Shown: positions 1 through 64,000 of the stretch, piece by piece
How the letters are laid out: every line of letters begins with the position of its first letter
Position numbering within the stretch: position 1 is the stretch's first letter
NCBI GenBank assembly: GCA_037446135.1
Contig: JBBIJD010000001.1
Location: forward strand, 27,156-91,155
Origin: Candidatus Fraserbacteria bacterium
GTDB taxonomy: Bacteria > Bipolaricaulota > Bipolaricaulia > RBG-16-55-9 > JANLFV01
Direction of reading: 5' to 3'
DNA: 64,000 bases
Program-made: the position numbers and the translations under genes
Notes under the pieces: model-generated
Seen by the model: the letters and a program-made list of their open reading frames with translations, nothing else
What the model was told of the DNA's origin: nothing
Database searches by the model: none

Positions 1-1553
1 CTGGCTCATCTCGGCGAAGATCCGGTTCATCCGCTCGAGCGAAGCCTCATTGCAGGGCATCACCTGGGTCCGGATGAAGTCGTGCCGCAAGTCGGTCATG
101 AGCATCCCCCAGGCGGAGAATTGCCCCGGGGCGCGAGGGATGACGACCTTCTTCAGGTTCAATTCTCGCGCGAGCAAGGGGGCATGGAGCCCCCCGGCCC
201 CGCCGTAGGCGATCATCGTGAAGTCACGAGGATCGTAACCCCGCTCGATGCTCACCCGCTCGAGTGCCCCGCGCATGTTGGCGTTGGCCACGCGGATGAT
301 CCCGTGGGCCGCCCGGACCGTCTCGATCCCGAAGTAGCGGGCGATCTTCTCCATCGCCTCTTCGGCCCTCTTCACCTCGAGCTTGACCTCCCCGCCGAGG
401 AAGTAGTCCGGATTGAGCCGCCCGGCCAGGAGATTGGCATCGGTGACCGTCGGCTCGGTCCCACCGCGACCGTAGCAGGCCGGGCCGGGATCAGCCCCGG
501 CGCTCTGGGGCCCGACATTCAAGGCCCCGCCCTTATCGATCCAGCCGATCGACCCCCCGCCGGCCCCGACCTCGACGATATCCACGACCGGGATCTTGAC
601 GGGGTAGCCGGCGAAGGTGGCCGTCTTCTCGATGTGATAATCCGTCTTGATCTGGAGCCGTCCATGCTCGATGAGCGAGACCTTGGCCGTCGTCCCCCCC
701 ATGTCGAAGGCGATGATGTTCTCCTCATTGATGGCCCTCCCGATCATGATCGCCCCGATCACTCCCCCGATCGGACCGGACTCGACGAGATGGATCGGGA
801 CCGCCTGGGCCTGGGCGAAGGTAGTTGTCCCCCCATTCGACTGCATCGCATACTTCACTGAGGTCAGCCCCAGCCGTTGGAGATCCTCCTCCAGAGAGCG
901 GAGGTAGCGGACGGTCGCGGGCTTGACATAAGCGTTGAGGACCGCGGTGTTCGTCCGCTCATACTCCCGCCACTCCTGGATGATCTCGTGGGAGAGGGTG
1001 ACCTGGGCCTCGGGATAAAGCTCTTCGATCAATTCTTTGACACGCCGCTCATGGGCCGGGTTAGCGTAGGAGTGGATAAAGCAGACGGCGATCGACTCGA
1101 TCCCCGCCTCCTTGCACTTCTCGATCGCCTCGCGGACCTCCTCCTCGTCCAGCTCTTGGAGGACCTCGCCCTTATAGTTGAGCCGCTCCGTCACCTCGAA
1201 GCGGTAGCGCCGGGGGACGAAGGGCCTCGGCTTCCTGTAGAAGAGGTTATACATATCGGGCCGATTGGCCCGCTGGATCTCCAGGACATCCCGGAAGCCC
1301 TTGGTGGTGATGAGCGCGGTCTTGGCCCCCTTCCGCTCGGTGATCGCGTTGATCACTACCGTAGTCCCATGGACGAATTGGTTGATCTCGCCCGGATCGA
1401 GGCCGCTCTTCTCGATGGTCTTGATCACCCCTCGAGCGAAGTTCTCCGGGGTCGTATGGTCCTTCTCGAGGAGGACCTCGCCGGTCCCCTCATCGAGCAC
1501 GACAAGATCAGTGAATGTACCCCCGATGTCGATCGCCAGCCTCTTGGCCATCG
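1..1553 (-). CDS. hyuA: Hydantoinase/oxoprolinase family protein, HyuA-like N-terminal part (partial; C-terminus runs off the window start)
   Basis: Manual reverse-strand translation from the ATG at 1553 gives MAKRLAIDIGGTFTDLVVLDEG...FIRTQVMPCNEASLERMNRIFAEMSQ, open to nt 1. The DIGGTFTD motif and overall pattern are typical of N-methylhydantoinase A/oxoprolinase. Strong AAGGAGG RBS 7 nt upstream. Not in the ORF track because no stop lies inside the window. Confidence 0.85.
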
Positions 1554-2113
1554 CTCAGCTCGCCTCCTTCTAAGAGCCTTGGTGTCAGGACCCAGATCAC
1601 CTTCGCCGGCTCGGCCCCCTCATTCCTGTAGGTATGCGGGACTTCGGAAGCGAAATGGATGCTGTCCCCCGGCTCGAGCCGGTAGTCCCTCCCTTGGATG
1701 GTGAGGGTGATCGAGCCCTCCAGGACATAGGCGAACTCCTCGCCCCGATGGGCGAACGGCGGAGTCCCATCATAATGGGGCGGGACCTCGACGAGGAGTG
1801 GTTCGAGGGCCTTGTTCCGGAGGGGGCCGCTTAAGGCGCTGTAGGTGATCGCGGAGCCCTCGATCTTGAACTGCCCATGGTTTTGGGAGCGGATGACGAC
1901 CGAGGGATTGTGGGCAATGGTGAAGAAGGTGGAGAGAGGGACGCCGAGGGCTGTGGCTACGGCGCTGAGTGAGGAGATAGAGAGCGAGGAGCGCCCCCGC
2001 TCGACCTGGGAGAGGAAGCTTACCGAGAGGCCGCTCCGCTCGGCCAGCCGCTGGAGGGTCCAGCCCTGCCGCTTGCGCAGTTCGCGAATCTGGCTGCCAA
2101 TATCCTTCACCAC
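1508..2113 (-). CDS. XRE-family HTH transcriptional regulator with C-terminal cupin domain
   Basis: 201 aa. N-terminal HTH_3 pattern (IRELRKRQGWTLQRLAERSGLSVSFLSQVERG). C-terminal cupin-like beta region (FAYVLEGSITLTIQGRDYRLEPGDSIHF). The 3' end overlaps the hydantoinase start by about 46 nt. Confidence 0.8.
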   Translation of the reverse strand: MVKDIGSQIRELRKRQGWTLQRLAERSGLSVSFLSQVERGRSSLSISSLSAVATALGVPLSTFFTIAHNPSVVIRSQNHGQFKIEGSAITYSALSGPLRNKALEPLLVEVPPHYDGTPPFAHRGEEFAYVLEGSITLTIQGRDYRLEPGDSIHFASEVPHTYRNEGAEPAKVIWVLTPRLLEGGELSDGQEAGDRHRGYIH

Positions 2114-2193
2114 GCCCCTCCGCGGCTTTCGAGTATACTGTAAAAATTCCCATATGTCAAGAGAGGGCTCGGCCCTAATCCCAATGGGGCAGG

Positions 2194-2222
2194 TTGACTT
2201 TTGATTTCTACCGGACTAAAAT
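2194..2222 (+). promoter_or_regulatory. Sigma70-like promoter (TTGACT-17 nt-TAAAAT) upstream of the proline dehydrogenase gene
   Basis: TTGACT at 2194-2199, 17-nt spacer, TAAAAT at 2217-2222, about 40 nt before the TTG start at 2262. Lies in the divergent intergenic region with the XRE regulator. Confidence 0.45.
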
Positions 2223-2261
2223 CGCGGGAAGATTTGGGACGCTGAAGGTGGGTGAGACGGA

Positions 2262-3188
2262 TTGATGAGATCTCTTCTCTTATACCTCTCGCGGAACGAG
2301 CGCTTAGAGGGGTTCGTCCTCCGCTCCAAGTTGGCCCGCCGGGCGGCCCGGCGATTCATCGCTGGGGAGACGATGGACGAGGCCTTGAAGGTCGTCCAGG
2401 GGCTGAATGAGCGGGGCTTGCTCGCCACGATCGACCACCTTGGAGAGAATGTCACGAGGGCGGAGGAGGCCCGCGCCGCCGCCGCTGAGTATCTAGAGCT
2501 CCTCCCGAAGATCGCCGCGCTCGGCCTCCAGTCCCACGCCTCTCTCAAGCTGACTCAGATGGGGCTGGATCTCGGGCTGGAGTTCTGTCAGGGGAACCTC
2601 GAGCAGATCGTGGCCCGGGCCAAGGAGTTGGGCAACTTCGTCCGGATCGATATGGAAGGCTCGGCCTATACTGATCGGACCCTCGCCCTCTTCTCCAGGT
2701 TGAGGGAGAAGTATGATAATTTGGGGATCGTCCTCCAGGCCAACCTCCGCCGGACGGAACGGGACCTCGCGAGGCTGATCGAGCTGGGAGCGAATGTCCG
2801 CCTCTGCAAGGGGGCCTATAAGGAGCCGGCGAAGATCGCGTTCCCCAAGAAGCGCGAAGTTGACGCCAACTATATCAAGCTGATGGAGATGCTCCTGAGC
2901 CGGGAGGCTCGGGCCAAGGGGGCCTACGCCGCGATCGCGACCCATGACGAGCGGATGATCGCCAAGGCCAAGGAGTTGGCGGCCCGGGAGGGCTTGGGCC
3001 GGGAGGAGTTCGAGTTCCAGATGCTCCTCGGGATCAGAAGGCGGCTGGCGGAGGAGTTGGCCGATGAAGGCTACCGCGTCCGGATCTATGTCTCCTACGG
3101 GACAGCCTGGTATCCCTTCTACATGCGGCGGCTCGCCGAGCGGCCGGCCAATCTCTTGTTCCTCTTGAGGAATGTCTTCAGGCGCTAA
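2262..3188 (+). CDS. Proline dehydrogenase (monofunctional ProDH)
   Basis: 308 aa. TIM-barrel ProDH family pattern (LATIDHLGENV, RIDMEGSAYTDRTL, YVSYGTAWYPFYMRRLAERPANLLF). Confidence 0.85.
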   Translation: MMRSLLLYLSRNERLEGFVLRSKLARRAARRFIAGETMDEALKVVQGLNERGLLATIDHLGENVTRAEEARAAAAEYLELLPKIAALGLQSHASLKLTQMGLDLGLEFCQGNLEQIVARAKELGNFVRIDMEGSAYTDRTLALFSRLREKYDNLGIVLQANLRRTERDLARLIELGANVRLCKGAYKEPAKIAFPKKREVDANYIKLMEMLLSREARAKGAYAAIATHDERMIAKAKELAAREGLGREEFEFQMLLGIRRRLAEELADEGYRVRIYVSYGTAWYPFYMRRLAERPANLLFLLRNVFRR

Positions 3189-4044
3189 CGCTAATATCTT
3201 CCGGCGCGGGGCGGCCCTCCCCAGGCCGATCCTGAACATCGCCCATCGCGGGGCCGCCTCCCTTGCCCCGGAGAATACCCTCGCCGCGGCCCGAAAGGCC
3301 CATGAACTGGGAGCCGACCTCTGGGAATGCGATGTCCGGTTCACTAAAGATGGGCTCCCGATCCTGATGCACGACGCTACCCTCCGGCGGACGACCGATG
3401 TTTATAGAAGATTCCCGACCCGCGGGCCCTGGTGGGTCCACCTCTTCACGCTCGAGGAGATCGACCGGCTCGATGCCAGCTCCTGGTTCAACGAGGTCGA
3501 CCCCTTCGGGCAGATCCGAGCCGGGGCGGTCTCACCCGAGGAGCGGGAGGGCTATCGCGGCGAGCCGGTCCCGACCCTCAAAGAGGCCCTCCGCTTCACT
3601 AAAGAGCGCGGCTGGCGGGTCAACCTCGAGCTGAAGGCCGCGGTCCACTTGGCTCCCCGAGTGGTTGCACAAAGGGTCCTCGAAATCGTTCAGGAGATGG
3701 GAATGGCAGAGAGAGTGCTCATCTCCTCCTATAATGAGCGGGTCTTGAGGGAGGTCAAGCGGTTGGACCGCGAGATCGCCATCGCCCCCTTGGTCGCTCT
3801 CCGTCCTCAAGATCCCGTCGGGTATCTCGAGCGGCTCGAAGCCGAGGCCTATCATCCCAGCCTCTGGGCCTTCAACGCCGAGGACGCGCGCGAGCTGCGC
3901 CGGTTGGGGTTCGGCGTGAACCTCTGGACCTGCGACGCTCTGGATCGCTTGCGCGAGCTCGCCGCTGGAGGCCTAGTGAGCGGGATCTTCACCAACTTCC
4001 CCCAACGGCTCGGGCCGATCCTGGAGGAGTTCTTTAGGCCCTAG
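3172..4044 (+). CDS. Glycerophosphodiester phosphodiesterase (GDPD family)
   Basis: 290 aa. N-terminal IAHRGAASLAPENTLAAARKAHELGADLWECDVRFTKDGLPILMHD is the canonical GDPD catalytic region. Confidence 0.85.
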   Translation: MSSGANANIFRRGAALPRPILNIAHRGAASLAPENTLAAARKAHELGADLWECDVRFTKDGLPILMHDATLRRTTDVYRRFPTRGPWWVHLFTLEEIDRLDASSWFNEVDPFGQIRAGAVSPEEREGYRGEPVPTLKEALRFTKERGWRVNLELKAAVHLAPRVVAQRVLEIVQEMGMAERVLISSYNERVLREVKRLDREIAIAPLVALRPQDPVGYLERLEAEAYHPSLWAFNAEDARELRRLGFGVNLWTCDALDRLRELAAGGLVSGIFTNFPQRLGPILEEFFRP

Positions 4045-6044
4045 TGAGCGGGCTCGCGGAACTCAAGGAGCCCCATCTTCTCCAGGAGCTCGAAGTGCCG
4101 GACCAGCCACTTCCCTGCACGCTCGCCGGCCTCGAGCTCCACCAGATCGATGATCTCGGCCAGGGTCCGCCTCCCATCGGCCCAGTAGAGCGCGAGTGTC
4201 GGGAGGATCGCGGGCTTCTCCTTGAAGTCCTTGCGGAGGCGATGCCAAGCCTCCCGGTCTTCCCAAGTGAGCCTCCTCAGATAGGGCTGGAGCTGAGCGA
4301 TCGGGCCGCGATAGCGCCTTACGGGGATGAGCTCCTCCGCTCGCTCTGCCCAAGGTTCGGACTCGCGCTTTAGCTCTTCGGGGAGCTTGACCTTGGTCTG
4401 ACGGGCGATCAACTCCCTGGCCCGGGCCAGCTCATGGCCGGAGAATTCCAGGATTTCCCGCCGCTCATCGGAGAGATCGAACTCCGACTTACGCGGGACG
4501 AGCTTCAGGATCGAGTCCAAGGCCTTCGCCCCCCGGTCGGCCAGGTAGTCCCCCTCCCGAGCCAGCCTCGCGGCAAGCCGCCGGACTTCTTCGGCCTTTC
4601 CCGCCGCCAGGGCCTCCGGCAGTCTCTCCTGAATCAGCTTGAGCAGCTCGGCCTTGGCCTGGGCCACCACCTCCGCAGCCAGCCAGCGAGCCTCTCCCTC
4701 CCCAGCATTGGCGACAAGGTAAGCGGAGGAGGCGGCCAAGCTCCCCACAAGATGGAGCATCTTCGGGCTCACCTTGTCCGGGGTGTCTAGGCTGGTATGG
4801 TAGAACCGGTCAGGCCACTGGATGAGCATCACCGTCGGGACACCGACCGTGGGATCGGAGAGGACATAGTGGTCGCTCCCGCCGGAGAAGGGGACATCGG
4901 CGTAGCGGAAGGGGGCATAGCCACCGCGGCTGCTGAAGCCCTTCAGCTCGTGGGTGAACTCCTCCCTTACCCTCCGGACCAAAGGCTCGATGAACCCCGG
5001 AGAGGCCCCGGGGAGCCGGTCGATCAAGAGGCTGCTCCCACATCGATCTTGGTCCTCTCCGACCATGTCCAGGTTGAGCCCCGCGATCATCCTGGGGATG
5101 GCCTCCTCATGGGAGGCGAGGTAGGCGATCGTCCCGGTCATCTCCGGGACGAGGAGGAAGCGGATCCCTCGCTTAGGCTTGCCCAATTTGCCTTGTGTGA
5201 TCAGCGCTTGCAATGCCCGGGCGGCCTCGAGCAGCGCCGCCGCGCCGGAGGCATTATCGTTCGCGCTCGGCTTGGGATGACAGAGGTGGGCTAAGATCAA
5301 AACCTCCTCCGGACCTTCACCAGGGATGAGGGCAGAGACGACCTCCAGTTTCCCGTCCCAGGAGCGGCTCTCGACTTGTGCCCTTATCTTGAGCCGCTTC
5401 CCCTCCTTGAAGAGCCGGCGGAGCCTCTCCCCCTCCCGCGGGGTGAGGACGAACCCGAAGCACTTCCGTTCGTCACCGCTCCACCAGAAGGAGGCATACT
5501 GCCTAGCATCGGGGAGGTCCAGCCTCTGCCGGATGGGGAGCTCGCGCAGCCCATCGAAGGCGATCCCCACGGCCCCGCCCCGTTCGACCGCCAGGTCGTA
5601 GACCCTCTGGAGGTCCCCCTTAGTGAGGATGGCCTTCCCTTGAAGGTCGAGGCCCTCGTATTCTTCTGCTTCCTCGCCGTCCTCGAGGAGGACTAGCTCG
5701 GCCTCTAAGTCCGCCGGTCCGCTCCGCTGGATTAGCGCGAGCGGACATTCCTGGAAGTCCGCCAGCTTCCGCTCCTCCGGCTCGATCAAGAAGAGCCTCG
5801 CCCCTTCGGCCTCCCATTCCTGGAACATCGGCAGCGCCCAGTATCTCTCCCTCGGGTCTGCAGGGAAGGCGAGGAGCTGGACCCCCAGGCCCGCCTCTTC
5901 CAACTCTGCGGCCGCGAGCTCCGCCGCGGCGCGGAAGCCCGGGCTCGCCTGGATCCGGTGGTATCTTGTGATCGTAGCTACCAAGTCCAGGGCCCGCTCG
6001 CCCGAGAGCTCGTCACGGATCGGCTCGATGATCGACTTGAGCAT
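4041..6044 (-). CDS. M28-like peptidase-domain protein (DUF4910/aminopeptidase-like family) with C-terminal helical/winged-helix-like region
   Basis: 667 aa. HLCHPKPSANDNASGAAALLEAARAL and later GGSDHYVLSD resemble the M28 zinc-peptidase fold. Long C-terminal extension. Confidence 0.6.
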   Translation of the reverse strand: MLKSIIEPIRDELSGERALDLVATITRYHRIQASPGFRAAAELAAAELEEAGLGVQLLAFPADPRERYWALPMFQEWEAEGARLFLIEPEERKLADFQECPLALIQRSGPADLEAELVLLEDGEEAEEYEGLDLQGKAILTKGDLQRVYDLAVERGGAVGIAFDGLRELPIRQRLDLPDARQYASFWWSGDERKCFGFVLTPREGERLRRLFKEGKRLKIRAQVESRSWDGKLEVVSALIPGEGPEEVLILAHLCHPKPSANDNASGAAALLEAARALQALITQGKLGKPKRGIRFLLVPEMTGTIAYLASHEEAIPRMIAGLNLDMVGEDQDRCGSSLLIDRLPGASPGFIEPLVRRVREEFTHELKGFSSRGGYAPFRYADVPFSGGSDHYVLSDPTVGVPTVMLIQWPDRFYHTSLDTPDKVSPKMLHLVGSLAASSAYLVANAGEGEARWLAAEVVAQAKAELLKLIQERLPEALAAGKAEEVRRLAARLAREGDYLADRGAKALDSILKLVPRKSEFDLSDERREILEFSGHELARARELIARQTKVKLPEELKRESEPWAERAEELIPVRRYRGPIAQLQPYLRRLTWEDREAWHRLRKDFKEKPAILPTLALYWADGRRTLAEIIDLVELEAGERAGKWLVRHFELLEKMGLLEFREPAH

Positions 6045-6143
6045 GGCCTAAGCATAGACCGGGGAGCTGGCGGAGGCAAACCAATGGATGCTTGCGCTCG
6101 TCGTTCTTGCCCGAGGGCTGCCCCCCTTGTGAAGGAGAGGGCG

Positions 6144-6420
6144 CTACCGCAGTGCCAACTCAGGGAAGAGCGGCTCCATGTCGATGGTCAGGACCCGTTC
6201 GAGGATCAAGGCCCGCTGCTCCTGGTCCCGCAGCTCCCGGATCAGGCGGTCGAGCTCCTCCAAGGGGAGGCTCTCGAGCCGCTCGACCTCCAGCCCGCGC
6301 TCGACTGCCAGGTATTGGAGGAGGCCGCGGCGGGGGATCCTCCCTCGGCGGAGGAGTTGATAAAGGCGGGAGAGGCGGTCTTCCAGCTCCAATTCCCCGA
6401 GCTCGGTGTCAGTGGACACC
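6144..6420 (-). CDS. Possible small helical protein (~91 aa), GTG start overlapping the stop of the zinc-ribbon gene
   Basis: VSTDTELGELELEDRLSRLYQLLRRGRIPRRGLLQYLAVERGLEVERLESLPLEELDRLIRELRDQEQRALILERVL has protein-like composition, unlike the Arg/Pro/Gly-rich opposite-strand ORFs. A GTG start overlaps the upstream stop, suggesting translational coupling. Confidence 0.3.
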
Positions 6421-6648
6421 TTGGGCCTCCCGCTCCAGGAATTGTTCGACCTCCGCTGTCGCCTTCTCCAGGAAGGGGGCGAGGATCGAGCGATGGCCGC
6501 AGTAGGGGCAGCGCCCGCGGTAGAGGAGGGCGTCATACTCCTGGTAGCACTTGACGCAACTCCGGCTCCGGTAGGCCTGGAGGGAATCCCTGCCGTAGAG
6601 GAGCTTGAAGGCCTCTTCCCAATCCCGCGTTCGCCTCAATTCGATCAT
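6409..6648 (-). CDS. Small zinc-ribbon protein (79 aa), function unknown
   Basis: MIELRRTRDW...CVKCYQEY...CPYCGH... has two CxxC pairs. GAGGTGA RBS upstream of the ATG. The long N-terminal extension in the ORF track (to 7299) is low-complexity and antisense to the Crp-family gene. Confidence 0.5.
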   Translation of the reverse strand: MIELRRTRDWEEAFKLLYGRDSLQAYRSRSCVKCYQEYDALLYRGRCPYCGHRSILAPFLEKATAEVEQFLEREAQGVH

Positions 6649-6798
6649 CTGATCACCTCGACCGGTTTTACCCCCCAGGGCGGCGAGAGGAGACCCCGAT
6701 CTTCCCTCAGCGAGGGGAAATTGAGGTCGATCGGAGAGAAAGGCTGCTCCAGGCTCCAGCTTGAACCTCCCGGTTTTGGCCCATAAAATAGCAAGAGC

Positions 6799-7524
6799 AT
6801 GATGCGCGAGCTTATTCCTTTCTTCTCTTTCATCTTCGAGGGCCTCCCCGAGGAGGCCCTGGCGGAGCTCAGCGAGGAGGCTCTCCTCGTCGGGTATAAC
6901 GAGGGCGACCTCGTCGTCCAGGAGGGGAGCCCCTTCTCCGGGGTCTATATCATCTACAGCGGGCTGGTCCTGATCGGGAAATACTCCTCCTCCAGGAAGC
7001 GCCGGATCCTCCGGTTCCTCGCCCCGCGCGAGTTCTTCGGCCTGGAGGCCCTCTTCATGAAGGATCAGGAGACGAATATCCAGTTCGCCCGGGCCCTCCT
7101 CGACTCGGAATTGGTCTTCATCCGCGCTGAGCCGCTTCTGGAATTCCTCCAGCGCTACCCACTGGCGATGCTCACTCTCTGCCGCTGGTTCGCCCGCGAG
7201 GTGGCGATGCTCGAATTCAAGCTCACCAGGGACGCGACCGAGGGGAGCCTCCACAACCTGGCGATGTTGCTCCTCGCCCTCTCCAATAAGTATGGCCATG
7301 AGACCCCCGCAGGGACGATCATCAACCTCGAGCTCCCGCGGGCGCTGATGGCGGAGATGGTGGGGATCTCGGAGGAGACCCTGCTCAAGCTCCTGAAGCG
7401 GCTCAGGGACCAGCAGATCATCTCGGTCCAGGACTCCAAGATCACCATCATCAATAAGGAGAAACTCGATAGCCTCGCCTTGACCGCCGACTTCTACTTG
7501 ACGATCCTAGAAGAGACACTTTAA
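6799..7524 (+). CDS. Crp/Fnr-family transcriptional regulator (cNMP-binding + HTH)
   Basis: 241 aa. N-terminal cNMP-binding beta-roll pattern (GDLVVQEGSPFSGVYIIYSGLV). C-terminal HTH (LPRALMAEMVGISEETLLKLLKRLRDQQII). Confidence 0.85.
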   Translation: MMRELIPFFSFIFEGLPEEALAELSEEALLVGYNEGDLVVQEGSPFSGVYIIYSGLVLIGKYSSSRKRRILRFLAPREFFGLEALFMKDQETNIQFARALLDSELVFIRAEPLLEFLQRYPLAMLTLCRWFAREVAMLEFKLTRDATEGSLHNLAMLLLALSNKYGHETPAGTIINLELPRALMAEMVGISEETLLKLLKRLRDQQIISVQDSKITIINKEKLDSLALTADFYLTILEETL

Positions 7525-7663
7525 CCCCGAACCACCCTGAAAAGTCCACCCAATTCGCTGGCCTTTTCAGTCGCCCGAGCGCGAAAAATAAGGCCGCTTA
7601 TATGATCCCAGTCGCGGCAAGAGCCCTATCCCTTCCTTAACCTGATAGTGAGGTGGTGCAGAG

Positions 7664-8980
7664 ATGATAGAGGTTCAAGAGTCCAAGGCCTCGGAGGCTA
7701 CGATAGTCGAGGCCGTGCCAGCGGCAAGCGTCAACCCCTATGAGATGGTCCTCACCCAGTTGAGGCTGGTGGCCGCGCGGCTCGAGCTGGAGCCGGGGCT
7801 CCTCGCGATCCTCTCCCATCCGGAGCGGGTCCTGGAGGTCTCCCTCCCAGTGAAGATGGATGATGGCCGGATCGAGGTCTTCACCGGCTATCGTGTCCAG
7901 CATAGCAGCGTCCGCGGCCCGTGCAAAGGGGGGATCCGCTACCATCCCGCCGTGACCCTCGATGAGGTGAAGGCCCTCGCCACCTGGATGACCCTGAAGT
8001 GCGCCGTGGTCAACCTCCCCTATGGCGGGGCTAAGGGCGGGATCAGATGCGATCCGACCCGGCTCTCATTGGGCGAGTTGGAGCGATTGACCCGCCGGTA
8101 TGCGGTGATGATCCGGCCGATCATCGGCCCGCAGAAGGACATCCCCGCCCCAGATGTGAATACCAACGCTGTAGTCATGGACTGGATCATGGACACCCTC
8201 TCCGTCTTCAGCGACTACTATACCGATGAGGTCGTCACGGGGAAGTCGATCGAGCTCGGCGGGGCCCAAGGTCGGCGGGAGGCGACCGGCCGAGGGGTGA
8301 TGGTCGTGACCAAGGAGATCCTCAAGCGGCTGAACCGCGACATCACCAAGACCACCGTCGCGGTCCAGGGCTACGGGAATGTCGGCTCCGTCTCGGCTAC
8401 ATTGCTCGCCCGCGAGGGCTGCCGCGTCGTGGGGGTGAGCGATATCTCCACCGGGCTCTATAACCCCAATGGATTGAATATCGCCGAGATCAACGAGTAT
8501 GTGGCCCAATCCCCCGGCCATCTCCTCAAGGGCTACTCCGCCCCGGGGGTCGAGGAGATCACCAACCAGGAGCTCCTGGCCCTCGATGTCGATGTGCTCG
8601 TCCCGGCGGCCCTCGAGGCGCAGATCACCGCTGAGAATGCCGGCTCAGTCCGGGCCAAGATCATCGTCGAAGGGGCCAACGGGCCGACGACCCCGGAGGC
8701 CGATGTGATCCTAGCGGAGAAGGGGGTCTACATCGTGCCGGACATCCTGGCGAACGCCGGCGGAGTGGTCGTCTCCTACTTCGAGTGGGTTCAGGACCTC
8801 CAGTCCTTCTTCTGGGACGAGGAGGAGACGAACCAGAAGCTCGCGAAGATCATGCAGCAGAGCTTCGCCGAGGTCTGGACCCTGGCCCATCTTGAGGGGG
8901 TCTCGCTCCGGATGGCGGCCCTGATGCTCGGCGTCCGGCGGGTGGCCCAGGCGATCAAGAAGCGGGGGATCTTCCCCTAA
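7664..8980 (+). CDS. gdhA: Glutamate dehydrogenase (Glu/Leu/Phe/Val dehydrogenase family), paralog 1
   Basis: 438 aa. Catalytic Lys motif GPCKGGIRYHP, NLPYGGAKGG, and NAD(P) Rossmann GYGNVGS. Confidence 0.95.
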   Translation: MIEVQESKASEATIVEAVPAASVNPYEMVLTQLRLVAARLELEPGLLAILSHPERVLEVSLPVKMDDGRIEVFTGYRVQHSSVRGPCKGGIRYHPAVTLDEVKALATWMTLKCAVVNLPYGGAKGGIRCDPTRLSLGELERLTRRYAVMIRPIIGPQKDIPAPDVNTNAVVMDWIMDTLSVFSDYYTDEVVTGKSIELGGAQGRREATGRGVMVVTKEILKRLNRDITKTTVAVQGYGNVGSVSATLLAREGCRVVGVSDISTGLYNPNGLNIAEINEYVAQSPGHLLKGYSAPGVEEITNQELLALDVDVLVPAALEAQITAENAGSVRAKIIVEGANGPTTPEADVILAEKGVYIVPDILANAGGVVVSYFEWVQDLQSFFWDEEETNQKLAKIMQQSFAEVWTLAHLEGVSLRMAALMLGVRRVAQAIKKRGIFP

Positions 8981-9042
8981 AGGCGGACCCCGCAAACCAA
9001 GCAGGGGGTGGATCGTGAGGAACGATCCTCCAAGGAGGGCGA

Positions 9043-9549
9043 ATGAACAGCTATGTCCCGAGCGGCCTCTTGGGCTTGAGCCTGGATGTGGTCCGGACCT
9101 TCACCTCCGCGCTCGCCTTCTGTGCCAAGAAGCTGCGGAAGCCCCCGGAAGAGGTCCTCGAGCTCCTCGCTCGGGGTGATACCTGGGTCCACAGCACCTT
9201 CCGGTATGCCCTGGTCAATCAGATCTGCCAATACCTGAGCCGGCTGGGGACGGTGGTCCGGAGCGTCTACATCTACGGCAGTTGCATGGAAGACCGGGCT
9301 CGGCCCTGCTCCGATGTCGACATCATCATCTGGGTCAATGAGAAGAGCGATGCGCTCGCACTCCTCTTGGAGCGGCTGAACTCCCTCATCTCCAACTACT
9401 ACCGGGCCCTCATGGGGGATAAGGCCGAAGGGGTAGGCCGGATGCTCGACATCCACCTCGTCGATGACCGTGAGGTCGAGGCCCGCGAGGGTTACGGCGC
9501 CGTCCTCGGCTCGCCCTATACCAGCCCGGTCCGGATCTGGAGCCGCTAA
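9043..9549 (+). CDS. Nucleotidyltransferase-domain protein (minimal NTase fold)
   Basis: 168 aa. YIYGSCMEDRARPCSDVDIIIWV fits the GS...D.D nucleotidyltransferase signature. Confidence 0.55.
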   Translation: MNSYVPSGLLGLSLDVVRTFTSALAFCAKKLRKPPEEVLELLARGDTWVHSTFRYALVNQICQYLSRLGTVVRSVYIYGSCMEDRARPCSDVDIIIWVNEKSDALALLLERLNSLISNYYRALMGDKAEGVGRMLDIHLVDDREVEAREGYGAVLGSPYTSPVRIWSR

Positions 9550-10430
9550 GGGGTCAGTTCGAGGAATTCGATCCTGTCCAGGTCCTCCAGGTCGATGAGG
9601 GCCAGATTCAGGATGTCCCGCTCGAATTGGCTCCCGGGGTTGAGGCAGATCGTCCGGCCGAGCTGGGTCCGCCACTGGCCGGAGAGCTTGTAAGAGAGAT
9701 GGACATGGCCATGGAGGGTGAGTGGCGGCTGCTCGGATTTGATGAACCTCCTGATCGCGGTGCTCCCGACATGGGGGTCGAGCTCCAAGCCCTGGTAGCG
9801 GCTCTTTCCGACCTCGATCAGGTCGAGCTCCGTTCCGTAGGGCGGGGCATGGAAGAGATAGATCGTCTCTTTCGGATCGGAGAGCCGCTTCAGCTCTAAA
9901 AGGTCTTCGGCGATCGTGGTCCTCTCGGTGAAGGGGACCGTCCGGACTCCGGTCTCGGCGATATCGAGGATCGGGTCCTGCCAGAGCGGGGCGAGCCGCC
10001 CACGGTCCTCATACTTCTCCCAGTCCTTGAGGAAGAATGGCGAAGGGGGGATGAAGGGGTAGCCGGCGATCTTGTATGGGCCGAGCCGGTAGACCCGTCC
10101 GTGCAACAGCTTGATCGTCCCTGCTGCCTCCGCCGCTTCGAGCAATTCGAGGTTCACTCGGCGATCGTCGTTGCCCATCATGATGTATAGTTCGACCGCA
10201 GCCTTCTGGCGGAACGCGGTTAAGGCGGAGATCAAGTAGTCCTGGAGGAAGGCCCGCTGCCGCTCGATTCCGGGGATGGGTTCACCGGGCTTCCAATTAT
10301 AAATCCCCTTGGGTGTGATGTCCCCCCCGATGATCACGGCCTGGCAGGCTCGAGCGGCGAGGTCCAGGAGCAGGTCATAGAGCTTCCTGTTGCCATGTAA
10401 GTCTGTGGCGTAGGCCACTATATAAGCCAT
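9546..10430 (-). CDS. Metallophosphoesterase (calcineurin-like phosphoesterase)
   Basis: 294 aa. DLHGN, GGDIT, GNDD, HAPP and GHVH motifs in canonical order. Confidence 0.85.
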   Translation of the reverse strand: MAYIVAYATDLHGNRKLYDLLLDLAARACQAVIIGGDITPKGIYNWKPGEPIPGIERQRAFLQDYLISALTAFRQKAAVELYIMMGNDDRRVNLELLEAAEAAGTIKLLHGRVYRLGPYKIAGYPFIPPSPFFLKDWEKYEDRGRLAPLWQDPILDIAETGVRTVPFTERTTIAEDLLELKRLSDPKETIYLFHAPPYGTELDLIEVGKSRYQGLELDPHVGSTAIRRFIKSEQPPLTLHGHVHLSYKLSGQWRTQLGRTICLNPGSQFERDILNLALIDLEDLDRIEFLELTP

Positions 10431-10539
10431 CGCCTCTGGGTCCCTTCGGCAGGCGGAGTCAGGAGAGGAGGGAGGGGGAGGCCCAAGGCCCGGGGTTGGT
10501 TAGGCCTTGGGCCTCAGTTGAAAGAAAGGGGGTTAGCTT

Positions 10540-11802
10540 TCAGACCCAGCCGCGGAGCTTCATCGCCTCCGCCACCCGCTGGACGGCCACGAGATAGGCC
10601 GCCAGCCGCATGTGGACCCGCTTCTTCTCGAACATCCCGATGACCTCCTGGAAGGCCTTGGTCATCTTCTGGTCGAGACGCTGGTGGACTTCCTCGAGGG
10701 GCCAGTAATCGCCTGTGACATTCTGGACCCACTCGAAGTAGCTGACAGTCACCCCGCCGGCATTACATAAGAAGTCGGGGATCACGAAGACACCCTTCTC
10801 GTGGAGGATCTCATCGGCCTCCGGGGTCGTCGGCCCGTTGGCCGCCTCGGCGATGATCTTGGCCTTGATCCTCCCGGCATTCTCCTTGGTGATCACATTC
10901 TCCAAGGCCGAGGGCCAGAGGACAGTGACATCCAGCTCGAGGAGCTCCTCGTTCGTGATCCTCTCGGAGTTGGGGAAGTCGGCGACCGTCCCCGTCTCCT
11001 TCTTGTGCTCGAGCAGGCGGTAGGGGTCGAGCCCCCGCTCGGAGTAGACCCCACCTTGGGAGTCGCTGACCGCCACGATCTTCGAGCCGAAGATCTTCTT
11101 GGAGAGGATCGCGGCGAAGCTACCCGCGTTCCCGTAGCCTTGGACCGCGACCGTAGCCTTCGCGAGGTCAATTCCCAGGTATTTAGCCGCCTCGCGGACG
11201 CAGTAGATCCCGCCCCGGGCGGTAGCATCATCTCGTCCGAGCGAGCCACCCAGCGGGACCGGCTTCCCGGTGATCACTCCCGGCGCGTTATATCCTCGGA
11301 GCTTGGAGAATTCATCCATCATCCAGGCCATGATCTGAGGGGTGGTGTAGACATCGGGTGCGGGGATATCCTTCTCCGGGCCGATGAACTCCCCCAAGGC
11401 GCGGATATAGCCCCGAGCGAGCTGCTCCAGCTCTCGCTCGGACATCTCCTTGGGGTTGCAGACCACCCCGCCCTTACCCCCCCCATAAGGGAGGTCGACG
11501 ATCGCGGTCTTCCAGGTCATCCAAGCGGCCAAGGCCCGGACCGTATCTATAGTCTCCTGGGGGTGGAACCTGATCCCACCCTTCGTCGGGCCGCGAGCAT
11601 CGTTATATTGGACGCGGAAGCCCTTGAAGACCTCGACCCGCCCATCGTCCATCCGGACGGGGATCAGGACATGGAGCTCGCGCATCGGCTCGCGGAGCAT
11701 CGCGTGGGTCGGCTCATCCAATCCGAGGATCTCTGCCGCCTCATCGAGCTGCTTCTGAGCGATCTTAAACGGATTCAGTTCCTCTACCAATACCTTCGCC
11801 AT
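10540..11802 (-). CDS. gdhA: Glutamate dehydrogenase, paralog 2
   Basis: 420 aa. [28 protein letters not shown]. About half the residues match paralog 1 by eye. Confidence 0.95.
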
Positions 11803-11978
11803 CTAATCCTCCTGAGATCTCACTTGGGCGGCCTTTGGCCCTTGCTCAAGGGTAAGTATACCATGGCTAGGTGGAGGGGTAGAATGCTCCAGCTCAGCCG
11901 GCGGCCTGACTCAGGTCAGGAATCGGTTTGGAGAAAAGTTGGGTATAGGGTTATAATCCAGGTCCGAAGGGTTAGACC

Positions 11979-12746
11979 ATGAGAGTCTGTGTCCTCGGCA
12001 GCGGGAGCGGTGGAAACTCGACCCTCATCGAGTGTGGAGGGACAGCAATCCTCATCGATGCCGGGTTGAGCTGCCTCCGGGTCCGGCAGGAATTGAGGGC
12101 ACTCGGGCTCGCCCCTCATCAGAAGGTCGCGGCCATCTTCATCACTCACGAGCATGCCGACCACTGCTGTGAGGCCGGCTCGCTCGCCCGGCGATTCGGC
12201 TGCCCGATCTACGGGACGCGGGGGACGCTGGAGGCGCTGCGGTGGTGCCTCAGCGGGCAGGAGGAGTTGCGCCACTTCGCCCTAGGGGAAGAGCTGGAGA
12301 TCGGTCCTTTTCGGATCACATCTTTCCCCATCTTCCACGATGCCGCCGAGCCTTGTGGCTATCTGGTCAGCGATGGGAAGAGCTCGGTCGGACTGGCCAC
12401 TGATCTGGGGGTGATGAGCCGGGCCGCGCTGGAGGCCCTCGCCGCCTGTGAGGTCGTGGTCCTCGAAGCGAACCACGACCTGGAGATGCTCCGCAATGGG
12501 CCCTATCCTTGGGATTTGAAGCAGCGGATCCGGAGCGAGGTCGGCCACCTCTCGAATGAGGCCTGTGGGGAGGCCCTGGCCGAGCTGGCCTCCAAAGGGC
12601 GGCTCCGGGCCGCCTTCCTCGCCCACCTCTCCCGGACGAACAACCGCCCGGAATTGGCCCTCCAGACGGTCCAGAGCTACCTGGACGGGCGGGCCGAGCT
12701 CCTCCTCACCTGGCAGGACAAGAGGAGCGAGTTGCTGATACTATGA
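11979..12746 (+). CDS. MBL-fold metallo-hydrolase (metallo-beta-lactamase superfamily)
   Basis: 255 aa. ITHEHADH zinc-binding motif and downstream His/Asp ligands. Confidence 0.85.
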   Translation: MRVCVLGSGSGGNSTLIECGGTAILIDAGLSCLRVRQELRALGLAPHQKVAAIFITHEHADHCCEAGSLARRFGCPIYGTRGTLEALRWCLSGQEELRHFALGEELEIGPFRITSFPIFHDAAEPCGYLVSDGKSSVGLATDLGVMSRAALEALAACEVVVLEANHDLEMLRNGPYPWDLKQRIRSEVGHLSNEACGEALAELASKGRLRAAFLAHLSRTNNRPELALQTVQSYLDGRAELLLTWQDKRSELLIL

Positions 12747-12796
12747 CCCTCGCCCTTAGAGGGGGTGGGGCGAGGGTGATCCTAAAGGAGGGATCG

Positions 12797-13747
12797 ATGA
12801 AGCTGGAGAAGGTGGCCGAACTGATGGAGCGACACGGTATCCCCGGCCGGGATGCCTTTGACCTCCCGACCTCAGAGAAGCGGTTCCCTGACGGGGCCTG
12901 GTATCGGATGGAGATCTCGGGGGTCGAGCGGCCCCAGGTCCTGGAGGCGGTCATCTCTGAGATGGAAAAGAGAAAAGTCCCGATCCATCGGGTGATCTCG
13001 GTCGTGATGGGCGCGACACTCCTCGACAAAGGGGAGCTCCGGGCCTTCGCCCAGATGGCGGCTGAGGCGCAATTGGAGGTAATTCTAACCCCCGGCCCGC
13101 GGGCCGCCTGGGATATCGGAAGGCAGCCGCTCACTCCGGAGGGGATCATTTCCGGCCTGAGGTTCCGCGGCTCGGAGGGCCTAAAACAGGTGATCGCCGA
13201 CATCATGCGGGGGATCGACCTCGGCTTCCGCGGCTTCCTGGTGATCGATGAGGGGCTCCTCTGGCTCTTGAATGAGATGAAGAAGTCCGGCGAGATTCCC
13301 AAGGATGTGACCTTCAAGGTCTCGATCTACGCCGGGCACGCCAACCCTGCGGGGGGGAGGCTCCTCGAATCTTTAGGGGCGGGCTCCTTCAACCCCGTGG
13401 CCGACCTGAGCTTGCCCCAGTTCGCCGCGATCAGGAAGGCCATCTCCATCCCCCTGGATGTGCACATCATGCTCACCGAATCCTTTGGGGGCTATACCCG
13501 GATCTACGACGGCCCGGAGCTCGCAAGGGTGACCGCACCGTGTTACTTCAAGATCGAGCCCGGCCCGGCCTGTGCCGTCGGGCCACAAGCTTTATATAAG
13601 CCCTGGGTGAGCGCCGGGCTGCTCGCTGACTGGGCAAGGGAGAAGGTGAAGTATGCCCAGATCATCCACGAGACGATCCAGGAGAACTTCCCCCAGGCCA
13701 CCCTCTCTAAGCAGGGCCCGGCAGACCTGGCGATCCCCAGGCCATGA
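12797..13747 (+). CDS. Conserved hypothetical protein (function not recognised)
   Basis: Start set at MKLEKVAELM, which has the AAGGAGGG RBS 4 nt upstream. The in-frame ORF-track start at 12743 lacks an RBS. Composition is protein-like throughout. Confidence 0.6.
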   Translation: MKLEKVAELMERHGIPGRDAFDLPTSEKRFPDGAWYRMEISGVERPQVLEAVISEMEKRKVPIHRVISVVMGATLLDKGELRAFAQMAAEAQLEVILTPGPRAAWDIGRQPLTPEGIISGLRFRGSEGLKQVIADIMRGIDLGFRGFLVIDEGLLWLLNEMKKSGEIPKDVTFKVSIYAGHANPAGGRLLESLGAGSFNPVADLSLPQFAAIRKAISIPLDVHIMLTESFGGYTRIYDGPELARVTAPCYFKIEPGPACAVGPQALYKPWVSAGLLADWAREKVKYAQIIHETIQENFPQATLSKQGPADLAIPRP

Positions 13748-13847
13748 CATGAGATTTGCCTCTCAAGCGGGCGGAGCACTTCATGGCATGGAGGCAATGC
13801 CGGCTTGGGTCGAGGACCGAGACTAGTAGGAAGAGGTGGTGAGAGGA

Positions 13848-13925
13848 GGGGTCGAGCAGCCTCTTGATCTGGGGGTGAGAGGTAAAGCGTGTGGATCGAG
13901 AAGCGTGCTCGACCCCCGGTTTTAA
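13848..13925. terminator. Possible bidirectional terminator: long GC-rich inverted repeat (GGGGTCGAGCA...TGCTCGACCCC) followed by GGTTTTAATT
   Basis: Perfect 11-bp arms at 13848-13858 and 13907-13917 between convergent genes, with an A/T-rich flank. The loop is unusually long (~48 nt), so confidence is modest. Confidence 0.35.
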
Positions 13926-13975
13926 TTATACCAAAAAGAGGGGATTCTTGACAGTGGTGCTGATAAACCTCATCA

Positions 13976-14851
13976 CTAGGGACTTTCTCGGAAGGCAAAC
14001 CCCATCTGGGCGGTATTGAAGGCCACGCCGTGGTTCCCGAACCGGTCGAGGGCGATCACCCCGGCGAATGAGCCGGTCTTCCGGGCTAAGAGTGCGATCC
14101 CCCGTTCCGCCGCCTCTTGGGGGTGGGCCCCCTCCTCGATATAGCGGACGACCTCACGGGCCAGACAGACTCGGATGATATCCTCCCCAGCACCGGTGGC
14201 CGAGGCCCCGCCGTATTCGTTGCAGTAGGTCCCGGCCCCGATGAGCGGGGTGTCCCCGACCCTCCCAGGGAACATGGTGTAGCGCCCGCCGGTAGAGGTC
14301 CCGGCCGCGAGCGCCCTGTCGTTTAAGGCCACGGCCCCGACCGTCCCGGTCGGTTGGAGCTTGAACCGCTCCCGGAGCTTGGCGAGCTGCTGGCGGTAGC
14401 TGAGCCCGGAGAGCTCCTCCTGGAGCCGGGCGAGCCGCTCTAAGGCCCCTTTGCTCCGCAGATCCTCCTGCTTGAAGCCGAACTCTTCGGCGAAGCGGAG
14501 GGCCCCCTCCCCGGAGAGGAGGACATGCGGCGATTCCTTCATCACCAGGAGGGCCACGGAGATGGCGTGCCTGATCCCCGGGAGGGAGGCGACCCCGCCG
14601 CATTCCAGGCGAGAGTTCATGATCGAGGCATCCAAGCGGACGACCCCATCGAGCTGGATCGCCCCGCCAAAGCCGGCATTGAACCACTCCGAGTCCTCGA
14701 GGATGTTGATCGCCCGCTCGACGGCCCGCTCTGGCCCCATCTCCAGGGCCGCGAGGCCTTCGCGGGCCGCCTCCTCTAGGATCGGCTTTCGCTTCTCCTG
14801 GACCTCGGGCGGGACCGTCCCCGCCCCGCCGTGGACGATGATCTTCCTCAA
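13976..14851 (-). CDS. Isoaspartyl peptidase / L-asparaginase (Ntn-hydrolase, asparaginase-2 family)
   Basis: 291 aa. GTVGAVALD Thr-nucleophile motif and HGGAG start. Confidence 0.9.
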   Translation of the reverse strand: MRKIIVHGGAGTVPPEVQEKRKPILEEAAREGLAALEMGPERAVERAINILEDSEWFNAGFGGAIQLDGVVRLDASIMNSRLECGGVASLPGIRHAISVALLVMKESPHVLLSGEGALRFAEEFGFKQEDLRSKGALERLARLQEELSGLSYRQQLAKLRERFKLQPTGTVGAVALNDRALAAGTSTGGRYTMFPGRVGDTPLIGAGTYCNEYGGASATGAGEDIIRVCLAREVVRYIEEGAHPQEAAERGIALLARKTGSFAGVIALDRFGNHGVAFNTAQMGFAFRESP

Positions 14852-14945
14852 CTTGGCCTCCTTGAAGGTGATCTTGACTTGGCGGATTATAGCCCTGGAA
14901 GGGGGCTTTGCAAAGGGCCCCGGCCCCTTCTATACTCCTCCCAGG

Positions 14946-15503
14946 ATGGAGATCAATCTGCCGAACCAGCTTACCCTGCTCCGGATCGCCATCATCCCCA
15001 TCTTGATGGTCTTCATCCTCATTCCTCCGGCCTGGGGGAAGATCGTGGCGATCTTCATCTTCGCCATCGCGGCCCTCTCCGATGCCGTCGACGGCTACAT
15101 CGCCCGGAACTGGCGCCAGGTGACGGACTTCGGGAAGTTCGCCGACCCCATCGCGGACAAGCTCTTGATCGCCTCCGCCTTAATCTGCTTCCTCCAGCTC
15201 GGGGAGTTCGGGAGCTGGGGGGCGGCGATCGTCATGACGATCCTCGCCCGGGAGTTCCTCGTCACCGGGTTGAGGATCTTGGCCGTCTCCCAAGACTTAG
15301 TGATCCGGGCCTCCACCTTGGGGAAGCTCAAGACCCTCGCCCAGATCGGGCTGGTCTTCGTCATTTTAGGGAAGAGCTACTTCGACTGGGGCGAGGCCGG
15401 AGAGATCGCAAAAGCGCTGTTTATCGGGCTGGCGCTTTTCTTGGCCCTCGTCTCTGGGGCCGACTATTTCTATCGCAGCCGGAGGCTCTTCCGTCGGCTC
15501 TAG
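14946..15503 (+). CDS. pgsA: CDP-diacylglycerol--glycerol-3-phosphate 3-phosphatidyltransferase
   Basis: Start at MEINLPNQLTLLRIAI. CDP-alcohol phosphotransferase motif DAVDGYIARNW...G...DPIADK. The N-terminal extension in the ORF track is low-complexity and antisense to the asparaginase gene. Confidence 0.9.
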   Translation: MEINLPNQLTLLRIAIIPILMVFILIPPAWGKIVAIFIFAIAALSDAVDGYIARNWRQVTDFGKFADPIADKLLIASALICFLQLGEFGSWGAAIVMTILAREFLVTGLRILAVSQDLVIRASTLGKLKTLAQIGLVFVILGKSYFDWGEAGEIAKALFIGLALFLALVSGADYFYRSRRLFRRL

Positions 15504-18280
15504 CCCCGGACGGAAATGGTCCTAGTCGCTGAGCTGGTATAGCCATCGTTATCGGTGACAGTCAGTGTCACGGGGTAGTCCCCGGCCTTGGGGAAGACCC
15601 ACTTGACGACCTTCCCCTCGGCGTCGGTGGCCTTATCTCCGGTGAAGTCCCATTCATACCTCACGATGTAGCCATCGGGATCGAATGAGGGCGAGCCGTC
15701 GAAGGTCACCTCCTCTCCGGCCTTCGGCTCCGCTGGGGCATAGGTGAAGTCCGCAAAGGGTGGCTGGAAGGTGACGACGATCGGGCGGGGCCGCTCGGCC
15801 GCCCCGAACTCCACTCGGAGGACCTCCCCAGGCTGGAGGAAAAGCTCGAGCCTCGTCGGGGTCGTCGGCTCATAGCGGGCCGGGAGGGTCGCAGGATCGA
15901 GGGAGAGGGAATACCTCCCGGGCAAGAGGGCGGTGAAGACGAACTCGCCCTGCGAGTCAGTGTAGGTGTCCACCAACTCGGCATCGCTCAGGATCAGTCT
16001 TACCCTCGGAAGGCCGGGCTCGCCTTCCTCTCGCCGGCCGTCCCGATTGAGGTCCTTGAAGACCACTCCCAAGATCGCCGCGGCCCTCGCTAGAGGGATG
16101 TCGAGCTTGAGGACCTCTCCCGCCTCCAGTTCGAGCTCGATCGGGAGGGCCACGGCCGGGGCCAGCTCAGCCGGGACCCGGCGGATCGTGAGGAGATACC
16201 TTCCGGGCCAGAGCGGCGGGAAGCGGTAGAACCCGGTCTTCTCCCCGTCGGAGCGGACTGTCACTTCACCGATCTGGAGGAAGACTCCGCTCACACCCGG
16301 CTCGCCGGGATCACGGGCCGAATTGCCGTCCTCATCGATGAAGATGTAGCCCTCGACCCGGGCCTTAGTGAGGATGAACGGGAGGGGGAGGTTGAACCTC
16401 AGGAGGCCTTCCAGGGCCACTCCTAGCTCCGCGGCCCCACTTACTATCGGGAGCGAGGCCCTCGTCTCGATCGCCCCTTCCCAGGCCTGGGACTCGACCG
16501 CCAGCCAGAGGGCGAGCTCGAGTCCCTCCTCGCTCCAGGCCCCGCGCAAGGCCGCGGCCAGGGCCCCCACCCGCAAGGTGAGCCCCGTCTCCAAGCCGAA
16601 GGAGGTGTCAGTGACCATCCCAGAGATGAGGTCATCGGTGAGAGCCTCGCTGAGCCGGAGGGAGAGGAGGGCCCCTCCCCCCGGCCTCAGGCTGAGCAGT
16701 TGCTCATACTGGGAGTATTGATAATCCGTCCCGGTGACGCGATCGCTCTCCCTGGTAGTGCTGGCAGTGAAAGCCAGTGTCGCCTGGCCGATGGGCTGGC
16801 TGAGGCTGGAATAGGCCGTCCTTTCCACCCGATTGACCTCGGGGGAGAGGCCCTCGCTGAACTGCTCCTCGAATTCGGCCCGGAGGCGGAGCGTGGGGAG
16901 CTCCCGCCCGAATGTATGGTAGCCGCTGAAGGAGCTGCGGATGGTGGTGATCCCCGAGACCGTCGGCCTCTGACTCAGGTTCTCCTCGCTTAAGCCAAGT
17001 GAGAGGGTGAGCAAAGGGAGGCTCGGGGAAGAGGTCCGGTAGGCCAGCTCACCGCTGACCCGATCCCCGAGGGTCGGGCCGCGGAGGGCCAGACCGAGCC
17101 GGAGGAGCGAGTCGCCGAAGTAGAACCCCAGGTGGCTGCTGAGAGCCCCGTCAATCCCCTCGGCTGTGCCACTTGCCTCCGCGGTGAGGGTGAGATCCAG
17201 GGCCCCGGCCTGGGCGATGGTGAGCCGGAGGTCATGCCGCTCCGGCGGGCCGGGATAATCCAGAAGATCGAGCTCGAGCCGCTTCAGTCCTGCCTCCGGA
17301 AGGCCGAGGTAGTTGAGCCGCAAGCTGTCGGCGGCCCGCTCGAGGAAGAAGGAGTCCCTAGCGGTGCCCCAGCCGAACAGGAGCCCCGGCTCGAGCCCCG
17401 CGAAGAGGTCGGCGAGATGGAGTTCGAGCCGGAGGGAGCTCTCTTTGCTGATCCGCCCACCGGCGAAGAGGTCGAGTGAGAGGGCCCGCTCTTCAGTGAG
17501 CAGGGGGCTCTCGAGCCGGAACTCGAGCGTCGCCGGTAGCTCGGCGTAGAGTGCCCCGCCGACCGCTTGGGGCGGTGGCGGGAGGAGGCTGATCCAGGCC
17601 GTGGCCTCGGCCTTCACCTCCGGCTTAGTGAGTGAGCTGGCCTTGAGTGTGACCCTGAGCCTCCCTATCGTGGCGGTCGGGAGGACCGTGGCGAGGACCC
17701 CGGCCCTCCGGGCCTCCCCGGGGAGGAGGTCGAGCTGGCCCTCCTCCAGCTCGGCGACGATCTCCGGTGAGCTGGTGACCTCCAGCTTGAAGGAGTCGGG
17801 GAGATTCCCGCGGTTGAGGACCACAAACTCCAGTCGGACCCGCGTGCCGGGATCGGCCTGGACCTCCGGCGGAGGGAAGACCTCGACCGCTGCTTGAGGG
17901 AGGACGATGATGATCGCAGTCGCAGAGGCAGTGATCGAGGGACTGCTCTCGGCTGTGGCCTTAAGCTGGAGGAGGTTCTCGCCCGCCTCGGCCTGAGCGG
18001 TCACGAAGACGGTGATGAAGAGTGCTTGCTCCTCATCGGTTTCCAGCTCGACCGCCGTGGGCGGGGAGACGGGCTCAAGCCCAGGAGAGGGGGAAAGCTC
18101 GAGGAGGAAGCGGTCCGCCGCGCCGCGGTTCCGGATGGAGAAGACATGGGTGACGAATTCCCCTGGTAGGGCCTGCTTCGGCGGGGAGACAGCTTCGAGC
18201 TCCACCTGGGCGAACGCGGCCGCCTGATAGAGCAGGAATAGTGATAAGATGAGGATCAGCCGGCGCATCGCGGGTCGCAC
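15500..18280 (-). CDS. Large secreted/cell-surface multi-domain protein: DUF11/CARDB-like N-terminal repeats, central beta-rich region, two Cna-B/SdrD-B-type Ig-like domains and C-terminal PKD domain
   Basis: 926 aa. Signal peptide MRRLILILSLFLLYQAAAFAQ. C-terminal PKD signature (VTFDGSPSFDPDGYIVRYEWDFGD...YPVTLTVTDNDG). Two carboxypeptidase-regulatory/SdrD-B-like repeats (YIFIDEDGNSARDPGEPGVSGV...; VFKDLNRDGRREEGEPGLPRVRL...). Middle ~350 aa has alternating hydrophobic periodicity compatible with a beta-barrel or beta-sandwich array. Confidence 0.75.
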   Translation of the reverse strand: MRPAMRRLILILSLFLLYQAAAFAQVELEAVSPPKQALPGEFVTHVFSIRNRGAADRFLLELSPSPGLEPVSPPTAVELETDEEQALFITVFVTAQAEAGENLLQLKATAESSPSITASATAIIIVLPQAAVEVFPPPEVQADPGTRVRLEFVVLNRGNLPDSFKLEVTSSPEIVAELEEGQLDLLPGEARRAGVLATVLPTATIGRLRVTLKASSLTKPEVKAEATAWISLLPPPPQAVGGALYAELPATLEFRLESPLLTEERALSLDLFAGGRISKESSLRLELHLADLFAGLEPGLLFGWGTARDSFFLERAADSLRLNYLGLPEAGLKRLELDLLDYPGPPERHDLRLTIAQAGALDLTLTAEASGTAEGIDGALSSHLGFYFGDSLLRLGLALRGPTLGDRVSGELAYRTSSPSLPLLTLSLGLSEENLSQRPTVSGITTIRSSFSGYHTFGRELPTLRLRAEFEEQFSEGLSPEVNRVERTAYSSLSQPIGQATLAFTASTTRESDRVTGTDYQYSQYEQLLSLRPGGGALLSLRLSEALTDDLISGMVTDTSFGLETGLTLRVGALAAALRGAWSEEGLELALWLAVESQAWEGAIETRASLPIVSGAAELGVALEGLLRFNLPLPFILTKARVEGYIFIDEDGNSARDPGEPGVSGVFLQIGEVTVRSDGEKTGFYRFPPLWPGRYLLTIRRVPAELAPAVALPIELELEAGEVLKLDIPLARAAAILGVVFKDLNRDGRREEGEPGLPRVRLILSDAELVDTYTDSQGEFVFTALLPGRYSLSLDPATLPARYEPTTPTRLELFLQPGEVLRVEFGAAERPRPIVVTFQPPFADFTYAPAEPKAGEEVTFDGSPSFDPDGYIVRYEWDFTGDKATDAEGKVVKWVFPKAGDYPVTLTVTDNDGYTSSATRTISVRG

Positions 18281-18357
18281 TCTCCTGGCCGATTCTAGGC
18301 GGACTTAATGGCCGGGAAGAAGGGACTGTAGGATCTGGCTCGGCTTCTTTCGGTCAG

Positions 18358-19371
18358 CTAGCCCCGGGACAGGAGTCCCCGGAGGAGGGCCACATCCTCG
18401 CCGTCGGCATCCCCGTCGTTATCGAAATCGAAGGCCGGCCAATTGTTCTGGACCCCAGCGGTGGTGAGGTTCGCCTCCAGGAGGTCCGGGTCAGCGGCGG
18501 TAAAGGCCCCATCGCCGTCCACATCCTCGTAGAAGCCGTCCCCATCGAGGTCCTGTGGCGGATTCGCCGCTCCTCCGATCGGGATGAGCTTGAGCTCAGG
18601 GACATCGAAAATGAGCTGCCCCGCGGGGAGATAATCGGGACTCCCGAAGTCGAGGACCGCCAGGGCATAGTATCGGCCCGGTGCGGGGCGAGGTGAGGAG
18701 CCCCGAGCTCGGGCCTCCCGGACCGCCCCGGGGAGGATCGGGAACTGGGCCACCTCGATCCGCTCCACTAGTTCGCCCCGAGCATCTAGGACTTGGACCT
18801 CCCCGCTCACCCGGAGGTGGATATCCCCGGTGTTCTCGAAGCCGATGAGGAAAGTGAGCGGGTTGAGCCCGAGCCGCTGGACCCCGGTGATCCGGCCGGC
18901 TCTCGTGCCGGTCCAAGGTGGGGTCTCATAGACCTTGATCCCGAACCGGGGGACCACCATTACCGTCGTCCCGCCCCGCTCTTGCGGCCGGGGCCGCCCC
19001 TCGACCATGATCATCCCCCAATAGGTCCCCTGGACATCGGGCGGGACAGTGATGGTGAACCGGACCTCGCGGGCCTCATCGGGCTTAAGGGAGAAGCTCG
19101 TGGGGGTCACGGTGATCCAGGCGGTATTCGAGCGAGGGAGGCTCCCCGGCTCATAGAAGCGGTGATTCCCCTCGACATCCCGGTCCCAGTCGACGAGGTA
19201 GACCTTGATGTCGTCGGTGATCTGTTCATCGTTGTGGACGAGGAAGGAGAAGGTCCCGCTCCCACCGGCCGGGACCTGGAGGTCGAACTCGATCTGGGAG
19301 ACCTCCAGGGCTGAGGAGGTCAGGAGCACCGCCGCAAGGGTCAAGAGGAGAATAAAGCTCTTCCTCAGCAT
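18358..19371 (-). CDS. Secreted protein with an N-terminal Ig-like domain resembling pilus-chaperone (PapD-like)/DUF916-type domains and a C-terminal dockerin-like Ca-binding repeat pair
   Basis: 337 aa. Signal peptide MLRKSFILLLTLAAVLLTSSA. LEVSQIEFDLQVPAGGSGTFSFLVHNDEQITDDIKVYLVDW parallels the chaperone pattern (RIxY...KSVSLTVxN...PYLVQSW). The C-terminus has two dockerin-type repeats: DLDGDGFYEDVDGDG...DPDLLEANL and DFDNDGDADGEDVALLRGLL. Confidence 0.6.
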   Translation of the reverse strand: MLRKSFILLLTLAAVLLTSSALEVSQIEFDLQVPAGGSGTFSFLVHNDEQITDDIKVYLVDWDRDVEGNHRFYEPGSLPRSNTAWITVTPTSFSLKPDEAREVRFTITVPPDVQGTYWGMIMVEGRPRPQERGGTTVMVVPRFGIKVYETPPWTGTRAGRITGVQRLGLNPLTFLIGFENTGDIHLRVSGEVQVLDARGELVERIEVAQFPILPGAVREARARGSSPRPAPGRYYALAVLDFGSPDYLPAGQLIFDVPELKLIPIGGAANPPQDLDGDGFYEDVDGDGAFTAADPDLLEANLTTAGVQNNWPAFDFDNDGDADGEDVALLRGLLSRG

Positions 19372-19389
19372 CTTCTTAGCTCAGGGGCT

Positions 19390-19418
19390 GGGGAGGGCCT
19401 CTCCCTGCGGCCCTCCCC
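19390..19418 (-). other. Intercistronic stable hairpin (10-bp GC stem GGGGAGGGCC/GGCCCTCCCC) between small-subunit gene A and the downstream chaperone-like gene
   Basis: Perfect inverted repeat seen directly. No T-tract follows on the coding (minus) strand, so it is more likely an mRNA stability or attenuation element than a full terminator. Confidence 0.5.
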
Positions 19419-19436
19419 AGCATTCTACTCCAAGGC

Positions 19437-19958
19437 CTAGGCGCTCGTCAGGGTGTAGACGATCTGGAGGGTATAGCTCCCCGGTGGGTCCTCTTCCCAG
19501 GCGAGGAGGACCCTGAAATGGGTATTCACGAGGATATTATTCCCTCTATTCCCCGCGGCCACCTGGACTTCGTTGATGGTCATCCCGGTATAGTCGGGCT
19601 GGGTCGCGGTCACTCGCGGGTCGGTGGAGGAGGACTTCCACTCCAGATCTTCACAGGGCTTATTCGGGTCCGGCCAAGTCCCAGTGTAAGTCCAAGTCGG
19701 GGCTGTGGCCCAGACATTGACCTGCCAGTTGACATTGCTCCTGACTTTGAGCGTCTGGGCGGGAGAGATCTCCTTATAGCCCCTCTCGTAGTCGTCTGCC
19801 GTCAGGTCCCCGAAGTCGACGAGATTGGGGTCCACCGTCAAGCGGAGAGCCGCTAGCGCGGTCGCTTGAACAGTCGTATTTTGGCTTGTCTGGGCCAAGC
19901 CCGCAAGGCCGAGGAGCAGAACCAAACCTGCTGCCAGAAGCCATCTCAATCTTGCCAT
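19437..19958 (-). CDS. Small secreted beta-rich protein, paralog A of a three-member family (pilin/SCPU-like or WxL-like C-terminal strand)
   Basis: 173 aa. Signal peptide MARLRWLLAAGLVLLLGLAGLAQT. Thr/Ser/Asn-rich. C-terminus PGSYTLQIVYTLTSA matches paralogs B (PGDYSITLEYTATSL) and C (PGDYHVTLTYTITTD). Confidence 0.8.
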   Translation of the reverse strand: MARLRWLLAAGLVLLLGLAGLAQTSQNTTVQATALAALRLTVDPNLVDFGDLTADDYERGYKEISPAQTLKVRSNVNWQVNVWATAPTWTYTGTWPDPNKPCEDLEWKSSSTDPRVTATQPDYTGMTINEVQVAAGNRGNNILVNTHFRVLLAWEEDPPGSYTLQIVYTLTSA

Positions 19959-19984
19959 TCTAGCCTCCTAAATGTGAATCTTTG

Positions 19985-20060
19985 GTGGCTTCGGCAGCCT
20001 GGCAGTCCGTGGAGGACCCACGGCTTTGCGCCCCCATGTCGCCATGGGTTCGCCTTTTCG
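19985..20060 (-). promoter_or_regulatory. GEMM-like (c-di-GMP-I class) riboswitch motif in the 5' UTR of paralog A
   Basis: RNA sense: AAGGCGAACCC-[CCCAUG GCGA CAUGGG]-GGCGCAAAGCC-[CCGUGG guccu CCACGG]...GGCUGCCGAAGCC. Shows the GEMM hallmarks GGCAAACC and GGRCGCAAAGCY around a P1 hairpin with a GNRA tetraloop, then P2. The same architecture occurs twice upstream of paralog C with compensatory changes in the P1 stem. Confidence 0.7.
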
Positions 20061-20075
20061 GTCCACTTAAACAAT

Positions 20076-20110
20076 ATTATACAAAGGCTGAGCCGAAGGT
20101 CGTCTGTAAT
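20076..20110 (-). promoter_or_regulatory. Candidate promoter (-10 TATAAT on minus strand) driving the riboswitch-paralog A transcript
   Basis: Minus-strand TATAAT (plus 20076-20081 ATTATA) lies immediately upstream of the riboswitch. The -35 is weak. Confidence 0.4.
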
Positions 20111-20137
20111 GTGGATCACATTCCCCGGCCGGGGGCT

Positions 20138-20190
20138 TGACACCCATAAAATAAAGAGAGGCCCCGGGCTCGAGTCATGAGCCCGGGGCC
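20138..20190 (-). terminator. Rho-independent terminator after paralog B (perfect 10-bp GC stem plus T-tract on the minus strand)
   Basis: GGCCCCGGGC...GCCCGGGGCC stem at 20160-20190. On the minus strand it is followed by CTCTCTTTATTTTATGGG. Sits 20 nt after the stop of 20212..20754. Confidence 0.75.
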
Positions 20191-20211
20191 CCGAAATGAG
20201 CGACTAACCGG

Positions 20212-20754
20212 TTACAGAGAGGTTGCGGTGTATTCCAGGGTGATGCTGTAATCTCCGGGGATGTCCTGTTCGTCCGAGGTATACTTGTAGGCCATATGGA
20301 AGTAGGCCGCGCCCGGCTTCTCCCCGGTCCCGGCCTTCATCATCTGATTGAATCCCGGGAAGCTGACATAGCTCCCCTGGTAGCCGCTGACATTCCCCTC
20401 GACTTTGGCGACCTTCCAGGCGAAGTCAGCGAGGATGTCCCCTTCAAAGCCCGGAGGGGTGGTAGCCTCGACGGCCTGGACGGCCAGGACATAGCCGTTA
20501 TGGCAGTTGGTCCTGAGGGAGACGATGTTCCCTTCGGTGTCCTCTAGGATCTGATCCGGCCCGGTGATCGTCCCCAGGAAGACATCCTGGTGGACATTGA
20601 GGGTGATCCAACAGTTGGCATTCCAGTAGACCGTGGTCTTCCCGCCGTCCCCGGCCCCGAGGGAGATCGTCCCCCAGAGGGCCGCGATCGCTAATGCCGC
20701 GAGGGTCGCTACCTTCAGGGTCTTTCCTATTCTCTTCATCGGTGTTACCTCCAT
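20212..20754 (-). CDS. Small secreted beta-rich protein, paralog B
   Basis: 180 aa. Signal peptide (MKRIGKTLKVATLAALAIAALWG). C-terminal PGDYSITLEYTATSL. No riboswitch upstream; instead an 11-bp-periodic TGGAAr repeat array. Confidence 0.8.
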   Translation of the reverse strand: MEVTPMKRIGKTLKVATLAALAIAALWGTISLGAGDGGKTTVYWNANCWITLNVHQDVFLGTITGPDQILEDTEGNIVSLRTNCHNGYVLAVQAVEATTPPGFEGDILADFAWKVAKVEGNVSGYQGSYVSFPGFNQMMKAGTGEKPGAAYFHMAYKYTSDEQDIPGDYSITLEYTATSL

Positions 20755-20825
20755 CTTCTCTTCCTAGGTCAGGTTTCTGACCTTTCGTCTCGCCTCGGAG
20801 TTTAAGTCACCCCCGCTGGAGGGTC

Positions 20826-20878
20826 GATGGAAGCGGGCTGAAAAGTCGGAGGAAAGCGGCTGGAAATTCCATGGAAAT
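20826..20878. promoter_or_regulatory. Array of five direct repeats (T/A)G(G/A)AA(A/G) at exact 11-bp spacing; candidate OmpR-family response-regulator binding site upstream of paralog B
   Basis: GATGGAAG cgg GCTGAAAAG tcg GAGGAAAG cgg CTGGAAAT tcc ATGGAAAT. Repeat cores start at 20828, 20839, 20850, 20861 and 20872. A related 4-repeat array lies at 22182-22220. Confidence 0.55.
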
Positions 20879-20895
20879 CCCAGAGACTGGAGCTA

Positions 20896-22158
20896 TTAGG
20901 GCTTCTTAGCAGGGAGGGCCCTGGCCCCTCCGAGCCGCTTTGCCCGGTAGAGGGCCCGGTCGGCCTGCTCGATCAGCTCGTCCGGCGAGGCCCCGTCCTC
21001 GGGGAAGCCGGCCACTCCGGCGCTGAAGCTGGCCCTGAAGGGCTCGGATTGCTCAGGGGCTTGGAACCGCTGCTCATGGAACTCCCCTTGGAGCCTGGTC
21101 AGGGCCGCCACGGCCCGGGGCTTGATGGTCTCGGGGAGGATGAGGGCGAACTCATCCCCGCCGTAGCGGGCGGGTAGGTCGCTCTTCCGTCCCTTGGACT
21201 TGATGAGCTCGGCCAGGGCCTTCAGGACGGAGTCGCCCATCCGATGGCCATAGCGGTCGTTGATCGCCTTGAACCGGTCGAGGTCGAGGAGGGCCAGGGA
21301 GAAGACCCTTCCATACCTTCTGCTCCGCTCGAGGGTGCAGCGGAGCTTCTCCTGGAAGGCCCGGTGGTTGTAGAGCCCGGTCAGGCCATCGAGGTCCGCC
21401 AGCTCGGTGAGCACCCGGTTCCGCTCGAGCCGGGCGGCGATCCGGGCGATCAGCTCCTCAGGGTAGAACGGCTTAGTGATGTAGTCGTCCGCCCCGGCCT
21501 CCAGGCCCCGGACCTTGGTCGCCACATCGCCCCTCCCGGTGAGGAAGAAGATCGGGAGCTTCTGGAACTCCACCTCCCGGCGGAGGGAGGCGCAGAGCTC
21601 CAGTCCGGTCAGCTTCGGCATCTCGATGTCCAGGAGCAAGAGGTCCGGCTTGAACTCCCTCAGGGTTGAGAGCGCCTCCGTCGGGTCTTGCAAGGCCTTG
21701 GTGGCGAACCCCGCTTGGCGGAGATGCCCCCCGACGAGCTCCAAGAGGTGAGGATCATCATCGACGATCGCGATCCTCAAGCGGTCGCCTCCTCCCTTTG
21801 GCTCTTGCTCAAGCTCGAACTTGAGCCCAAGCGCCGCTTCGGCCCGCTGGAGCTCCTCCTCCAGCTCGCGAAGGAGGGCCCGGAGCCTTCCCAGTTCCGG
21901 GGCGGCCAGCGGCCTGTTCTGAAGCTGGAGGGCCTCTTCCATCTCCTGAGCCAGCTCGGAGAGCCGAGGGTAGCCGTAGGAGCCGCCGCTCCCCTTGAGC
22001 CGATGGGCCCGCTCCAAGAGGGCCGCCATGGGGGCTTCAGCCTGAGGATCGGCCTCGAGGTCATTGAGCAACTGTCCGAAGAGGTTGAGGGCCCCGCGGA
22101 CCTCCTCGAGGTAGAGCCTTCGCAAGCCCTCCAATCCTTCTTCCATAGGTTCCACCAT
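20896..22158 (-). CDS. Hpt-REC-GGDEF signalling protein (diguanylate cyclase with receiver and N-terminal histidine phosphotransfer domain)
   Basis: 420 aa. Hpt HxxKG motif (ERAHRLKGSGGSYG). REC (IAIVDDDP...LLLDIEMP...DDYITKPF). GGDEF with intact active site RYGGDEF and a putative I-site (RRYGRV...). Confidence 0.9.
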   Translation of the reverse strand: MVEPMEEGLEGLRRLYLEEVRGALNLFGQLLNDLEADPQAEAPMAALLERAHRLKGSGGSYGYPRLSELAQEMEEALQLQNRPLAAPELGRLRALLRELEEELQRAEAALGLKFELEQEPKGGGDRLRIAIVDDDPHLLELVGGHLRQAGFATKALQDPTEALSTLREFKPDLLLLDIEMPKLTGLELCASLRREVEFQKLPIFFLTGRGDVATKVRGLEAGADDYITKPFYPEELIARIAARLERNRVLTELADLDGLTGLYNHRAFQEKLRCTLERSRRYGRVFSLALLDLDRFKAINDRYGHRMGDSVLKALAELIKSKGRKSDLPARYGGDEFALILPETIKPRAVAALTRLQGEFHEQRFQAPEQSEPFRASFSAGVAGFPEDGASPDELIEQADRALYRAKRLGGARALPAKKP

Positions 22159-22181
22159 TGGGAAGGATAAGGCCCTCAGGC

Positions 22182-22220
22182 TGGAATATCGATGGAAGTG
22201 GGCTGGAAATCTGATGGAAG
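22182..22220. promoter_or_regulatory. Four TGGAA(T/G/A) direct repeats at 11-bp spacing upstream of the Hpt-REC-GGDEF gene
   Basis: cTGGAAT atc gATGGAAG tgg gcTGGAAAT ctg ATGGAAG. TGGAA cores at 22182, 22193, 22204 and 22215, located 25-65 nt upstream of the GGDEF start codon and just after the RR stop. Confidence 0.5.
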
Positions 22221-22227
22221 CGGGGGG

Positions 22228-22905
22228 CTACCCCGCCAACTTATACCCGAACCCGCGGACGGTGAGGATCAGTTCGGGGTTCTGCGGGTCCCGCTCGATC
22301 CGCTTGCGGAGGAGGTAAATGTATTTTTGCACATCGCCGGGGCGGGCGAAGCTGCTCCCCGGCCAGAGATGGTCGATGATCTCCCGATCGGAGAAGACCC
22401 TCCCCCGCTCTGAAGCTAAGAGGAGCAGGAGCTCATACTCCTTGGGGGAGAGGCTCACCACCTCTCCTCGGACCTGGACGGTCTTGCTCTTATCGTCGAT
22501 GGTGAGCGGCCCGACCTCAATGAGCGCCTCTTTCGGGGCCGCCCCGGCCCGCCGGAGGACCGCCTCGATCCGGAGGGCCACCTCCATGAGGTCGAACGGC
22601 TTCCTGATATAGTCGTCGGCCCCGAGGGTGAACCCCTGGATCGTATCTATCGGCGAGTCCCGGGCGGTGAGCATCAGCACTGGGGTGGAGCTGCCTTCCC
22701 GGATCCGCCGGAGCACCTCCCAGCCATCCATCCCCGGGAGCATCACATCGAGGAGGACCAGGTCCGGCCGCTCCTTAGCGAAGGCCTCCAGGGCCTTTGG
22801 GCCGTCCTCGGCGGTGAGGACCTCATACCCGCGGGAGCTGAGGAAGGCTCGGAGGAGCCTCAAGATATCAGGGTCGTCATCGACGAGGAGGATCTTCTTA
22901 GCCAT
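22228..22905 (-). CDS. OmpR-family response regulator (REC + winged-helix)
   Basis: 225 aa. KILLVDDDP...LVLLDVMLPGMDGW...DDYIRKPF, plus trans_reg_C (LSPKEYELLLLLASERGRVFSDREIIDHLW...TVRGFGYKLA). About 60% identity by eye to the second RR at 39014. Confidence 0.95.
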   Translation of the reverse strand: MAKKILLVDDDPDILRLLRAFLSSRGYEVLTAEDGPKALEAFAKERPDLVLLDVMLPGMDGWEVLRRIREGSSTPVLMLTARDSPIDTIQGFTLGADDYIRKPFDLMEVALRIEAVLRRAGAAPKEALIEVGPLTIDDKSKTVQVRGEVVSLSPKEYELLLLLASERGRVFSDREIIDHLWPGSSFARPGDVQKYIYLLRKRIERDPQNPELILTVRGFGYKLAG

Positions 22906-25075
22906 CCTGATCAGTCAGTCCTCCGTCCAGCCCGAGCTTGAGCCAGCTCTTGGAGAGCGGGAGCCTGACGGTGAACTTCGTCCCCGCATTCGGCTTGCTC
23001 TCGACCCTGATCTCCCCGCCGTGACGGTCGATCGTGGCCTTGACGATCGCCAGCCCCAGGCCGGTCCCCGTGGCCTCCCGGACATAGGGGTTGGTGGAGC
23101 GGAAGAACCTGGTGAAGAGCCGGCCGAGCTCCTCCGCGTCCATCCCGATCCCGGTATCCGTGACCTCGACGATCGCCTCCCCGGCCACGGTGTCGGCCCG
23201 GGCCCGGAGGCTCACCTTCCCCTCCTTGGTGTATTTGATGGCATTGGAGAGGAGGTTGGCGAAGGCCCGAGCGAGGTAGTCGGCATCACCTTTGACCTGG
23301 AGCCCTTCCTCCAGCTCGACCTCCAGGGCCAATCCCTTCTCCCGGGCATTGACGGCGAAAGTGGCGGCCACATCCCTCAAGATTTCGTCGAGCGCGAGGT
23401 CCCTTAGCTCGATCTTCCGCTCCCCCGACTCGAGCCGCTCGATGTCCAGGAGGTCGTTGACCAGTTTGGTCAGGCGGTCGGCGTTCCGGGAGATAACCTG
23501 GAGGAACTCCTCCTGGGCCGGATTGAGGGGGCCGGTCTCCCCGGCCAAGAGGAGGTCGGCATACCCTTTGATCGAGGTGAGCGGGGTCCGAAGCTCATGG
23601 GAGACGGTGGCGAGGAACTCGGCCTTCAGTTGCTCCAGTCGCTTCTGAGCGGTGATATCCCGCATCATCCCTTGATAGCCCACCAGCCGCCCCGCGCTGT
23701 CCTTGATGGCCACACTGATCTCGTGGACCGTCCTCATTGAGCCGTCCTTGTGCTTATACGCTAGTTCCATGTCTACATAGCCGTCCCGCGCCAGTCGCCG
23801 GTGGAACTCCTCCCGCTGGGCCGGGTCGGCATAATTCTCGCAGAGGTCCATCCGGATCAGCTCCTCTTCCCTGTAGCCGAGAAGCTTCCTCACCGCCGGG
23901 TTGACATCGACGAGTCGGCCTTGAGAATCGCAGACATAGATCACATCGGCGCTATTCTCGAAGAGGTTGCGGTAGCGCTCCCCTGAGCGGCGGAGTTCCT
24001 CCTCAGCTTGCTCGCGTCTAGCAAGCATCTCATTGATCGAGCGAGCCAGGCTCGCCAGCTCATCGCCCCCTTTGGAGGGGAGGCGGGCCGAGAGGTCGCC
24101 GCTCGCCGTGACCCGGCGGACAGCCCGCTCGAGTCGGGCCAGCTTAGCCAGGACACCCCTCTCGAGCAGGAGGAGGGCGGTGGCCGTGAAGACCAGGCCG
24201 ATGGTAGAGAGGGCCAACATGAAGTAGTTCAAGCTCGCCAGCCCTTGGCTGTAGATGGTCCGCGGGAGGTCCACCCTCAAGATGAGGGCCGGCTGGCCGT
24301 AGATATCTCGGAGCAGGGCATAGCCGGCGACCCGCTCCCGGTCGAGCCGCTGGACAGGGAGCGTCGTCGCCCCTGTCCCCGCTAAGAGGGCCGTGCGGGC
24401 CGCGGCGAAGGCCGGGTCTTCTAGGGCTAGTCCTGGCTCATCAACTCGCCGGAATGCTAGTGAGAGGTCCGTCAACTCCGCCAGTTGAGCGACCTTAGCA
24501 GCATCGAGGTAGCGGCCCATGATGAGCGAGCCCCGGCTCGGGCCGGTCTTCTCGCTGGTGAGGATCGGCCTGGCGGCCAAGAGGAGTGGCCCCTCCGCTA
24601 GAAGGAGGAGCCCAGTCAGCCCCTCTTTGGGAGGCTCCTCGCGGGGCCGGAGGAGCGGGCTCTCAGGGGTGAGACTGTTCAAGAGGCCCTCTGGGACTGG
24701 CACCTCCCTTCTCTCCTGGAGGTCGAAGGCCTTGGCGAAGACGATCCTCCCCGAGGAGTGGACGAAGACCATCAAGTTCAAGCCGAGCTCGCTGAAGGTC
24801 TGATCGACGAGGTTGGAGCGGATATACTCCGGATTGGCGTCCTCGATGAAGGCATAGGTATCGTCCCAACCGGCCCAATCGCCGACGAGGGCGCTCAGCT
24901 TGGCCTGGTCATCGGCTAGCGCGTTCAGGGTTCGCTCGACCTCCCTTCGGGTGGCCTGCTCTTCCAGGGCCAGGAAGCCCCCGAGGAAGAGCGACCGGAG
25001 GACGAGATACATGATGGCTACTGAGCAGAGGAGCACTGAGCCGATAGTGATCAGCGTCTTCTTCCGTAGGGTCAT
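22898..25075 (-). CDS. Sensor histidine kinase with extracytoplasmic sensor domain, HAMP, PAS, HisKA and HATPase_c
   Basis: 725 aa. N-terminal TM segment, ~270-aa periplasmic region, a second TM, HAMP-like linker, PAS (DVIYVCDSQGRLVDVNPAV), H-box (ATVSHELRTPLTSI), and N/G boxes (LSNAIKYT, DTGIGM, GTGLGLAIV). Confidence 0.9.
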   Translation of the reverse strand: MTLRKKTLITIGSVLLCSVAIMYLVLRSLFLGGFLALEEQATRREVERTLNALADDQAKLSALVGDWAGWDDTYAFIEDANPEYIRSNLVDQTFSELGLNLMVFVHSSGRIVFAKAFDLQERREVPVPEGLLNSLTPESPLLRPREEPPKEGLTGLLLLAEGPLLLAARPILTSEKTGPSRGSLIMGRYLDAAKVAQLAELTDLSLAFRRVDEPGLALEDPAFAAARTALLAGTGATTLPVQRLDRERVAGYALLRDIYGQPALILRVDLPRTIYSQGLASLNYFMLALSTIGLVFTATALLLLERGVLAKLARLERAVRRVTASGDLSARLPSKGGDELASLARSINEMLARREQAEEELRRSGERYRNLFENSADVIYVCDSQGRLVDVNPAVRKLLGYREEELIRMDLCENYADPAQREEFHRRLARDGYVDMELAYKHKDGSMRTVHEISVAIKDSAGRLVGYQGMMRDITAQKRLEQLKAEFLATVSHELRTPLTSIKGYADLLLAGETGPLNPAQEEFLQVISRNADRLTKLVNDLLDIERLESGERKIELRDLALDEILRDVAATFAVNAREKGLALEVELEEGLQVKGDADYLARAFANLLSNAIKYTKEGKVSLRARADTVAGEAIVEVTDTGIGMDAEELGRLFTRFFRSTNPYVREATGTGLGLAIVKATIDRHGGEIRVESKPNAGTKFTVRLPLSKSWLKLGLDGGLTDQDG

Positions 25076-25187
25076 CTATCTGCTTCTGGCCTCTCGGCCT
25101 GTATCGAGAAGGAATAATAAACCAATAAAGCCGGCCATTCAAGGCCGGCTATCCAACTCTGCTCTTACTCCTGGGCAAGCAGGGCTC

Positions 25188-25709
25188 TCAATCGGTGGTG
25201 ATGGTGTAGGTCAGGGTCACATGGTAGTCTCCCGGCCTATGATGCTCGCGGTCGAAGAGGATGAGGTAGTCCACCTCCACCTTTTGGCGCCCGCTCGGGC
25301 CATGAGCGATGACCTGATCGGAGTTGCTGACCGGGCGATAGGACTCGCTCCCCACGCGGAGCTGGAAGTCGCTGAGCGGCTTGGTGTAGCGGCCGTCATA
25401 GCTCCTTCCGAGGTCGGGCTCGGCGGCCCGGACCGCCAGCCTCCAGTGGACATTGCTGGCGGCGATGAGGGTGAGCGCCCTAGGGATCTCGCGGTAGCCC
25501 CGCTCCAGGTCCGCTTCGCTCGGCTGAGGGAGCACAAATGTCGTCGTGACGGCCTGGTCGGTCTGGCCCTCGAGTGAGAGGCGGGCGAAAGGGAGGACAG
25601 TCCAAGAGATCGTCGTCCTAGCGGAGTCACCTGTCCCTAGAGCCTGGGCACTGAGGAATAACGAGAGACCGAGAAGAAGCAAGCCGGAGATGACCGCTCT
25701 TCTTGCCAT
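25188..25709 (-). CDS. Small secreted beta-rich protein, paralog C
   Basis: 173 aa. Signal peptide MARRAVISGLLLLGLSLFLSAQA. C-terminal PGDYHVTLTYTITTD. Preceded by tandem GEMM-like riboswitch motifs. Confidence 0.8.
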   Translation of the reverse strand: MARRAVISGLLLLGLSLFLSAQALGTGDSARTTISWTVLPFARLSLEGQTDQAVTTTFVLPQPSEADLERGYREIPRALTLIAASNVHWRLAVRAAEPDLGRSYDGRYTKPLSDFQLRVGSESYRPVSNSDQVIAHGPSGRQKVEVDYLILFDREHHRPGDYHVTLTYTITTD

Positions 25710-25710
25710 C

Positions 25711-25790
25711 CTTCGGCAGCCCGGCGATCCCCGAGGGACCCGTAGCTTTGCGCCCCCACCTTGCGATGGGTTTGCCCTTATCGGGATGCG
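25711..25790 (-). promoter_or_regulatory. GEMM-like (c-di-GMP-I class) riboswitch motif, gene-proximal copy of a tandem pair
   Basis: RNA sense: AAGGGCAAACCC-[AUC GCAA GGU]-GGGGGCGCAAAGCUACGGG...GGGCUGCCGAAGG-AUG. The P1 stem CCCAUC/GGUGGG differs from the other copies (CCCGCC/GGCGGG and CCCAUG/CAUGGG) by compensatory changes, and all three loops are GNRA-type (GCAA, GAGA, GCGA). Confidence 0.7.
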
Positions 25791-25801
25791 TCCCTTCCTC
25801 G

Positions 25802-25905
25802 CCCTTCGGCAGCCCGGCTGCCCTTCACCTCCTTCCCCAATCAGCCAGTGTTAGGGCCCGTGGCTTTGCGCCCCCGCCTCTCGGCGGGTTTGCCCTTATC
25901 GGAGC
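25802..25905 (-). promoter_or_regulatory. GEMM-like (c-di-GMP-I class) riboswitch motif, distal copy of the tandem pair
   Basis: RNA sense: CCGAUAAGGGCAAACCC-[GCC GAGA GGC]-GGGGGCGCAAAGCCACGGGCCC...GGGCAGCCGGGCUGCCGAAGGG. Lies immediately downstream of the promoter at 25916-25945. Confidence 0.7.
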
Positions 25906-25915
25906 TCAGCGAAGG

Positions 25916-25945
25916 TATTATACACCGAGTGAGCGGGCTTGACAA
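25916..25945 (-). promoter_or_regulatory. Near-consensus sigma70 promoter (minus strand TTGTCA-17 nt-TATAAT) for the tandem riboswitch-paralog C transcript
   Basis: Minus-strand reading: ggcTTGTCAagcccgctcactcggtgTATAATacc. Overlaps the 3' end of the HD-GYP gene. Confidence 0.6.
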
Positions 25946-27471
25946 GCCCCTTCGGGCGGGGAAGGTCCTTTCGGGCTCAGATCCAGATTGTATCCCCTCT
26001 CGAAGAGCCGGAGGCAGGCCTCGCCAGCTTGGGGGTCGTAGAGCCGCCCCTTGTGCTTGGCGATCTCTCCCAAGGCCTCCTCGATGGCATGGGCCGGGCG
26101 GTAGGGCCGGTGAGAGGCCACCGCCTCCACCACATCGGCCACCGCTAGAATTCGGGCCTCGAGCATGATCTCTTCCCCCTTGAGCCCCCGGGGGTAGCCC
26201 GAGCCGTCGAGCCGCTCGTGGTGCTGGAGGACGATCTCAGCCACCGGCCAGGGGAAGTCGATCTGCCTCAAGACCTCATAGCCGGCCTGGGGATGGACCC
26301 GCACCAGCCCCAACTCGGCCGGATTGAGCCTCCCCGGCTTGCTCAGGATCTCCGCGGGGATATAGATCTTCCCGATGTCGTGGACCTGAGCGGCCATCCT
26401 GAGCCCGGCGATCCGGTCCTGAGGGAGGCCCATCTCCTGGGCGATCGCGCAGGCCAGCTCCGCCACCCGCCGCTGGTGCCCCGCGGTGTAGGGGTCCCGG
26501 ACCTCGACGGTGGTGGCGAGGACATCGACCATCTGCTCCAGGAGCCGCTCCAGCCGCTCATGACTCTCCCGGAGGGCCTCAAACAGCCGGAGGTTCTCCA
26601 AGGCCACAGCGGTGGCATTGGCCAAAGCCTCGAGGAGCTGGCAGTCCTCGGAGGTGAAGGCATTCAACTCCTGGCTCTCGGCGTTGAGGGCCCCGAGGAC
26701 CCGCTCCCCCGCCTTCAAGGGGACGCAGAGCTCAGAGCGGTTGGCGAACCGCCCCCCGACGAACCGTGGGTCCTTGGTCACATCCGGGAGGAGGATCATC
26801 TCCCCAGAGCGGGCCACGGCGGGGATGATCCCCCGCTCGCTAGCGAGGGGGAACTCCTCCGGGCCGGGGGGCCGTCCAAGAGTGTGGGCGACACAGATGA
26901 GCCGCTCGGCCTTCTCGTCCACTAGGAAGAGGCCGCAGTCCTCGAGCCCGAGGACCTCCCGGGCCGCCTCCACCGCCGCTTGGGCGATCTCCTCCTCGCT
27001 CCGGGAGAGGATCAACCTTCGGCCCAGGGCGTAGATCCCGGCCAGGCCCCGCTCGAGCCGCTTCCGCTCGGTGATGTCCCTCAGGATCGTCTGGAGGCCG
27101 ACGACCTTCCCCGCCTGCCTGATCGGGTTGCTCCGGTAGTCCGCGATCCTCGGCCCCTTGGGGGTGGTGAGCTCGATCTCCCCTTGGATCGGCTCCCCTC
27201 GGCTTATCCGGGCGAGCTCCTCGAGCAGCCGGGGATGGTAGCGCTCGGGGACGAACTCGAGCATATTCTTCCCGACCAGGTCCTCCTTGCGGAAGCCATA
27301 TTCTGCAGCGGCCCGGTTCACGGCCGTCACATTCCCTTCAAGGTCGAAGGTGACAATGACATCCCTAGCGTCCTCGAAGAGCTCGCGATAGGCCCCTTCC
27401 GCCCGCTCAAGCTCAGCCACCCGCAGCCGGAGCTGCTCGAGCTCTAACCCCTCTCGTGCCTCCGGTCTCAA
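25918..27471 (-). CDS. PAS-GAF-HD-GYP protein (c-di-GMP phosphodiesterase, HD-GYP class)
   Basis: 517 aa. HD motif (VHDIGKI) and HHERLDGSGYP (the GYP signature). N-terminal PAS and GAF regions. Confidence 0.9.
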   Translation of the reverse strand: MRPEAREGLELEQLRLRVAELERAEGAYRELFEDARDVIVTFDLEGNVTAVNRAAAEYGFRKEDLVGKNMLEFVPERYHPRLLEELARISRGEPIQGEIELTTPKGPRIADYRSNPIRQAGKVVGLQTILRDITERKRLERGLAGIYALGRRLILSRSEEEIAQAAVEAAREVLGLEDCGLFLVDEKAERLICVAHTLGRPPGPEEFPLASERGIIPAVARSGEMILLPDVTKDPRFVGGRFANRSELCVPLKAGERVLGALNAESQELNAFTSEDCQLLEALANATAVALENLRLFEALRESHERLERLLEQMVDVLATTVEVRDPYTAGHQRRVAELACAIAQEMGLPQDRIAGLRMAAQVHDIGKIYIPAEILSKPGRLNPAELGLVRVHPQAGYEVLRQIDFPWPVAEIVLQHHERLDGSGYPRGLKGEEIMLEARILAVADVVEAVASHRPYRPAHAIEEALGEIAKHKGRLYDPQAGEACLRLFERGYNLDLSPKGPSPPEGACQARSLGV

Positions 27472-27702
27472 ATCTCCCCTCCCTCTATGGTATTTCAGTC
27501 CAGTTTATCAGATCGAGGGTCAAAGGTCAATCGACCAGCCGGAGGGACAAAAGGGAATCAGACGAGGCCCTCAGGCCAGGCCGGGGTGGGGCTCGGGCTC
27601 AGTCAGTTCAGTCAGCCGGCCTCGCCCTTCAATTTATCCACCCCCGGCCCAAGAGCAGCAGTCCCGGCACCCCGCCGGCAGGGGCTACCTCTATCTGCCC
27701 TT

Positions 27703-28371
27703 TTAAGGGCTGGGACTGGGACAAGGGACGAAGCAGGCCGCCCCGCCGAAGCTCACCATCCCGCCGATCGAGATCTCGAGGGCCGAGAGGGCCCCATTCC
27801 CGTCACAGACGCCGTCGTAAGCCCCGTCCCCGTCGACATCGAGCCAGCAGAGCGAGTTCGGCATCACCTCATACTTCAGCTCGGCGAAGATCGAGAACGG
27901 CCCGGTGGTGACCCGGAAGCCCGCCAGCTCATGGAGAGAGAGGAGCATCCCCGGACCGTAGGGGTTCCCCAGAGCGGTGAATGCCTCATAGGGGAAGGTG
28001 CCGATTCCTCCGCCGAGATAGAATCTTGCCATCCCCCGGTTGAGGAAGAGCAAGAGGCTGCTCTCGACGGAGGTGAGGTCGGCCCGGAGTAGGGCCGCGC
28101 TCAAGTAGAAGGCCACTCCCAGCCTAGCGGCCAGATCGAGGGTCAGCGGAGCCTCGGCGTAGAGGTGGATGAAAGTGAGGGCCGTAGTGAGCGTGAGTGG
28201 CGGCATGGTGATCAGCGGGAGAGAGAGGGCCAGCCCGAAGGCCGGAGAGGGGGCCGACGGGGGGGTCGCGGGCTGAGTCTGGGCCAACCCCACAAGGCTG
28301 CCGACCAGTAAAAGGACCAGCACCAGGAGCGCAGTTAAAGCCAGCTTCATCTTCTTGAACCTCCCTTCCAA
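27703..28371 (-). CDS. Secreted hypothetical protein with Ca-binding DxDxDG-type motif
   Basis: 222 aa in the track. The true start may be the internal Met of MKLALTALLVLVLLLVGSLVGLAQT (signal peptide). DVDGDGAYDGVCDGNG near the C-terminus is a thrombospondin-3/dockerin-like calcium loop. Confidence 0.5.
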   Translation of the reverse strand: MEGRFKKMKLALTALLVLVLLLVGSLVGLAQTQPATPPSAPSPAFGLALSLPLITMPPLTLTTALTFIHLYAEAPLTLDLAARLGVAFYLSAALLRADLTSVESSLLLFLNRGMARFYLGGGIGTFPYEAFTALGNPYGPGMLLSLHELAGFRVTTGPFSIFAELKYEVMPNSLCWLDVDGDGAYDGVCDGNGALSALEISIGGMVSFGGAACFVPCPSPSP

Positions 28372-28475
28372 TTCCAGCTCCTTATAGCCCCCCCGCCGGA
28401 GGGCTGGAAGGAAGGTGGTTTCGGATGCAGGTGATCTCTGTCAGTGAGCTAGGTCACTCGAGGCTCTCGAGCAAG

Positions 28476-29783
28476 TCAGAGGAGCCGCTGGAGGGCCTCC
28501 GCTAGGGTCGGGCGGCCGATCTCTTGGAGCTCATAGCGGACGCGGACGGCCGGGGCCTCAAATTCGATGAGCCGGCGGAGGTCGATCGGGGTTCCGATGA
28601 TCACCACCTCCGGTGAGGCCCGGCGGATCGTCTCCTCTAGCTCCTTGATCTGCTCTTTCCCGTAACCCATCGCCGGGAGGACCTGCTCCGCTTGGGGATA
28701 CTTCGTGAGGGTCTCGGCGAGCGAGCCGACCGCGAATGGCCGGGGATCAATCAACTCCCGCGCCCCGAATCGCTCCGCGGCCAGCCGCCCGGCGCCGAAG
28801 CTCATCCCGCCATGAGTGAGCGTCGGCCCATCCTCGATGACCAAGGCCCGCTTCCCTCGGATCAGCTCGGGCGCCTCGACCGAGATCGGCGAGGCCGCCT
28901 CGATGATCATCGCCCCAGGATTGACTTTCCGGACATTCTCCCGGACCCGCTGGACCTGCTCTTCAGCGGCGGTATCGACCTTATTGATCACCACCACATC
29001 CGCCGCGCGGATGTTGACCGAGCCGGGCCAAAAGGTCAGCTCATGGCCAGCACGGAGGGGATCAGCGACGGTGATCCACAGGTCCGGGCTGTAGAAGGGG
29101 AAGTCATTGTTTCCCCCATCCCAGAGGATGATATCCGCCTCGCGCTCCGCTTCGCGGAGGATCCGTTCGTAATCGACCCCGGCGAAGACGACATTCCCAT
29201 GATCGAGGTGGGGCTCATATTCTTCCCGCTCCTCGATCGTGCAGTTATGCCGGTCCAGGTCGGCATAGCTGGCGAACCGCTGGACCGCCTGCTTCGCTAG
29301 GTCCCCGTAGGGCATGGGATGGCGGACGATCGCCAGCCTCTTCCCTTTGGCACGGAGGAGCTCGCTCACCCTCCGGGTGGTCTGGCTCTTCCCGCAGCCG
29401 GTCCGAACGGCCGTGATCGCCACTACCGGCTTTTTGGCCTTGAGCATCGTCGAGTCTGGGCCGAGCAGGAGGAAGTCGGCCCCCGCGGCCTGGGCGATGG
29501 CCGCTCGCTCCATCACATGCTGGTGGGAGACATCGCTGTAGGCGAAGACGACCTGCTGGACCTTCTGCTCTTTGATCAATTCCGGGAGGCGCTCCTCCGG
29601 CTCGATCGGGATCCCCTCAGGGTAGAGCGGGCCCGCCAGCTCCGGAGGATACCTCCTCCCGGAGATGTTGGGGATCTGGGTCGCAGTGAAGGCCACGACC
29701 CTATAATCGGGGTTCTCGCGGAAATAGACATTGAAGTTGTGGAAGTCTCTCCCGGCTGCGCCCATGATGATCGCGCGCTTCAC
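28476..29783 (-). CDS. P-loop NTPase-domain protein resembling the cyclic 2,3-diphosphoglycerate synthetase (cPGS) family
   Basis: 435 aa. Walker A-like TGCGKS. Overall length and pattern recall archaeal cPGS-like proteins. Assignment is from memory and needs an HMM search. Confidence 0.5.
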   Translation of the reverse strand: MKRAIIMGAAGRDFHNFNVYFRENPDYRVVAFTATQIPNISGRRYPPELAGPLYPEGIPIEPEERLPELIKEQKVQQVVFAYSDVSHQHVMERAAIAQAAGADFLLLGPDSTMLKAKKPVVAITAVRTGCGKSQTTRRVSELLRAKGKRLAIVRHPMPYGDLAKQAVQRFASYADLDRHNCTIEEREEYEPHLDHGNVVFAGVDYERILREAEREADIILWDGGNNDFPFYSPDLWITVADPLRAGHELTFWPGSVNIRAADVVVINKVDTAAEEQVQRVRENVRKVNPGAMIIEAASPISVEAPELIRGKRALVIEDGPTLTHGGMSFGAGRLAAERFGARELIDPRPFAVGSLAETLTKYPQAEQVLPAMGYGKEQIKELEETIRRASPEVVIIGTPIDLRRLIEFEAPAVRVRYELQEIGRPTLAEALQRLL

Positions 29784-29972
29784 TTAAGGACCACGCTCCT
29801 TGCTTGGCTTGCCCGGCCTGGCTCGGGCTTGGCTAGCGCCCGAGATGATAGGGGAAGCACAAAGGCCGGTCAAGCCGAGCTGAGCTAAGCTAAGCGAGCC
29901 AGGCAGTCGGTCCGTCCGACCCTTGTGAGGCCCACTGTGGGCCTATATACTTAGGGAGAGCGAGGTGGAGGA

Positions 29973-30527
29973 TTGAACAAGAGCAAGCGCGGCCTCTTTC
30001 TCGGGCGATTCCAGCCCTACCATAACGGCCACCATGCGGTCATAGAGAAGATTGCTAAGGAGGTCGATGAGCTGATCATCGGGATCGGGAGCGCCCAGTG
30101 GAGCCACTCCTTCGATAACCCCTTCACCGCCGGTGAGCGGGTCTTGATGGTCCGCCGGGCGATCAAGCACCTCCCGATCGTCACTTATGTCCTGCCGATC
30201 GAGGACATCCAGCGGAACTCCCTCTATGTGGCCCACATCAAGACGATCTGTCCGCCATTCTCGGTGGTCTATTCCAATAATCCCCTGATCCGGCGGCTCT
30301 TCGAGGAGGAGGGGATCGAGGTTCGCCGGACAGAGATGGTCGAACGGGAGCTCTATTGGGGTGTGGAGATCCGGCGGAGGATGGTCAACGGCGAGCCCTG
30401 GGAGGAGTTAGTCCCCCCCGCGGTCGTGGAGGTCATCTCTGAGATCGACGGGCTGGCGCGGCTCCGGCAGGTGACCTCGACTGACACGACCGTTCCCCAG
30501 GACCTCCGGGATAAGGGGTCGAGCTAG
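29973..30527 (+). CDS. nadM: Nicotinamide-nucleotide adenylyltransferase, archaeal type (NadM family)
   Basis: 184 aa. TTG start with [23 protein letters not shown] is the (H/T)xGH nucleotidyltransferase motif in its archaeal NMNAT context. Confidence 0.85.
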
Positions 30528-30537
30528 CTCAGTCAGG

Positions 30538-31038
30538 ATGGGCTTGGAAGAGAAGGTCGGGGCGCTCCTGCGGGCGAGGGGGCTCACTCTCGCGACGGCC
30601 GAGTCCTGCACCGGCGGACTATTGGGCCACATGATCACGAATGTCCCTGGCAGTTCGGACTATTTCTTAGGAGGTGTAGTGGCCTACTCCAATGCCGCCA
30701 AGGAGCGCCTCCTCGGGGTCCGAGCCGAGACCCTGGCGAAAGAGGGGGCCGTGAGCGCGGCCGTGGCACTGGAGATGGCCCGCGGGGCTCGAAGGCTCTT
30801 CGACTCGGACCTGGCCCTCGCGACCACCGGGATCGCCGGGCCGGGTGGCGGGACGGAGGAGAAGCCGGTCGGCCTGGTCTATATCGCCCTGGTCGCCCCG
30901 ACTCGAGAATTGTGCGAGCGCCATATCTGGCAGGGCGAGCGGGTGGAGAACAAGCGCCGCACAGCGGAGCGGGCCCTGAAGCTCCTCTTAGAGCATTTGA
31001 ATCCTAGCTTGGGTGAGCCTGAGCCAAGGGTAAGATGA
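30538..31038 (+). CDS. pncC: NMN amidohydrolase (CinA C-terminal domain, PncC)
   Basis: 166 aa. [38 protein letters not shown] is the CinA/PncC signature. Confidence 0.9.
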
Positions 31039-31802
31039 TTTTGAACCTGCCTCATAACGGGAATGAGAAGCTGAGTGAGCTTGAGCGGCGGATCTCCCAG
31101 CATGAGCCGCTCAAGACCTACTGGTATTGCTCCAATGTCAATGTGATCGACAGGATGGGGATCAACGACCATGGGCCGGTCCATATCAAGATCGTGGCCA
31201 ACCTCGCCCTGAAGATCCTGAGGCTCCTCGCCACTGCCGGGATCGAGCCGAGCGTAGTGAAGCACCACAAGCTCTCGCCCGCCGACGCTGAGGTGATCGT
31301 GGTCCTCGCGGCGGCCTTGCATGACATCGGGCACATCGTCCACCGGGAGAACCATGAGGAGTTCTCGATCGCCCTCGCACCGGGGCTGATTCATGAGCTC
31401 ATCGAGGGGCTCTATGGGCCTCGGGAGATGGCGATCCTGACCGCCGAGGTCTTGCATGCGATCTATGCCCACAAGACCGAGGTCGAGCCCCTGACAGTCG
31501 AGGCCGGGGTCCTGAAGGTCGCCGATGCACTGGACATGGAGCAAGGGCGGGCGAGGATCCCCTTCCAGATCGGGGGGATCACGATCCACTCCGTCTCGGC
31601 GATGGCCATCGACAAGGTCCGGGTCCGTCGGGGGAAGGAGAAGCCGGTCGAGATCCATATCAAGATGTCCAACTCCGCGGGGATCTTCCAATTGGATAAT
31701 CTCTTGAAGCGGAAGCTGGAGCACTCCGGGATCAAGGATCATTTCGAGATCAATGTCGAGATCGGCGCGGAGCGGAAGATTGTGGAGCAGTATCGGCTAT
31801 GA
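31035..31802 (+). CDS. HD-domain metal-dependent phosphohydrolase
   Basis: 255 aa. H...HDIGH motif ([19 protein letters not shown]). Confidence 0.65.
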
Positions 31803-32107
31803 TCGCGGAATTCAGCATCACCCCCATCGGGAGGGGCGAGAGCCTCTCCGAGGAGATCGCCAGGGTCCTGGATCTGGTGGACAAGAGCGGGCTGGACTAC
31901 CGGCTCACGCCGATGGGGACGATCATCGAGGGGGAGTGGGACGAGGTCTTCGCCCTGATCAAGCGCTGCCATGAGGCAGTGCTCGAGCGGGCGAACCGTG
32001 TCTCCACTTGGGTCCACATCGACGATCGCAAGGGCGTCCCCAAGGACCGGATCCGGCACAAGGTCAAGGCCGTGGAAGAGAGGCTCGGCCGGGAGCTCAA
32101 GAAGTGA
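31799..32107 (+). CDS. MTH1187/YkoF-family protein (DUF77)
   Basis: 102 aa. [50 protein letters not shown] is the typical ferredoxin-like MTH1187 fold signature. Confidence 0.8.
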   Translation: MIAEFSITPIGRGESLSEEIARVLDLVDKSGLDYRLTPMGTIIEGEWDEVFALIKRCHEAVLERANRVSTWVHIDDRKGVPKDRIRHKVKAVEERLGRELKK

Positions 32108-32117
32108 GCCTAGAGCA

Positions 32118-33122
32118 ATGAAGGCGATGGTCCTTCGCCGGCCGAGACCGATCGCGGACCGGCCTTTAGTGCTGGAGGAGGTCCCGCTCCCCGAGCCCGG
32201 GCCGGGGGAGATAAGGCTCCGAGTCCGGGCCTGCGGGGTCTGCCATACCGACCTACATACGGTCGAGGGGGATCTCAAGCTCCCGCGGCTCCCGCTCATC
32301 CCCGGCCACCAGATCGTCGGGGTGGTCGAGAAGCGCGGGGAAGGGGTGGAGCGCTTCAAGTTGGGCCAGCGAGTCGGGGTCCCCTGGCTCAACTGGGCCT
32401 GTGGGGAGTGCGAATTCTGTCGGAAGGGGCTGGAGAACCTCTGTCCCAATGCCAAGTTCACCGGCCTCCATGTGGACGGCGGCTATGCCGAGTATGCCAT
32501 CGTCCCGGAAGCCTTCGCTTATCCCATCCCCGAGGGCTTCTCGGACTCCCAGGCGGCCCCGCTCCTCTGCGCCGGGATCATCGGCTACCGTGCCCTCCGG
32601 TTGAGTGAGGCCAAGGCGAGGGAGCGACTCGGCCTCTTCGGCTTCGGGGCCTCGGCCCATGTGACGATCCAGGTGGCCCGCCACCTAGGGTGTGAGGTCT
32701 ATGTCTTCACTCGGACGAAAGGGCATCAAGAACTGGCACAGAAATTGGGGGCAGCATGGGTCGGCCCGCCCCAGGATGAGCCGCCTCGGCAGCTCGACGG
32801 TGCGATCATCTTCGCCCCAGCAGGTTGGCTCGTCCCGAAGGCATTGCGGGCCCTCCGGCCTGGAGGGACTCTGGCCCTCGCGGGGATCCACATGACCCCG
32901 ATCCCGGAGCTGAGCTATGAGCTCCTTTACGGCGAGCGGACGGTCCGAAGCGTGGCCAACATGACCCGAGAGGATGCGCGAGAACTCCTAGAGCTGGCGG
33001 AGAAGATCCCGATCCAGACCGAGGTCGAGGTCTATCCCCTCGCCGAGGCCAACGAGGTCCTCCTTCGGCTGAAGGAGGGGCGGATTCGCGGCGCGGCGGT
33101 CTTAGATATTGCTCCCCCATAG
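32118..33122 (+). CDS. Zinc-dependent alcohol dehydrogenase (MDR family)
   Basis: Start at MKAMVLRRP. GVCHTDLH, GHQIVGVV, CGECEFCRKGLENLC (structural Zn site), GFGASAHVTIQ. The upstream extension in the ORF track is low-complexity. Confidence 0.9.
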   Translation: MKAMVLRRPRPIADRPLVLEEVPLPEPGPGEIRLRVRACGVCHTDLHTVEGDLKLPRLPLIPGHQIVGVVEKRGEGVERFKLGQRVGVPWLNWACGECEFCRKGLENLCPNAKFTGLHVDGGYAEYAIVPEAFAYPIPEGFSDSQAAPLLCAGIIGYRALRLSEAKARERLGLFGFGASAHVTIQVARHLGCEVYVFTRTKGHQELAQKLGAAWVGPPQDEPPRQLDGAIIFAPAGWLVPKALRALRPGGTLALAGIHMTPIPELSYELLYGERTVRSVANMTREDARELLELAEKIPIQTEVEVYPLAEANEVLLRLKEGRIRGAAVLDIAPP

Positions 33123-33174
33123 GCCTCCGACTATAATGGGGAAGACCCTGCGCGATCGGGAGGTAGAAGAGAAG

Positions 33175-34242
33175 ATGGAAGCCAAGCTTACGCGGAGGTC
33201 CTTCCTCAAATTCGCCGGTCTCGCCGCCCTGGGATTGCTCACCTCACCAAGGCTCCCCCGGGCTAAGACTGAGAAGCCACTCCAGCTCAGCTATCCCCTC
33301 TCGCTCGAGGCCATCCCCCTCAAGTTCGCTGAGAAGGAGGGGCTCTTCCGGGCCGAGGGGTTGGAGGTGGAGATCCTCTCCCTCCCCGAGGATCTGGCCC
33401 GCCGGGATGCCTTCATCTCGGGGAGGCTCGACGGCCTGATCTGCGACCTCTCCACGGTCGTCTTCGGGGTGGCCAACGCCGGGGCTGAGATCGCTATCAC
33501 CTCCACGGCCTTCGAGCAGCTCCCAGGGGGCCGGACCCTGGTCCTTTTAGGGAGTGGGCCATTCGGGATCAGGAGCCTGGAAGACCTCTTCAGTCGCGTC
33601 AGCGGCAGATCATTTGAGTCGATCATGATCCTGATGAGATCGGACATGCACTATGCCACGGATCAACTTTTGGCCGGTCTGGGGAGGAGCTTCGACGATA
33701 AGGTCATCTACACCGAGGGCGGGGACCTAGTGAACATCTACACCCTGCTTATCGGTGGGAGCATCCTAGCGGCCGTCCTCCCTGAGCCGCTGGCCACCCT
33801 CGCCGGCCCGAAGGACACCCTCCTCCAGGAGCGGGACCGTGCGACTTACCTCTCGACCTATGAGGGGATTAAGCTCATGCCTGCTGTGATCGCCTTCCAG
33901 AGGAAGGCCCTATCAGACCGGCCGGAGCAGCTCGAGCGGTTCTATCGGGCCTACAGCCGGGCGGTGGAGGAGATCAACGCCGCGCCGCGGGAGGAGTTCC
34001 TCGACCTTGCGGCCGATATCGGGATCGAGGTCCTCAACCAGGTGCTCCCCGATCGTCAGTATACTAGAGCGGACTTGCCCGAGGGCTTCCTCGAGATCTT
34101 TGATATCCCCCGCTTCCCTCAGCCGCGACTCCTCGCGGAAGAGGAACTCCAGGCGGTGGTGGAGTGGGCTCTGGCCAAGCGGTTCATCTTCCAGAGGATC
34201 TCCTATGCCCAAGCGACGGATAATCGTTTCCTGATAGCATGA
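33175..34242 (+). CDS. ABC transporter substrate-binding protein, NitT/TauT (NMT1-like) family, Tat signal
   Basis: MEAKLTRRSFLKFAGLAALGLL twin-arginine signal. NMT1/SsuA-like periplasmic binding fold pattern. Confidence 0.8.
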   Translation: MEAKLTRRSFLKFAGLAALGLLTSPRLPRAKTEKPLQLSYPLSLEAIPLKFAEKEGLFRAEGLEVEILSLPEDLARRDAFISGRLDGLICDLSTVVFGVANAGAEIAITSTAFEQLPGGRTLVLLGSGPFGIRSLEDLFSRVSGRSFESIMILMRSDMHYATDQLLAGLGRSFDDKVIYTEGGDLVNIYTLLIGGSILAAVLPEPLATLAGPKDTLLQERDRATYLSTYEGIKLMPAVIAFQRKALSDRPEQLERFYRAYSRAVEEINAAPREEFLDLAADIGIEVLNQVLPDRQYTRADLPEGFLEIFDIPRFPQPRLLAEEELQAVVEWALAKRFIFQRISYAQATDNRFLIA

Positions 34243-34988
34243 TCGAGGTCGAGGCCCTCCATCTGGACTATCGGCTCGGGCGGGGGCGGGGGCAGCCCAT
34301 GCCGGCGATCGCCGGCCTCTCCCTCAAGGTCGGGCGGGGAGAGAGCCTGGCGATCATTGGCCCCTCCGGCTGCGGGAAGACTAGCCTCCTTTATGTTTTG
34401 GCCGGGCTTTTGCGCCCGACCTCCGGGGCGGTCCGGATCGCCGGGGAAGAGGTCCGCGGCCCGCGGCGGGATGTGGCCCTCATCCTCCAGGAGATCGGAC
34501 TATTGCCCTGGAAGACCATCTGGAGGAATGTCGTATTAGGGCTGGAGCTGAACGGCGGGCTCGATCGGGCCCATTCGGCCAAGGTAGAGGCGCTCCTTGA
34601 GGAGCTCGGGCTGGCCGAGCTGCGGGACCGCTATCCGGCCCAGCTCTCCGGTGGGCAGAAGAAGCGGGTCGGGCTGGCAAGGGCCCTGGCCGTCGAGCCG
34701 GCGGCCCTCTTGATGGACGAGCCGCTCGCCTTCCTCGATGAGCAGACGAAGGAGGAGATCCAGGACTCGATCCTCCAGCTCTGGCAGGAACGGAAGGAGC
34801 AGTTGACGATGGTCCTCGTGACCCACGACATCGAGGAGGCCGTCTTCCTCGGGCAACGGATCGCGGTCCTCACCCCCCGTCCGGCAAAGGTCAAGGCGGA
34901 ATTGGCGAACCCCGGGCTGGGCGGGCCGGATTACCGCCGGAGCCCGGAGTTCTATGAGCTGGTAAGGCGGCTACGCGAACTCCTCTAG
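34239..34988 (+). CDS. ABC transporter ATP-binding protein (NitT/TauT family)
   Basis: Walker A GPSGCGKTS, signature LSGGQKKRV, Walker B LLMDEP. Confidence 0.95.
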   Translation: MIEVEALHLDYRLGRGRGQPMPAIAGLSLKVGRGESLAIIGPSGCGKTSLLYVLAGLLRPTSGAVRIAGEEVRGPRRDVALILQEIGLLPWKTIWRNVVLGLELNGGLDRAHSAKVEALLEELGLAELRDRYPAQLSGGQKKRVGLARALAVEPAALLMDEPLAFLDEQTKEEIQDSILQLWQERKEQLTMVLVTHDIEEAVFLGQRIAVLTPRPAKVKAELANPGLGGPDYRRSPEFYELVRRLRELL

Positions 34989-35759
34989 ATGAGCCGGCAA
35001 CGGAAGCTCTTTTATTACCTTTTGGGGCTGGTGATCCTCCTAGCAGTGTGGTTCCTCGGGAGCCTGATCATGGAGCTGGTCTTCCTCCATGAGCCGGCCA
35101 AGGCAAGGGCTTTCCCCGACCCGATCCGGGCCTTCAAGGCCCTTTACAACAGTTGGAGCGAGCTGGGGAGGAACCTCCTCGCCAGTGGGCTCAGGGTCCT
35201 GCTCGGCCTCCTCATTGCCGTCCTCGTCGCCGCCCCGATCGGACTGGTCCTCGGCCATGAGGAGTTCCTCGATCGGATCTTTAGCCCCGTCATCTACATC
35301 ACCTTCCCCATCCCCAAGATCGTCTTTCTGCCTCTATTGTTCGTCCTCTTCGGGCTGAGTGAGCTCTCGATCGTCTCGATCATCGCCCTGATCGTGGCCT
35401 TCCAGACACTCCTCGCGGCAAGGGACGCCGCGAGGAATGTCCCCCCAGACTATGTCCTGAGCGTCCGGAGCGCTGGGGCCAATAAGTGGCAGGTCTATCG
35501 CCATGTGGTCATCCCCGCCTCGCTCCCCGAGGTCCTGGCCTCGGTCCGGATCTCCATCGGGATCGCGATCGCCGCCCTTTATCTCGCGGAGACGACCGGG
35601 GTCAACTCCGGGCTGGGCTACTTCCTCCAGAGCGTCCGGCGCCAGTTCAGATATGAGGACCTCTTCGCCGGGATCATGGTCATGGGCCTCCTCGGGCTCA
35701 TCCTCTATGGGCTGCTCGACCTGCTCGAACGGCTCCTCTGCCGCTGGAAGCACCTCTGA
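34989..35759 (+). CDS. ABC transporter permease (NitT/TauT family)
   Basis: 256 aa, six hydrophobic segments, EAA-like loop region. Confidence 0.9.
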   Translation: MSRQRKLFYYLLGLVILLAVWFLGSLIMELVFLHEPAKARAFPDPIRAFKALYNSWSELGRNLLASGLRVLLGLLIAVLVAAPIGLVLGHEEFLDRIFSPVIYITFPIPKIVFLPLLFVLFGLSELSIVSIIALIVAFQTLLAARDAARNVPPDYVLSVRSAGANKWQVYRHVVIPASLPEVLASVRISIGIAIAALYLAETTGVNSGLGYFLQSVRRQFRYEDLFAGIMVMGLLGLILYGLLDLLERLLCRWKHL

Positions 35760-35768
35760 TCTCGTCTT

Positions 35769-36587
35769 ATGAACATCCACTTAAAGAGGCTGCTCCTCTT
35801 GGTGAACTTCGCTAAGCCCGGGGCCGCCCAGTTGGTGGAACGGATCTCGGTCTGGGGGAAGGAGCGGGGGATCGAGGTCGCGGTCCATGGGAGCCTCGAG
35901 GAGGGCCTCGAGGCCGGGCCCGAGCTGGGGACGACGGTGGTCGTGACCCTCGGGGGGGACGGGACCTTCCTCCGCGGGGCCCACCGCTTCGCCACACAAG
36001 CGGCCCCGCTCTTGGGGATCAATCTGGGGAGCCTCGGCTTCCTCACCCAGGTCGGAGCGGAGGAGGCCCTCCAGGCCCTGGAGCGGCTCCGGCGGGGCGA
36101 GTTCCGCCTGGAGGAGAGGATGATGCTCGAGGGCCAGCTCCGCGAGGAGAGGTTCCTCGCGCTCAATGAGCTCTTCCTCGCCCCAAAGGCGGTCGGAGGG
36201 TTCACTGAGCTCGAGCTCTTTGCCAATGGAGAGCGGGTCGGCCTCTACCCCGGAGATGGGCTGATCCTCGCCACTCCGACTGGCTCGACGGCCTACTCCC
36301 TGGCCGCGGGGGGGCCGATCGTCGAGCCCCGCCTGGAGATGATCATCGTCACCCCGGTCGCACCGCATCGGCTCGGGCTCCGGACGGCCATCTTCCCCCC
36401 CGAGGCGGAACTCCGGGTCTTAGCCCACCAACCCGCGACCCTGCTCGTCGATGGTGACTCCTCCGGGGAGCTCCTCCCTGGGGAGGAGCTCTTGGTCCGG
36501 CGCTCCCCCTCTCGGATTAGACTGGTCGTGGCTGACTCCCCGGGCTTCTTCTTCCTATTGGAGCGGAAACTCAACTGGGGCGGCTAG
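35769..36587 (+). CDS. nadK: NAD kinase
   Basis: GGDGT motif (VTLGGDGTFLRGA), NE/DG region and C-terminal beta domain. Confidence 0.9.
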   Translation: MNIHLKRLLLLVNFAKPGAAQLVERISVWGKERGIEVAVHGSLEEGLEAGPELGTTVVVTLGGDGTFLRGAHRFATQAAPLLGINLGSLGFLTQVGAEEALQALERLRRGEFRLEERMMLEGQLREERFLALNELFLAPKAVGGFTELELFANGERVGLYPGDGLILATPTGSTAYSLAAGGPIVEPRLEMIIVTPVAPHRLGLRTAIFPPEAELRVLAHQPATLLVDGDSSGELLPGEELLVRRSPSRIRLVVADSPGFFFLLERKLNWGG

Positions 36588-37495
36588 AACTCCAACCTGA
36601 GCTGGAAGGTCTGGCTCCCTAGGCCGATCGGGGTGAGGACCGAGGCCGCGGAGAGCTCCAAGTCCCCGATGGTCGCGCCGATCCTGAATTCCCCCAGCCC
36701 GGTCGTGAATGAGGCCTCACTCACCAGGCTCAGCTCACCGGTGGAGGCGCTCAGCCGGATGATCTCCCTTGTGACCCCTTGGGGTCCGACCGCGATCCCG
36801 CTGGTGATGGAGATTGGCCCGAGCTCGAATTCGACCCCCAACCGCTCCTCAGTGATGACAAACCCTTCGGGGTTAACCTCCGTCTCGCTCCTGAGAGGCC
36901 CGGTGGTGAGTGTGAGGGTGATCTGATCGACATAGAAGTTGAGGTCTTTGTCCAGGGTGAGCCTGCTCCGGCCTCCGAGGAGGACCCCCGGGGCGAGGCG
37001 GAGATCCTCCAATTTGAGGACCAAATTCAATTCCTGGCCCTCGGGGAGTGGGGGGCCACCGAGCTTCTCCAGCATCAGGCCGATGAGGGCGGCGAAGAAG
37101 TCGAGCCTCGCCTCGAGCGCGGCGATGTTTCCAAATCCCAGGGAGAGCTCCGCTTCGGGTGAGCTCTCGCCCCAGCTCCAGAGGTCGAACGAGAGGCCGA
37201 GGCCCCAGAAGAGGGCATTCAGCTCGGTCGGCGGCCGGGGCTGGCCGAGGTCTGCCGCCCTTGTGAGGAAGGCCTCGATCTCCTTCACGGTCAGCAGCGT
37301 GGCCTGGAGGCTCAGGCCCTCTTTAGTTAGGTCGCTGATGAGCGGCCCGGTCGAGGGGACCTCGCTGCAGAGCGCGAGGTAGTTCAAGGAAGGACAGGGG
37401 AGGCCGAGGCTCAGCTCGCCGCGAGTCGAGCAGAATAAGAGTAGCAATAGGAGAAACAATCCGAACCCTCTCATGACGGAGCCCCCTCTTGCCAC
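36584..37495 (-). CDS. Secreted hypothetical protein
   Basis: 303 aa in the track. The internal Met of MRGFGLFLLLLLLFCST is probably the true start (signal peptide). No recognisable domain. Confidence 0.45.
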   Translation of the reverse strand: MARGGSVMRGFGLFLLLLLLFCSTRGELSLGLPCPSLNYLALCSEVPSTGPLISDLTKEGLSLQATLLTVKEIEAFLTRAADLGQPRPPTELNALFWGLGLSFDLWSWGESSPEAELSLGFGNIAALEARLDFFAALIGLMLEKLGGPPLPEGQELNLVLKLEDLRLAPGVLLGGRSRLTLDKDLNFYVDQITLTLTTGPLRSETEVNPEGFVITEERLGVEFELGPISITSGIAVGPQGVTREIIRLSASTGELSLVSEASFTTGLGEFRIGATIGDLELSAASVLTPIGLGSQTFQLRLEF

Positions 37496-37578
37496 TTTAG
37501 CACAATTGTAAGGGCCACAATTGGGGCTGTCAAGGGGCTTTGCCGGAGGGGCGCTATCTCTGTTAAACTTGAAAGAAG

Positions 37579-39033
37579 ATGAAGCGGCGGGGGTTCAGCC
37601 TGAGGTATAAGTTCGTCCTGACCTTGGTGGCCTTCACTTTCCTCCTCTCCGCCTCCTTCGGGGCCATCTCCCTCAAGCGGCTCTCCAGCGAGCTGGAGAG
37701 CCAGCTCCTCAAGGATGGGAGGGAGCTGGTGAACACCCTGGCTGAGCGGTTCGCCGACACTACGATCCCCTTCCTCACCTGGGCAGAGAACCTCCGCTTC
37801 CTCGCGGAGACCCTCGCGGTCTCGGGCGATGTGCTCTTCATCCAGGTCACGGTCGGCGGGCAGACCTACACCGCCCCAAGGCCGGGGCTGGAGGAGGTCC
37901 CCCCGCTCGAGGTGGGCCTCGCCACTGAGGGGGCGGCCAGGCGGAAGCTGGCCGATGGGGTGAGCTACCTCGATGTCTGGGAGAGCCTCCCTTCGCGGCT
38001 GGTGATGACTGATGAGGGGATCAAACCGGCCCGGGGCTATGTGCGGGTCGGGCTCTCGTTCGCCCGGGTCCGGAGCGAGATCCGCCAAGAGCTGGGGGTC
38101 ATCGCCCTCGTCTCGCTTTGCTATCTCTTGATCGGGATCCTCGTGGCCTTCATCTTCTACGAGATGATCCTCGGGCCGGTCGAGGAGCTATCCGCCTCAG
38201 TGAGGCGGTTCCGGGTCGATCGGCAGGCCCGGGCACCCGTCAAGGGGAGCGATGAGCTGGCCCTCCTCGCGGAGGAGTTCAACAAGATGGCCGAGGCGAT
38301 CGCCGAGCGGGACGCGCGGCTCAGCGAAGCCAACCGGGTGAAGTCCGAATTCCTGGCGATAATGGGGCACGAGCTTTTGACTCCGCTCCACGCGATCCGG
38401 GGGTTCTCCCAGCTCCTCCTTGAGGGGATCGAGGGGCCTCTGACCGCCAAGCAAAGGGAGGACATCGAGGCAATCCTTTCCTCGGGGAATCATCTTCTCG
38501 AGCTGATCGAGAACATCCTGAGGTTCTCCAAGCTCGAGGCGGGTGAGGAGCGGCTCCACCTTGAGGAGGTCGAGTCGACCGGGCTAGTGGCCGAGGTGGT
38601 CCAGAGCTTCGAGCGGTTCGCCCAGGAGCGCGGGCTCCGGCTGGAATCGCGGGTCGAGCCCTTCCTCCTCCAGGCCGATCGGACGAAGCTCCGCCAAGTC
38701 CTGATGAACCTGGTGAATAATGCGTTGAAGTATACCGAGCATGGGAGGATCGAGATCGAGGCCGCGATGGCGGACGGCCAGGCCTGCTTTACCGTCGCGG
38801 ACACGGGCCGGGGGATCCCACCAGAGTATCAGGCGAAGGTCTTCGAGCCCTTCACTCAGGTCGACTCTTCCGATCGGAGGGAAGCGATGGGGATCGGATT
38901 GGGGCTGGCGATCGTCAAGAAGTATGTCGAGCTCCATGGCGGGCGGGTCTGGCTGGAGAGCGAGCTAGGGAAGGGGACGAAGTTCCATTTCACCATCCCT
39001 CAGGGGGTAGGCCATGCGGATCTTGGTCGCTGA
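37579..39033 (+). CDS. Sensor histidine kinase (two TM segments, HAMP, HisKA, HATPase_c)
   Basis: 484 aa. H-box LAIMGHELLTPLHAI, N-box LVNNALKYT, G-boxes DTGRGI and GIGLGLAIV. Confidence 0.95.
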   Translation: MKRRGFSLRYKFVLTLVAFTFLLSASFGAISLKRLSSELESQLLKDGRELVNTLAERFADTTIPFLTWAENLRFLAETLAVSGDVLFIQVTVGGQTYTAPRPGLEEVPPLEVGLATEGAARRKLADGVSYLDVWESLPSRLVMTDEGIKPARGYVRVGLSFARVRSEIRQELGVIALVSLCYLLIGILVAFIFYEMILGPVEELSASVRRFRVDRQARAPVKGSDELALLAEEFNKMAEAIAERDARLSEANRVKSEFLAIMGHELLTPLHAIRGFSQLLLEGIEGPLTAKQREDIEAILSSGNHLLELIENILRFSKLEAGEERLHLEEVESTGLVAEVVQSFERFAQERGLRLESRVEPFLLQADRTKLRQVLMNLVNNALKYTEHGRIEIEAAMADGQACFTVADTGRGIPPEYQAKVFEPFTQVDSSDRREAMGIGLGLAIVKKYVELHGGRVWLESELGKGTKFHFTIPQGVGHADLGR

Positions 39034-39688
39034 GGACGATCCCTCCTCAAGGGAGCTCCTCCGCCGCTTCCTGGAGTCGAAGGGGCATGAGGTCCTCCAA
39101 GCCGCGAACGGCACGGAGGCCCTCGAGCGGTTCACGGCCAGCGGGGCCGACCTCATCCTCCTCGATGTGATGATGCCCAAGCTCGACGGTTGGACGGTCT
39201 TAAGGGAGATCCGGAAGGACTCCTCCGTCCCGGTGATCATGGTTACAGTGAAAGACGCCACAGAGGACAAGGTCCGGGGATTGGAGCTCGGAGCCGACGA
39301 CTATGTGACGAAGCCATTCGACCTCCGGGAACTGGAGGCCCGGATTGCAGCGGTGATGCGTCGGGTCGCCCCAGGCCCACTGATCGAGGTCGGGGAGCTT
39401 TCAATCGACGATGAGAAGAAGGAGGTCCGGCTCCGGGGGGAGCCGATCGAGCTCTCCCCCAAGGAGTATGATCTCCTGAGGCTGCTCGCCTCCAGGCCGG
39501 GGAAGGTCTTCTCCCACCGGGAGATCCTGGAGAAGATCTGGGCAGGGAGCGAGTTCGCCTCCTCTGAGGATGTCAAGAAATACATCTACCTACTGCGGAA
39601 TAAGATCGAGGAGGACCCGGAAGAGCCGAGGCTCATCCTGACTGTCCGCGGCTTCGGCTATAAGCTGGCGGTGGAGGCGAGGCCCTAG
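39014..39688 (+). CDS. OmpR-family response regulator
   Basis: 224 aa. RILVAEDDP...LILLDVMMPKLDGW...DDYVTKPF, plus winged-helix (LSPKEYDLLRLLASRPGKVFSHREILEKIW...TVRGFGYKLA). Paralog of the RR at 22228. Confidence 0.95.
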   Translation: MRILVAEDDPSSRELLRRFLESKGHEVLQAANGTEALERFTASGADLILLDVMMPKLDGWTVLREIRKDSSVPVIMVTVKDATEDKVRGLELGADDYVTKPFDLRELEARIAAVMRRVAPGPLIEVGELSIDDEKKEVRLRGEPIELSPKEYDLLRLLASRPGKVFSHREILEKIWAGSEFASSEDVKKYIYLLRNKIEEDPEEPRLILTVRGFGYKLAVEARP

Positions 39689-39694
39689 AATAGA

Positions 39695-40633
39695 ATGCGC
39701 CCGAATAGGCTTAGGCTGAGACTCTGGCTCAAGGAGGCGCGAGCCCCATTCCTCCTCCTCTCGCTGGTCCTCGCCCCGATCGGGCCGCTCGCCGCGAGGT
39801 GGGAGAGCGGCCGCTTCTCGGGGGGCAGGCTGCTGTGGACCGCCCTGGGGCTCCTCTTGGCCCACATCTCCGTCAATCTCTTCAATGAATACTTCGACTA
39901 TAAGAGTGGGATAGATCTTAAGACCTTGAGGACCCCCTTCAGCGGCGGGAGCGGGGTCCTCTCCAGCGGCCTCCTCCGCCCAGAGGAGGTCTATCGGCTC
40001 GGACTGGCGACACTAGCGGGGGCCTTTGGGATCGGGCTGTATCTCACGATCCTCTCCGGGCCGCTCCTCTTGAGCCTGATCTTCGCTGGGGGGATGATAA
40101 TCTATTTCTACACCACACATCTCGCCCGCTGGGGCCTCGGCGAGCTCGCCGCCGGGCTGGGGCTGGGGAGCCTCCCGGTCCTGGGGGCCTACTTCGTCCA
40201 GACCGGCCAATTCACCCCCGTTGCGGGAGTCGCTTCCCTCGCCCCGGGCTTCCTCACGGCCAACCTCCTCTTGCTGAATGAGTTTCCCGATGCCGAAGCC
40301 GACCGGCAGGGCGGCCGGGCCCATCTGGTGATCCTGCTCGGGAGAAGAAGGGCAGCCTACATCTATGTCACCCTGCTCCTTGCGACCTATCTTGCGATAG
40401 GCGTGAGCGTGGCCTTAAGGGCGATGCCCCGCTGGTGCCTGCTCGCCTTCCTCACCCTCCCGCTGGCCTGGCGGGCTGGAAGGACGGCCCTCAAGTGCTA
40501 TAACGACCTCCCCAAGCTGATCCCCGCCCTGGCGGCTAATGTCCTGACCATCCTTGGGACCGATCTTTTGCTCAGCCTGGGCTACCTCCTGGCTGGGCCG
40601 GCGCTAGCGGACGGGACCCTCATCACTAAGTGA
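39695..40633 (+). CDS. UbiA-family prenyltransferase (MenA-like)
   Basis: 312 aa, multiple TM helices, NEYFDYKSGID (NxxxDxxxD) and a second DAEAD-containing loop. Confidence 0.8.
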   Translation: MRPNRLRLRLWLKEARAPFLLLSLVLAPIGPLAARWESGRFSGGRLLWTALGLLLAHISVNLFNEYFDYKSGIDLKTLRTPFSGGSGVLSSGLLRPEEVYRLGLATLAGAFGIGLYLTILSGPLLLSLIFAGGMIIYFYTTHLARWGLGELAAGLGLGSLPVLGAYFVQTGQFTPVAGVASLAPGFLTANLLLLNEFPDAEADRQGGRAHLVILLGRRRAAYIYVTLLLATYLAIGVSVALRAMPRWCLLAFLTLPLAWRAGRTALKCYNDLPKLIPALAANVLTILGTDLLLSLGYLLAGPALADGTLITK

Positions 40634-40735
40634 TCTATGTCACCTCGTCCGCCGACGGAGTGAAGCTCGGTGACGGCCTCCGTTCCTTCCCCACCTCACC
40701 GCCTCCCGGTATAAGAGGGGTGAGGTGAGGCGAAG

Positions 40736-40846
40736 ATGGAGAGATTAGCGAGAAAGGCCCTGCTGAAGCTTCTCCTGGCCCTGTTCCTTGCCCTCCCGCT
40801 CTACGCCCTCTTCACCATCTGCCTATGGGCCATGCTCACGCCCTAG
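40736..40846 (+). CDS. Possible 36-aa hydrophobic membrane peptide
   Basis: MERLARKALLKLLLALFLALPLYALFTICLWAMLTP, preceded by a GAGGTGAGG RBS. Below the ORF-track size cutoff. Sits between the UbiA-like and GTPase genes. Confidence 0.35.
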   Translation: MERLARKALLKLLLALFLALPLYALFTICLWAMLTP

Positions 40847-40902
40847 CCTAGCTCGGCTTGACGATCGTCCTCATCGCTAGCTAGAATCCGGGCGGGTCGA
40901 AA

Positions 40903-41880
40903 ATGCCCGCGAATCTCACCCCGGAGTATCTAGCGGCCGAGGCCCGCTACCGCGCGGCCAAGACGGATCAGGAGCGCCTGGCAGCCCTCCAGGAGATGCT
41001 CTCCACCATCCCCAAGCACAAGGGGACGGAGAAGCTCCAGGCCGAGATCAAGCGGAAGATCGCTCAGCTCCGCACCGCCCCGAGGAAGCGTGGCCCGAGC
41101 CGCTCTACCCTGGACTTCATTGAGCGCGAGGGCGCCGGCCAAGTGGCCCTCGCCGGGCTCCCCAACTCCGGGAAGTCCAGCCTCCTCGCTAGGCTCACCA
41201 ACGCCCGTCCGGAGATCGCCGATTACCCCTTCTCGACGAGCAAGCCCCTCCCGGGGATGATGGAGTTCGAGGACATCCAGATCCAGTTGATCGATCTCCC
41301 CCCGCTCGCCCGGGGATACACTGAGGGCTGGGTCTATTCTCATATCCGGAATGCCGACCTGGTCTTAGCCGTCATCGATCTCGCCGCTGAGGACCCCCAA
41401 AGGGATCTCTTGGAACTGCTCGCCCTCCTGGAGGAGGAGCGGATCCGCCTGGCAGCGGAGGCGAGCCCCGGGCTCGATCAGGGGATGCTCGTGAAGGCCG
41501 GACTGCTCTGCGGGACGAAGCTCGACCTCCCAGGGGCCGAGGAGGGCCTAGCGCGCCTTAGGGCCGAAAGCCGCGGCCTCCCGCTCGTGGCTGTCTCCGC
41601 CGGGAGGGGGGAGGGGCTGGAGGAGCTGAAGCGGGCGATCTTCACTTCCTTGAGGATCATCCGCGTCTACACCAAGGAGCCAGGGAAGAAGCCAGACATG
41701 GAGCGGCCTTACACCCTCCCGCGCGGGAGCACCGTCTTGGATCTCGCGCGAGCGATCCATCAGGAGTTCGCCCAGCGACTCCGCTATGCCCTGCTTTGGG
41801 GCTCCGGGAAGTTCGAGGGCCAGCGGGTCCCACGGGACCACCCCCTCCAAGATCGGGATATCGTCGAGCTTCACATCTGA
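40903..41880 (+). CDS. GTP-binding protein with C-terminal TGS domain (Obg/DRG-related)
   Basis: 325 aa. G1 GLPNSGKSSLL, G3/G4 regions (CGTKLD), C-terminal TGS-like RVYTKEPGK...GSTVLDLARAIHQEFA. Confidence 0.75.
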   Translation: MPANLTPEYLAAEARYRAAKTDQERLAALQEMLSTIPKHKGTEKLQAEIKRKIAQLRTAPRKRGPSRSTLDFIEREGAGQVALAGLPNSGKSSLLARLTNARPEIADYPFSTSKPLPGMMEFEDIQIQLIDLPPLARGYTEGWVYSHIRNADLVLAVIDLAAEDPQRDLLELLALLEEERIRLAAEASPGLDQGMLVKAGLLCGTKLDLPGAEEGLARLRAESRGLPLVAVSAGRGEGLEELKRAIFTSLRIIRVYTKEPGKKPDMERPYTLPRGSTVLDLARAIHQEFAQRLRYALLWGSGKFEGQRVPRDHPLQDRDIVELHI

Positions 41881-41969
41881 ATCGCCAGTTGAACCCCTGT
41901 CGGGGTGGCATTATAATCCCCTCGGCCCGAGGGGCCGGTTGCAAAGCCCTCTAGAGTAAGGCAAGTGAG

Positions 41970-43691
41970 ATGGGCGAAATCTTAAGATACCTCTGGAGAT
42001 ACCGCTTCCGGATCCTTTTGGGGATCGGGGCACTCTTTATTGTCGATGGGGCCCAGCTCGTGGTCCCCTTGATCACCAGGAAGGTGGTCGACGAGCTGAC
42101 GGCCGGGCGGGGCACGGACCTCTGGCGCTATGCCCTCTATATCGTCGGGCTCGCGGTGGTGATCCTCCTCTTCCGGTTCTACTGGAGGTATTTCATCTTC
42201 GGGAGCGCGAGGAAGATCGAGTTGGACCTCCGCGAGCGGCTCTATGCCCATCTTCTGACCCTCTCGCCCCAGTTCTATAACCGGACGCGGACCGGGGACC
42301 TCATGGCCCATGCGAACAACGATGTCGATGCCGTGAGGATGGCCTGCGGGATGGGCCTTTTGGCCCTGGCCGATGCTTTAGTGATGGTCTCCTTCTCGCT
42401 CGCGGCGCTCTTGGCGATCAATACCCGGCTGACCTTATATGCCTTTATCCCGCTCCCGTTCATCACGGCGATCGCCCTCGGCTTCGGGAGGGTGATCCAT
42501 CGCCGATTCCAAGCGGTCCAGGCGGCCTTCTCGACCCTCACGGAGAGGGTCCGGGAGAATATCGCCGGGATCAAGGTCCTGAAGTCCTTCGCTCAGGAGG
42601 AGGGAGTGGCACGGGACTTCCGCCGGACCAATCAGGAGTTCGTGGAGAAGAATATGAAACTCGTCCGGGTCTGGGGCTTCTTCGACCCGGCGATCGCCTT
42701 CCTCGCTGGCCTCTCGACCGCGATCGTCCTCTGGCTCGGGGGGAGGGGTGTGATCCTGGAGGAGCTCAGTTTGGGGGACTTCGTGGCCTTCACATCTTAT
42801 TTGGGGATGCTCACCTGGCCGATGATGGCCCTCGGCTGGGTCGTCAATCTCCTTCAGAGGGGGACGGCCTCGATGGATCGGCTCATGCGGGTCCTGGCGG
42901 AGAAGCCGGAGATCACAAGCCCGGCACGCCCTAGGCCCCTCCCGGGGAGAGGGGAGATGGAATTCCGTGCCCTGACCTTCGCTTATGACGACGGCCCACC
43001 GGCCCTCCGTGGGATCGACCTCCGCATCGAACCGGGGATGGTCCTCGGGGTAGTTGGGCTCACCGGCTCGGGGAAGTCGACCCTGGTAGACCTCTTAACG
43101 CGGCGGTTCGATCCCCCGCCCGGGACGGTCTTCATCGACGGGGTCGACATCCGCGAGGCCGATCTCCGCGAGCTGCGGGGGATGATCGGGATGGTCCCCC
43201 AAGAGGTCTTCCTCTTCTCTGCTACGATCCGGGAGAACATCGCCTTCGGCCGACCGGAGGCCACTGAAGAGGAGATCATCAAGGCGGCCAAGCTGGCCGG
43301 GCTCTGGGAGGAGATAGAGGAGTTCCCCCAGGGGCTCGACACCGTCGTCGGGGAGAGAGGGCTGGCCCTCTCGGGTGGCCAGCGCCAGCGGGTGGGGATC
43401 GCAAGGGCGCTGCTGCGCGACCCGAAGATCCTGATCTTGGACGATGCCCTCTCCTCAGTCGACGCTCGGGTCGAGGAGCTGATCTTGGAGAACCTTCGGG
43501 AGGTCCTCCGGGCGCGGACCTCGATCATCATCTCCCATCGGATCTCCGCGGTCCGCTGGGCCGATAAGATCGTGGTCCTCGAGCGAGGGAGGATCATCGA
43601 GGAGGGGAGGCATGAGGAGCTGCTGGCCCTCGGCGGGCTCTACTCCCGGCTCCACCAGTTGCAACAGTTGGAGGAGGCCCAGGTGAAGTGA
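41970..43691 (+). CDS. ABC exporter, fused permease/ATPase subunit 1 (type I exporter, MsbA/YheI-like)
   Basis: 573 aa. Six-TM N-terminal domain. GLTGSGKST, LSGGQRQRV, ILILDDALS. Confidence 0.95.
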   Translation: MGEILRYLWRYRFRILLGIGALFIVDGAQLVVPLITRKVVDELTAGRGTDLWRYALYIVGLAVVILLFRFYWRYFIFGSARKIELDLRERLYAHLLTLSPQFYNRTRTGDLMAHANNDVDAVRMACGMGLLALADALVMVSFSLAALLAINTRLTLYAFIPLPFITAIALGFGRVIHRRFQAVQAAFSTLTERVRENIAGIKVLKSFAQEEGVARDFRRTNQEFVEKNMKLVRVWGFFDPAIAFLAGLSTAIVLWLGGRGVILEELSLGDFVAFTSYLGMLTWPMMALGWVVNLLQRGTASMDRLMRVLAEKPEITSPARPRPLPGRGEMEFRALTFAYDDGPPALRGIDLRIEPGMVLGVVGLTGSGKSTLVDLLTRRFDPPPGTVFIDGVDIREADLRELRGMIGMVPQEVFLFSATIRENIAFGRPEATEEEIIKAAKLAGLWEEIEEFPQGLDTVVGERGLALSGGQRQRVGIARALLRDPKILILDDALSSVDARVEELILENLREVLRARTSIIISHRISAVRWADKIVVLERGRIIEEGRHEELLALGGLYSRLHQLQQLEEAQVK

Positions 43692-43692
43692 G

Positions 43693-45528
43693 ATGAGACG
43701 CGACTACTTCTATGAGGATGAGCGGCTCGGGAAGGCCTACGATGCCCGGCTGACCCGCCGGCTCCTCCGGTATTTGAGGCCCTACCGCGGGGTGTTCTTG
43801 GCCACACTAGCCCTGGGGCTCCTCCTGATGGCCCTGGAATTGGCCATGCCCTATGTCACTAAGGTCGCGATCGATCGCTACATGGAACCCGGGGCCGCGG
43901 CAAAGTTGCCCACCGCGGCCGCCCTCCGCGGGGTCAGCTTACTGGCCTTGGTCCTCGGCGGGCTCCTCCTCTTCCGGCTCATCTTCTCCTTCGTTCAGGC
44001 CTACCTCGCGCAATACACCGGCCAGAGGGTGATGTTCGACCTCCGCCAGGAGATCCTCCAGCACCTCTTGCGGCTCCCGGCGAGCTTCTTTGACCGGAAC
44101 CCCGTCGGGCGGCTGGTGACCCGTGCCACGAACGATGTCGCCGCGATCAACGAGATGTATACCTCCGTCTTGGTCAACCTCCTCCGAGACGGGTTCCTCC
44201 TCTTCGGGACCCTCTTCGTCATGTTCCGGCTCAACGCCCGCTTGACGATGTTCATCCTGATCCTCGCCCCGGCGATCGCCCTGACGGCCTTCCTCTTCCG
44301 GATCAAGGCCCGCGCGGCCTACCGGGCCGTCCGGAGGAGACTGGCCCAGCTCAATGCCTTCCTCCAGGAGGCGATCTCCGGGATGTGGGTCATCCAGCTC
44401 TTCGGCCAGGAGGAGCGGAGCCGCCGCCAATTCGCCGAGATCAACCGGGCCAAATACGATGCGGACATGCAGCAACTCTTCGTCTACGCTATCTTCAACC
44501 CCCTGATCAGCCTGATGCAGTCCCTGGCATTGGCCCTCCTCCTCTGGTATGGCGGGGGCGGGGTGATCCGCGGGAGCTTCACCTTGGGGGCGCTGGTGGC
44601 ATTCATCTCTTATGTCCGGATGCTCTTCCAGCCACTGGTCGATCTCTCGGAGAAATATAACATCATGCAGGGGGCGATGGCCGCGGCCGAAAAGATCTTT
44701 ACGCTCCTGGACGAGCCGGAGGAGGTGAGGGCCTCGCTCCCAGCCCCGGGCGGCCCCGAGGCCGAGACCGAGGCGGGCCTCTTCCGCGGGGAGGTAGAGT
44801 TCCAGGATGTCTGGTTCGCCTACAAGGACGAAGAATGGGTCCTCAAGGGGGTCTCCTTCAAGGTCAAGCCTGGAGAGCGGGTGGCCCTCGTCGGCCCGAC
44901 CGGCTCGGGGAAGACGACGATCATCAACCTCCTCCTCCGGCTCTATGATGCTCAGCGGGGCCGGATCCTCATCGATGGCCGAGACATCCGCGAGCTCGAC
45001 CCGCGCTGGCTCCGGGCGAAGATGGCCGTGGTCCTCCAGGATGTCTTCATCTTCTCCGGGGATGTCCTGGGGAATATCCGCCTCTTCGAGGAGGGCCTCC
45101 CGGCGGAGCGGGCGATCGAGGCCGCGAAGTTCGTCCAGGCCCACCAATTCATCAACGAGCTCCCCGCCGGATACGAGACGGAGCTGGGTGAGCGGGGTGC
45201 GACCCTCTCGGTCGGCCAGCGGCAGCTTCTGGCCTTCGCGAGGGCCGTGGCCTTCAATCCGAAGATCCTGATCCTGGACGAGGCGACGGCGAATATCGAC
45301 TCCCAGACGGAGCGGCTGATCCAAGAGGCCTTAGCGAAGGTAATGGATGGGCGGACCAGCATCGCCATCGCCCACCGGCTCTCCACGATCAGGGACGCTG
45401 ATCGGATCATCGTCTTGAGCCACGGGCGGATCGTGGAGGAGGGGCGGCACGAGGAGCTGCTGGCCCGACGAGGGCTCTATGCGGCCCTCTACGAGCTCCA
45501 GGCCCGCGCGGCGCATGTGGGAGCTTGA
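43693..45528 (+). CDS. ABC exporter, fused permease/ATPase subunit 2 (heterodimer partner)
   Basis: 611 aa. GPTGSGKTT, LSVGQRQLL, ILILDEATA. The 1-nt gap to the previous gene indicates an operon. Confidence 0.95.
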   Translation: MRRDYFYEDERLGKAYDARLTRRLLRYLRPYRGVFLATLALGLLLMALELAMPYVTKVAIDRYMEPGAAAKLPTAAALRGVSLLALVLGGLLLFRLIFSFVQAYLAQYTGQRVMFDLRQEILQHLLRLPASFFDRNPVGRLVTRATNDVAAINEMYTSVLVNLLRDGFLLFGTLFVMFRLNARLTMFILILAPAIALTAFLFRIKARAAYRAVRRRLAQLNAFLQEAISGMWVIQLFGQEERSRRQFAEINRAKYDADMQQLFVYAIFNPLISLMQSLALALLLWYGGGGVIRGSFTLGALVAFISYVRMLFQPLVDLSEKYNIMQGAMAAAEKIFTLLDEPEEVRASLPAPGGPEAETEAGLFRGEVEFQDVWFAYKDEEWVLKGVSFKVKPGERVALVGPTGSGKTTIINLLLRLYDAQRGRILIDGRDIRELDPRWLRAKMAVVLQDVFIFSGDVLGNIRLFEEGLPAERAIEAAKFVQAHQFINELPAGYETELGERGATLSVGQRQLLAFARAVAFNPKILILDEATANIDSQTERLIQEALAKVMDGRTSIAIAHRLSTIRDADRIIVLSHGRIVEEGRHEELLARRGLYAALYELQARAAHVGA

Positions 45529-45565
45529 GCCTTCGAGCCCGCAGAGCTTGTGCGCTCAGCTCAGA

Positions 45566-46387
45566 TCAGGCACGATGGGCCTCCTCTAAGCGGAGCTTTC
45601 GTCGGGGCGAAAGGAAGGAAAAGAGGAGGAAGAGCCCGCAGGCGGTGAGGGCGATGCTCGTCCCCACTGGGAGATCGGCCCAAAATGAGAGCCCAAAGCC
45701 CGTGAGCCCTGAGAGGGCCCCCAAGGCCGGGGCCAAAAAGAATTGCTGCCGAAGCTCCAAAGTAAGTTGCGAAGCCGCGGAGGCGGGGAGGAAAAGAAGG
45801 GCATAGATCAGGAGCCCGCCCACGAGGCGGAGAGAGCCCACCACCGTCGCGCCGATCAAGAAGAGGAGGGCCCAGAGGATGGGTTTGGCCGGGATCCCGG
45901 CCTCCTCGGCCAGCCTCCGCTCCACGAGCGTGGCCCAGACCTCTCGCCGGAAGAGGATGAGGAAGCCTGCGGAAGCGGCCAGCACCGCTCCTAAGACGAG
46001 GACATCACTCCAGCCCACCCCGAGGAGGCTCCCCCAGAAGAGGGTCAAAGCCGGGGAGGTCAGGGCCTGGCTCGGGCTTAAGGCGATGAAGAGGAAGCCC
46101 AGAGCCATGGTGAGCGGGAAGAGGATGGCCAAGACCGCATCCGCGGGAAGACCGGTGTAGTCCGCGACCGGGCCCAAGAGCGCGGCTACAGCCAGGGCAA
46201 AGAGGAAGGAGAGCACAAGCGGCGGGAGGCCGAGCCAGAAGGCTAAAGCCGCTCCGGCGAAGGCGGCATGGGCCATGGCATAGCCCAAGGCGGAGAGCCG
46301 CAGCCGAAGGGCACAAGAGCCGAGGAGCCCCGAGGTGGCCCCGGAGAGCAGGGCGGAGAGGAGGCTCGGGAGGATCAGCGCCCACAC
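45566..46387 (-). CDS. Metal ABC transporter permease (ABC-3 family, ZnuB/MntB/TroC-like)
   Basis: 273 aa, highly hydrophobic, ABC-3 pattern. Confidence 0.85.
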   Translation of the reverse strand: MWALILPSLLSALLSGATSGLLGSCALRLRLSALGYAMAHAAFAGAALAFWLGLPPLVLSFLFALAVAALLGPVADYTGLPADAVLAILFPLTMALGFLFIALSPSQALTSPALTLFWGSLLGVGWSDVLVLGAVLAASAGFLILFRREVWATLVERRLAEEAGIPAKPILWALLFLIGATVVGSLRLVGGLLIYALLFLPASAASQLTLELRQQFFLAPALGALSGLTGFGLSFWADLPVGTSIALTACGLFLLFSFLSPRRKLRLEEAHRA

Positions 46388-47097
46388 GGCTGGACCTCCG
46401 CCCAGATCTCGGCCAAGCGGACCTTTTGGGGAAGGGGCTGAGTCTTCCCTTCTCGGACGAGGAAGGCCCGGTCGGCCCGGGCGAGGAGCTCCTCCTCGTG
46501 GACCACCGCGAGGATGGTCAGTCCTTCATCCTTCAAGTCGAGGATGGCCTGGGCCAGGTCCAGCCGGGCTTGAGGGTCCAAAGAGGCGAAGGGCTCATCG
46601 AGGAGGAGGATCTCCGCCCCTTTGGCCATGGCCCGGGCGAGGAGGGCCTTCCGTTGCTGCCCCCCGGAGAGATGGCCGATGGGCCAATCCGCCCGCTCAG
46701 CGAGGCCGAACCGCTCCAGGGCGGAAAGGGCCCTCTTGCGCTCCTCTCGGGGGAGCCTCTGCCAAGGCCGGAGCTGGCCGAATCGGCCCATGAGGACGAG
46801 GTCGAGGGTCCGGCAGGGCGCATCCGGCGGGAAGAAGAGCTCCTGGGGGAGGTAGCCGATCCTTTTGCGGACCTCGGCCCGGTGGGCCCGAACCTCGAGC
46901 CCGAAGGTCCGAGCCCGGCCACGATAGGGGACGAAGCCGAGGAGCACCTCGAGGATCGTGGTCTTCCCGGCGCCATTCGGGCCTACAAGGAGCCCAAGCT
47001 CCTGAGGGGAGAGGGAGAGCGAGGCACCCTTCAGGGCCGCTCCTCTCCCCCCAGGATAAGCCGCCCAGACCTCCTCTAGCTCGAGGATAGGCTCCAT
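46375..47097 (-). CDS. Metal ABC transporter ATP-binding protein (ZnuC/TroB-like)
   Basis: 240 aa. GPNGAGKTT, LSGGQQRKALLARA, LLLDEP. Confidence 0.9.
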   Translation of the reverse strand: MEPILELEEVWAAYPGGRGAALKGASLSLSPQELGLLVGPNGAGKTTILEVLLGFVPYRGRARTFGLEVRAHRAEVRKRIGYLPQELFFPPDAPCRTLDLVLMGRFGQLRPWQRLPREERKRALSALERFGLAERADWPIGHLSGGQQRKALLARAMAKGAEILLLDEPFASLDPQARLDLAQAILDLKDEGLTILAVVHEEELLARADRAFLVREGKTQPLPQKVRLAEIWAEVQPCGR

Positions 47098-47510
47098 GTG
47101 AAGAGCTCCTCTTCTGGCGCGGTTAAGACCTCGTCCGTAAGGCTATCCTTAGCCCCGGAAGCGAGGAGCCGCTTCAGCCACTCCTCCTGCAAGGCCACCC
47201 GCAGGGTTTGGCCATTGGCAGAGAAGACGGCCTCCGGCCTTCCGCTCGGGAGGACCCGGAGGTTCCCCTTCCCCGCGGTGCAGCCCGTGGCCACTTGGAT
47301 CCCATCGACGAGACAAGAGATCGGCGGCTCCGTCCCGGTATGGGCCTCAGCAGCGATTCCGGTGAACCCCGAAGAGCCGAGGAGCCGCAGGGCGAGGAGC
47401 CCCATTCGGAGCCCAATCGCCAGAAATGGCCCCTTGTGGCCGTGGAGCCTCACTGCTAGAGGCATAAGCCCGGCGGGGTCGATATCTGGATCGATCCGTT
47501 CCCAGCTCAT
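47076..47510 (-). CDS. FmdE-like domain protein (formylmethanofuran dehydrogenase subunit E-like)
   Basis: 144 aa. HGHKGPFLAIGLRMG...C...C pattern typical of the FmdE-like family, which commonly sits in metal-uptake operons. Confidence 0.6.
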   Translation of the reverse strand: MSWERIDPDIDPAGLMPLAVRLHGHKGPFLAIGLRMGLLALRLLGSSGFTGIAAEAHTGTEPPISCLVDGIQVATGCTAGKGNLRVLPSGRPEAVFSANGQTLRVALQEEWLKRLLASGAKDSLTDEVLTAPEEELFTWSLSSS

Positions 47511-48406
47511 GGGGCACCTACCGGCATGAGGGCCTCGACGGCGGCGAAGATGAGCTCGGCGTTCACCCGGAGCATCGAGAGCATGTCCACTGCGCCCGGG
47601 ATGGGGCCGGGGAAGTTGGTGAGGACGATGTGGACAGCACCGATGGCCTGGGCCAGGCGGCCACCGAAGGAGACGCCGGACTGGAGGTTATCGATCACCA
47701 GCTTCACCCCGGCCTCACGGCCCTTGGCCGCAAGCTCAGTGAGGTCCTTCACGGTCAGCCGCTCCTCCGGAGGATAGGTGGCGACGATCTTCAGGCCGAG
47801 CCAGCGGGCGAACCCCTCCTGCCAGGCCATCACGATGGCCGGGACCTCCTCAAGCCTGAGCCCCCTGGCCCGGCCTTGGATCTCTTGGGCTAGGGCCTCA
47901 AGGTCCGCGAGGAACTGGTCAAGCCGGGCCTGGAAGAGCTCGGCCTTCTCCGGCCAGAGCTCCTTCATCGCTCCGGCGATGGCCTTGGCCTTTTCAGAGA
48001 GGGGCTCAGGCGAATTCCACTCGCCCCCGAGCTTGATCACCTTGGCTTGGGGGTTGATGTTGGCCAAGAGCCGCTCGATCCAGGGCTCGATCCCGTGGTA
48101 GATCACGAGCTCGGCCTTGGCGAGGTAAAGGAAGTCCGAGGGCCGAAGGTCATAGTGGGCTGGGCAGAAGCCGGCGGGGATGATGGTGATCACCAGGACA
48201 TCCTCCGCGCCGATCGTCCGGGCAAGGCTCCCGAAGACCTCGGAGGTGGCGACCACCACCGGCTTCTCCTGGCCTTGGCCCTGACCGCGGCCGAGCGGAC
48301 CGCGCACGACCGCCAGTGCTAGCAGCGCGAGAATTAAGATCCTAAGCTTGAAACCCATCTCAGCCTCCTCATCTCCTAGATAGCACCATTTTAACAAAAG
48401 TGACAC
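47507..48406 (-). CDS. Metal ABC transporter substrate-binding protein (cluster A-I, ZnuA/TroA-like)
   Basis: 299 aa in the track. The internal Met of MGFKLRILILALLALAVV is the probable start (signal peptide). TroA fold pattern (VVATSEVFGSLAR, HYDLRPSD). Confidence 0.8.
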   Translation of the reverse strand: MSLLLKWCYLGDEEAEMGFKLRILILALLALAVVRGPLGRGQGQGQEKPVVVATSEVFGSLARTIGAEDVLVITIIPAGFCPAHYDLRPSDFLYLAKAELVIYHGIEPWIERLLANINPQAKVIKLGGEWNSPEPLSEKAKAIAGAMKELWPEKAELFQARLDQFLADLEALAQEIQGRARGLRLEEVPAIVMAWQEGFARWLGLKIVATYPPEERLTVKDLTELAAKGREAGVKLVIDNLQSGVSFGGRLAQAIGAVHIVLTNFPGPIPGAVDMLSMLRVNAELIFAAVEALMPVGAP

Positions 48407-48438
48407 AAAGGGTCAAGGCTGCCGAGGGGCTTGATGAC

Positions 48439-48867
48439 CTAGCGGAGCCGCTCACCCGTCGAGGTGGCTGCCAGCTTCCCGTGCTTGACTCCCTTAAGGC
48501 CGATGAGCCGGTCGGCCAGCCCCTGGACCTCGGGCCCCGGGCCGCGGACGGTCAGGACCTCTAAGCAGTTGGCCTCGTCGAGGTGGATGTGCATCGTGGA
48601 GAGAATCAAGTCGTGGTGCTCATGCTGGAGGTCGGTCAGCCGGTCAGAAAGCTCCCGCTTGTGGTGGTCGTAGAGCAAGATTATGACCCCCACGACCTCC
48701 TCGCCCGCCTCCCACTCCCGCTGGACCAGCCTGTCCCGGACCAGATCCCTTAAAGCTTCGGAGCGGTTGGCATAGCCCATCTGGGCGATCAGCTCATCGA
48801 ATCGGGCGAGGAGCTCCTCATCCATCGAGACGCCGAAACGCACTAACTCACCCATCTTTTTCATCAT
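48439..48867 (-). CDS. nikR: Nickel-responsive regulator NikR (ribbon-helix-helix + ACT-like metal-binding domain)
   Basis: [39 protein letters not shown] (RHH). [41 protein letters not shown] (high-affinity Ni site His/Cys ligands), closely matching E. coli NikR. Confidence 0.9.
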
Positions 48868-48978
48868 ACCCGAAGGGGATGCCCCCGGCGAAGGGCCGGC
48901 CAGGCCGGGCTGAGTTGGACAACCCTTCCCCTTCTCGTTAGAGTAGTTCTGTCAGTCAGTCCAGACTCCAAGATCGAG

Positions 48979-49704
48979 GTGGTAGCGATGGCTCGAGCGG
49001 GTCCGGACCAGAAGGGGCTACGTGCGCTCCTTGGGGCGATCTATCGGAAGCCGCGGAACGAGGAACTCTTCGACCGGCTCGACGAGCTGGCCGGCTATAG
49101 CCAGGAGGCGACCCGGCTCTTCCGGCAGTTCGCCTTCGGCGACCTCCCCTTCCTGGAGGCCAAGAGCCAGATCGAGGCCGTCGAGAACAGGGCCGATGAA
49201 GCCCTCCGCCGGATCAATCAGGCCCTCTCCGCAGTCTTCCGCCCCCCGCCGGAGACGAAGGCCGGGCTGAGTGAGATCGCGGAGATGATCGATAACATCG
49301 TCGATCTCGTCCAGACGGCGGTCCGGAATATCGACTCCAGCCGGCTGATGGAGGATACCGAGGGCTTCGGGGAGTTCGCGATCATCCTTCAGAAGGCCAC
49401 GGTGGAGCTGGGGAATGCCATCCGCTGCCTCCGGCGGCACCAGGCCCAGGAGGAGGAGATGCGCCGGGCCGCCCGCGCGATGATCAGCCTAGAGCACGAG
49501 TGCGATGAGCTCCTCGCCGCGGAGATGAAGGAGCTGAGCCGACGAGAGGACGAGGCCCGGGCGAGAGGGGACGCCCTGGAGTTGGCCTGGCTCAGTGTCC
49601 TCAAAGAGCGCCGGAAGAGCGTCTATACCCCCCTGGAGGACGCGCTCGATGCGGCCAAAGATATCGGGAAGGCCCTGAGGCGCTATGTCCTGATCAACCC
49701 TTAA
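48979..49704 (+). CDS. DUF47-family protein (PhoU-like, Pit accessory)
   Basis: 241 aa, helical. Conserved pairing with the downstream PiT transporter. Confidence 0.8.
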   Translation: MVAMARAGPDQKGLRALLGAIYRKPRNEELFDRLDELAGYSQEATRLFRQFAFGDLPFLEAKSQIEAVENRADEALRRINQALSAVFRPPPETKAGLSEIAEMIDNIVDLVQTAVRNIDSSRLMEDTEGFGEFAIILQKATVELGNAIRCLRRHQAQEEEMRRAARAMISLEHECDELLAAEMKELSRREDEARARGDALELAWLSVLKERRKSVYTPLEDALDAAKDIGKALRRYVLINP

Positions 49705-49714
49705 AGGGAGGGGC

Positions 49715-50704
49715 ATGCCCGAACTGGGGTTCCTCGTTGTCGTCGTCGGCCTGGCCTGGGTGTTTGACTTCTACAACGGGATGAACGACGCGGCGAACGC
49801 GATCGCCACGACCGTGGCCACGGGTGCGCTCCCGCCGCGTCTGGCCGCATTCCTTGCGGCAGCATTGAACATGGCCGGGGCCCTCTTGACGACCGAGGTG
49901 GCCAAGACCGTGGGCGAGGGGATCATCCCCCCTGGCCTGATGAGCCAAGAGCTTCTCATCGCCGCGCTCATCGGCGGGATCGCCTGGGTCGCACTGGCCA
50001 CGCACAAGGGGATCCCAGTGAGCATCACTCATGCCCTGATCGGGGGGCTCCTCGGGGCCGGGGCCCTGAGCGTCGGCCCCTCCCAGATCAAGCTGGCCGG
50101 CTTGGCCAAGGTCGGCCTGGCAATGGTCCTCTCCCCCCTTCTGGGCTTCGTCACCGCATTCATCGTCCTCCTCGGGTTCTACTGGGCCCTGGCGGACTTC
50201 AGGCCCAGGGCCGTCAATCGAGCCCTCCGGGCCGGCCAACTCCTCTCCGCCTCCTTTGTCTCCTTCAGCCACGGCTCGAACGACAGCCAGAATGCGATGG
50301 GGATCATCACTGCCGCGCTGGTCCTGACCGGGCGGCTCGAGGCCTTCTCGGTCCCGCTGTGGGTGATCCTCGGCTCGGGGTTCTTCATGGGCTTGGGAAC
50401 CCAGCTCGGGGGCTGGAAGGTGGTCGAGACCGTAGGGATGAAGATGGCCCGGCTCGAGCCGATCCACGGGTTCAGCGCCGAGGCGAGCGGCGGATTGGTC
50501 ATCCTCCTCTCGACCCTCTTCGGGGCCCCGATCAGCACGACCCATGTGATGACCTCGGCGATCGTGGGGGCCGCCGCGGGGGAGAACCTCGGGCGAGTCC
50601 GGTTCAATTGGGTGAGACGGGTCGTGGCCGCCTGGCTCTTCACCTTCTTCGGGGCCGGGGCCTGCGCTTTGGTAGCCTATCTGATCCTCAAGCTCTTCAT
50701 GTGA
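49715..50704 (+). CDS. pit: Inorganic phosphate transporter, PiT family
   Basis: 329 aa. GMNDAANAIAT and GSNDSQNAMGII duplicated PiT signature motifs. Confidence 0.95.
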   Translation: MPELGFLVVVVGLAWVFDFYNGMNDAANAIATTVATGALPPRLAAFLAAALNMAGALLTTEVAKTVGEGIIPPGLMSQELLIAALIGGIAWVALATHKGIPVSITHALIGGLLGAGALSVGPSQIKLAGLAKVGLAMVLSPLLGFVTAFIVLLGFYWALADFRPRAVNRALRAGQLLSASFVSFSHGSNDSQNAMGIITAALVLTGRLEAFSVPLWVILGSGFFMGLGTQLGGWKVVETVGMKMARLEPIHGFSAEASGGLVILLSTLFGAPISTTHVMTSAIVGAAAGENLGRVRFNWVRRVVAAWLFTFFGAGACALVAYLILKLFM

Positions 50705-50725
50705 CCGGCCGCTTCAGTCGTTCAG

Positions 50726-52189
50726 TCAGTCGGTGAGCTGCTCGGCCAGCTCGCCCTCCTGGGGGATTGGGGCCTTCTCCTCGATGACCTTCCTCTTCCA
50801 GATCCCAGTGGAGAGCAGCGCGACCGCGAGGAGGGCCGAAGCGAAGTTGCTGATCGCCATCCCGATCCAGACCCCGGTCGAGCCCAGCCCCAAGGGGAAG
50901 GCGAAGATGTAGCTCAAGGGGAGGCGGAGGGCCCAGAGCCGGACGAGCTCCATGATCATCGTCGGGACATTGTGGCCCGAGCCGCGGAAGATGGCGTTCA
51001 CCGCGGCGAAGAGCCCGAAGAAGGGCATCCCCGGGGCGAAGAGGGCGAGGAATCTCTCCCCCTCAGCGATGATGTCCTCTCTTCCGGGGATGAAGAAGGC
51101 GATCAACGGCCTTCGAGCTAACCAGATGACCACCGCCTCCGCCACGAGCAGGAGGAACATCACGGTCGTCCCCTTCTTGGCCGCCTCGCCGGCCCGTTTG
51201 GGAAGGTCCGCCCCCAGGCTCTGGCCGAGGATCGTCGTCAGGCCCACGCCGAGCCCGTCGAGGGCGATGAAGAGCAGCCCGAGGATCCGGTCCCCGATCC
51301 CGTAGGCGGCGAGGGCCACGGTGGGATTCGGAACCCGCCCGATGACCGCCATGAGGAAGACGAACCCCAGGGCCGTCCCCGACTGGCCCACCGCGGCGGG
51401 GACCCCGATCCGGAGGATCTTCCCCACCCAGGTCCACCTCGGCCGGAGCTCAGGAAGACTAAGCTTCAGCCCCCTCCGCCCGCGAAAGAGGATCGTTAGG
51501 GCCAGGATCGAGACGAGCCCCTCGGCGATCACCGTCGCCAGGGCCGCCCCGAAGATCCCCAGCTTCGGGAATGGCCCCAGGCCGAAGATCAACAGGGGAT
51601 CGAGCCCGATGTTGAGGAGGACACCTGCGCCGTTCACGAGCATCGGTGTGACGGTATCCCCGTAAGCCGCCAAGGAGAAGTAAAAGAGGAACGGGGCGAA
51701 CATGAAGGGGAGCCCGAGGAAGATCACACGGATGTAGAGCGTCGCGACATCGGAGACCTCGCCCGCCCCGACCAGGAGCGGGAGGATATGAGGCGAGAAG
51801 AAGAAGCCCGCGACCCCGACAGCGATCCCGGAGATGAAGGAGAGGGCGAAGATCTGGCTGCAGGCCAGATTGGCCTCCGCTGGGCGCTTTGCCCCGGTGT
51901 ATTGGGAGATGAGCGCGCTCCCCGCCGCCCCGCCGAACCCCCCGATGAAGGAGATCAAGAGCCAGACGACCGGCCAGGAGATCTGGATCCCCGCGACCGC
52001 TGGACCAGATTCAGCAGGGGGGAGGTGGCCGATCCAGAAGGCGTCCGCCAGGTTGTAGAGCGTCTGGAGGACCCCGGTGACCATCCCGGGCCAGCCTAAG
52101 CGGACCATCGTCCAGATGATCGGCCCATTGAGGATCTCCTCCCGCGAGAGTCTGGCCATAATGCTTGAGCCTCCTTCCAACCAAAGCAA
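50726..52189 (-). CDS. MATE-family efflux transporter
   Basis: 487 aa in the track. The internal Met of MARLSREEIL is the probable start. Twelve TM segments with a MatE duplication. Confidence 0.85.
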   Translation of the reverse strand: MLWLEGGSSIMARLSREEILNGPIIWTMVRLGWPGMVTGVLQTLYNLADAFWIGHLPPAESGPAVAGIQISWPVVWLLISFIGGFGGAAGSALISQYTGAKRPAEANLACSQIFALSFISGIAVGVAGFFFSPHILPLLVGAGEVSDVATLYIRVIFLGLPFMFAPFLFYFSLAAYGDTVTPMLVNGAGVLLNIGLDPLLIFGLGPFPKLGIFGAALATVIAEGLVSILALTILFRGRRGLKLSLPELRPRWTWVGKILRIGVPAAVGQSGTALGFVFLMAVIGRVPNPTVALAAYGIGDRILGLLFIALDGLGVGLTTILGQSLGADLPKRAGEAAKKGTTVMFLLLVAEAVVIWLARRPLIAFFIPGREDIIAEGERFLALFAPGMPFFGLFAAVNAIFRGSGHNVPTMIMELVRLWALRLPLSYIFAFPLGLGSTGVWIGMAISNFASALLAVALLSTGIWKRKVIEEKAPIPQEGELAEQLTD

Positions 52190-52438
52190 GGGGCAAAGGC
52201 AGTCCAGTCAGTGAGCCTGCCCGAGCCTGCTGAGCTGGAACCAAAAGCTTACCCCAGGGTCATGCCAGGGGCAAGTGCCTAGCCTCACTGATCTGTCGGG
52301 GCGACCCTGCCCCGGGTTCATCATGCCAAGGGCGAGAAGGAGGCCCGCTTGACAAAAGGCTTCGCACGCTCTACGAGTAGGGCTGAGATGGCCTTACCTA
52401 GGTAGTGTGAGCGAGATCGGAGGTGAAGGGAGCGGCCT

Positions 52439-52963
52439 ATGGCTATCTATCAGTTTGAGGATCGAGTCCCCCACATCGGCGCAGGGACATATATCCATCC
52501 CTCGGCGGAGGTGATCGGGGCAGTCAAGATCGGAGAGCGGTGCTGGATCGGCCCAGGGGCGCGCTTGCGGGGAGACTACGGTGAGATCCAGATCGGAGAT
52601 GAGACGGCGATCGAGGACAATTGCGTCTTGCATGCCCGTCCCGGGGAGGCCTGTCGGGTCGGGAATCATGTCACGATCGGCCACGGCGCGATCATCCATA
52701 CCGCGACGATCAAAGATTATGCGATCATCGGGATGGGCGCGGTCGTGAGCGATTGGGCCAAGGTGGGTGAGTGGGCCGTGGTCGGCGAGGGGGCGGTGGT
52801 GAAGAACTCCCAAGAGATCCCGCCGGAGCAGATCGCCGTCGGGGTCCCGGCCAAACTCTTAGAGCGGCGAATCACTCCGGAATACAAGGAGCAATGGACC
52901 CACTTCAAGGCCACCTATGTCGAGCTGGCCCGCCGATATGCTGAGGGGCTTGAGGCGCTTTAG
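52439..52963 (+). CDS. Gamma-class carbonic anhydrase family protein (left-handed beta-helix, hexapeptide repeats; PaaY/CaiE-like)
   Basis: 174 aa with hexapeptide repeats and metal-binding His residues (HARPGEACRVGNHVTIGHGAIIH). Confidence 0.9.
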   Translation: MAIYQFEDRVPHIGAGTYIHPSAEVIGAVKIGERCWIGPGARLRGDYGEIQIGDETAIEDNCVLHARPGEACRVGNHVTIGHGAIIHTATIKDYAIIGMGAVVSDWAKVGEWAVVGEGAVVKNSQEIPPEQIAVGVPAKLLERRITPEYKEQWTHFKATYVELARRYAEGLEAL

Positions 52964-54138
52964 ATGGCTCTTACGGCCATTGAGGCAGCCGTCCCACCGC
53001 CCATGCAGATCGTGGTCAGGCCGTGCTCGAGCCCCCGCCGGCGGAGCTCATAGATCAAAGTTGTTAAAATCCTTGTCCCCGATGAGCCGATCGCATGGCC
53101 TAGCGCGAGCGCCCCGCCATTGACATTGACCCGCTCCCAATCCCAGCCCAGCTCCTTCCCATCGGCCAGGGTCTGGGCGGCGAAGGCCTCATTGACCTCG
53201 ATGAGGTCGAAGAAGTCGAGCTTGACCCCTAACTTCTTCAACAACATCCTCGTGGCGAAGACCGGGCCATAGAAGAGCTCGATGGGCTCCACCCCGGCCA
53301 CGGCGTAGCCGATGATCTCCGCCAGCGGCCGCAAGCCCCGTCGCTTGGCCTCGTCTTTCGACATCACCAGGACCGCTGAGGCCCCGTCGCAGAGCCCGGG
53401 CGAGTTCCCCGCCGTGACCGTCCCGCCCTCCTGGAAGACCGGCTTGAGCTTGGCCAGCTTCTCTAGAGCCGTATCGGGCCGGATCGTCTCGTCCCGCTCA
53501 AGGAGGCCGTCCTTGAAGGGGATCGGGATGATCTCCTCCTTGAACTTCCCTTCCTCGGTGGCCCGCGCGGCCTTCATGTGCGATTCGTAGGCGAACCGGT
53601 CCTGCTCCTCCCGAGTGATCCCCGACTTCTTGGCGGTATATTCCGCCGCTACGCCCATGTGCTTGTCCTCGAAGTTGCACCACAGGCCGTCATAGACCAG
53701 CAAATCCTTCACCTGCTGGTCCCAGAGGCGGTAGCCGGCTCGCGCGCCGGGGAGGGCGTAAGGGGCGTTGGTCATCGACTCCATCCCGCCGGCGATGATC
53801 GCCTTCGCATCCCCGGCCTTGATCGCCTGGGTCGCGAGGATCACGGCCTTGGTGGCCGAGCCGCAGACCTTATTGACCGTGAAGGCCGGGACCTCCGGTG
53901 AGAGCCCCCCGCGAATTGAAGCCTGTCTGGCCGGGGCCTGGCCTGCACCGGCCTGGACCACCTGGCCGAGGATCACCTCATCCACGCCCTTGGGGTCTAG
54001 CCCATTCCGCTCGCGCAGTGCCGCGATCACCTTCGCGCCCAAATCGGTGGCCTTATACTGAGCCAGTGAGCCCTGGAATCGCCCCGTCGGGGTCCGCACC
54101 GCATCGACGATCACTACCTCAGTCATGGGGCAACTCAT
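52960..54138 (-). CDS. Acetyl-CoA C-acetyltransferase (thiolase II)
   Basis: 392 aa. Active-site Cys (VNKVCGSATKAV), NVNGGALALGHAIGSSG and GCMGGG thiolase signatures. Confidence 0.95.
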   Translation of the reverse strand: MSCPMTEVVIVDAVRTPTGRFQGSLAQYKATDLGAKVIAALRERNGLDPKGVDEVILGQVVQAGAGQAPARQASIRGGLSPEVPAFTVNKVCGSATKAVILATQAIKAGDAKAIIAGGMESMTNAPYALPGARAGYRLWDQQVKDLLVYDGLWCNFEDKHMGVAAEYTAKKSGITREEQDRFAYESHMKAARATEEGKFKEEIIPIPFKDGLLERDETIRPDTALEKLAKLKPVFQEGGTVTAGNSPGLCDGASAVLVMSKDEAKRRGLRPLAEIIGYAVAGVEPIELFYGPVFATRMLLKKLGVKLDFFDLIEVNEAFAAQTLADGKELGWDWERVNVNGGALALGHAIGSSGTRILTTLIYELRRRGLEHGLTTICMGGGTAASMAVRAI

Positions 54139-54399
54139 CCTCCCTCTCTGTTAGCTTTCCACTAGCAATAGCCTCAAAACCGCGTCAGCCAAGAAGATCG
54201 GCCCGCTCAACTGTCGCTCTGATAGCCGGCTCTCGACTACCCTAAGCGGCGCGGGCTTGCCATGGCGAGATGATAGCATAGCAGTAGCTAAAAAGGCAAG
54301 AGCTGGACTCATGGCTCTCTCGGGCTCTCGTGGCAGTTAATCTGGGCCATCGGGAACTGCCGACCAATGAGCGTGGACGATTCTAAGCATCACACAAGT

Positions 54400-54960
54400 T
54401 TCCGGCTTCTTGGGGCTTTTCCACCGCCGCCACCACAGCTTCCTCAGGTGGGACCATCCGGGTTATCTCGCCTGTGAAGCTTATTAGTCTGGGGTAACCG
54501 TCCTATCTAATGGCTTGCACATAGCCACACGCGGAGCAAGCGAAGCCGCTGAAGGCTGGCTAGAGCCACAAGACCTCTCTTCTCCTTGACCTCGTCCGCT
54601 ACGGTTGCAAACGGCAAGGCCGTTACATATTCCGGCTGCATAATCATCGCCGTCCACTTCCATAGTCCCTTGTTGTTCATACTGAACTGCCGCGGATCAT
54701 CTGTCCACCACAGCCCTTCCACCAAAGGCATTACCGCGTAATCTACGCCAACGATCTTCTTGACCCTGAATTTGAGGGCGTAGGACAGGGGAAAGAGCGC
54801 TTCCATTGCCTGTTGATACTCCAGAGAAACATTTGGGTCGAAGGTGCCATCAACCATCAGAAAGTTCATCGGTGGAACATCTACCACGGAGACTCCCCTG
54901 GCCGATGGATTGTAGAGATGCTTGAGATCAACTCTGGCCGTTTATGCTCCTCCTTAGCGA
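54400..54960 (-). pseudogene. GyrI-like small-molecule-binding domain gene, degraded: no start codon and an in-frame TAG within the conserved GLCxxxxHIGPY region
   Basis: Track ORF 54507..54887 (VDVPPMNFLMVDGTFDPNVSLEYQQAMEALFPLSYALKF...EGLWWTDD...WKWTAMIMQPEYVT) matches only the middle of ~205-aa GyrI-like proteins. The upstream in-frame sequence (...TARVDLKHLYNPSARGVS) continues the homology but hits a TAA with no start. Downstream, ...RVWLCASH*IGRLPQ shows a nonsense codon. The segment is lower in GC than its surroundings. Confidence 0.55.
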
Positions 54961-55023
54961 GTTTTGCCGCCCAACGGCTGTCAGCTCCAGCCGCAGGTTG
55001 GGCGGCCCAACGGAATGACACCT

Positions 55024-55704
55024 CTACTCACCTAATCTTCTCTGCACCGCCTCGCTCTTAAGCTCCTTTATCACATCTGCGGCTATCCAGCGGGCTGCCT
55101 TCGAATCCATTCGCCCGATCTCCTCCGCCACCGCGAGCACCGCTCTGTTCAGATCACTGCCCCTTTTCCCAATGTTCCGCAACGCCCAACTCACCGCTTT
55201 CTTCACATAGTTCCGCTCGTCTGTTGCCCCTCGCTTTATCACCGGGAATAGCCTAATGAACTCCGCGTCCGCCGCGCCTTTGTCGTGCCATGCCAGACAG
55301 GCAATCAGCGCATACGCCGCCCGCCTCACGAACTCCTCCTCCCGTTCAGACCAGTCAACAACCTTTTTCCACGCCAACGGGCTCTTCTTGAACAGGTTCA
55401 TACACACCTGGTCACAGACATCCCATGAGTTTATCCCTGCAACCCACTCCTCCATTTGCTCCTCGGTCAATTCCTCTGGCCGATCCACCATTGCGGCCAC
55501 GATCCTCGCCTCGGGTATCCCCGTTGCCCATAACCCCAGTGCAAGTTTGTGGTCTTTCCCCGCTTCTCTTGCTATCTTCCGCATATCCGGCACAGATACT
55601 CCCAACCGCTGCTCGGCTGTCATCCCATACCTGGCCATGCCTTCCACATGATCGGGTCTGGCTTTGGCCTTTAGCTTCTTGATGACTTCCTCCACAGATG
55701 CCAT
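55024..55704 (-). CDS. DNA alkylation repair protein (AlkD-like HEAT-repeat DNA glycosylase family)
   Basis: 226 aa with the PF08713-type pattern (WDVCDQVCMNLFKKSPLAWKKVVDWSEREEEFVRRAAYALIA). Third-position A/T-rich codon usage unlike the flanking genes. Confidence 0.8.
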   Translation of the reverse strand: MASVEEVIKKLKAKARPDHVEGMARYGMTAEQRLGVSVPDMRKIAREAGKDHKLALGLWATGIPEARIVAAMVDRPEELTEEQMEEWVAGINSWDVCDQVCMNLFKKSPLAWKKVVDWSEREEEFVRRAAYALIACLAWHDKGAADAEFIRLFPVIKRGATDERNYVKKAVSWALRNIGKRGSDLNRAVLAVAEEIGRMDSKAARWIAADVIKELKSEAVQRRLGE

Positions 55705-56321
55705 GTCTCGCCTCCAAGCACTCTATAGGCCGCCCAACAGTGGTTATATCGATCCGCGTAACACACTAGACATAACTTCGATTACCGTATAAGACTCCTG
55801 CGAGTGAAGCATCGCTTTGGGCCTAGCCGGCCGGTGAGCGATCAGGCGGTTGCGTCGAGGCACTGTCCTTCTCACAACGCCTTAGCAGGGCCGGTCCTAG
55901 TGCTCCACCCCCTTGCGGGGTCCACCTCTACGGATCGGCATAACACCCCTCATGACCGCCTCCGAGCGCATCGACGGGGCTTACGAACCCCCGGCCGGGC
56001 CACAGTCAAGGGCACTAAGTGAAAACCATGGTGCTCTTCACATCCTTGATGGCCATACTGAGAACTGAGAATAGCATGCCCCCCTCATGGAGGTCAAGGT
56101 GGATCGCTCAAGACCAGAAACGAAGGCCACTGGTGCTCTGTCAGCCATGCCTTGATAGGGAGCTTCCTCCCCCTGGAGGGAGGCGGGCCTATGAGGAGGT
56201 GAGAGGGATTAGAATCATCAGCACCCCCATCCCAACTTTCTCACCCCAAGAGGAACGGCCGGCCAATCTATCAAAGAAACTGTGATAGAGCACTAGTGAA
56301 GGAACTGTAATTGCGGGGAGC

Positions 56322-57620
56322 CTAAGGGGTGAGCCGGTAGAGCATCCTGGGGAAGGGGATGGCCTCACGGATGTGCTTCAGCCCACAGATCCAGGAGACG
56401 GCCCGCTCGATCCCGAGCCCGAAGCCGGAGTGGGGGACCGATCCATATCTTCGGAGGTCGAGATACCACTCATAGGGTTCGCGCGGGAGGCCGAACTTCT
56501 TCAACCGCCTCTCCAAGAGCTTCAGATCGGCGATCCGCTGGCTCCCGCCGATCAGCTCCCCATAGCCCTCGGGGACGATCAAGTCCGCGGCCAGGACAAG
56601 CTCAGGGTTCTCGGGCATCGGCTCCATGTAGAAGGCCTTCATCTCCGCCGGGAGGGCCTCGACGAAGACCGGCTTACCAAAATGCCTGCCCAGGGCCTCC
56701 TCTTCCGGGGCCCCGAAGTCCTTCCCCCAGGGGAGTTCTAACCCCTCGCTCTTCAGGATCTCCAGGGACTCGGCATAGGTGATCCGGGCGAACGGCCCCT
56801 CGACCTCAGACCGGAGGAGCTCGCGATCCCTTCCGAGCTGCTCCAGCTCCTTCCGCCGGCGGTCGAGCGCCCTCAGGACGATGTAGCGGACCAGCTCCTC
56901 CTGGAGCCACAGGTTATCGTTGTGGTCGAAGTAGGCCATCTCGGCCTCGGCCATCCAGAACTCAGTCAGGTGTTTTCTGGTCTTAGACCGCTCAGCCCGG
57001 AAGGTCGGCCCGATCCAGTAGACCCTTCCCAAGGCCATCGCTGTCGCCTCCAGATAGAGCTGGCCGCTCTGGGTGAGATAGGCCTTATCGTCGAAGTAGT
57101 TGACCTCGAAGAGGGTGGTCGTCCCCTCGACGGCCGCAGGGGTGAGGATCGGGGCCTCAGTGGCGATGAACCCGTGCTCATTGAAGAAGTCCCGAATCGC
57201 CTGGAGGACCTCGTGTCGGACGCGGAGGATCGGGACTTGAAGGGCCGAGCGGAGCCAGAGGTGGCGATGGTCCATTAAGAAGCCTACCCCATGCTCCTTC
57301 TTCCCGATGGGGTATTCTTCGGCCAGATGGACCAGCTCCAGCCCGGTGAGGGCCAGCTCATAGCCTCCGGGGGCTCGGGGCTCGGCGCGGACCACGCCGC
57401 GGACCTTGAGTGAGGACTCCTGGGTCAATCGCTCCGCGAGCTCGAAGGCCGCGTCGGGGACCTCGCCCTTGACCAGGACGCACTGGATGATCCCTGTCCC
57501 GTCCCGGACGAGGAGGAACTGGATCTTCCCGCTCGAGCGGCGATTATAGAGCCAGCCGCAGATCAGGACCTCCTGGCCGACCTTATCGGCGATCTCTTCA
57601 ATGTAAGTCTGGCCTTCCAT
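56322..57620 (-). CDS. asnS: Asparagine--tRNA ligase (short archaeal/Thermus-type AsnRS)
   Basis: 432 aa. Class II motifs: [24 protein letters not shown] (motif 2) and [27 protein letters not shown] (motif 3). N-terminal OB fold. Confidence 0.85.
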
Positions 57621-57632
57621 CGGGTTAGGAGT

Positions 57633-58436
57633 CTATTCCCCCGCGAGGGTAGAGTCAAGCGCAGCTCGCCCGGCCAGGACGGCGACCATCTCGGGATGGA
57701 GTCGTCCGTTCGAGGCGAGGACCTCGTTCCCATAGAGTGAGAAGCCCCGCCCGCGGAAGTCCGTGACTTTCCCACCGGCCTCGCGGACGATCAGCGCCCC
57801 CGCGGCGATGTCCCAGGGCTTGAGGTCCAGCTCCCAGAAGCCGTCGAACCGCCCGCAGGCGACATAGCACAAGTTAAGGGCTGCGGAGCCATCGCGGCGG
57901 ATCGCCTGGGCCCTGTAGATGAACCGCTCGAAGAGCCTCAGGTTCAAGCCGATCCTCCCCGGGTCATAAGGGAAGCCGGTGGCGAGCAGGGCTCGGGAAA
58001 GGCTATCGATCTCGGAGACCCGGATCGGGCTCCCATTGAGGCTCGCCCCTCTTCCCCTCTCAGCGAAGAAGAGCTCTTCGAGGACCGGATTATAGACCAC
58101 ACCGAGGAGCAGCTCTTCCCCTCGCGCCAGCGCGATGGAGACGGCGAAGACCGGATAGCCATGGGCGAAGTTCGTGGTCCCATCCAAGGGATCGATGAGC
58201 CAGCGATACTCCGAATCGGCTCGGTAGGAGGAGCCCTCCTCCCCGAGGAGGCCATGCTGGGGGAACTCTGAGCGGATGGCCTTAATAATTAACTCCTCCG
58301 CGGCCCGGTCGTATTCAGTCACAAGGTCGAGCCGGCTGGTCTTTAGCGAGAATCGGTGATTCGAGCCGAACCCCTCTCGCAGGAGCTGACCCGCCCGCCG
58401 CGCGACCTCGAGCGCTACCTCAGCCTCAGTTCCCAT
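57633..58436 (-). CDS. Inositol monophosphatase family protein (IMPase/FBPase-like)
   Basis: 267 aa. WLIDPLDGTTNFAHGYPVFAVSIAL (DPxDGT motif) and WDIAAG. Confidence 0.9.
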   Translation of the reverse strand: MGTEAEVALEVARRAGQLLREGFGSNHRFSLKTSRLDLVTEYDRAAEELIIKAIRSEFPQHGLLGEEGSSYRADSEYRWLIDPLDGTTNFAHGYPVFAVSIALARGEELLLGVVYNPVLEELFFAERGRGASLNGSPIRVSEIDSLSRALLATGFPYDPGRIGLNLRLFERFIYRAQAIRRDGSAALNLCYVACGRFDGFWELDLKPWDIAAGALIVREAGGKVTDFRGRGFSLYGNEVLASNGRLHPEMVAVLAGRAALDSTLAGE

Positions 58437-59188
58437 TGCCGTATCTCCTTTAGAAGCTCATGGTCGGTGAGATCGATCCGGAGCGGGGTCAGTGTGATCC
58501 AGCCCTCCTTGCTCGCCACCAGGTCCGAATCCTCACGGTGGTCCTCATCGACTATGGCCCCGGTGAGCCAATAATAAGGCTCGCCGAAGGGGTCCTCCCC
58601 GCGGAGGAAGCGGTCATCATACCGCTGGAGGCCTTGAGCGGCGAGCTTGATCCCCTTGATCCTCTCCCACGGGAGGTCGGGGATATTCACATTCAGGCAG
58701 ACCCGGGCCAGGGCAGGCCCATGCTCGAGCAGGCCCTCGAGGAGCTTGCTCGCGATCCTCGCCGCTTCGGGAAATTGAGCCTGGGCTTGGGCCTGGGCCC
58801 GGGTCGCCAAGGAGAAAGCAATCGCGGGGAACCCATCGATTGCCCCCTCGAGCGCACCTGAGACGGTCCCGGAGTAGAAGAGGTCGATCCCCAGGTTCGG
58901 GCCATTATTGATCCCTGAGACCACCCAATCGACTTCTCGCTCTACTAGAAAGAGGCCGAGCTTGACCGAGTCCGCGGGCGTCCCGCTCGTGGCGTAGCCG
59001 AAGGCTCGACCATCCTTGTAGACCCGGCGGAGCCGGAGGGGAAAGCGCTTGGTGAAGGCATGGCCGGAGCCGCTCATCTCCTTCTCTGGGGCGACGACCA
59101 AGACCTCGCCCAGCTTCGCTAGCTCCTCCGCTAGGGCCGCAAGCCCGGGGGCATCGATCCCATCATCATTCGTCAGGAGGAATCTCAT
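58415..59188 (-). CDS. surE: 5'/3'-nucleotidase SurE
   Basis: 257 aa. MRFLLTNDDGIDAPGLAALAE N-terminal DDG motif. Confidence 0.9.
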   Translation of the reverse strand: MRFLLTNDDGIDAPGLAALAEELAKLGEVLVVAPEKEMSGSGHAFTKRFPLRLRRVYKDGRAFGYATSGTPADSVKLGLFLVEREVDWVVSGINNGPNLGIDLFYSGTVSGALEGAIDGFPAIAFSLATRAQAQAQAQFPEAARIASKLLEGLLEHGPALARVCLNVNIPDLPWERIKGIKLAAQGLQRYDDRFLRGEDPFGEPYYWLTGAIVDEDHREDSDLVASKEGWITLTPLRIDLTDHELLKEIRQWELRLR

Positions 59189-59832
59189 CTGGTGATGGGC
59201 CTCCCGTGGGCTGCGGCTAAGGCCTCGGCCTTCAACATCGCCCCCGCCGCGACCAGCTCATTGGCACGCTCACAGCAGCCTCGCACGAACTCTTGATCTC
59301 GCATCGCCTGGAGATTGATCTCCACATTGAGCAAGGCCACCTCCAAGCCCGCCGCAGCCAGCGTCGCCGCAGCCCCGGCATCGCTCGAGGCGCTCTTATT
59401 CCCCTTCTCCGCCACGAGCCGGCTCAGCTCTAGGGCCCGCAGGCAGTGCTCGGCCGTCTCTAAGGGGACCGCGCAGGCCCGCTTTAAGGCCGCTTCGATC
59501 TCGTCCGGGCGGGTTGGCTCCCCCTTGGGGAGCCGATAGGCGGCCATCACCCCATCGAAGGCCGCGGCATCTTCCTCGATGAGCTGGGCCAAGCGGTCGC
59601 GCAGCTCTCTTGCCGCGGAAAGGGCCCTTTTCATCTCCTCCTCGGACTCCTCATACCCTCGCTTGCCTAAAGTGAGGCCGGCTACCATGGAGACGAGTGC
59701 AGCGGCGAGCGCACCCGCCAAGGCCGCGGCGGCCCCTCCACCGGGGGTTGGCGAGCCGGAGGAGAGCCTCTCTAGGAACTGTGCGAGCGGCTCCTGGAGC
59801 AAGCCCATCTCTCTTATCTCTCCCGCTCCCAA
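59185..59832 (-). CDS. Cyclodeaminase/cyclohydrolase family protein (FTCD C-terminal-like, formimino-THF cyclodeaminase)
   Basis: 215 aa, all-helical. GGGAAAALAGALAAALVSMVAGLT pattern typical of FTCD_C. Confidence 0.7.
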   Translation of the reverse strand: MGAGEIREMGLLQEPLAQFLERLSSGSPTPGGGAAAALAGALAAALVSMVAGLTLGKRGYEESEEEMKRALSAARELRDRLAQLIEEDAAAFDGVMAAYRLPKGEPTRPDEIEAALKRACAVPLETAEHCLRALELSRLVAEKGNKSASSDAGAAATLAAAGLEVALLNVEINLQAMRDQEFVRGCCERANELVAAGAMLKAEALAAAHGRPITR

Positions 59833-60293
59833 TAGACCCGGACGAAGTTCTCGCCCGCCTTCTGCTTGATCACGAGATTCCCGGCATGGGCGCTATTGAC
59901 GGCCCTTCCGATCCTTCGTGCGAGGTGCTGGTTGGTCGTGGCGATCTCGAGCCCCTCATCTCGCCGCTCGACCCACATGATCCGCTGGAGCGGGCGCTTA
60001 GCCCGGGCCTGCTCCTCCTGGTTCCGGACGATGTTCATGATCTCCTCCTCTTTCTCGAGGAGGTAGCTCCCGGAGAGGTAGACGAGCCCGCCGGGGGCGC
60101 GATCGACCTCCCGGCGGCAGGCCGGACAGAGCTCCCGATTCGCGCCTCTAGGCACCTCGCCTGTCGCAAGATGCCAGGCCCCGCCGCTATAGACGAGGCC
60201 GCAGCGGGTGCAGATCGTCGGCTCGGGGAACTTCCGCTCCTCACGATAGGGGCTCTTCCGCTCCGCCCCGATATCCGACCTTCGCTCCTTCAT
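59814..60293 (-). CDS. Zinc-ribbon hypothetical protein (possible NMD3-like N-terminal fold)
   Basis: 159 aa. CTRCG...CPACRRE four-Cys motif near the N-terminus. Confidence 0.4.
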   Translation of the reverse strand: MKERRSDIGAERKSPYREERKFPEPTICTRCGLVYSGGAWHLATGEVPRGANRELCPACRREVDRAPGGLVYLSGSYLLEKEEEIMNIVRNQEEQARAKRPLQRIMWVERRDEGLEIATTNQHLARRIGRAVNSAHAGNLVIKQKAGENFVRVYWERER

Positions 60294-60367
60294 AACCGAT
60301 CACCTCGCATAGTTCCAATATAGCTTCCCAGTGCCATCCGTGCAACCCTGTCGGGCCTTTTATATCC

Positions 60368-60958
60368 TTGAAAGGCATGAGGGCTCATCTCGCGGGTGGA
60401 TTAGCTTGGCTCCTCCAGCGCGGGCCGAGTGGGCGGCGGAGCCTGGCCCGCTCTACCGGCTTAGGCGAGATCGTGGTCCGCCAAGAGCTGGAGCGGCTCG
60501 GGCGGCTCGGGCTCGTGGAGTTCGCTCGGCAGGGGACAAGGCTCACCCCTCGCGGGTGGCAGGAGTTCTCACCCATCTTGGCGCGAGTGAGGGAGGTGAG
60601 AGAGCTCCAACTCCACGAGTTGGCCCTCGACCGGTTCACTTTAGGGGCACTAGTAGCCGGGGCGGCCCGGAGCCAGAGCGGCCCGAGTCAGAGGCGCGCC
60701 TCCTGGCGGCTCCGGGACCTAGCGATCCGCGAGGGCGCGAGCGGGGCGATCCTGATCGCCTACACCGCTTCCGCACTCCGGTTCAGCGATAGTGACGAGC
60801 CGGTCGAGGCTCGGAATCCCGAGGATGCCGCCCTCCTCCGTGAGAGCTTCCCCGGATTAGAGGAGGGGGACCTCCTCATCCTCGTCTCCGCCGCGGAGAA
60901 GGGGAAGGCCTACCTCGGCCTCTGGAGGATCATCCTCGAGCTGGCCGGATGGCCCTAG
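60368..60958 (+). CDS. Hypothetical protein with putative winged-helix region
   Basis: 196 aa. LARSTGLGEIVVRQELERLGRLGLVEF resembles a wHTH recognition helix plus wing. No firm family assignment. Confidence 0.35.
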   Translation: MKGMRAHLAGGLAWLLQRGPSGRRSLARSTGLGEIVVRQELERLGRLGLVEFARQGTRLTPRGWQEFSPILARVREVRELQLHELALDRFTLGALVAGAARSQSGPSQRRASWRLRDLAIREGASGAILIAYTASALRFSDSDEPVEARNPEDAALLRESFPGLEEGDLLILVSAAEKGKAYLGLWRIILELAGWP

Positions 60959-61018
60959 GCTAGGGGCCGATCATAGGCCATTGATCTCTCCGGCCGCTTC
61001 GGTTATCATACCTCTGGG

Positions 61019-62269
61019 ATGCTGCCCTTCCAGTTTGAGGAGGAGTCTCCCACGCCAGCGGCGGGAGTCCTGACTGTCTCGGAATTGAACCGCGCGGTCC
61101 GGGAGCTGCTCGATTCGGCCTTCTCCTACCTCTGGGTCGAGGGAGAGGTCTCCAACCTCAGGCGCCACTCCTCAGGCCATATCTATTTCACCCTAAAGGA
61201 CGAGGGGGCCGAAATCGATGCGGCCATCTTCGCCGCGGAGAACCGGCCGCTCGCCTCGCTCCCCGAGGCCGGCCAGAAAGTCCTGGCCTTCGGGAAGGTC
61301 ACGCTCTTCGAGCGGCGCGGGCGGTATCAATTCGTGATCTACGAGCTCCGGCCTGCTGGGATCGGGCGGCTCCAGCTCGAGTTCGACCGGCTCAAGGCCC
61401 GCTTAGAGGCCGAAGGGCTCTTCTCTCCGGAGCGGAAGCGGCCTCTTCCCCATTTCCCTCAGAGGATCGGGATCGTCACCTCCCCGGAAGGGGCGGCGAT
61501 CCGGGATATCTGCTCTATAATCTCCCAGCGCTATCCCCTCGTCGAGCTCTTCCTCTTCCCCACGAGGGTTCAGGGCGAAGGTGCAGCGGAGGAGATCGCT
61601 CTGGCGATCGAGGCGGCCAATCGGTATCGCCATAATGGGAAGGGGCTGGACCTCCTGATCGTCGGGCGGGGCGGGGGCTCACTCGAGGACCTCTGGGCCT
61701 TCAACGAAGAGGTCGTGGCAAGGGCCATCTTCAACTCAGCTATTCCGGTCATCTCCGCCGTCGGGCATGAGATCGATTTCACGATAGCCGATTTTGTGGC
61801 CGACCTCCGGGCTCCCACTCCCACCGCCGCGGCCCAATTGGCCGTCCCCGATCGGGCCGAGCTCCTGACCAGGATTAAGGAATGCTTGAGAGGGCTGCTT
61901 GCTCACCAGGAGGCCCATCTGGAGAGGAGGGAGGCCCGTCTTCGGGCCGCCTTGCGCAGTTATGCCTTCCGCTCGGTCGGGAGGCGGATCGAGGAGGGCC
62001 TCCAGGCCCTTGATGAGCTGATGGAGCGGCTCGAGCGGGCCATCGTCCGCCTCCTCCAAGGGAGGGAGGAGCGCCTCGAGGGCCTCTGCCGACGGCTCGA
62101 AGGGGCCGATCCAAGGGGGATCCTCGCCCGAGGCTATGCGATCGTCGCTCGCGCTGCGACAGGCGAGGTGGTCAAGGCCGCAGCAGAGGTAGCTCAGGGC
62201 GAGCGGCTCCGGGTCAAGCTCCATCGGGGCGAGCTCCTCTGCGAGGTCCAGCAAGTGCTAGGAGAGTAG
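61019..62269 (+). CDS. xseA: Exodeoxyribonuclease VII large subunit
   Basis: 416 aa. N-terminal OB fold (LWVEGEVSNLRRHSSGHIYFTLKD), catalytic core (IGIVTSPEGAAIRDI...GRGGGSLEDLWAFNEE) and C-terminal coiled coil. Confidence 0.9.
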   Translation: MLPFQFEEESPTPAAGVLTVSELNRAVRELLDSAFSYLWVEGEVSNLRRHSSGHIYFTLKDEGAEIDAAIFAAENRPLASLPEAGQKVLAFGKVTLFERRGRYQFVIYELRPAGIGRLQLEFDRLKARLEAEGLFSPERKRPLPHFPQRIGIVTSPEGAAIRDICSIISQRYPLVELFLFPTRVQGEGAAEEIALAIEAANRYRHNGKGLDLLIVGRGGGSLEDLWAFNEEVVARAIFNSAIPVISAVGHEIDFTIADFVADLRAPTPTAAAQLAVPDRAELLTRIKECLRGLLAHQEAHLERREARLRAALRSYAFRSVGRRIEEGLQALDELMERLERAIVRLLQGREERLEGLCRRLEGADPRGILARGYAIVARAATGEVVKAAAEVAQGERLRVKLHRGELLCEVQQVLGE

Positions 62270-62276
62270 GTAAGAG

Positions 62277-62504
62277 ATGGCCGAGCTTGAGCCGATGAGC
62301 CTCGAGGAGAAGCTGGCCCGTCTGGAGGAGATCGTCCAGGCCCTGGAGCGGGAGGAGGTCTCTTTAGAGAGGTCCTTAGCCCTCTTTGAGGAGGGGGTTG
62401 CGCTAGCCCGCGCCCTCCGCCGTGAGCTAGAAGAGGGCCGATTGAAGGTCAAGCAGATCCTCGAAGGGGCTGAATTCCCCTTCGATTGGGAGGGTGGGCC
62501 TTGA
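62277..62504 (+). CDS. xseB: Exodeoxyribonuclease VII small subunit
   Basis: 75 aa. LEEKLARLEEIVQALEREEVSLERSLALFEEGVAL is the canonical XseB pattern. An 8-nt gap after xseA. Confidence 0.9.
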   Translation: MAELEPMSLEEKLARLEEIVQALEREEVSLERSLALFEEGVALARALRRELEEGRLKVKQILEGAEFPFDWEGGP

Positions 62505-62578
62505 ACGAAGCTCGCTCTCACAATTCTTGCTCGAAGAGCGTGCGCAGCCTAGGGGTAGAGAGAAGGCAGGTGAGACTG

Positions 62579-64000
62579 ATGGATGAGGTGCGACCTACGC
62601 GGACGATCCCCCAATTCTTCAGTGAGACGGCCGCTCGTTACCCGGAGCGGACGGCCATCAAGCTCCCCCGCGATGAGAGGTATGAGGAGATCTCCTACCG
62701 CGAGCTGGACCGGCGCTCGAGCCTTCTGGCCGGGGCCCTTATCCATCGTGGGCTAGTCAGGGGCGAGAAGGTGGCCATCTTCTCCAAGCCTCGGATCGAT
62801 TGGGCCGTCGCCCTCCTGGGGGCCCTCAAGGCCGGGGCGGTCGTGGTCCCACTCGATGCCCAGCTCGGGGCCAAAGAGGCGGAGCGGATCCTCGCCCAGG
62901 CCGAGGTCCGAGCCGTCTTCGCCTCGGGTGAGTGCCTCCGGGCCGTCCGGGGGCTCCCGTTCCAAACGATCAGCTTCGATCGCGGTCCAAGCCCGAACCA
63001 TAGGCTCCTCTACCTCGAGGAGTTCCTCCAAGGAGAGGGAGGGGAGGCTCAGGGCGAGCTCGGCCCGGACGACCTAGCGGTGATCGCCTTCACTTCGGGG
63101 ACGACCGGCGATGCTAAGGGGGTGATGCTGACCCACCGGAACTTCAATGCCGACATTTCGGCTTGCCTGGAGAGGATGCCGATCGGCCCGGAGGATGTCT
63201 TCCTCTCCATCGCCCCCTGGTATCACAGCTATGGGCTGACCGTGGGATTGTTGGTCCCCTTCTGGACCGGGGCGATGACCGTCTACACCGACAACTATAA
63301 GGAGCTGCCGCGGATCATGAAGGAGACGGGGATGACGATCCTCATTGGCGTCCCAAAGCTCTACCACCTGATGTATGACCATGTTCGAGAGGGCCTCGAG
63401 AAGAGCCTCCTTGGGCGGCTGGCCTTCCGGTTCGTCCCGAGGCTGGCCGGCCGGCGAGTGAAGCGGGCGCTCGCCTCTCCCCAGCTTAGATTCTTCATCT
63501 CCGGGAGTGCGCCCCTGATGCCTGAGGTCGCCCGGGACTTCCGGAGGCTAGGGATCGGGATCATCGAGGGCTACGGCCTCACTGAGGCCGCGCCGGTCCT
63601 GGCCTTCAGCTTCCCCTTCGACAAGAAGGTCGGGACTGTCGGCCCGATCCTCTCGGGGATGGAGGTGAAGCTCCTCGACCCGAACGAGGAGGGAGTAGGA
63701 GAGATCCTCGTCCGCGGCCCGAATGTGATGCTCGGCTATTACAAGAATCCGACCCGGACTGCTGAGGTCCTCGATAAAGACGGCTGGCTCCACACCGGCG
63801 ACCTCGGGCTGATCGACCAGGATGGCTATATCTACATCAAGGGGCGACGGAAGAATGTGATCGTCCTGGAGAGCGGGAAGAATGTCTACCCCGAGGAGCT
63901 CGAATGGGAGCTCTCTCATATCCCCTACATCGAGGAGGTCCTGGTGAAGCGCGGCTACCGCCAGGGGAAGGAGGTGGTCCAGGCCTACATCTACCCTAAC
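62579..64000 (+). CDS. Long-chain-fatty-acid--CoA ligase / AMP-dependent synthetase (partial; continues past the window end)
   Basis: Manual translation from the ATG at 62579: MDEVRPTRTIPQFFSETAARYPERTAIK...IAFTSGTTGDAKGVMLTHRN (AMP-binding box I)...GYGLTEAAP...LHTGDLGLIDQDGYIYIKGRRKNVIVLESGKNVYPEELE. No stop before nt 64000. Confidence 0.9.
   Translation, partial: MDEVRPTRTIPQFFSETAARYPERTAIKLPRDERYEEISYRELDRRSSLLAGALIHRGLVRGEKVAIFSKPRIDWAVALLGALKAGAVVVPLDAQLGAKEAERILAQAEVRAVFASGECLRAVRGLPFQTISFDRGPSPNHRLLYLEEFLQGEGGEAQGELGPDDLAVIAFTSGTTGDAKGVMLTHRNFNADISACLERMPIGPEDVFLSIAPWYHSYGLTVGLLVPFWTGAMTVYTDNYKELPRIMKETGMTILIGVPKLYHLMYDHVREGLEKSLLGRLAFRFVPRLAGRRVKRALASPQLRFFISGSAPLMPEVARDFRRLGIGIIEGYGLTEAAPVLAFSFPFDKKVGTVGPILSGMEVKLLDPNEEGVGEILVRGPNVMLGYYKNPTRTAEVLDKDGWLHTGDLGLIDQDGYIYIKGRRKNVIVLESGKNVYPEELEWELSHIPYIEEVLVKRGYRQGKEVVQAYIYPN

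What the first reader, a model, noticed from the sequence alone, without database searches (positions are those of the whole stretch)
20896..22158. Hpt-REC-GGDEF architecture next to an unrelated hybrid-less HK/RR pair
The diguanylate cyclase carries its own N-terminal Hpt-like domain (ERAHRLKGSGGSYG) ahead of a receiver domain and an intact GGDEF active site with a putative RxxD I-site. An Hpt fused to REC-GGDEF is uncommon and suggests the protein both receives phosphoryl groups and can shuttle them, possibly cross-talking with the neighbouring kinase, which lacks its own Hpt/REC.
Basis: partly seen in the sequence, partly recalled or inferred. Interest (0 to 1): 0.5.

Follow-up and report, generated by a model that had tools for sequence, protein, structure and literature searches.

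The report
Hpt-fused cyclase in riboswitch circuit
The gene really encodes a c-di-GMP-making enzyme carrying its own phosphate-relay (Hpt) domain, an uncommon but widespread and unstudied layout, and it sits in a compact circuit (sensor kinase, DNA-binding regulator with candidate binding-site arrays, c-di-GMP-degrading enzyme, three c-di-GMP riboswitches) around surface-protein genes of an uncultured Bipolaricaulia bacterium.

Summary
Observation confirmed. ORF 20896..22158 (minus strand, 420 aa; likely true start Met5 at 22146) scores as Hpt + REC + GGDEF. The phospho-His (H52), the receiver residues (D134/D135/D177/T207/K229), GGDEF and the RxxD I-site are all intact.

Interpretation partly supported. 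The fusion is a minority of REC-GGDEF proteins (0 of 23 background genes) but recurs across many phyla, mostly as Hpt-REC-REC-GGDEF. I found no experimental study of it.

The Hpt is CheA-P1-like, on a disordered ~18-residue tether. The REC-GGDEF part is DgcR-like.

Best reading: the last two stations of a phosphorelay (His2 to Asp2) are fused to the cyclase. Distant relatives have hybrid kinases without Hpt, or stand-alone receivers, next door.

The neighbouring CHASE4 kinase/OmpR pair is not unrelated:
- it is syntenic in related genomes, co-oriented, with no terminator in between;
- arrays of TTCCA repeats at 11-bp spacing, found nowhere else in the window, precede the cyclase gene and the next gene.

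Three c-di-GMP-I riboswitch aptamers precede the flanking small secreted-protein genes, and an HD-GYP phosphodiesterase lies upstream. The donor that charges the Hpt remains unknown.

The parts
20896..22158 (-). Hpt-REC-GGDEF gene (420 aa; probable true start ATG 22146, giving 416 aa)
   Evidence: ORF; Pfam; 100%-identical database protein P0001 starts at Met5; GGTGG lies 5 nt upstream of ATG 22146
21856..22125 (-). Hpt domain (residues 12-101; helices 3-36, 41-60, 64-78, 86-109). Phospho-acceptor His52 is codon 22003-22005 in the motif AHRLKGSGGSYG.
   Evidence: Pfam 49.4 bits; His52 and G56 invariant in 93/93; four-helix model, pLDDT above 90; closest solved relatives are CheA P1 domains
21775..21831 (-). 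Flexible tether between Hpt and REC (residues ~110-128)
   Evidence: AF2 pLDDT below 50 at residues 115-118 and 120-123, with no secondary structure from 110 to 127
21439..21774 (-). Receiver domain (residues 129-240): D134, D135, phospho-acceptor D177 (codon 21628-21630), T207, K229. The long alpha5 helix 233-255 runs into the DxLT hinge (D257-T260).
   Evidence: Pfam 102 bits; acceptor Asp 92/92 and Lys 92/92 in the GGDEF-proximal REC of the family; orthologous to that REC in 74/74 comparisons; model
20926..21399 (-). GGDEF cyclase domain (residues 254-411). GGDEF motif at 21148-21162; RxxD I-site (R324-K-S-D327) at 21178-21189.
   Evidence: Pfam 152.5 bits; catalytic and I-site residues invariant or nearly invariant in A1 and A4; best structural match DgcR 6zxb, target TM-score 0.70
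22182..22219 (-). Array A: four perfect TTCCA units at exactly 11-bp spacing (alternating TTCCAT / TTCCAGCC, a 22-bp super-repeat), starting 9 nt after the regulator's stop codon. It is followed 12 nt later by the -10-like hexamer TATCCT (22164-22169).
   Evidence: conserved in L001-L004 and upstream of the 44%-identical gene in L005
20817..20876 (-). Array B: six phased units (TTCCA, TTCCA, TTCCT, TTTCA, TTCCA, CTCCA) upstream of the 180-aa gene, followed 12 nt later by TAAACT (20799-20804)
   Evidence: conserved in L003/L004
22228..22905 (-). OmpR/PhoB-family response regulator (REC + winged helix), overlapping the kinase gene by 8 nt
   Evidence: Pfam Response_reg 110 bits and Trans_reg_C 74.4 bits; unusual recognition helix GDVQKYIYLLRKRIE
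22898..25075 (-). Sensor kinase CHASE4-HAMP-PAS-HisKA-HATPase_c, not hybrid
   Evidence: Pfam; only two kinase cores and three REC domains in the 64 kb
25918..27471 (-). PAS-GAF-HD-GYP protein (HD at residue 364, HHERLDGSGYP at 417-427), a candidate c-di-GMP phosphodiesterase
   Evidence: Pfam HD_5 at 3.5e-42, plus GAF and PAS_4; motifs; present in L001/L002, absent from L003/L004
25711..25903 (-). Tandem c-di-GMP-I-clan riboswitch aptamers (25804-25903 and 25711-25785) in the leader of the 173-aa gene
   Evidence: Rfam RF03167, 76.2 and 74.4 bits (gathering score 59); conserved in L001 and L003
25917..25945 (-). Sigma-70-like promoter TTGTCA-17-TATAAT just upstream of the tandem aptamers
   Evidence: 11 of 12 matches; sequence
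19989..20063 (-). Single c-di-GMP-I-clan aptamer in the leader of the 173-aa gene 19437..19958, preceded by an extended -10 (TGTATAAT)
   Evidence: Rfam 61.0 bits (gathering score 59); orthologous aptamer in L003 scores 52.5 bits on RF01051; sequence
25188..25709 (-). Small secreted protein (173 aa), riboswitch-led; paralogue of the protein encoded at 19437..19958
20212..20754 (-). Small secreted protein (180 aa), preceded by array B and followed by a strong terminator-like hairpin (20158-20192)
19437..19958 (-). Small secreted protein (173 aa), riboswitch-led
18358..19371 (-). 337-aa two-domain beta-sandwich protein (PapD-like / WxL-interacting-protein-like) with a C-terminal dockerin
15500..18280 (-). 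926-aa surface protein (SdrD_B and PKD domains), the last gene of the cluster
   Evidence: Pfam; syntenic in L003/L004 and L125

Best explanation
The gene encodes a phosphorylation-controlled diguanylate cyclase of the DgcR/WspR type. The last histidine station of a multistep phosphorelay is fused to its own N-terminus.

Shown by sequence and model: a CheA-P1-like four-helix Hpt with an invariant His52, an ~18-residue disordered tether, a complete receiver (Asp177), a long alpha5 helix ending in a DxLT hinge, and a GGDEF domain with catalytic residues and an RxxD product-inhibition site.

Inferred mechanism: His52 is charged from the aspartyl-phosphate of another protein's receiver. It passes the phosphoryl group to Asp177, in cis or across the dimer. 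Phospho-Asp177 switches the alpha5 coiled-coil register so that the two GGDEF domains pair and make c-di-GMP. c-di-GMP at the I-site caps the output.

Inferred circuit in this genome:
- The CHASE4 kinase and OmpR-type regulator encoded just upstream control transcription of the cyclase gene and of the next gene, through the 11-bp-phased TTCCA arrays.
- The c-di-GMP produced acts on three c-di-GMP-I riboswitch aptamers in the leaders of the flanking small secreted-protein genes of a PapD/WxLIP-like surface-assembly cluster.
- The upstream PAS-GAF-HD-GYP protein degrades the signal.

The donor that charges the Hpt here is not identified. No hybrid kinase or stand-alone receiver lies in the 64 kb, so it is either encoded elsewhere or is the OmpR-type regulator's receiver.
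For: Domains and residues.

Model: pLDDT 93.8, four helices at the N-terminus, disordered residues 110-127, alpha5 at 233-255. The best structural match is DgcR 6zxb, then PleD and WspR. The DgcR activation mechanism is from PMC8041772.

The window's REC is the orthologue of the GGDEF-proximal REC of two-REC relatives (74/74). That REC keeps Asp and Lys in 92/92, while the middle REC is less conserved (Asp 71/79).

The Hpt profile is closest to CheA P1 domains, which donate to CheY-type receivers. The closest Hpt clusters are mostly ChpA/CheA-like.

Relay context in relatives:
- L122: cyclase, then HK-REC-REC, then a solo REC.
- L006: cyclase, HK, solo REC.
- L121: HK-REC, REC, REC, HK, cyclase.
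- L007: solo REC plus a divergent HK-REC.
- L120 and L123: a hybrid kinase 3-6 kb away.
- P0021's contig: a solo REC upstream.
This is 6 of 6 loci plus P0021's contig, against 8 of 19 background REC-GGDEF loci. The unfused arrangement, a kinase ending in Hpt directly followed by a REC-GGDEF gene, occurs in L093; L092 and L119 show contig-truncated genes ending in Hpt beside a REC-GGDEF gene.

Known relays that end on REC-GGDEF enzymes: PMC4436077 and PMC9927289.

Circuit:
- Synteny and promoter/terminator layout.
- TTCCA-N6-TTCCA occurs 4 times in 64 kb, all flanking this gene, against 0.06 expected.
- Arrays of four or more units occur only next to short-form Hpt-REC-GGDEF genes in 1.78 Mb. 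They are conserved in L001-L005, with weaker versions in L088 and L091.
- Riboswitch aptamers score above the gathering threshold. They recur in L001, L003 and L125, and beside the short-form cyclases of L088 and L091.
- The HD-GYP motifs are intact.
Against: - No phosphodonor for the Hpt is visible. The window has only two non-hybrid kinases and no stand-alone REC. Short-form relatives have either a plain HK/OmpR pair (window clade, L005) or no signalling neighbour at all (L088, L091).
- The neighbourhood enrichment rests on about seven loci, and the background is already 42%.
- The stand-alone RECs lack the FATGUY motif of known REC-only intermediaries.
- The regulator next to the window gene and the one in L005 have different DNA-recognition helices although the TTCCA array is conserved. 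L088 and L091 have arrays without an adjacent regulator. So the binder of the arrays is unproven.
- Phosphorylation can inhibit rather than activate a REC-GGDEF enzyme, as in SiliDGC (PMC4436077).
- The aptamers score best on the RF03167 variant model, whose ligand I could not verify. At the position where the two consensus sequences differ, however, they carry the classic A.
- The relative placement of the domains in the model is uncertain (pTM 0.69), and no coordinates were available to measure the His52-Asp177 distance.
Confidence: 0.55

Rival explanations
1. Branched two-component system. The CHASE4 kinase phosphorylates both the OmpR-type regulator and Asp177 of the cyclase directly. The Hpt works in reverse, drawing phosphate off Asp177 as a sink or buffer, or passing it between the two regulators. 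This is essentially the first reader's 'shuttle / cross-talk' idea.
For: The only kinase in the operon is non-hybrid. HK, RR and cyclase are co-oriented, syntenic and probably co-transcribed. A second, independent short-form gene (L005) also sits beside a plain HK/OmpR pair. Hpt-REC transfer is reversible in known relays (established knowledge).
Against: The cyclase REC is not specially similar to the regulator's REC: 72 bits, rank about 95 of 191, with different alpha1 residues. So shared kinase specificity is not indicated. Short-form genes in L088 and L091 have no kinase nearby. Long-form relatives are organised as forward relays.
Confidence: 0.22
2. Relay routed through the transcription factor. 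Kinase His passes to the OmpR regulator's Asp, then to cyclase His52, then to Asp177. The same phosphorylated regulator would switch on the cyclase gene through the TTCCA arrays and also supply the phosphate that activates the enzyme, forming a coherent feed-forward loop.
For: The regulator's REC is the only receiver encoded near the Hpt. It occupies the gene position that stand-alone RECs hold in relatives. Array A starts 9 nt after its stop codon. Adjacency to an OmpR-type regulator recurs in L005.
Against: I know of no precedent for a DNA-binding OmpR-family regulator acting as the Asp1 donor to an Hpt. Its REC is an ordinary OmpR-class REC, unrelated to the solo RECs. The regulators in the window and L005 differ in recognition helix. 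L088 and L091 lack an adjacent regulator.
Confidence: 0.13
3. Split-CheA logic. Because the Hpt is P1-like, His52 would be phosphorylated directly from ATP by a CheA-type catalytic core supplied in trans, as CheA4 does to the P1 of CheA3 in Rhodobacter. His52 then donates to Asp177, like WspE to WspR.
For: The Hpt profile matches CheA P1 at 54 bits (E 1.8e-13), against E 4e-4 or worse for BarA, LuxU, ArcB and Ypd1. 87 of the 150 closest Hpt clusters are multi-Hpt ChpA/CheA-like proteins. CheW lies next to P0021, and CheB and CheD lie near the L121 cyclase.
Against: No CheA, CheW or chemoreceptor gene was detected in the window. Similar Hpt domains also end ordinary HK-REC-Hpt kinases. Most relatives have hybrid HisKA kinases next door, not CheA cores.
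Confidence: 0.06
4. The Hpt is a structural or regulatory appendage, for example a dimerisation or autoinhibitory module, and does not transfer phosphate.
For: No donor can be identified locally. The tether would allow the bundle to dock on and mask the receiver.
Against: His52, G56 and G62 of the phosphotransfer motif are invariant or nearly invariant across 93 family members from several phyla. That is hard to explain without phosphotransfer.
Confidence: 0.04

Closest known systems
DgcR of Leptospira biflexa (prototypic REC-GGDEF cyclase; PDB 6zxb/6zxm; PMC8041772)
   Same: One REC, an extended alpha5 helix, a DxLT hinge, a GGDEF domain with an I-site. It is the best structural match (target TM-score 0.70, 32% identity) and matches the NCBIfam DgcR profile over residues 129-413.
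   Different: DgcR has no Hpt. The window protein scores 173.6 bits against a 500-bit equivalog cutoff, so it is not a DgcR orthologue.
PleD of Caulobacter (REC-REC-GGDEF)
   Same: Top sequence match among solved structures (E 1e-51). The I-site context RxxD-LPxRYGG[D/E]EF is alike (PleD motif from memory). Most relatives of the window protein are Hpt + REC-REC-GGDEF.
   Different: In PleD the first REC is phosphorylated and the second is an adaptor (established knowledge). In this family the GGDEF-proximal REC is the fully conserved one and is the one the window protein kept. The NCBIfam PleD score is 217.5 against a cutoff of 474.
SiliHK - SiliHpt - SiliDGC relay of Silicibacter sp. TrichCH4B (PMC4436077)
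   Same: A hybrid kinase without Hpt, then an Hpt, then a REC-GGDEF. This is the component set seen around the long-form relatives.
   Different: There the Hpt is a free protein, and phosphorylation inhibits the cyclase. Here the Hpt is fused to the cyclase, and the sign of regulation is unknown.
CdgK - CdgS of Anabaena PCC 7120 (PMC9927289)
   Same: A His-Asp-His-Asp relay ending on a REC-GGDEF that is activated by phosphorylation. The unfused arrangement of a kinase ending in Hpt followed by a REC-GGDEF gene is also seen in L093.
   Different: The Hpt is at the C-terminus of the kinase, not at the N-terminus of the cyclase.
WspE to WspR of Pseudomonas (CheA-type P1 Hpt feeding a REC-GGDEF) and CheA P1 domains (1tqg, 1i5n, 3kyi)
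   Same: The window's Hpt family is closest to P1 domains. WspR is among the top structural matches for the REC-GGDEF part (3bre, 3i5a).
   Different: No CheA catalytic core, CheW or receptor gene is present in the window. The P1-like domain is on the cyclase.
PhoB pho boxes and Bacillus PhoP boxes (direct repeats at 11-bp periodicity replacing the -35 element; from memory)
   Same: Four to six direct repeats at exactly 11-bp spacing, abutting a -10-like hexamer, with no good -35, next to an OmpR/PhoB-family regulator gene.
   Different: The repeat core is TTCCA, not TGTCA or TTAACA. Binding is untested, and the neighbouring regulators of the window and L005 differ in recognition helix.
Tandem c-di-GMP-I riboswitches upstream of adhesin or surface-protein genes (PMC9481103)
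   Same: A doublet of class I aptamers in one leader, plus a singlet upstream of a paralogous gene. The downstream genes encode secreted surface proteins.
   Different: The best-scoring model is the RF03167 'GGC' variant, although the aptamers carry the classic A at the position where the two consensus sequences differ. The host is an uncultured Bipolaricaulia bacterium, and a dedicated cyclase is inserted among the target genes.

Membership tests
Hpt domain (PF01627) | Profile score above the curated cutoff | tested here: met
   49.4 bits against 24.6, E 5.5e-13, residues 12-101
Hpt domain (PF01627) | Four-helix bundle with a solvent-exposed phospho-acceptor His in an HxxKG motif | tested here: met
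   Helices 3-36, 41-60, 64-78 and 86-109 with pLDDT above 90. H52-R-L-K-G56, with His and Gly invariant in 93/93. Solvent exposure was not measured because no coordinates were available.
Hpt domain (PF01627) | Reversible phosphotransfer between His and a receiver Asp | not testable with these tools
   Needs radiolabel or Phos-tag phosphotransfer assays
Receiver domain (PF00072), phosphorylatable | Acidic pocket, acceptor Asp, Thr/Ser and Lys all present | tested here: met
   D134, D135, D177, T207 and K229; 102 bits
Active GGDEF diguanylate cyclase | Intact GG[D/E]EF with metal- and substrate-binding residues | tested here: met
   G333-G-D-E-F337. D292, N300, D309, R331 and K407 are invariant or nearly invariant. 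152.5 bits.
Active GGDEF diguanylate cyclase | RxxD inhibitory site five residues upstream of GGDEF | tested here: met
   R324-K-S-D327, then LPARY, then GGDEF; R324 and D327 at least 90% conserved
Active GGDEF diguanylate cyclase | c-di-GMP synthesis from GTP | not testable with these tools
   Needs an enzyme assay
PleD family (NCBIfam NF007135) | Equivalog score; REC-REC-GGDEF with a phosphorylated first REC | tested here: not met
   217.5 bits against a cutoff of 474; only one REC
DgcR (NCBIfam NF047654) | Equivalog score | tested here: not met
   173.6 bits against a cutoff of 500. The fold and linker layout are alike.
Multistep His-Asp-His-Asp phosphorelay | An upstream Asp1 station (hybrid kinase REC or stand-alone REC) available to charge the Hpt | tested here: inconclusive
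   None in the 64-kb window. Present next to the long-form relatives in 6 of 6 loci plus P0021's contig. The rest of the genome could not be searched.
CheA / Wsp-type chemosensory pathway | CheA catalytic core, CheW and a receptor encoded with the P1-type Hpt | tested here: not met
   Only two HisKA-type kinase cores in the window. The Hpt is P1-like by profile.
OmpR/PhoB-type activator-dependent promoter | Tandem direct repeats at about one helical turn, placed next to a -10 element and replacing the -35 | tested here: met
   4 and 6 units at 11 bp, followed 12 nt later by TATCCT or TAAACT. Geometry conserved in L001, L003 and L005.
OmpR/PhoB-type activator-dependent promoter | Bound by the cognate phosphorylated regulator | not testable with these tools
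   Indirect evidence is mixed: adjacency in two lineages, but different recognition helices
c-di-GMP-I riboswitch clan (CL00126) | Covariance-model score above the gathering threshold over the full model | tested here: met
   76.2, 74.4 and 61.0 bits against 59 on RF03167, model positions 1-80 of 80. The L003 orthologue scores 52.5 against 35 on RF01051.
c-di-GMP-I riboswitch clan (CL00126) | Binds c-di-GMP and changes expression of the downstream gene | not testable with these tools
   The aptamers carry A where the RF03167 consensus has G and RF01051 has A. Ligand and ON/OFF sense are untested.
Chaperone-usher chaperone (PapD-like) or WxL-interacting protein | Two tandem Ig-like beta-sandwich domains matching solved members | tested here: inconclusive

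The most novel reading that the evidence does not exclude
The OmpR-type regulator does two jobs for the same enzyme. When phosphorylated, it binds the phased TTCCA arrays to switch on the Hpt-REC-GGDEF gene. Its receiver also hands phosphate to the cyclase's own Hpt (kinase His, regulator Asp, cyclase His52, cyclase Asp177). c-di-GMP would then be made only while the sensor kinase stays active. It is read out digitally by tandem riboswitches on surface-fibre genes. This would be a phosphorelay routed through a DNA-binding response regulator, wired as a coherent feed-forward loop, in a small-genome uncultured phylum.
Probability: 0.12. Interest if true: 0.7.

Novelty: new variant of a known kind. 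Interest (0 to 1): 0.45.

Why it matters
Phosphorelays that end on c-di-GMP cyclases are known with the Hpt free (Silicibacter) or on the kinase (Anabaena). The third layout, with the Hpt on the cyclase, is widespread in sequence databases, but I found no study of it.

It raises concrete questions:
- Does tethering the Hpt insulate the last relay step or speed it up?
- Does transfer occur in cis or across the dimer?
- Can a non-hybrid kinase/regulator pair feed it?

This locus is a good test case because every part of a c-di-GMP circuit is within 12 kb:
- sensor kinase and regulator;
- candidate regulator-binding arrays;
- cyclase and HD-GYP phosphodiesterase;
- three riboswitch aptamers, and the surface-protein genes they precede.

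All of these can be tested in vitro with purified parts, which matters because Bipolaricaulia are uncultured. The locus also provides a conserved cis-element (TTCCA at 11-bp phase) and a phylum-specific, riboswitch-controlled surface-assembly cluster that were not part of the original finding.

Tried and rejected
1. Genome-collection scan with the full-length alignment. The tool keyed on a generic REC motif, and none of the 80 loci held an Hpt-GGDEF gene. I reused them as a background sample only.
2. Word-index homologue search with the Hpt region alone found nothing. It was replaced by the exhaustive representative search.
3. The first Hpt-only alignment was too divergent for the metagenome scan. 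A narrower alignment worked but mostly retrieved HK-REC-Hpt kinases.
4. Looking beyond the window edge for a hybrid kinase returned only a 2-kb read-assembly contig.
5. I tested whether the OmpR regulator's REC resembles the stand-alone RECs that neighbour long-form relatives. It does not; they rank 67th to 167th of 191.
6. I tested whether those stand-alone RECs carry the FATGUY motif of REC-only intermediaries (PMC9981736). They do not.
7. I tested whether the regulators next to the window gene and the L005 gene share a recognition helix, which would tie them to the shared TTCCA array. They do not.
8. Pfam at E up to 5 on the three small secreted proteins gave no hit. A WxL-domain resemblance rests only on a C-terminal motif recalled from memory.
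9. Literature searches for 'Hpt-REC-GGDEF' and related terms found no described example.
10. The paper defining the RF03167 variant is not held.
11. I considered whether the true start lies upstream, which would fuse the protein to something else. I rejected this because a stop codon lies 23 codons upstream and no start codon intervenes.
Full report

Yes. Coordinates 20896..22158 hold one 420-aa ORF on the minus strand. Pfam finds three domains in the stated order:

| Domain | Residues | Bits | Curated cutoff | E-value |
|---|---|---|---|---|
| Hpt | 12-101 | 49.4 | 24.6 | 5.5e-13 |
| Response_reg | 129-240 | 102 | 30.2 | 2.7e-29 |
| GGDEF | 254-411 | 152.5 | 23.8 | 1.1e-44 |

- The receiver has D134, D135, D177, T207 and K229.
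- The cyclase has RYGGDEF (333-337). RKSD (324-327) lies five residues upstream, the canonical I-site position.
- The probable true start is Met5 (ATG 22146), which is preceded by GGTGG and matches the 100%-identical database protein P0001. This does not affect the Hpt.
- Close homologues are annotated as Candidatus Bipolaricaulia / Acetothermia.

**2. How unusual is the architecture?**

I mapped the three query segments onto the 120 best homologues with local HMMs.

| Architecture | Count |
|---|---|
| Hpt-REC-REC-GGDEF | 35 |
| REC-Hpt-REC-REC-GGDEF | 25 |
| REC-REC-REC-GGDEF (no Hpt) | 23 |
| Hpt-REC-REC-GGDEF-REC | 19 |
| Hpt-REC-GGDEF (the window's form) | 6 |
| Hpt-REC-GGDEF-REC | 5 |

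- Source names span Acetothermia, Pseudomonadota, Myxococcota, Actinomycetota, Thermoanaerobaculia, Thermodesulfobacteriota and Clostridia.
- In contrast, none of 23 REC-containing GGDEF genes in 80 loci drawn on a generic REC motif has an Hpt.
- An exhaustive search of 1.84 billion cluster representatives with the Hpt region alone gave 430 clusters at E ≤ 0.001. Of the best 150, 87 are multi-Hpt ChpA/CheA-like proteins, 34 are solo Hpts, 9 are Hpt+GGDEF and 3 are HK-REC-Hpt.
- So the fusion is a minority form of REC-GGDEF, but it is recurrent and phylogenetically wide.
- Full-text searches found no described or characterised example, and no solved structure has it.

**3. Anatomy**

- Across 93 family Hpt domains, His52 and G56 are invariant and G62 nearly so. 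That argues for a working phosphotransfer site.
- In two-REC relatives the GGDEF-proximal REC keeps the acceptor Asp and the Lys in 92/92. The middle REC is less conserved (Asp 71/79). A REC placed before the Hpt is often degenerate (Asp 12/27).
- The window's single REC is the counterpart of the GGDEF-proximal one (higher score in 74 of 74 within-protein comparisons). The short form is therefore Hpt plus the conserved receiver plus the cyclase.
- AlphaFold2 with a 92-sequence alignment gives mean pLDDT 93.8 and pTM 0.69:
  - four long helices (3-36, 41-60, 64-78, 86-109), with His52 on the second;
  - a disordered tether at about 110-127 (pLDDT below 50 at 115-123);
  - a standard receiver, and a long alpha5 helix (233-255) leading to D257-G-L-T260;
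  - the GGDEF fold.
- Foldseek ranks Leptospira DgcR first (6zxb, target TM-score 0.70), then WspR and PleD.
- For DgcR, pseudo-phosphorylation switches the register of the alpha5 coiled coil, so that the GGDEF domains of a constitutive dimer can pair. The I-site cross-links the domains with product (PMC8041772). I infer the same output mechanism here.
- A profile of the family's Hpt matches CheA P1 domains best (Thermotoga 1tqg, 54 bits, E 1.8e-13; also Salmonella and E. coli P1 and Rhodobacter CheA3 P1). BarA, LuxU, ArcB and Ypd1 reach only E 4e-4 to 1e-2. P1 domains donate phosphate to CheY-type receivers. The best-known P1-to-cyclase step is WspE to WspR (established knowledge).

**4. Who feeds the Hpt?**

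The window contains only two kinase cores, both non-hybrid, three REC domains and one Hpt.

Neighbourhoods of more distant relatives are informative:

| Locus | Layout |
|---|---|
| L122 | cyclase, HK-REC-REC, solo REC |
| L006 | cyclase, HK, solo REC |
| L121 | HK-REC, REC, REC, HK, cyclase |
| L007 | solo REC, cyclase, with a divergent HK-REC |
| L120, L123 | hybrid kinase 3-6 kb away |
| P0021's contig | solo REC, cyclase, CheW |

- In these loci the hybrid kinases lack their own Hpt. Kinase, Asp1 and His2-Asp2-output together make one complete relay.
- The score is 6 of 6 loci (plus P0021's contig) against 8 of 19 background REC-GGDEF loci. This is a modest enrichment on a small sample.
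- The unfused arrangement, a kinase ending in Hpt directly followed by a REC-GGDEF gene, occurs in L093. L092 and L119 show contig-truncated genes ending in Hpt beside a REC-GGDEF gene. This suggests how the fusion arose.
- Experimentally studied relays ending on REC-GGDEF enzymes exist with a free Hpt (Silicibacter, where phosphorylation inhibits; PMC4436077) and with the Hpt on the kinase (Anabaena, where it activates; PMC9927289).
- The short forms differ. The window clade and L005 sit beside a plain kinase plus an OmpR-type regulator. L088 and L091 have no signalling neighbour.
- The donor for the window's Hpt is therefore unresolved. It may be a hybrid kinase elsewhere in the genome, the OmpR regulator's receiver, or, less likely, a CheA-type core.

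**5. The neighbouring kinase/regulator pair is linked to the cyclase**

- The order 173-aa gene, CHASE4 kinase, OmpR regulator, cyclase, 180-aa gene, 173-aa gene, 337-aa gene, ~920-aa gene is conserved in Bipolaricaulia genomes whose cyclase is 78-80% identical.
- On the minus strand, promoter-like and terminator-like sites lie just upstream of the kinase (25150-25114). The next strong terminator-like hairpin (14-bp stem, 20192-20158) follows the 180-aa gene, with nothing comparable in between.
Nine nucleotides after the regulator's stop codon, TTCCA occurs four times at exactly 11-bp spacing (22219-22182). A six-unit, partly degenerate array precedes the 180-aa gene (20876-20817).
- TTCCA-N6-TTCCA occurs four times in the 64 kb, all at these two sites, against 0.06 expected. 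The three-unit pattern with up to two mismatches gives six hits, all there, against 0.03 expected.
- In 1.78 Mb of window plus fetched loci, arrays of four or more units occur only next to short-form Hpt-REC-GGDEF genes. That covers the window, L001-L004 and the 44%-identical gene of L005. L088 and L091 have TTCCA-N6-TTCCA plus degenerate units upstream of their cyclase genes.
- The units alternate TTCCAT / TTCCAGCC, a 22-bp super-repeat. Each array is followed at 9-12 nt by a conserved TAnnnT hexamer (TATCCT, TATTGT, TAAACT or TATCGT). This is the layout of PhoB/PhoP-type activator-dependent promoters (from memory).
- The natural candidate binder is the adjacent OmpR-family regulator. A caveat applies. 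Its recognition helix (GDVQKYIYLLRKRIE) is shared with the window's second regulator at 39014..39688. L005's neighbouring regulator has the canonical RTVDVHIRNLRKKLE instead. L088 and L091 have no adjacent regulator. I put the adjacent regulator as binder at roughly even odds.

**6. What the cyclase probably controls**

- An Rfam scan found three aptamers of the c-di-GMP-I clan, all on the minus strand (gathering score 59):
  - a tandem pair at 25804-25903 (76.2 bits) and 25711-25785 (74.4 bits), between a near-consensus promoter (TTGTCA-17-TATAAT, 25945-25917) and the start of the 173-aa gene 25188..25709;
  - a single aptamer at 19989-20063 (61.0 bits), between an extended -10 (TGTATAAT) and the 173-aa gene 19437..19958.
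- The best-scoring model is the RF03167 'GGC' variant. Where that consensus reads ACGC-G-AAG and the classic RF01051 consensus reads ACGC-A-AAG, all three aptamers have A. As far as I recall this is the intercalating A47 of the Vc2 aptamer, so c-di-GMP is the likely ligand. I could not read the paper that defines the variant.
- The same aptamers are found in several related loci:
  - L001 and L003;
  - upstream of two small genes in a distant Bipolaricaulota genome whose cluster has no kinase or cyclase (L125);
  - upstream of a 179-aa secreted-protein gene directly beside the short-form cyclases of L088 and L091.
- Tandem class I aptamers are known to sharpen the response (PMC9481103).
- The three small secreted proteins are distant paralogues.
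- A PAS-GAF-HD-GYP protein with intact HD and GYP motifs lies just upstream.
- The signalling module (kinase, regulator, cyclase) is thus a lineage-specific insertion into a phylum-wide, riboswitch-controlled surface-assembly cluster.

**7. Verdict**

The finding is real, and the protein is very likely an active, phosphorylation-controlled, product-inhibited cyclase with a working Hpt.

- Most probable mechanism: a relay terminus with His2 fused to Asp2 and the output (about 0.55).
- Main rival: direct phosphorylation of Asp177 by the neighbouring kinase, with the Hpt acting in reverse (about 0.2).
- Most novel reading not excluded: a relay routed through the OmpR regulator itself (about 0.12).

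As a domain architecture it is a new variant of a known kind, present in databases but unstudied as far as I could find. A specialist would find the fusion alone only mildly surprising. The value lies in the complete and testable circuit around it, and in two by-products: the phased TTCCA arrays and the riboswitch-led surface-protein genes.

Noticed in passing
window 22182-22219 and 20817-20876 (minus strand); also L001 7928-7965, L003 7924-7961 and 9321-9380, L005 3013-3050: Arrays of 4 and 6 TTCCA units at exact 11-bp spacing (a 22-bp super-repeat, TTCCAT/TTCCAGCC), each followed 9-12 nt later by a TAnnnT hexamer. In 1.78 Mb they occur only next to short-form Hpt-REC-GGDEF genes. They are likely OmpR/PhoB-type regulator sites, but the binder is unproven.
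   Followed up: yes
window 25804-25903, 25711-25785 and 19989-20063 (minus strand); L001, L003, L125, L088, L091, L122: Three c-di-GMP-I-clan riboswitch aptamers (best model RF03167, but with the classic A at the position where the consensus sequences differ). A tandem pair and a singlet lie in the leaders of two paralogous 173-aa secreted-protein genes. The same aptamers lie beside the short-form cyclases of L088 and L091, and in a distant Bipolaricaulota cluster.
   Followed up: yes
window 15500-20754 and 25188-25709 (minus strand): A Bipolaricaulota-specific surface cluster: three paralogous small secreted proteins with a shared C-terminal motif (PG.Y...[YF]T.T) and no Pfam hit; a 337-aa PapD-like/WxLIP-like two-domain protein with a dockerin; and a 926-aa SdrD_B/PKD protein. 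Whether it is a chaperone-usher-like fibre or a WxL/Csc-like surface complex is open.
   Followed up: partly
window 25918-27471 (minus strand): A PAS-GAF-HD-GYP protein with intact HD and HHExxDGxGYP motifs, a candidate c-di-GMP phosphodiesterase. It is present in L001/L002 but absent from L003/L004. The promoter of the tandem-riboswitch transcript abuts or overlaps its 3' end.
   Followed up: partly
window 37579-39688 (plus strand): A second non-hybrid kinase/OmpR-type regulator pair. Its regulator shares the unusual recognition helix (EDVKKYIYLLRNKIE against GDVQKYIYLLRKRIE), so it might bind the same TTCCA arrays.
   Followed up: no
window 22146-22158: The annotated longest ORF starts at ATG 22158. 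The -10-like TATCCT (22164-22169), GGTGG (22152-22156) and the database protein P0001 all point to Met5 (ATG 22146) as the real start, with a very short leader.
   Followed up: partly
L093 6440-11088; L092; L119: In L093 a kinase ending in Hpt is directly followed by a REC-GGDEF gene, with Hpt domains similar to the window's. L092 and L119 show contig-truncated genes ending in Hpt beside a REC-GGDEF gene. This unfused counterpart suggests that the fusion arose by domain reshuffling at this junction.
   Followed up: partly
window 54001-56000: A local dip in G+C (0.569 against about 0.64) with strong negative GC skew (-0.206). No Rfam family was found there.
   Followed up: no
window 25711-25722 and 19959-19988: The second tandem aptamer's 3' P1 strand (GCUGCCGAAGG) abuts the ATG at 25709, so the ribosome-binding site would lie inside the aptamer. 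The third aptamer's hairpin loop contains CCUCC, complementary to the downstream GGAGG. The expression platforms and the ON/OFF sense were not worked out.
   Followed up: no

What the first reader, a model, noticed from the sequence alone, without database searches (positions are those of the whole stretch)
22182..22220. Second 11-bp-periodic TGGAAr array between the response-regulator stop and the Hpt-REC-GGDEF start: possible autoregulatory loop onto c-di-GMP synthesis
cTGGAATatcgATGGAAGtgggcTGGAAATctgATGGAAG has TGGAA at 22182, 22193, 22204 and 22215. It lies 25-65 nt upstream of the GGDEF start codon, in the 70-nt gap after the RR gene. The same regulator that appears to control paralog B could gate expression of the diguanylate cyclase, giving a feed-forward link: signal, then RR, then both a structural subunit and the c-di-GMP that unlocks the riboswitch-controlled subunits.
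Basis: inference. Interest (0 to 1): 0.65.

Follow-up and report, generated by a model that had tools for sequence, protein, structure and literature searches.

The report
Response-regulator promoter array before a c-di-GMP synthase
Four evenly spaced TTCCA repeats and a conserved -10 box between a two-component regulator gene and a c-di-GMP synthase gene look like an ordinary PhoB-style, regulator-activated internal promoter, found here in an uncultured Bipolaricaulota bacterium and conserved in its relatives.

Summary
All the genes lie on the minus strand, where the motif reads yTTCCA: four 11-bp units at 22220-22177, forming two 22-bp units. No shuffle of the window reproduces this.

The repeats are followed by exactly 7 nt and then a TAnnnT hexamer (TATCCT, 22169-22164). 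The six-repeat array in front of paralog B has the same layout (20877-20812, then 7 nt, then TAAACT).

The layout recurs in loci that I retrieved by protein homology, not by motif:
- the RR→Hpt-REC-GGDEF gap in three other lineages, including one whose 4-fold sites are only about 50-56% identical but which keeps 19 of 20 core bases
- downstream of a related kinase gene in L215

It is absent from about 0.9 Mb of control loci.

My reading is a PhoB-like promoter in which the adjacent OmpR/PhoB-type regulator binds as tandem dimers over the -35 region. This would boost the cyclase gene and paralog B together. Binding, the transcription start and the sign of regulation are all inferred.

The real start codon is ATG 22146, not 22158. 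No autoregulatory loop is shown, and the riboswitch leg is plausible but untested.

This is a new member of a known kind, of modest interest.

The parts
22177..22220 (-). Array 2: four 11-bp direct repeats (CTTCCATCAGA, TTTCCAGCCCA, CTTCCATCGAT, ATTCCAGCCTG), forming two 22-bp units. Proposed binding sites for two head-to-tail RR dimers.
   Evidence: Conserved in L081, L084 and L218.
22164..22169 (-). Putative -10 hexamer TATCCT, 7 nt downstream of the last repeat. A weak -35-like TCGATA (22192-22187, 17-nt spacer) lies inside repeat 3.
   Evidence: Read from the sequence. TATCCT or TATACT sits at the identical offset in L081, L084 and L218. The consensus promoter scan did not call it.
22151..22156 (-). 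Shine-Dalgarno-like GGTGGA serving the conserved start codon ATG 22146-22144.
   Evidence: P0001 is 416 aa, which corresponds to a start at 22146.
20896..22146 (-). Hpt-REC-GGDEF diguanylate cyclase gene. GGDEF motif, RxxD I-site, receiver Asp and Hpt His are all present. Proposed target of array 2.
22228..22905 (-). OmpR/PhoB-family response regulator (REC plus winged-helix Trans_reg_C, phospho-acceptor D53). Proposed binder of both arrays.
22898..25075 (-). CHASE4-HAMP-PAS-HisKA-HATPase histidine kinase. Its gene overlaps the RR gene by 8 nt. A sigma-70-like promoter (TTGAAT-17-TATTAT, 25142-25114) lies upstream.
20812..20877 (-). Array 1: six 11-bp repeats (three 22-bp units) upstream of paralog B.
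20799..20804 (-). Putative -10 hexamer TAAACT of the paralog B promoter, 7 nt after the last repeat. This is the same offset as at array 2.
20212..20739 (-). Paralog B: a secreted beta-sandwich protein of about 175 aa, probably a TasA-like or donor-strand fibre subunit. It is the second target of the same motif.
25711..25903 (-). Two tandem c-di-GMP-I-type aptamers (best match is the GGC variant) upstream of paralog A (25709-25188).
19989..20063 (-). c-di-GMP-I-type aptamer upstream of paralog C (19958-19437).
   Evidence: The L084 counterpart scores best as RF01051.
25918..27471 (-). PAS-GAF-HD-GYP protein, a likely c-di-GMP phosphodiesterase, at the head of the island.

Best explanation
Array 2 is the operator of an internal, regulator-dependent promoter for the Hpt-REC-GGDEF gene.

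Proposed mechanism:
- Each 22-bp unit (TTCCATCnnn plus TTTCCAGCCnn) binds a head-to-tail dimer of the phosphorylated OmpR/PhoB-type regulator encoded immediately upstream.
- Two dimers cover the region from about -28 to -71 and take the place of a proper -35 element.
- RNA polymerase is recruited to the TATCCT -10 box 7 nt downstream.
- Transcription would start around 22157, giving a leader of about 11 nt that carries the GGTGGA ribosome-binding site for ATG 22146.

The same regulator uses a three-dimer version of the site to drive paralog B. A signal sensed by the CHASE4/PAS kinase would therefore raise a fibre subunit and a diguanylate cyclase together, and c-di-GMP would then act on the aptamer-controlled paralogs A and C.

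Shown directly: the repeats, their significance, their conservation, the fixed offset to a -10-like hexamer, their co-occurrence with the RR gene, and the domain content of the genes.

Inferred: binding by this particular RR, activation rather than repression, the transcription start, and the riboswitch leg.
For: 1. The array is far beyond chance and has a 22-bp super-period.

2. The adjacent gene encodes an OmpR/PhoB-family winged-helix RR. PhoB, the best-studied member of that family, binds a 22-bp site made of two 11-bp direct repeats, each with a conserved 7-bp part and a variable 4-bp part (PMC3978041, PMC2648988).

3. Array 2, array 1 and the L215 array all show repeats, then 7 nt, then TAnnnT. 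TAnnnT occurs at only 0.0034 per position in the window.

4. Phylogenetic footprint against L218, whose RR is 85% identical in protein: approximate 4-fold sites in the flanking genes are 50-56% identical, TTCCA cores are 19/20 identical, and spacer positions are 16/24 identical. P(>=19/20) is about 1e-4 at neutral identity 0.557. The stretch between the -10 and the start codon varies in sequence and in length.

5. The composite pattern occurs only in system-related loci, among about 1.04 Mb of the window plus protein-retrieved loci. A plain 3xTTCCA/11 array occurs only there and in L092 and L215.

6. The array directly follows the orthologous RR gene in the window, L081, L084 and L218, and in degenerate form in L217, where both the sensor kinase and the downstream gene differ.

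7. Relatives of paralog B that lack the HK-RR cassette (L213, L216) have no array. They carry tandem c-di-GMP aptamers instead.

8. The gap contains no terminator and no significant RNA structure and no Rfam match.
Against: - There are no experimental data of any kind. The transcription start, RR binding and the direction of regulation are all unverified.
- The consensus promoter scan did not call this promoter. TATCCT matches TATAAT at only 4 of 6 positions, and the promoter consensus of Bipolaricaulota is unknown.
- The predicted leader is very short, about 11 nt.
- A paralogous OmpR-type RR that is 59% identical, with a nearly identical recognition helix (DVxKYIYLLR), is encoded in the same window at 39014-39688. 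The helix sequence therefore cannot tell the two regulators apart.
- L092 has four perfect TTCCA/11 repeats upstream of an Hpt-REC-GGDEF homologue, but its neighbouring RR is only 42% identical and has a different recognition helix. The motif is therefore not exclusive to this RR lineage.
- The closest three lineages are similar enough that conservation of the flanks is also high, 86% overall. The footprint argument rests mainly on L218.
- Arrays 1 and 2 may share ancestry through duplication rather than being independent.
Confidence: 0.6

Rival explanations
1. The array is a genuine operator and promoter, but it is bound by a different OmpR/PhoB-family regulator, for example the paralogue at 39014-39688 or one encoded elsewhere in the genome. 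The adjacent RR would then control other genes.
For: The paralogous RR is 59% identical, shares the DVxKYIYLLR recognition helix and is widespread in Bipolaricaulota. L092 shows TTCCA/11 repeats next to an RR with a different helix.
Against: The array directly follows the orthologous RR gene in four lineages and in a fifth in degenerate form, even where the kinase type or the downstream gene differs. No array lies near the paralogous two-component system in the window. Loci without the HK-RR cassette lack arrays.
Confidence: 0.12
2. The adjacent RR does bind the array, but it acts as a repressor or roadblock. Occupancy over the -35 region, or inside the HK-RR-GGDEF transcript path, would lower cyclase expression. 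That is a negative link, not a feed-forward activation.
For: A weak -35-like TCGATA at a 17-nt spacing lies inside repeat 3 (read from the sequence), so RR binding could occlude it. There is no terminator between the RR and GGDEF genes, so read-through exists and could be blocked by bound protein.
Against: The geometry (tandem direct repeats ending 7 nt from the -10, with a poor -35) is that of PhoB-type activated promoters (plus my own knowledge of pho promoters). The same layout also drives paralog B, which has no other recognisable promoter.
Confidence: 0.15
3. The repeats are a neutral tandem duplication, a minisatellite or a chance pattern, and have no regulatory role.
For: 11-bp tandem repeats containing TTCCA are common in metagenomes as simple minisatellites.
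Against: The units are not identical: the cores are conserved and the spacers vary. The copy number is fixed at four across lineages whose 4-fold sites are only about 50-56% identical. There is a fixed offset to a -10-like hexamer. No shuffle reproduces the pattern.
Confidence: 0.03
4. The repeats act at the RNA level within a polycistronic HK-RR-GGDEF mRNA, for example as a protein-binding or structured element that controls translation of the cyclase.
For: The gap is short and has no terminator, so it is probably transcribed by read-through.
Against: The fold z-score is -0.98, which is not significant, and there is no Rfam family match. The same repeats precede paralog B and the L215 FIST gene, upstream of -10-like boxes where they would not be transcribed from the local promoter. 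On the mRNA the motif reads UUCCA, which lacks the GGA of CsrA-type sites.
Confidence: 0.04

Closest known systems
Pho boxes of PhoB-dependent promoters (E. coli pstS, ugpB)
   Same: A 22-bp site made of two 11-bp direct repeats, each with a conserved 5' part and a variable 3' part (PMC3978041, PMC2648988). Several boxes stand in tandem. The site occupies the -35 region a fixed short distance from the -10. The binder is a winged-helix OmpR/PhoB-family RR encoded in an HK-RR operon.
   Different: The core is TTCCA(T/G)C rather than CTGTCAT. The RR is not PhoB: it scores 183.7 bits on NCBIfam PhoB against a cut-off of 296.2. The targets are a diguanylate cyclase and a fibre subunit, not phosphate-uptake genes. 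Binding is not demonstrated.
CpxR box upstream of the diguanylate cyclase gene dgcZ (ydeH) in E. coli
   Same: An OmpR-family response regulator has a binding box in the regulatory region of a diguanylate cyclase gene, which links an envelope or surface signal to c-di-GMP synthesis (PMC13131220).
   Different: dgcZ is not part of the cpx operon. The CpxR box has a different sequence. There is no co-regulated fibre subunit and no riboswitch layer.
TorR tor boxes and OmpR F/C sites (own knowledge)
   Same: Arrays of four to six direct repeats with a period of about 10-11 bp, bound cooperatively by tandem RR dimers upstream of and overlapping the -35.
   Different: Different core sequences and different organisms. 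Those arrays sit in front of the target operon, not inside the regulator's own gene cluster.
c-di-GMP riboswitch-controlled pilin and adhesin genes of Firmicutes (own knowledge)
   Same: Surface-fibre subunit genes preceded by GEMM-I aptamers, sometimes in tandem.
   Different: Here one paralogue (B) carries an RR-type promoter array instead of the aptamers that its homologues have in L213 and L216. A cyclase gene under the same array lies in the same island.

Membership tests
OmpR/PhoB-family response-regulator operator (pho-box-like tandem array) | Direct (not inverted) repeats with a 10-11 bp period | tested here: met
   Four units at exactly 11-bp spacing, with 0 expected in shuffles. Tandem Repeats Finder reports periods of 22 and 11.
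OmpR/PhoB-family response-regulator operator (pho-box-like tandem array) | Each unit has a conserved core and a variable spacer, and the units pair into 22-bp dimer sites | tested here: met
   Against L218, cores are 19/20 conserved and spacers 16/24. TTCCAT and TTCCAG units alternate.
OmpR/PhoB-family response-regulator operator (pho-box-like tandem array) | The site overlaps or replaces the -35 at a fixed distance from a -10 hexamer | tested here: met
   7 nt followed by TAnnnT at array 2, array 1, L215 and L218, plus the degenerate L217. In L092 the hexamer is offset by 2 nt. The transcription start has not been mapped.
OmpR/PhoB-family response-regulator operator (pho-box-like tandem array) | A cognate winged-helix RR is encoded nearby | tested here: met
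   Response_reg plus Trans_reg_C protein at 22905-22228. The adjacency is conserved.
OmpR/PhoB-family response-regulator operator (pho-box-like tandem array) | Physical binding by the phosphorylated RR and RR-dependent transcription | not testable with these tools
   Requires EMSA or footprinting and reporter or transcript-mapping experiments.
Pho regulon proper (PhoB and the pho box) | CTGTCAT core and a PhoB orthologue | tested here: not met
   The core is TTCCA. The RR scores below the PhoB equivalog cut-offs.
Sigma-70-type promoter | -35 TTGACA and -10 TATAAT hexamers at 16-18 nt spacing | tested here: inconclusive
   The -10 TATCCT matches 4/6 and satisfies TAnnnT. The -35-like TCGATA matches 4/6 at a 17-nt spacing. 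The total of 8/12 is below the scan threshold, so the promoter was not called.
Intrinsic terminator or attenuator between the RR and GGDEF genes | GC-rich hairpin followed by a U tract | tested here: not met
   The scan found none in 22159-22240. The hairpin at 22237-22219 has no U tract and is not conserved in L218.
Structured cis-regulatory RNA (riboswitch or leader) | Rfam match or significantly stable, conserved fold | tested here: not met
   No Rfam hit in the gap. The fold z-score is -0.98.
Simple 11-bp minisatellite | Near-identical units with copy number varying among relatives | tested here: not met
   The units differ at spacer positions, and the copy number is four in all four lineages. 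The minisatellites found look different.

The most novel reading that the evidence does not exclude
The island is a self-contained two-tier relay for a TasA-like fibre in Bipolaricaulota. One kinase/regulator pair switches on fibre subunit B directly. Through a co-regulated Hpt-REC-GGDEF cyclase, which the same phosphorelay may also activate post-translationally, it raises c-di-GMP, and that opens the aptamer-gated subunits A and C. In this lineage the HK-RR-cyclase cassette and its TTCCA arrays have replaced the tandem c-di-GMP aptamers that control subunit B in relatives. That would be a documented swap of a riboswitch for a two-component promoter at one gene.
Probability: 0.3. Interest if true: 0.5.

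Novelty: new member of a known kind. Interest (0 to 1): 0.3.

Why it matters
If this reading is right, it gives a concrete and testable recognition motif, (T/C)TTCCA(T/G)C at an 11-bp period, for a response regulator of an uncultured phylum (Bipolaricaulota/Acetothermia). It also gives a promoter model for that phylum: repeats, then 7 nt, then TAnnnT.

It would also show how a two-component system, a diguanylate cyclase and c-di-GMP aptamers are wired together around a small family of probable fibre subunits.

The mechanism itself, tandem OmpR/PhoB-type boxes replacing a -35 element, is textbook. The value lies in annotation and circuit mapping, not in a new principle.

Tried and rejected
1. 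**Genome collection scan with the GGDEF protein.** It returned only distant homologues (38% identity or less) and no orthologous locus. I used those loci as about 0.8 Mb of negative-control sequence.

2. **Metagenome scan for 4xTTCCA/11.** None of those loci encodes any protein of this island (tblastn). The scan says nothing about the regulon.

3. **Contexts of more distant GGDEF homologues P0004 and P0006.** These are different neighbourhoods with no arrays.

4. **Exact look-up of the window's own protein.** It is not on record, so I could not retrieve the source contig. The phylum comes from the names attached to the 78-96% identical hits.

5. **Recognition-helix comparison to tie the motif to this RR.** This was uninformative. 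The paralogues share the helix, and the RR next to the L092 array does not.

6. **PWM scan for further sites in the window.** Nothing scored between 13 and 26 bits. The window therefore holds no third target, and there is no site upstream of the HK-RR operon.

7. **RNA-structure and terminator explanations.** Rejected.

8. **Rfam search on L217, L218 and L092.** No hits.

9. **Literature searches.** I found nothing on this system.

Full report
**Layout of the locus**

All relevant genes are on the minus strand. In order of transcription they are:
- a PAS-GAF-HD-GYP protein (27471-25918)
- two tandem c-di-GMP-I-type aptamers (25903-25711)
- paralog A (25709-25188)
- a CHASE4-HAMP-PAS histidine kinase (25075-22898), preceded by a sigma-70-like promoter
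- an OmpR/PhoB-family response regulator (22905-22228)
- the gap that holds the finding
- an Hpt-REC-GGDEF protein (22146-20896)
- a second repeat array
- paralog B (20739-20212)
- another aptamer (20063-19989)
- paralog C (19958-19437)
- two large surface proteins

The nearest database relatives are labelled Candidatus Bipolaricaulia.

**The observation**

In the direction of transcription the gap reads:

TAG CCCCCCG CTTCCATCAGA TTTCCAGCCCA CTTCCATCGAT ATTCCAGCCTG AGGGCCT TATCCT TCCCA ATG GTGGAACCT ATG

The three-unit pattern has 0.00 expected matches in 100 shuffles, and the two-unit pattern 0.06 against 4 observed. Tandem Repeats Finder reports a 22-bp period with 88% matches. The natural unit is therefore a pair of 11-mers, TTCCATC... 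followed by TTCCAGCC....

The ORF's first ATG (22158) is absent from orthologues. The conserved start is ATG 22146, behind GGTGGA, and the NCBI protein P0001 has the matching 416 residues.

**A second array with the same geometry**

Upstream of paralog B there are six 11-bp units (20877-20812), followed by GGTGACT and then TAAACT. At both arrays the last unit is followed by exactly 7 nt and a TAnnnT hexamer.

A PWM built from the five 22-bp units scores them at 26-31 bits. Nothing else in the 64-kb window exceeds 13 bits. The window therefore holds two targets, and there is no site upstream of the HK-RR operon.

**Comparative evidence**

I retrieved relatives by protein homology only.

The Hpt-REC-GGDEF orthologues at 80% and 78% identity (L081-L083 and L084-L087) have the same gene order. 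They keep both arrays and both hexamers, while the stretch between the -10 and the start codon changes in sequence and in length.

Those genomes are close (86% overall identity in the alignment), so the informative case is L218:
- Its RR is 85% identical in protein.
- Approximate 4-fold sites in the flanking genes are only 50-56% identical to the window.
- The gap reads CTTCCATGAGA TTTCCACCCCC TATCCATCGAC ATTCCAGCGGA GGAGCCT TATACT, followed by an Hpt-REC-GGDEF gene.
- Cores are 19/20 identical and spacer positions 16/24. P(>=19/20) is about 1e-4 at the neutral identity of 0.557.

In L218 the upstream sensor is a hybrid kinase plus a stand-alone receiver, not the CHASE4 kinase of the window. 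The RR-array-cyclase link therefore persists when the input changes.

Three further cases:
- **L217.** The RR is 78% identical and the kinase is of MEDS-PAS type. Six degenerate 11-bp units, then 7 nt, then TATTAT directly follow the RR stop codon, ahead of a different downstream region. This is a weaker example.
- **L215.** This locus was retrieved through a paralog B homologue. Its kinase core is 46% identical to the window kinase (E 7e-91). That kinase gene is followed by TTTCCATAGAA TTTCCATCTTC TTTCCATAGAT TTTCAAATCTC CCACGAG TAGGCT, then a Shine-Dalgarno sequence and a FIST-domain gene.
- **L092.** A 44%-identical Hpt-REC-GGDEF gene is preceded by four perfect TTCCA/11 units. However, the TAnnnT hexamer is 2 nt further away, and the neighbouring RR is only 42% identical with a different recognition helix.

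Controls:
- Across about 0.96 Mb of protein-retrieved loci, 3xTTCCA/11 arrays occur only in these system-related loci.
- The composite pattern (three units, then 7 nt, then TAnnnT) occurs only in the window, L081-L087, L215 and L218, out of about 1.04 Mb (those loci plus the window) scanned on both strands.
- Conversely, the B-type homologues in L213 and L216 lie next to an A-type gene with no HK-RR-cyclase cassette between them. They have no array and carry tandem c-di-GMP aptamers instead.

**Mechanism**

The adjacent regulator has a receiver domain and a Trans_reg_C winged helix. It scores below every NCBIfam equivalog cut-off, so it is an unnamed member of the OmpR/PhoB family.

For PhoB, the defined site is a 22-bp stretch made of two 11-bp direct repeats, each with a conserved 7-bp part and a variable 4-bp part (PMC3978041, PMC2648988). 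From my own knowledge, pho boxes replace the -35 element a fixed short distance from the -10, and they occur singly or as two or three in tandem.

Array 2 (two units) and array 1 (three units) match that description with a different core. I therefore read array 2 as the operator of an internal, RR~P-dependent promoter.

Two dimers would cover roughly -28 to -71. The -10 would be TATCCT (22169-22164). Transcription would start near 22157, with a leader of about 11 nt.

A weak -35-like TCGATA at a 17-nt spacing lies inside repeat 3. It could give basal activity, or it could be what the regulator occludes if the regulator is a repressor.

The gap has no terminator, so read-through from the HK-RR promoter probably also reaches the cyclase gene. 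RNA-level explanations are not supported: there is no Rfam hit and the fold z-score is -0.98.

**Limits of the evidence**

Nothing here shows binding, a transcription start or the sign of regulation. A 59%-identical paralogous RR with nearly the same recognition helix sits at 39014-39688. Assignment of the motif to the adjacent RR therefore rests on conserved adjacency alone.

The 'feed-forward' reading needs three further things to be true: the cyclase is active, the aptamers bind c-di-GMP, and the aptamers switch on with ligand. The catalytic motifs are intact. However, the aptamers score best as the GGC variant (RF03167), and in one orthologue as canonical RF01051. As far as I recall, the ligand of the variant has not been firmly established.

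No 'autoregulatory loop' is evident.

**Comparison with known systems and novelty**

The element works like a pho-box promoter. It is not a Pho regulon member, because both the core sequence and the RR fail that membership test.

Transcriptional control of a cyclase gene by an OmpR-family RR is known, for example the CpxR box at dgcZ (PMC13131220).

What is specific to this case:
- the motif itself
- its use for both a cyclase encoded inside the regulator's own cluster and a fibre subunit
- the apparent exchange between aptamer control and array control at paralog B

I found no literature on this system. I rate it a new member of a known kind, with interest 0.3.

Noticed in passing
[not shown]
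   Followed up: partly
L213 4899-5733 and L216 50-937, compared with window 20812-20877: In relatives that lack the HK-RR-GGDEF cassette, the A-type and B-type genes are adjacent and B is preceded by two c-di-GMP-I-type aptamers. In the window lineage the cassette lies between A and B, and B has the TTCCA array instead. This looks like a swap between riboswitch control and two-component control. The direction of the change is unknown.
   Followed up: partly
window 25711-25903 and 19989-20063 (minus): The aptamers score best as the c-di-GMP-I-GGC variant (RF03167; 76, 74 and 61 bits against a gathering score of 59). The orthologous aptamer in front of paralog C in L084 scores best as canonical c-di-GMP-I. 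Ligand specificity and on/off direction have not been checked.
   Followed up: no
window 37579-39688 (+): A second two-component system: a HAMP-HisKA kinase and an OmpR-type RR that is 59% identical to the RR of the finding and shares the DVxKYIYLLR recognition helix. It has no TTCCA array nearby. The upstream region (about 37500-37525) contains CACAATTG twice.
   Followed up: partly
window 22237-22219 (minus): A 7-bp GC hairpin (GGCGGGG-TAGCC-CCCCGCC-like) spans the RR stop codon. It has no U tract, is only partly conserved in L081 and L084, and is absent in L218.
   Followed up: partly
L092 3012-3055: Four perfect TTCCA/11 repeats upstream of a 44%-identical Hpt-REC-GGDEF gene. A divergently transcribed OmpR-type RR/HK pair lies next to it, and its RR has a canonical (different) recognition helix. 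The link between this motif and a GGDEF gene may extend beyond the RR lineage studied here.
   Followed up: partly
L096, L123, L185, L127, L211 (metagenome contigs, GC 0.6-0.7): GC-rich, probably prokaryotic contigs carry short arrays such as (A/G)TTCCATAGGA x4-6 or TTCCAGCACGA x4 at an 11-bp period. These may be operators of other regulators. Their gene context was not examined beyond finding no homologue of this island.
   Followed up: no
window 19371-15500 (minus): Downstream of paralog C lie a 337-aa protein with a dockerin-like C-terminus and a 926-aa SdrD-B/PKD surface protein. Both are conserved in L084 and may be accessory or anchoring parts of the fibre system.
   Followed up: no
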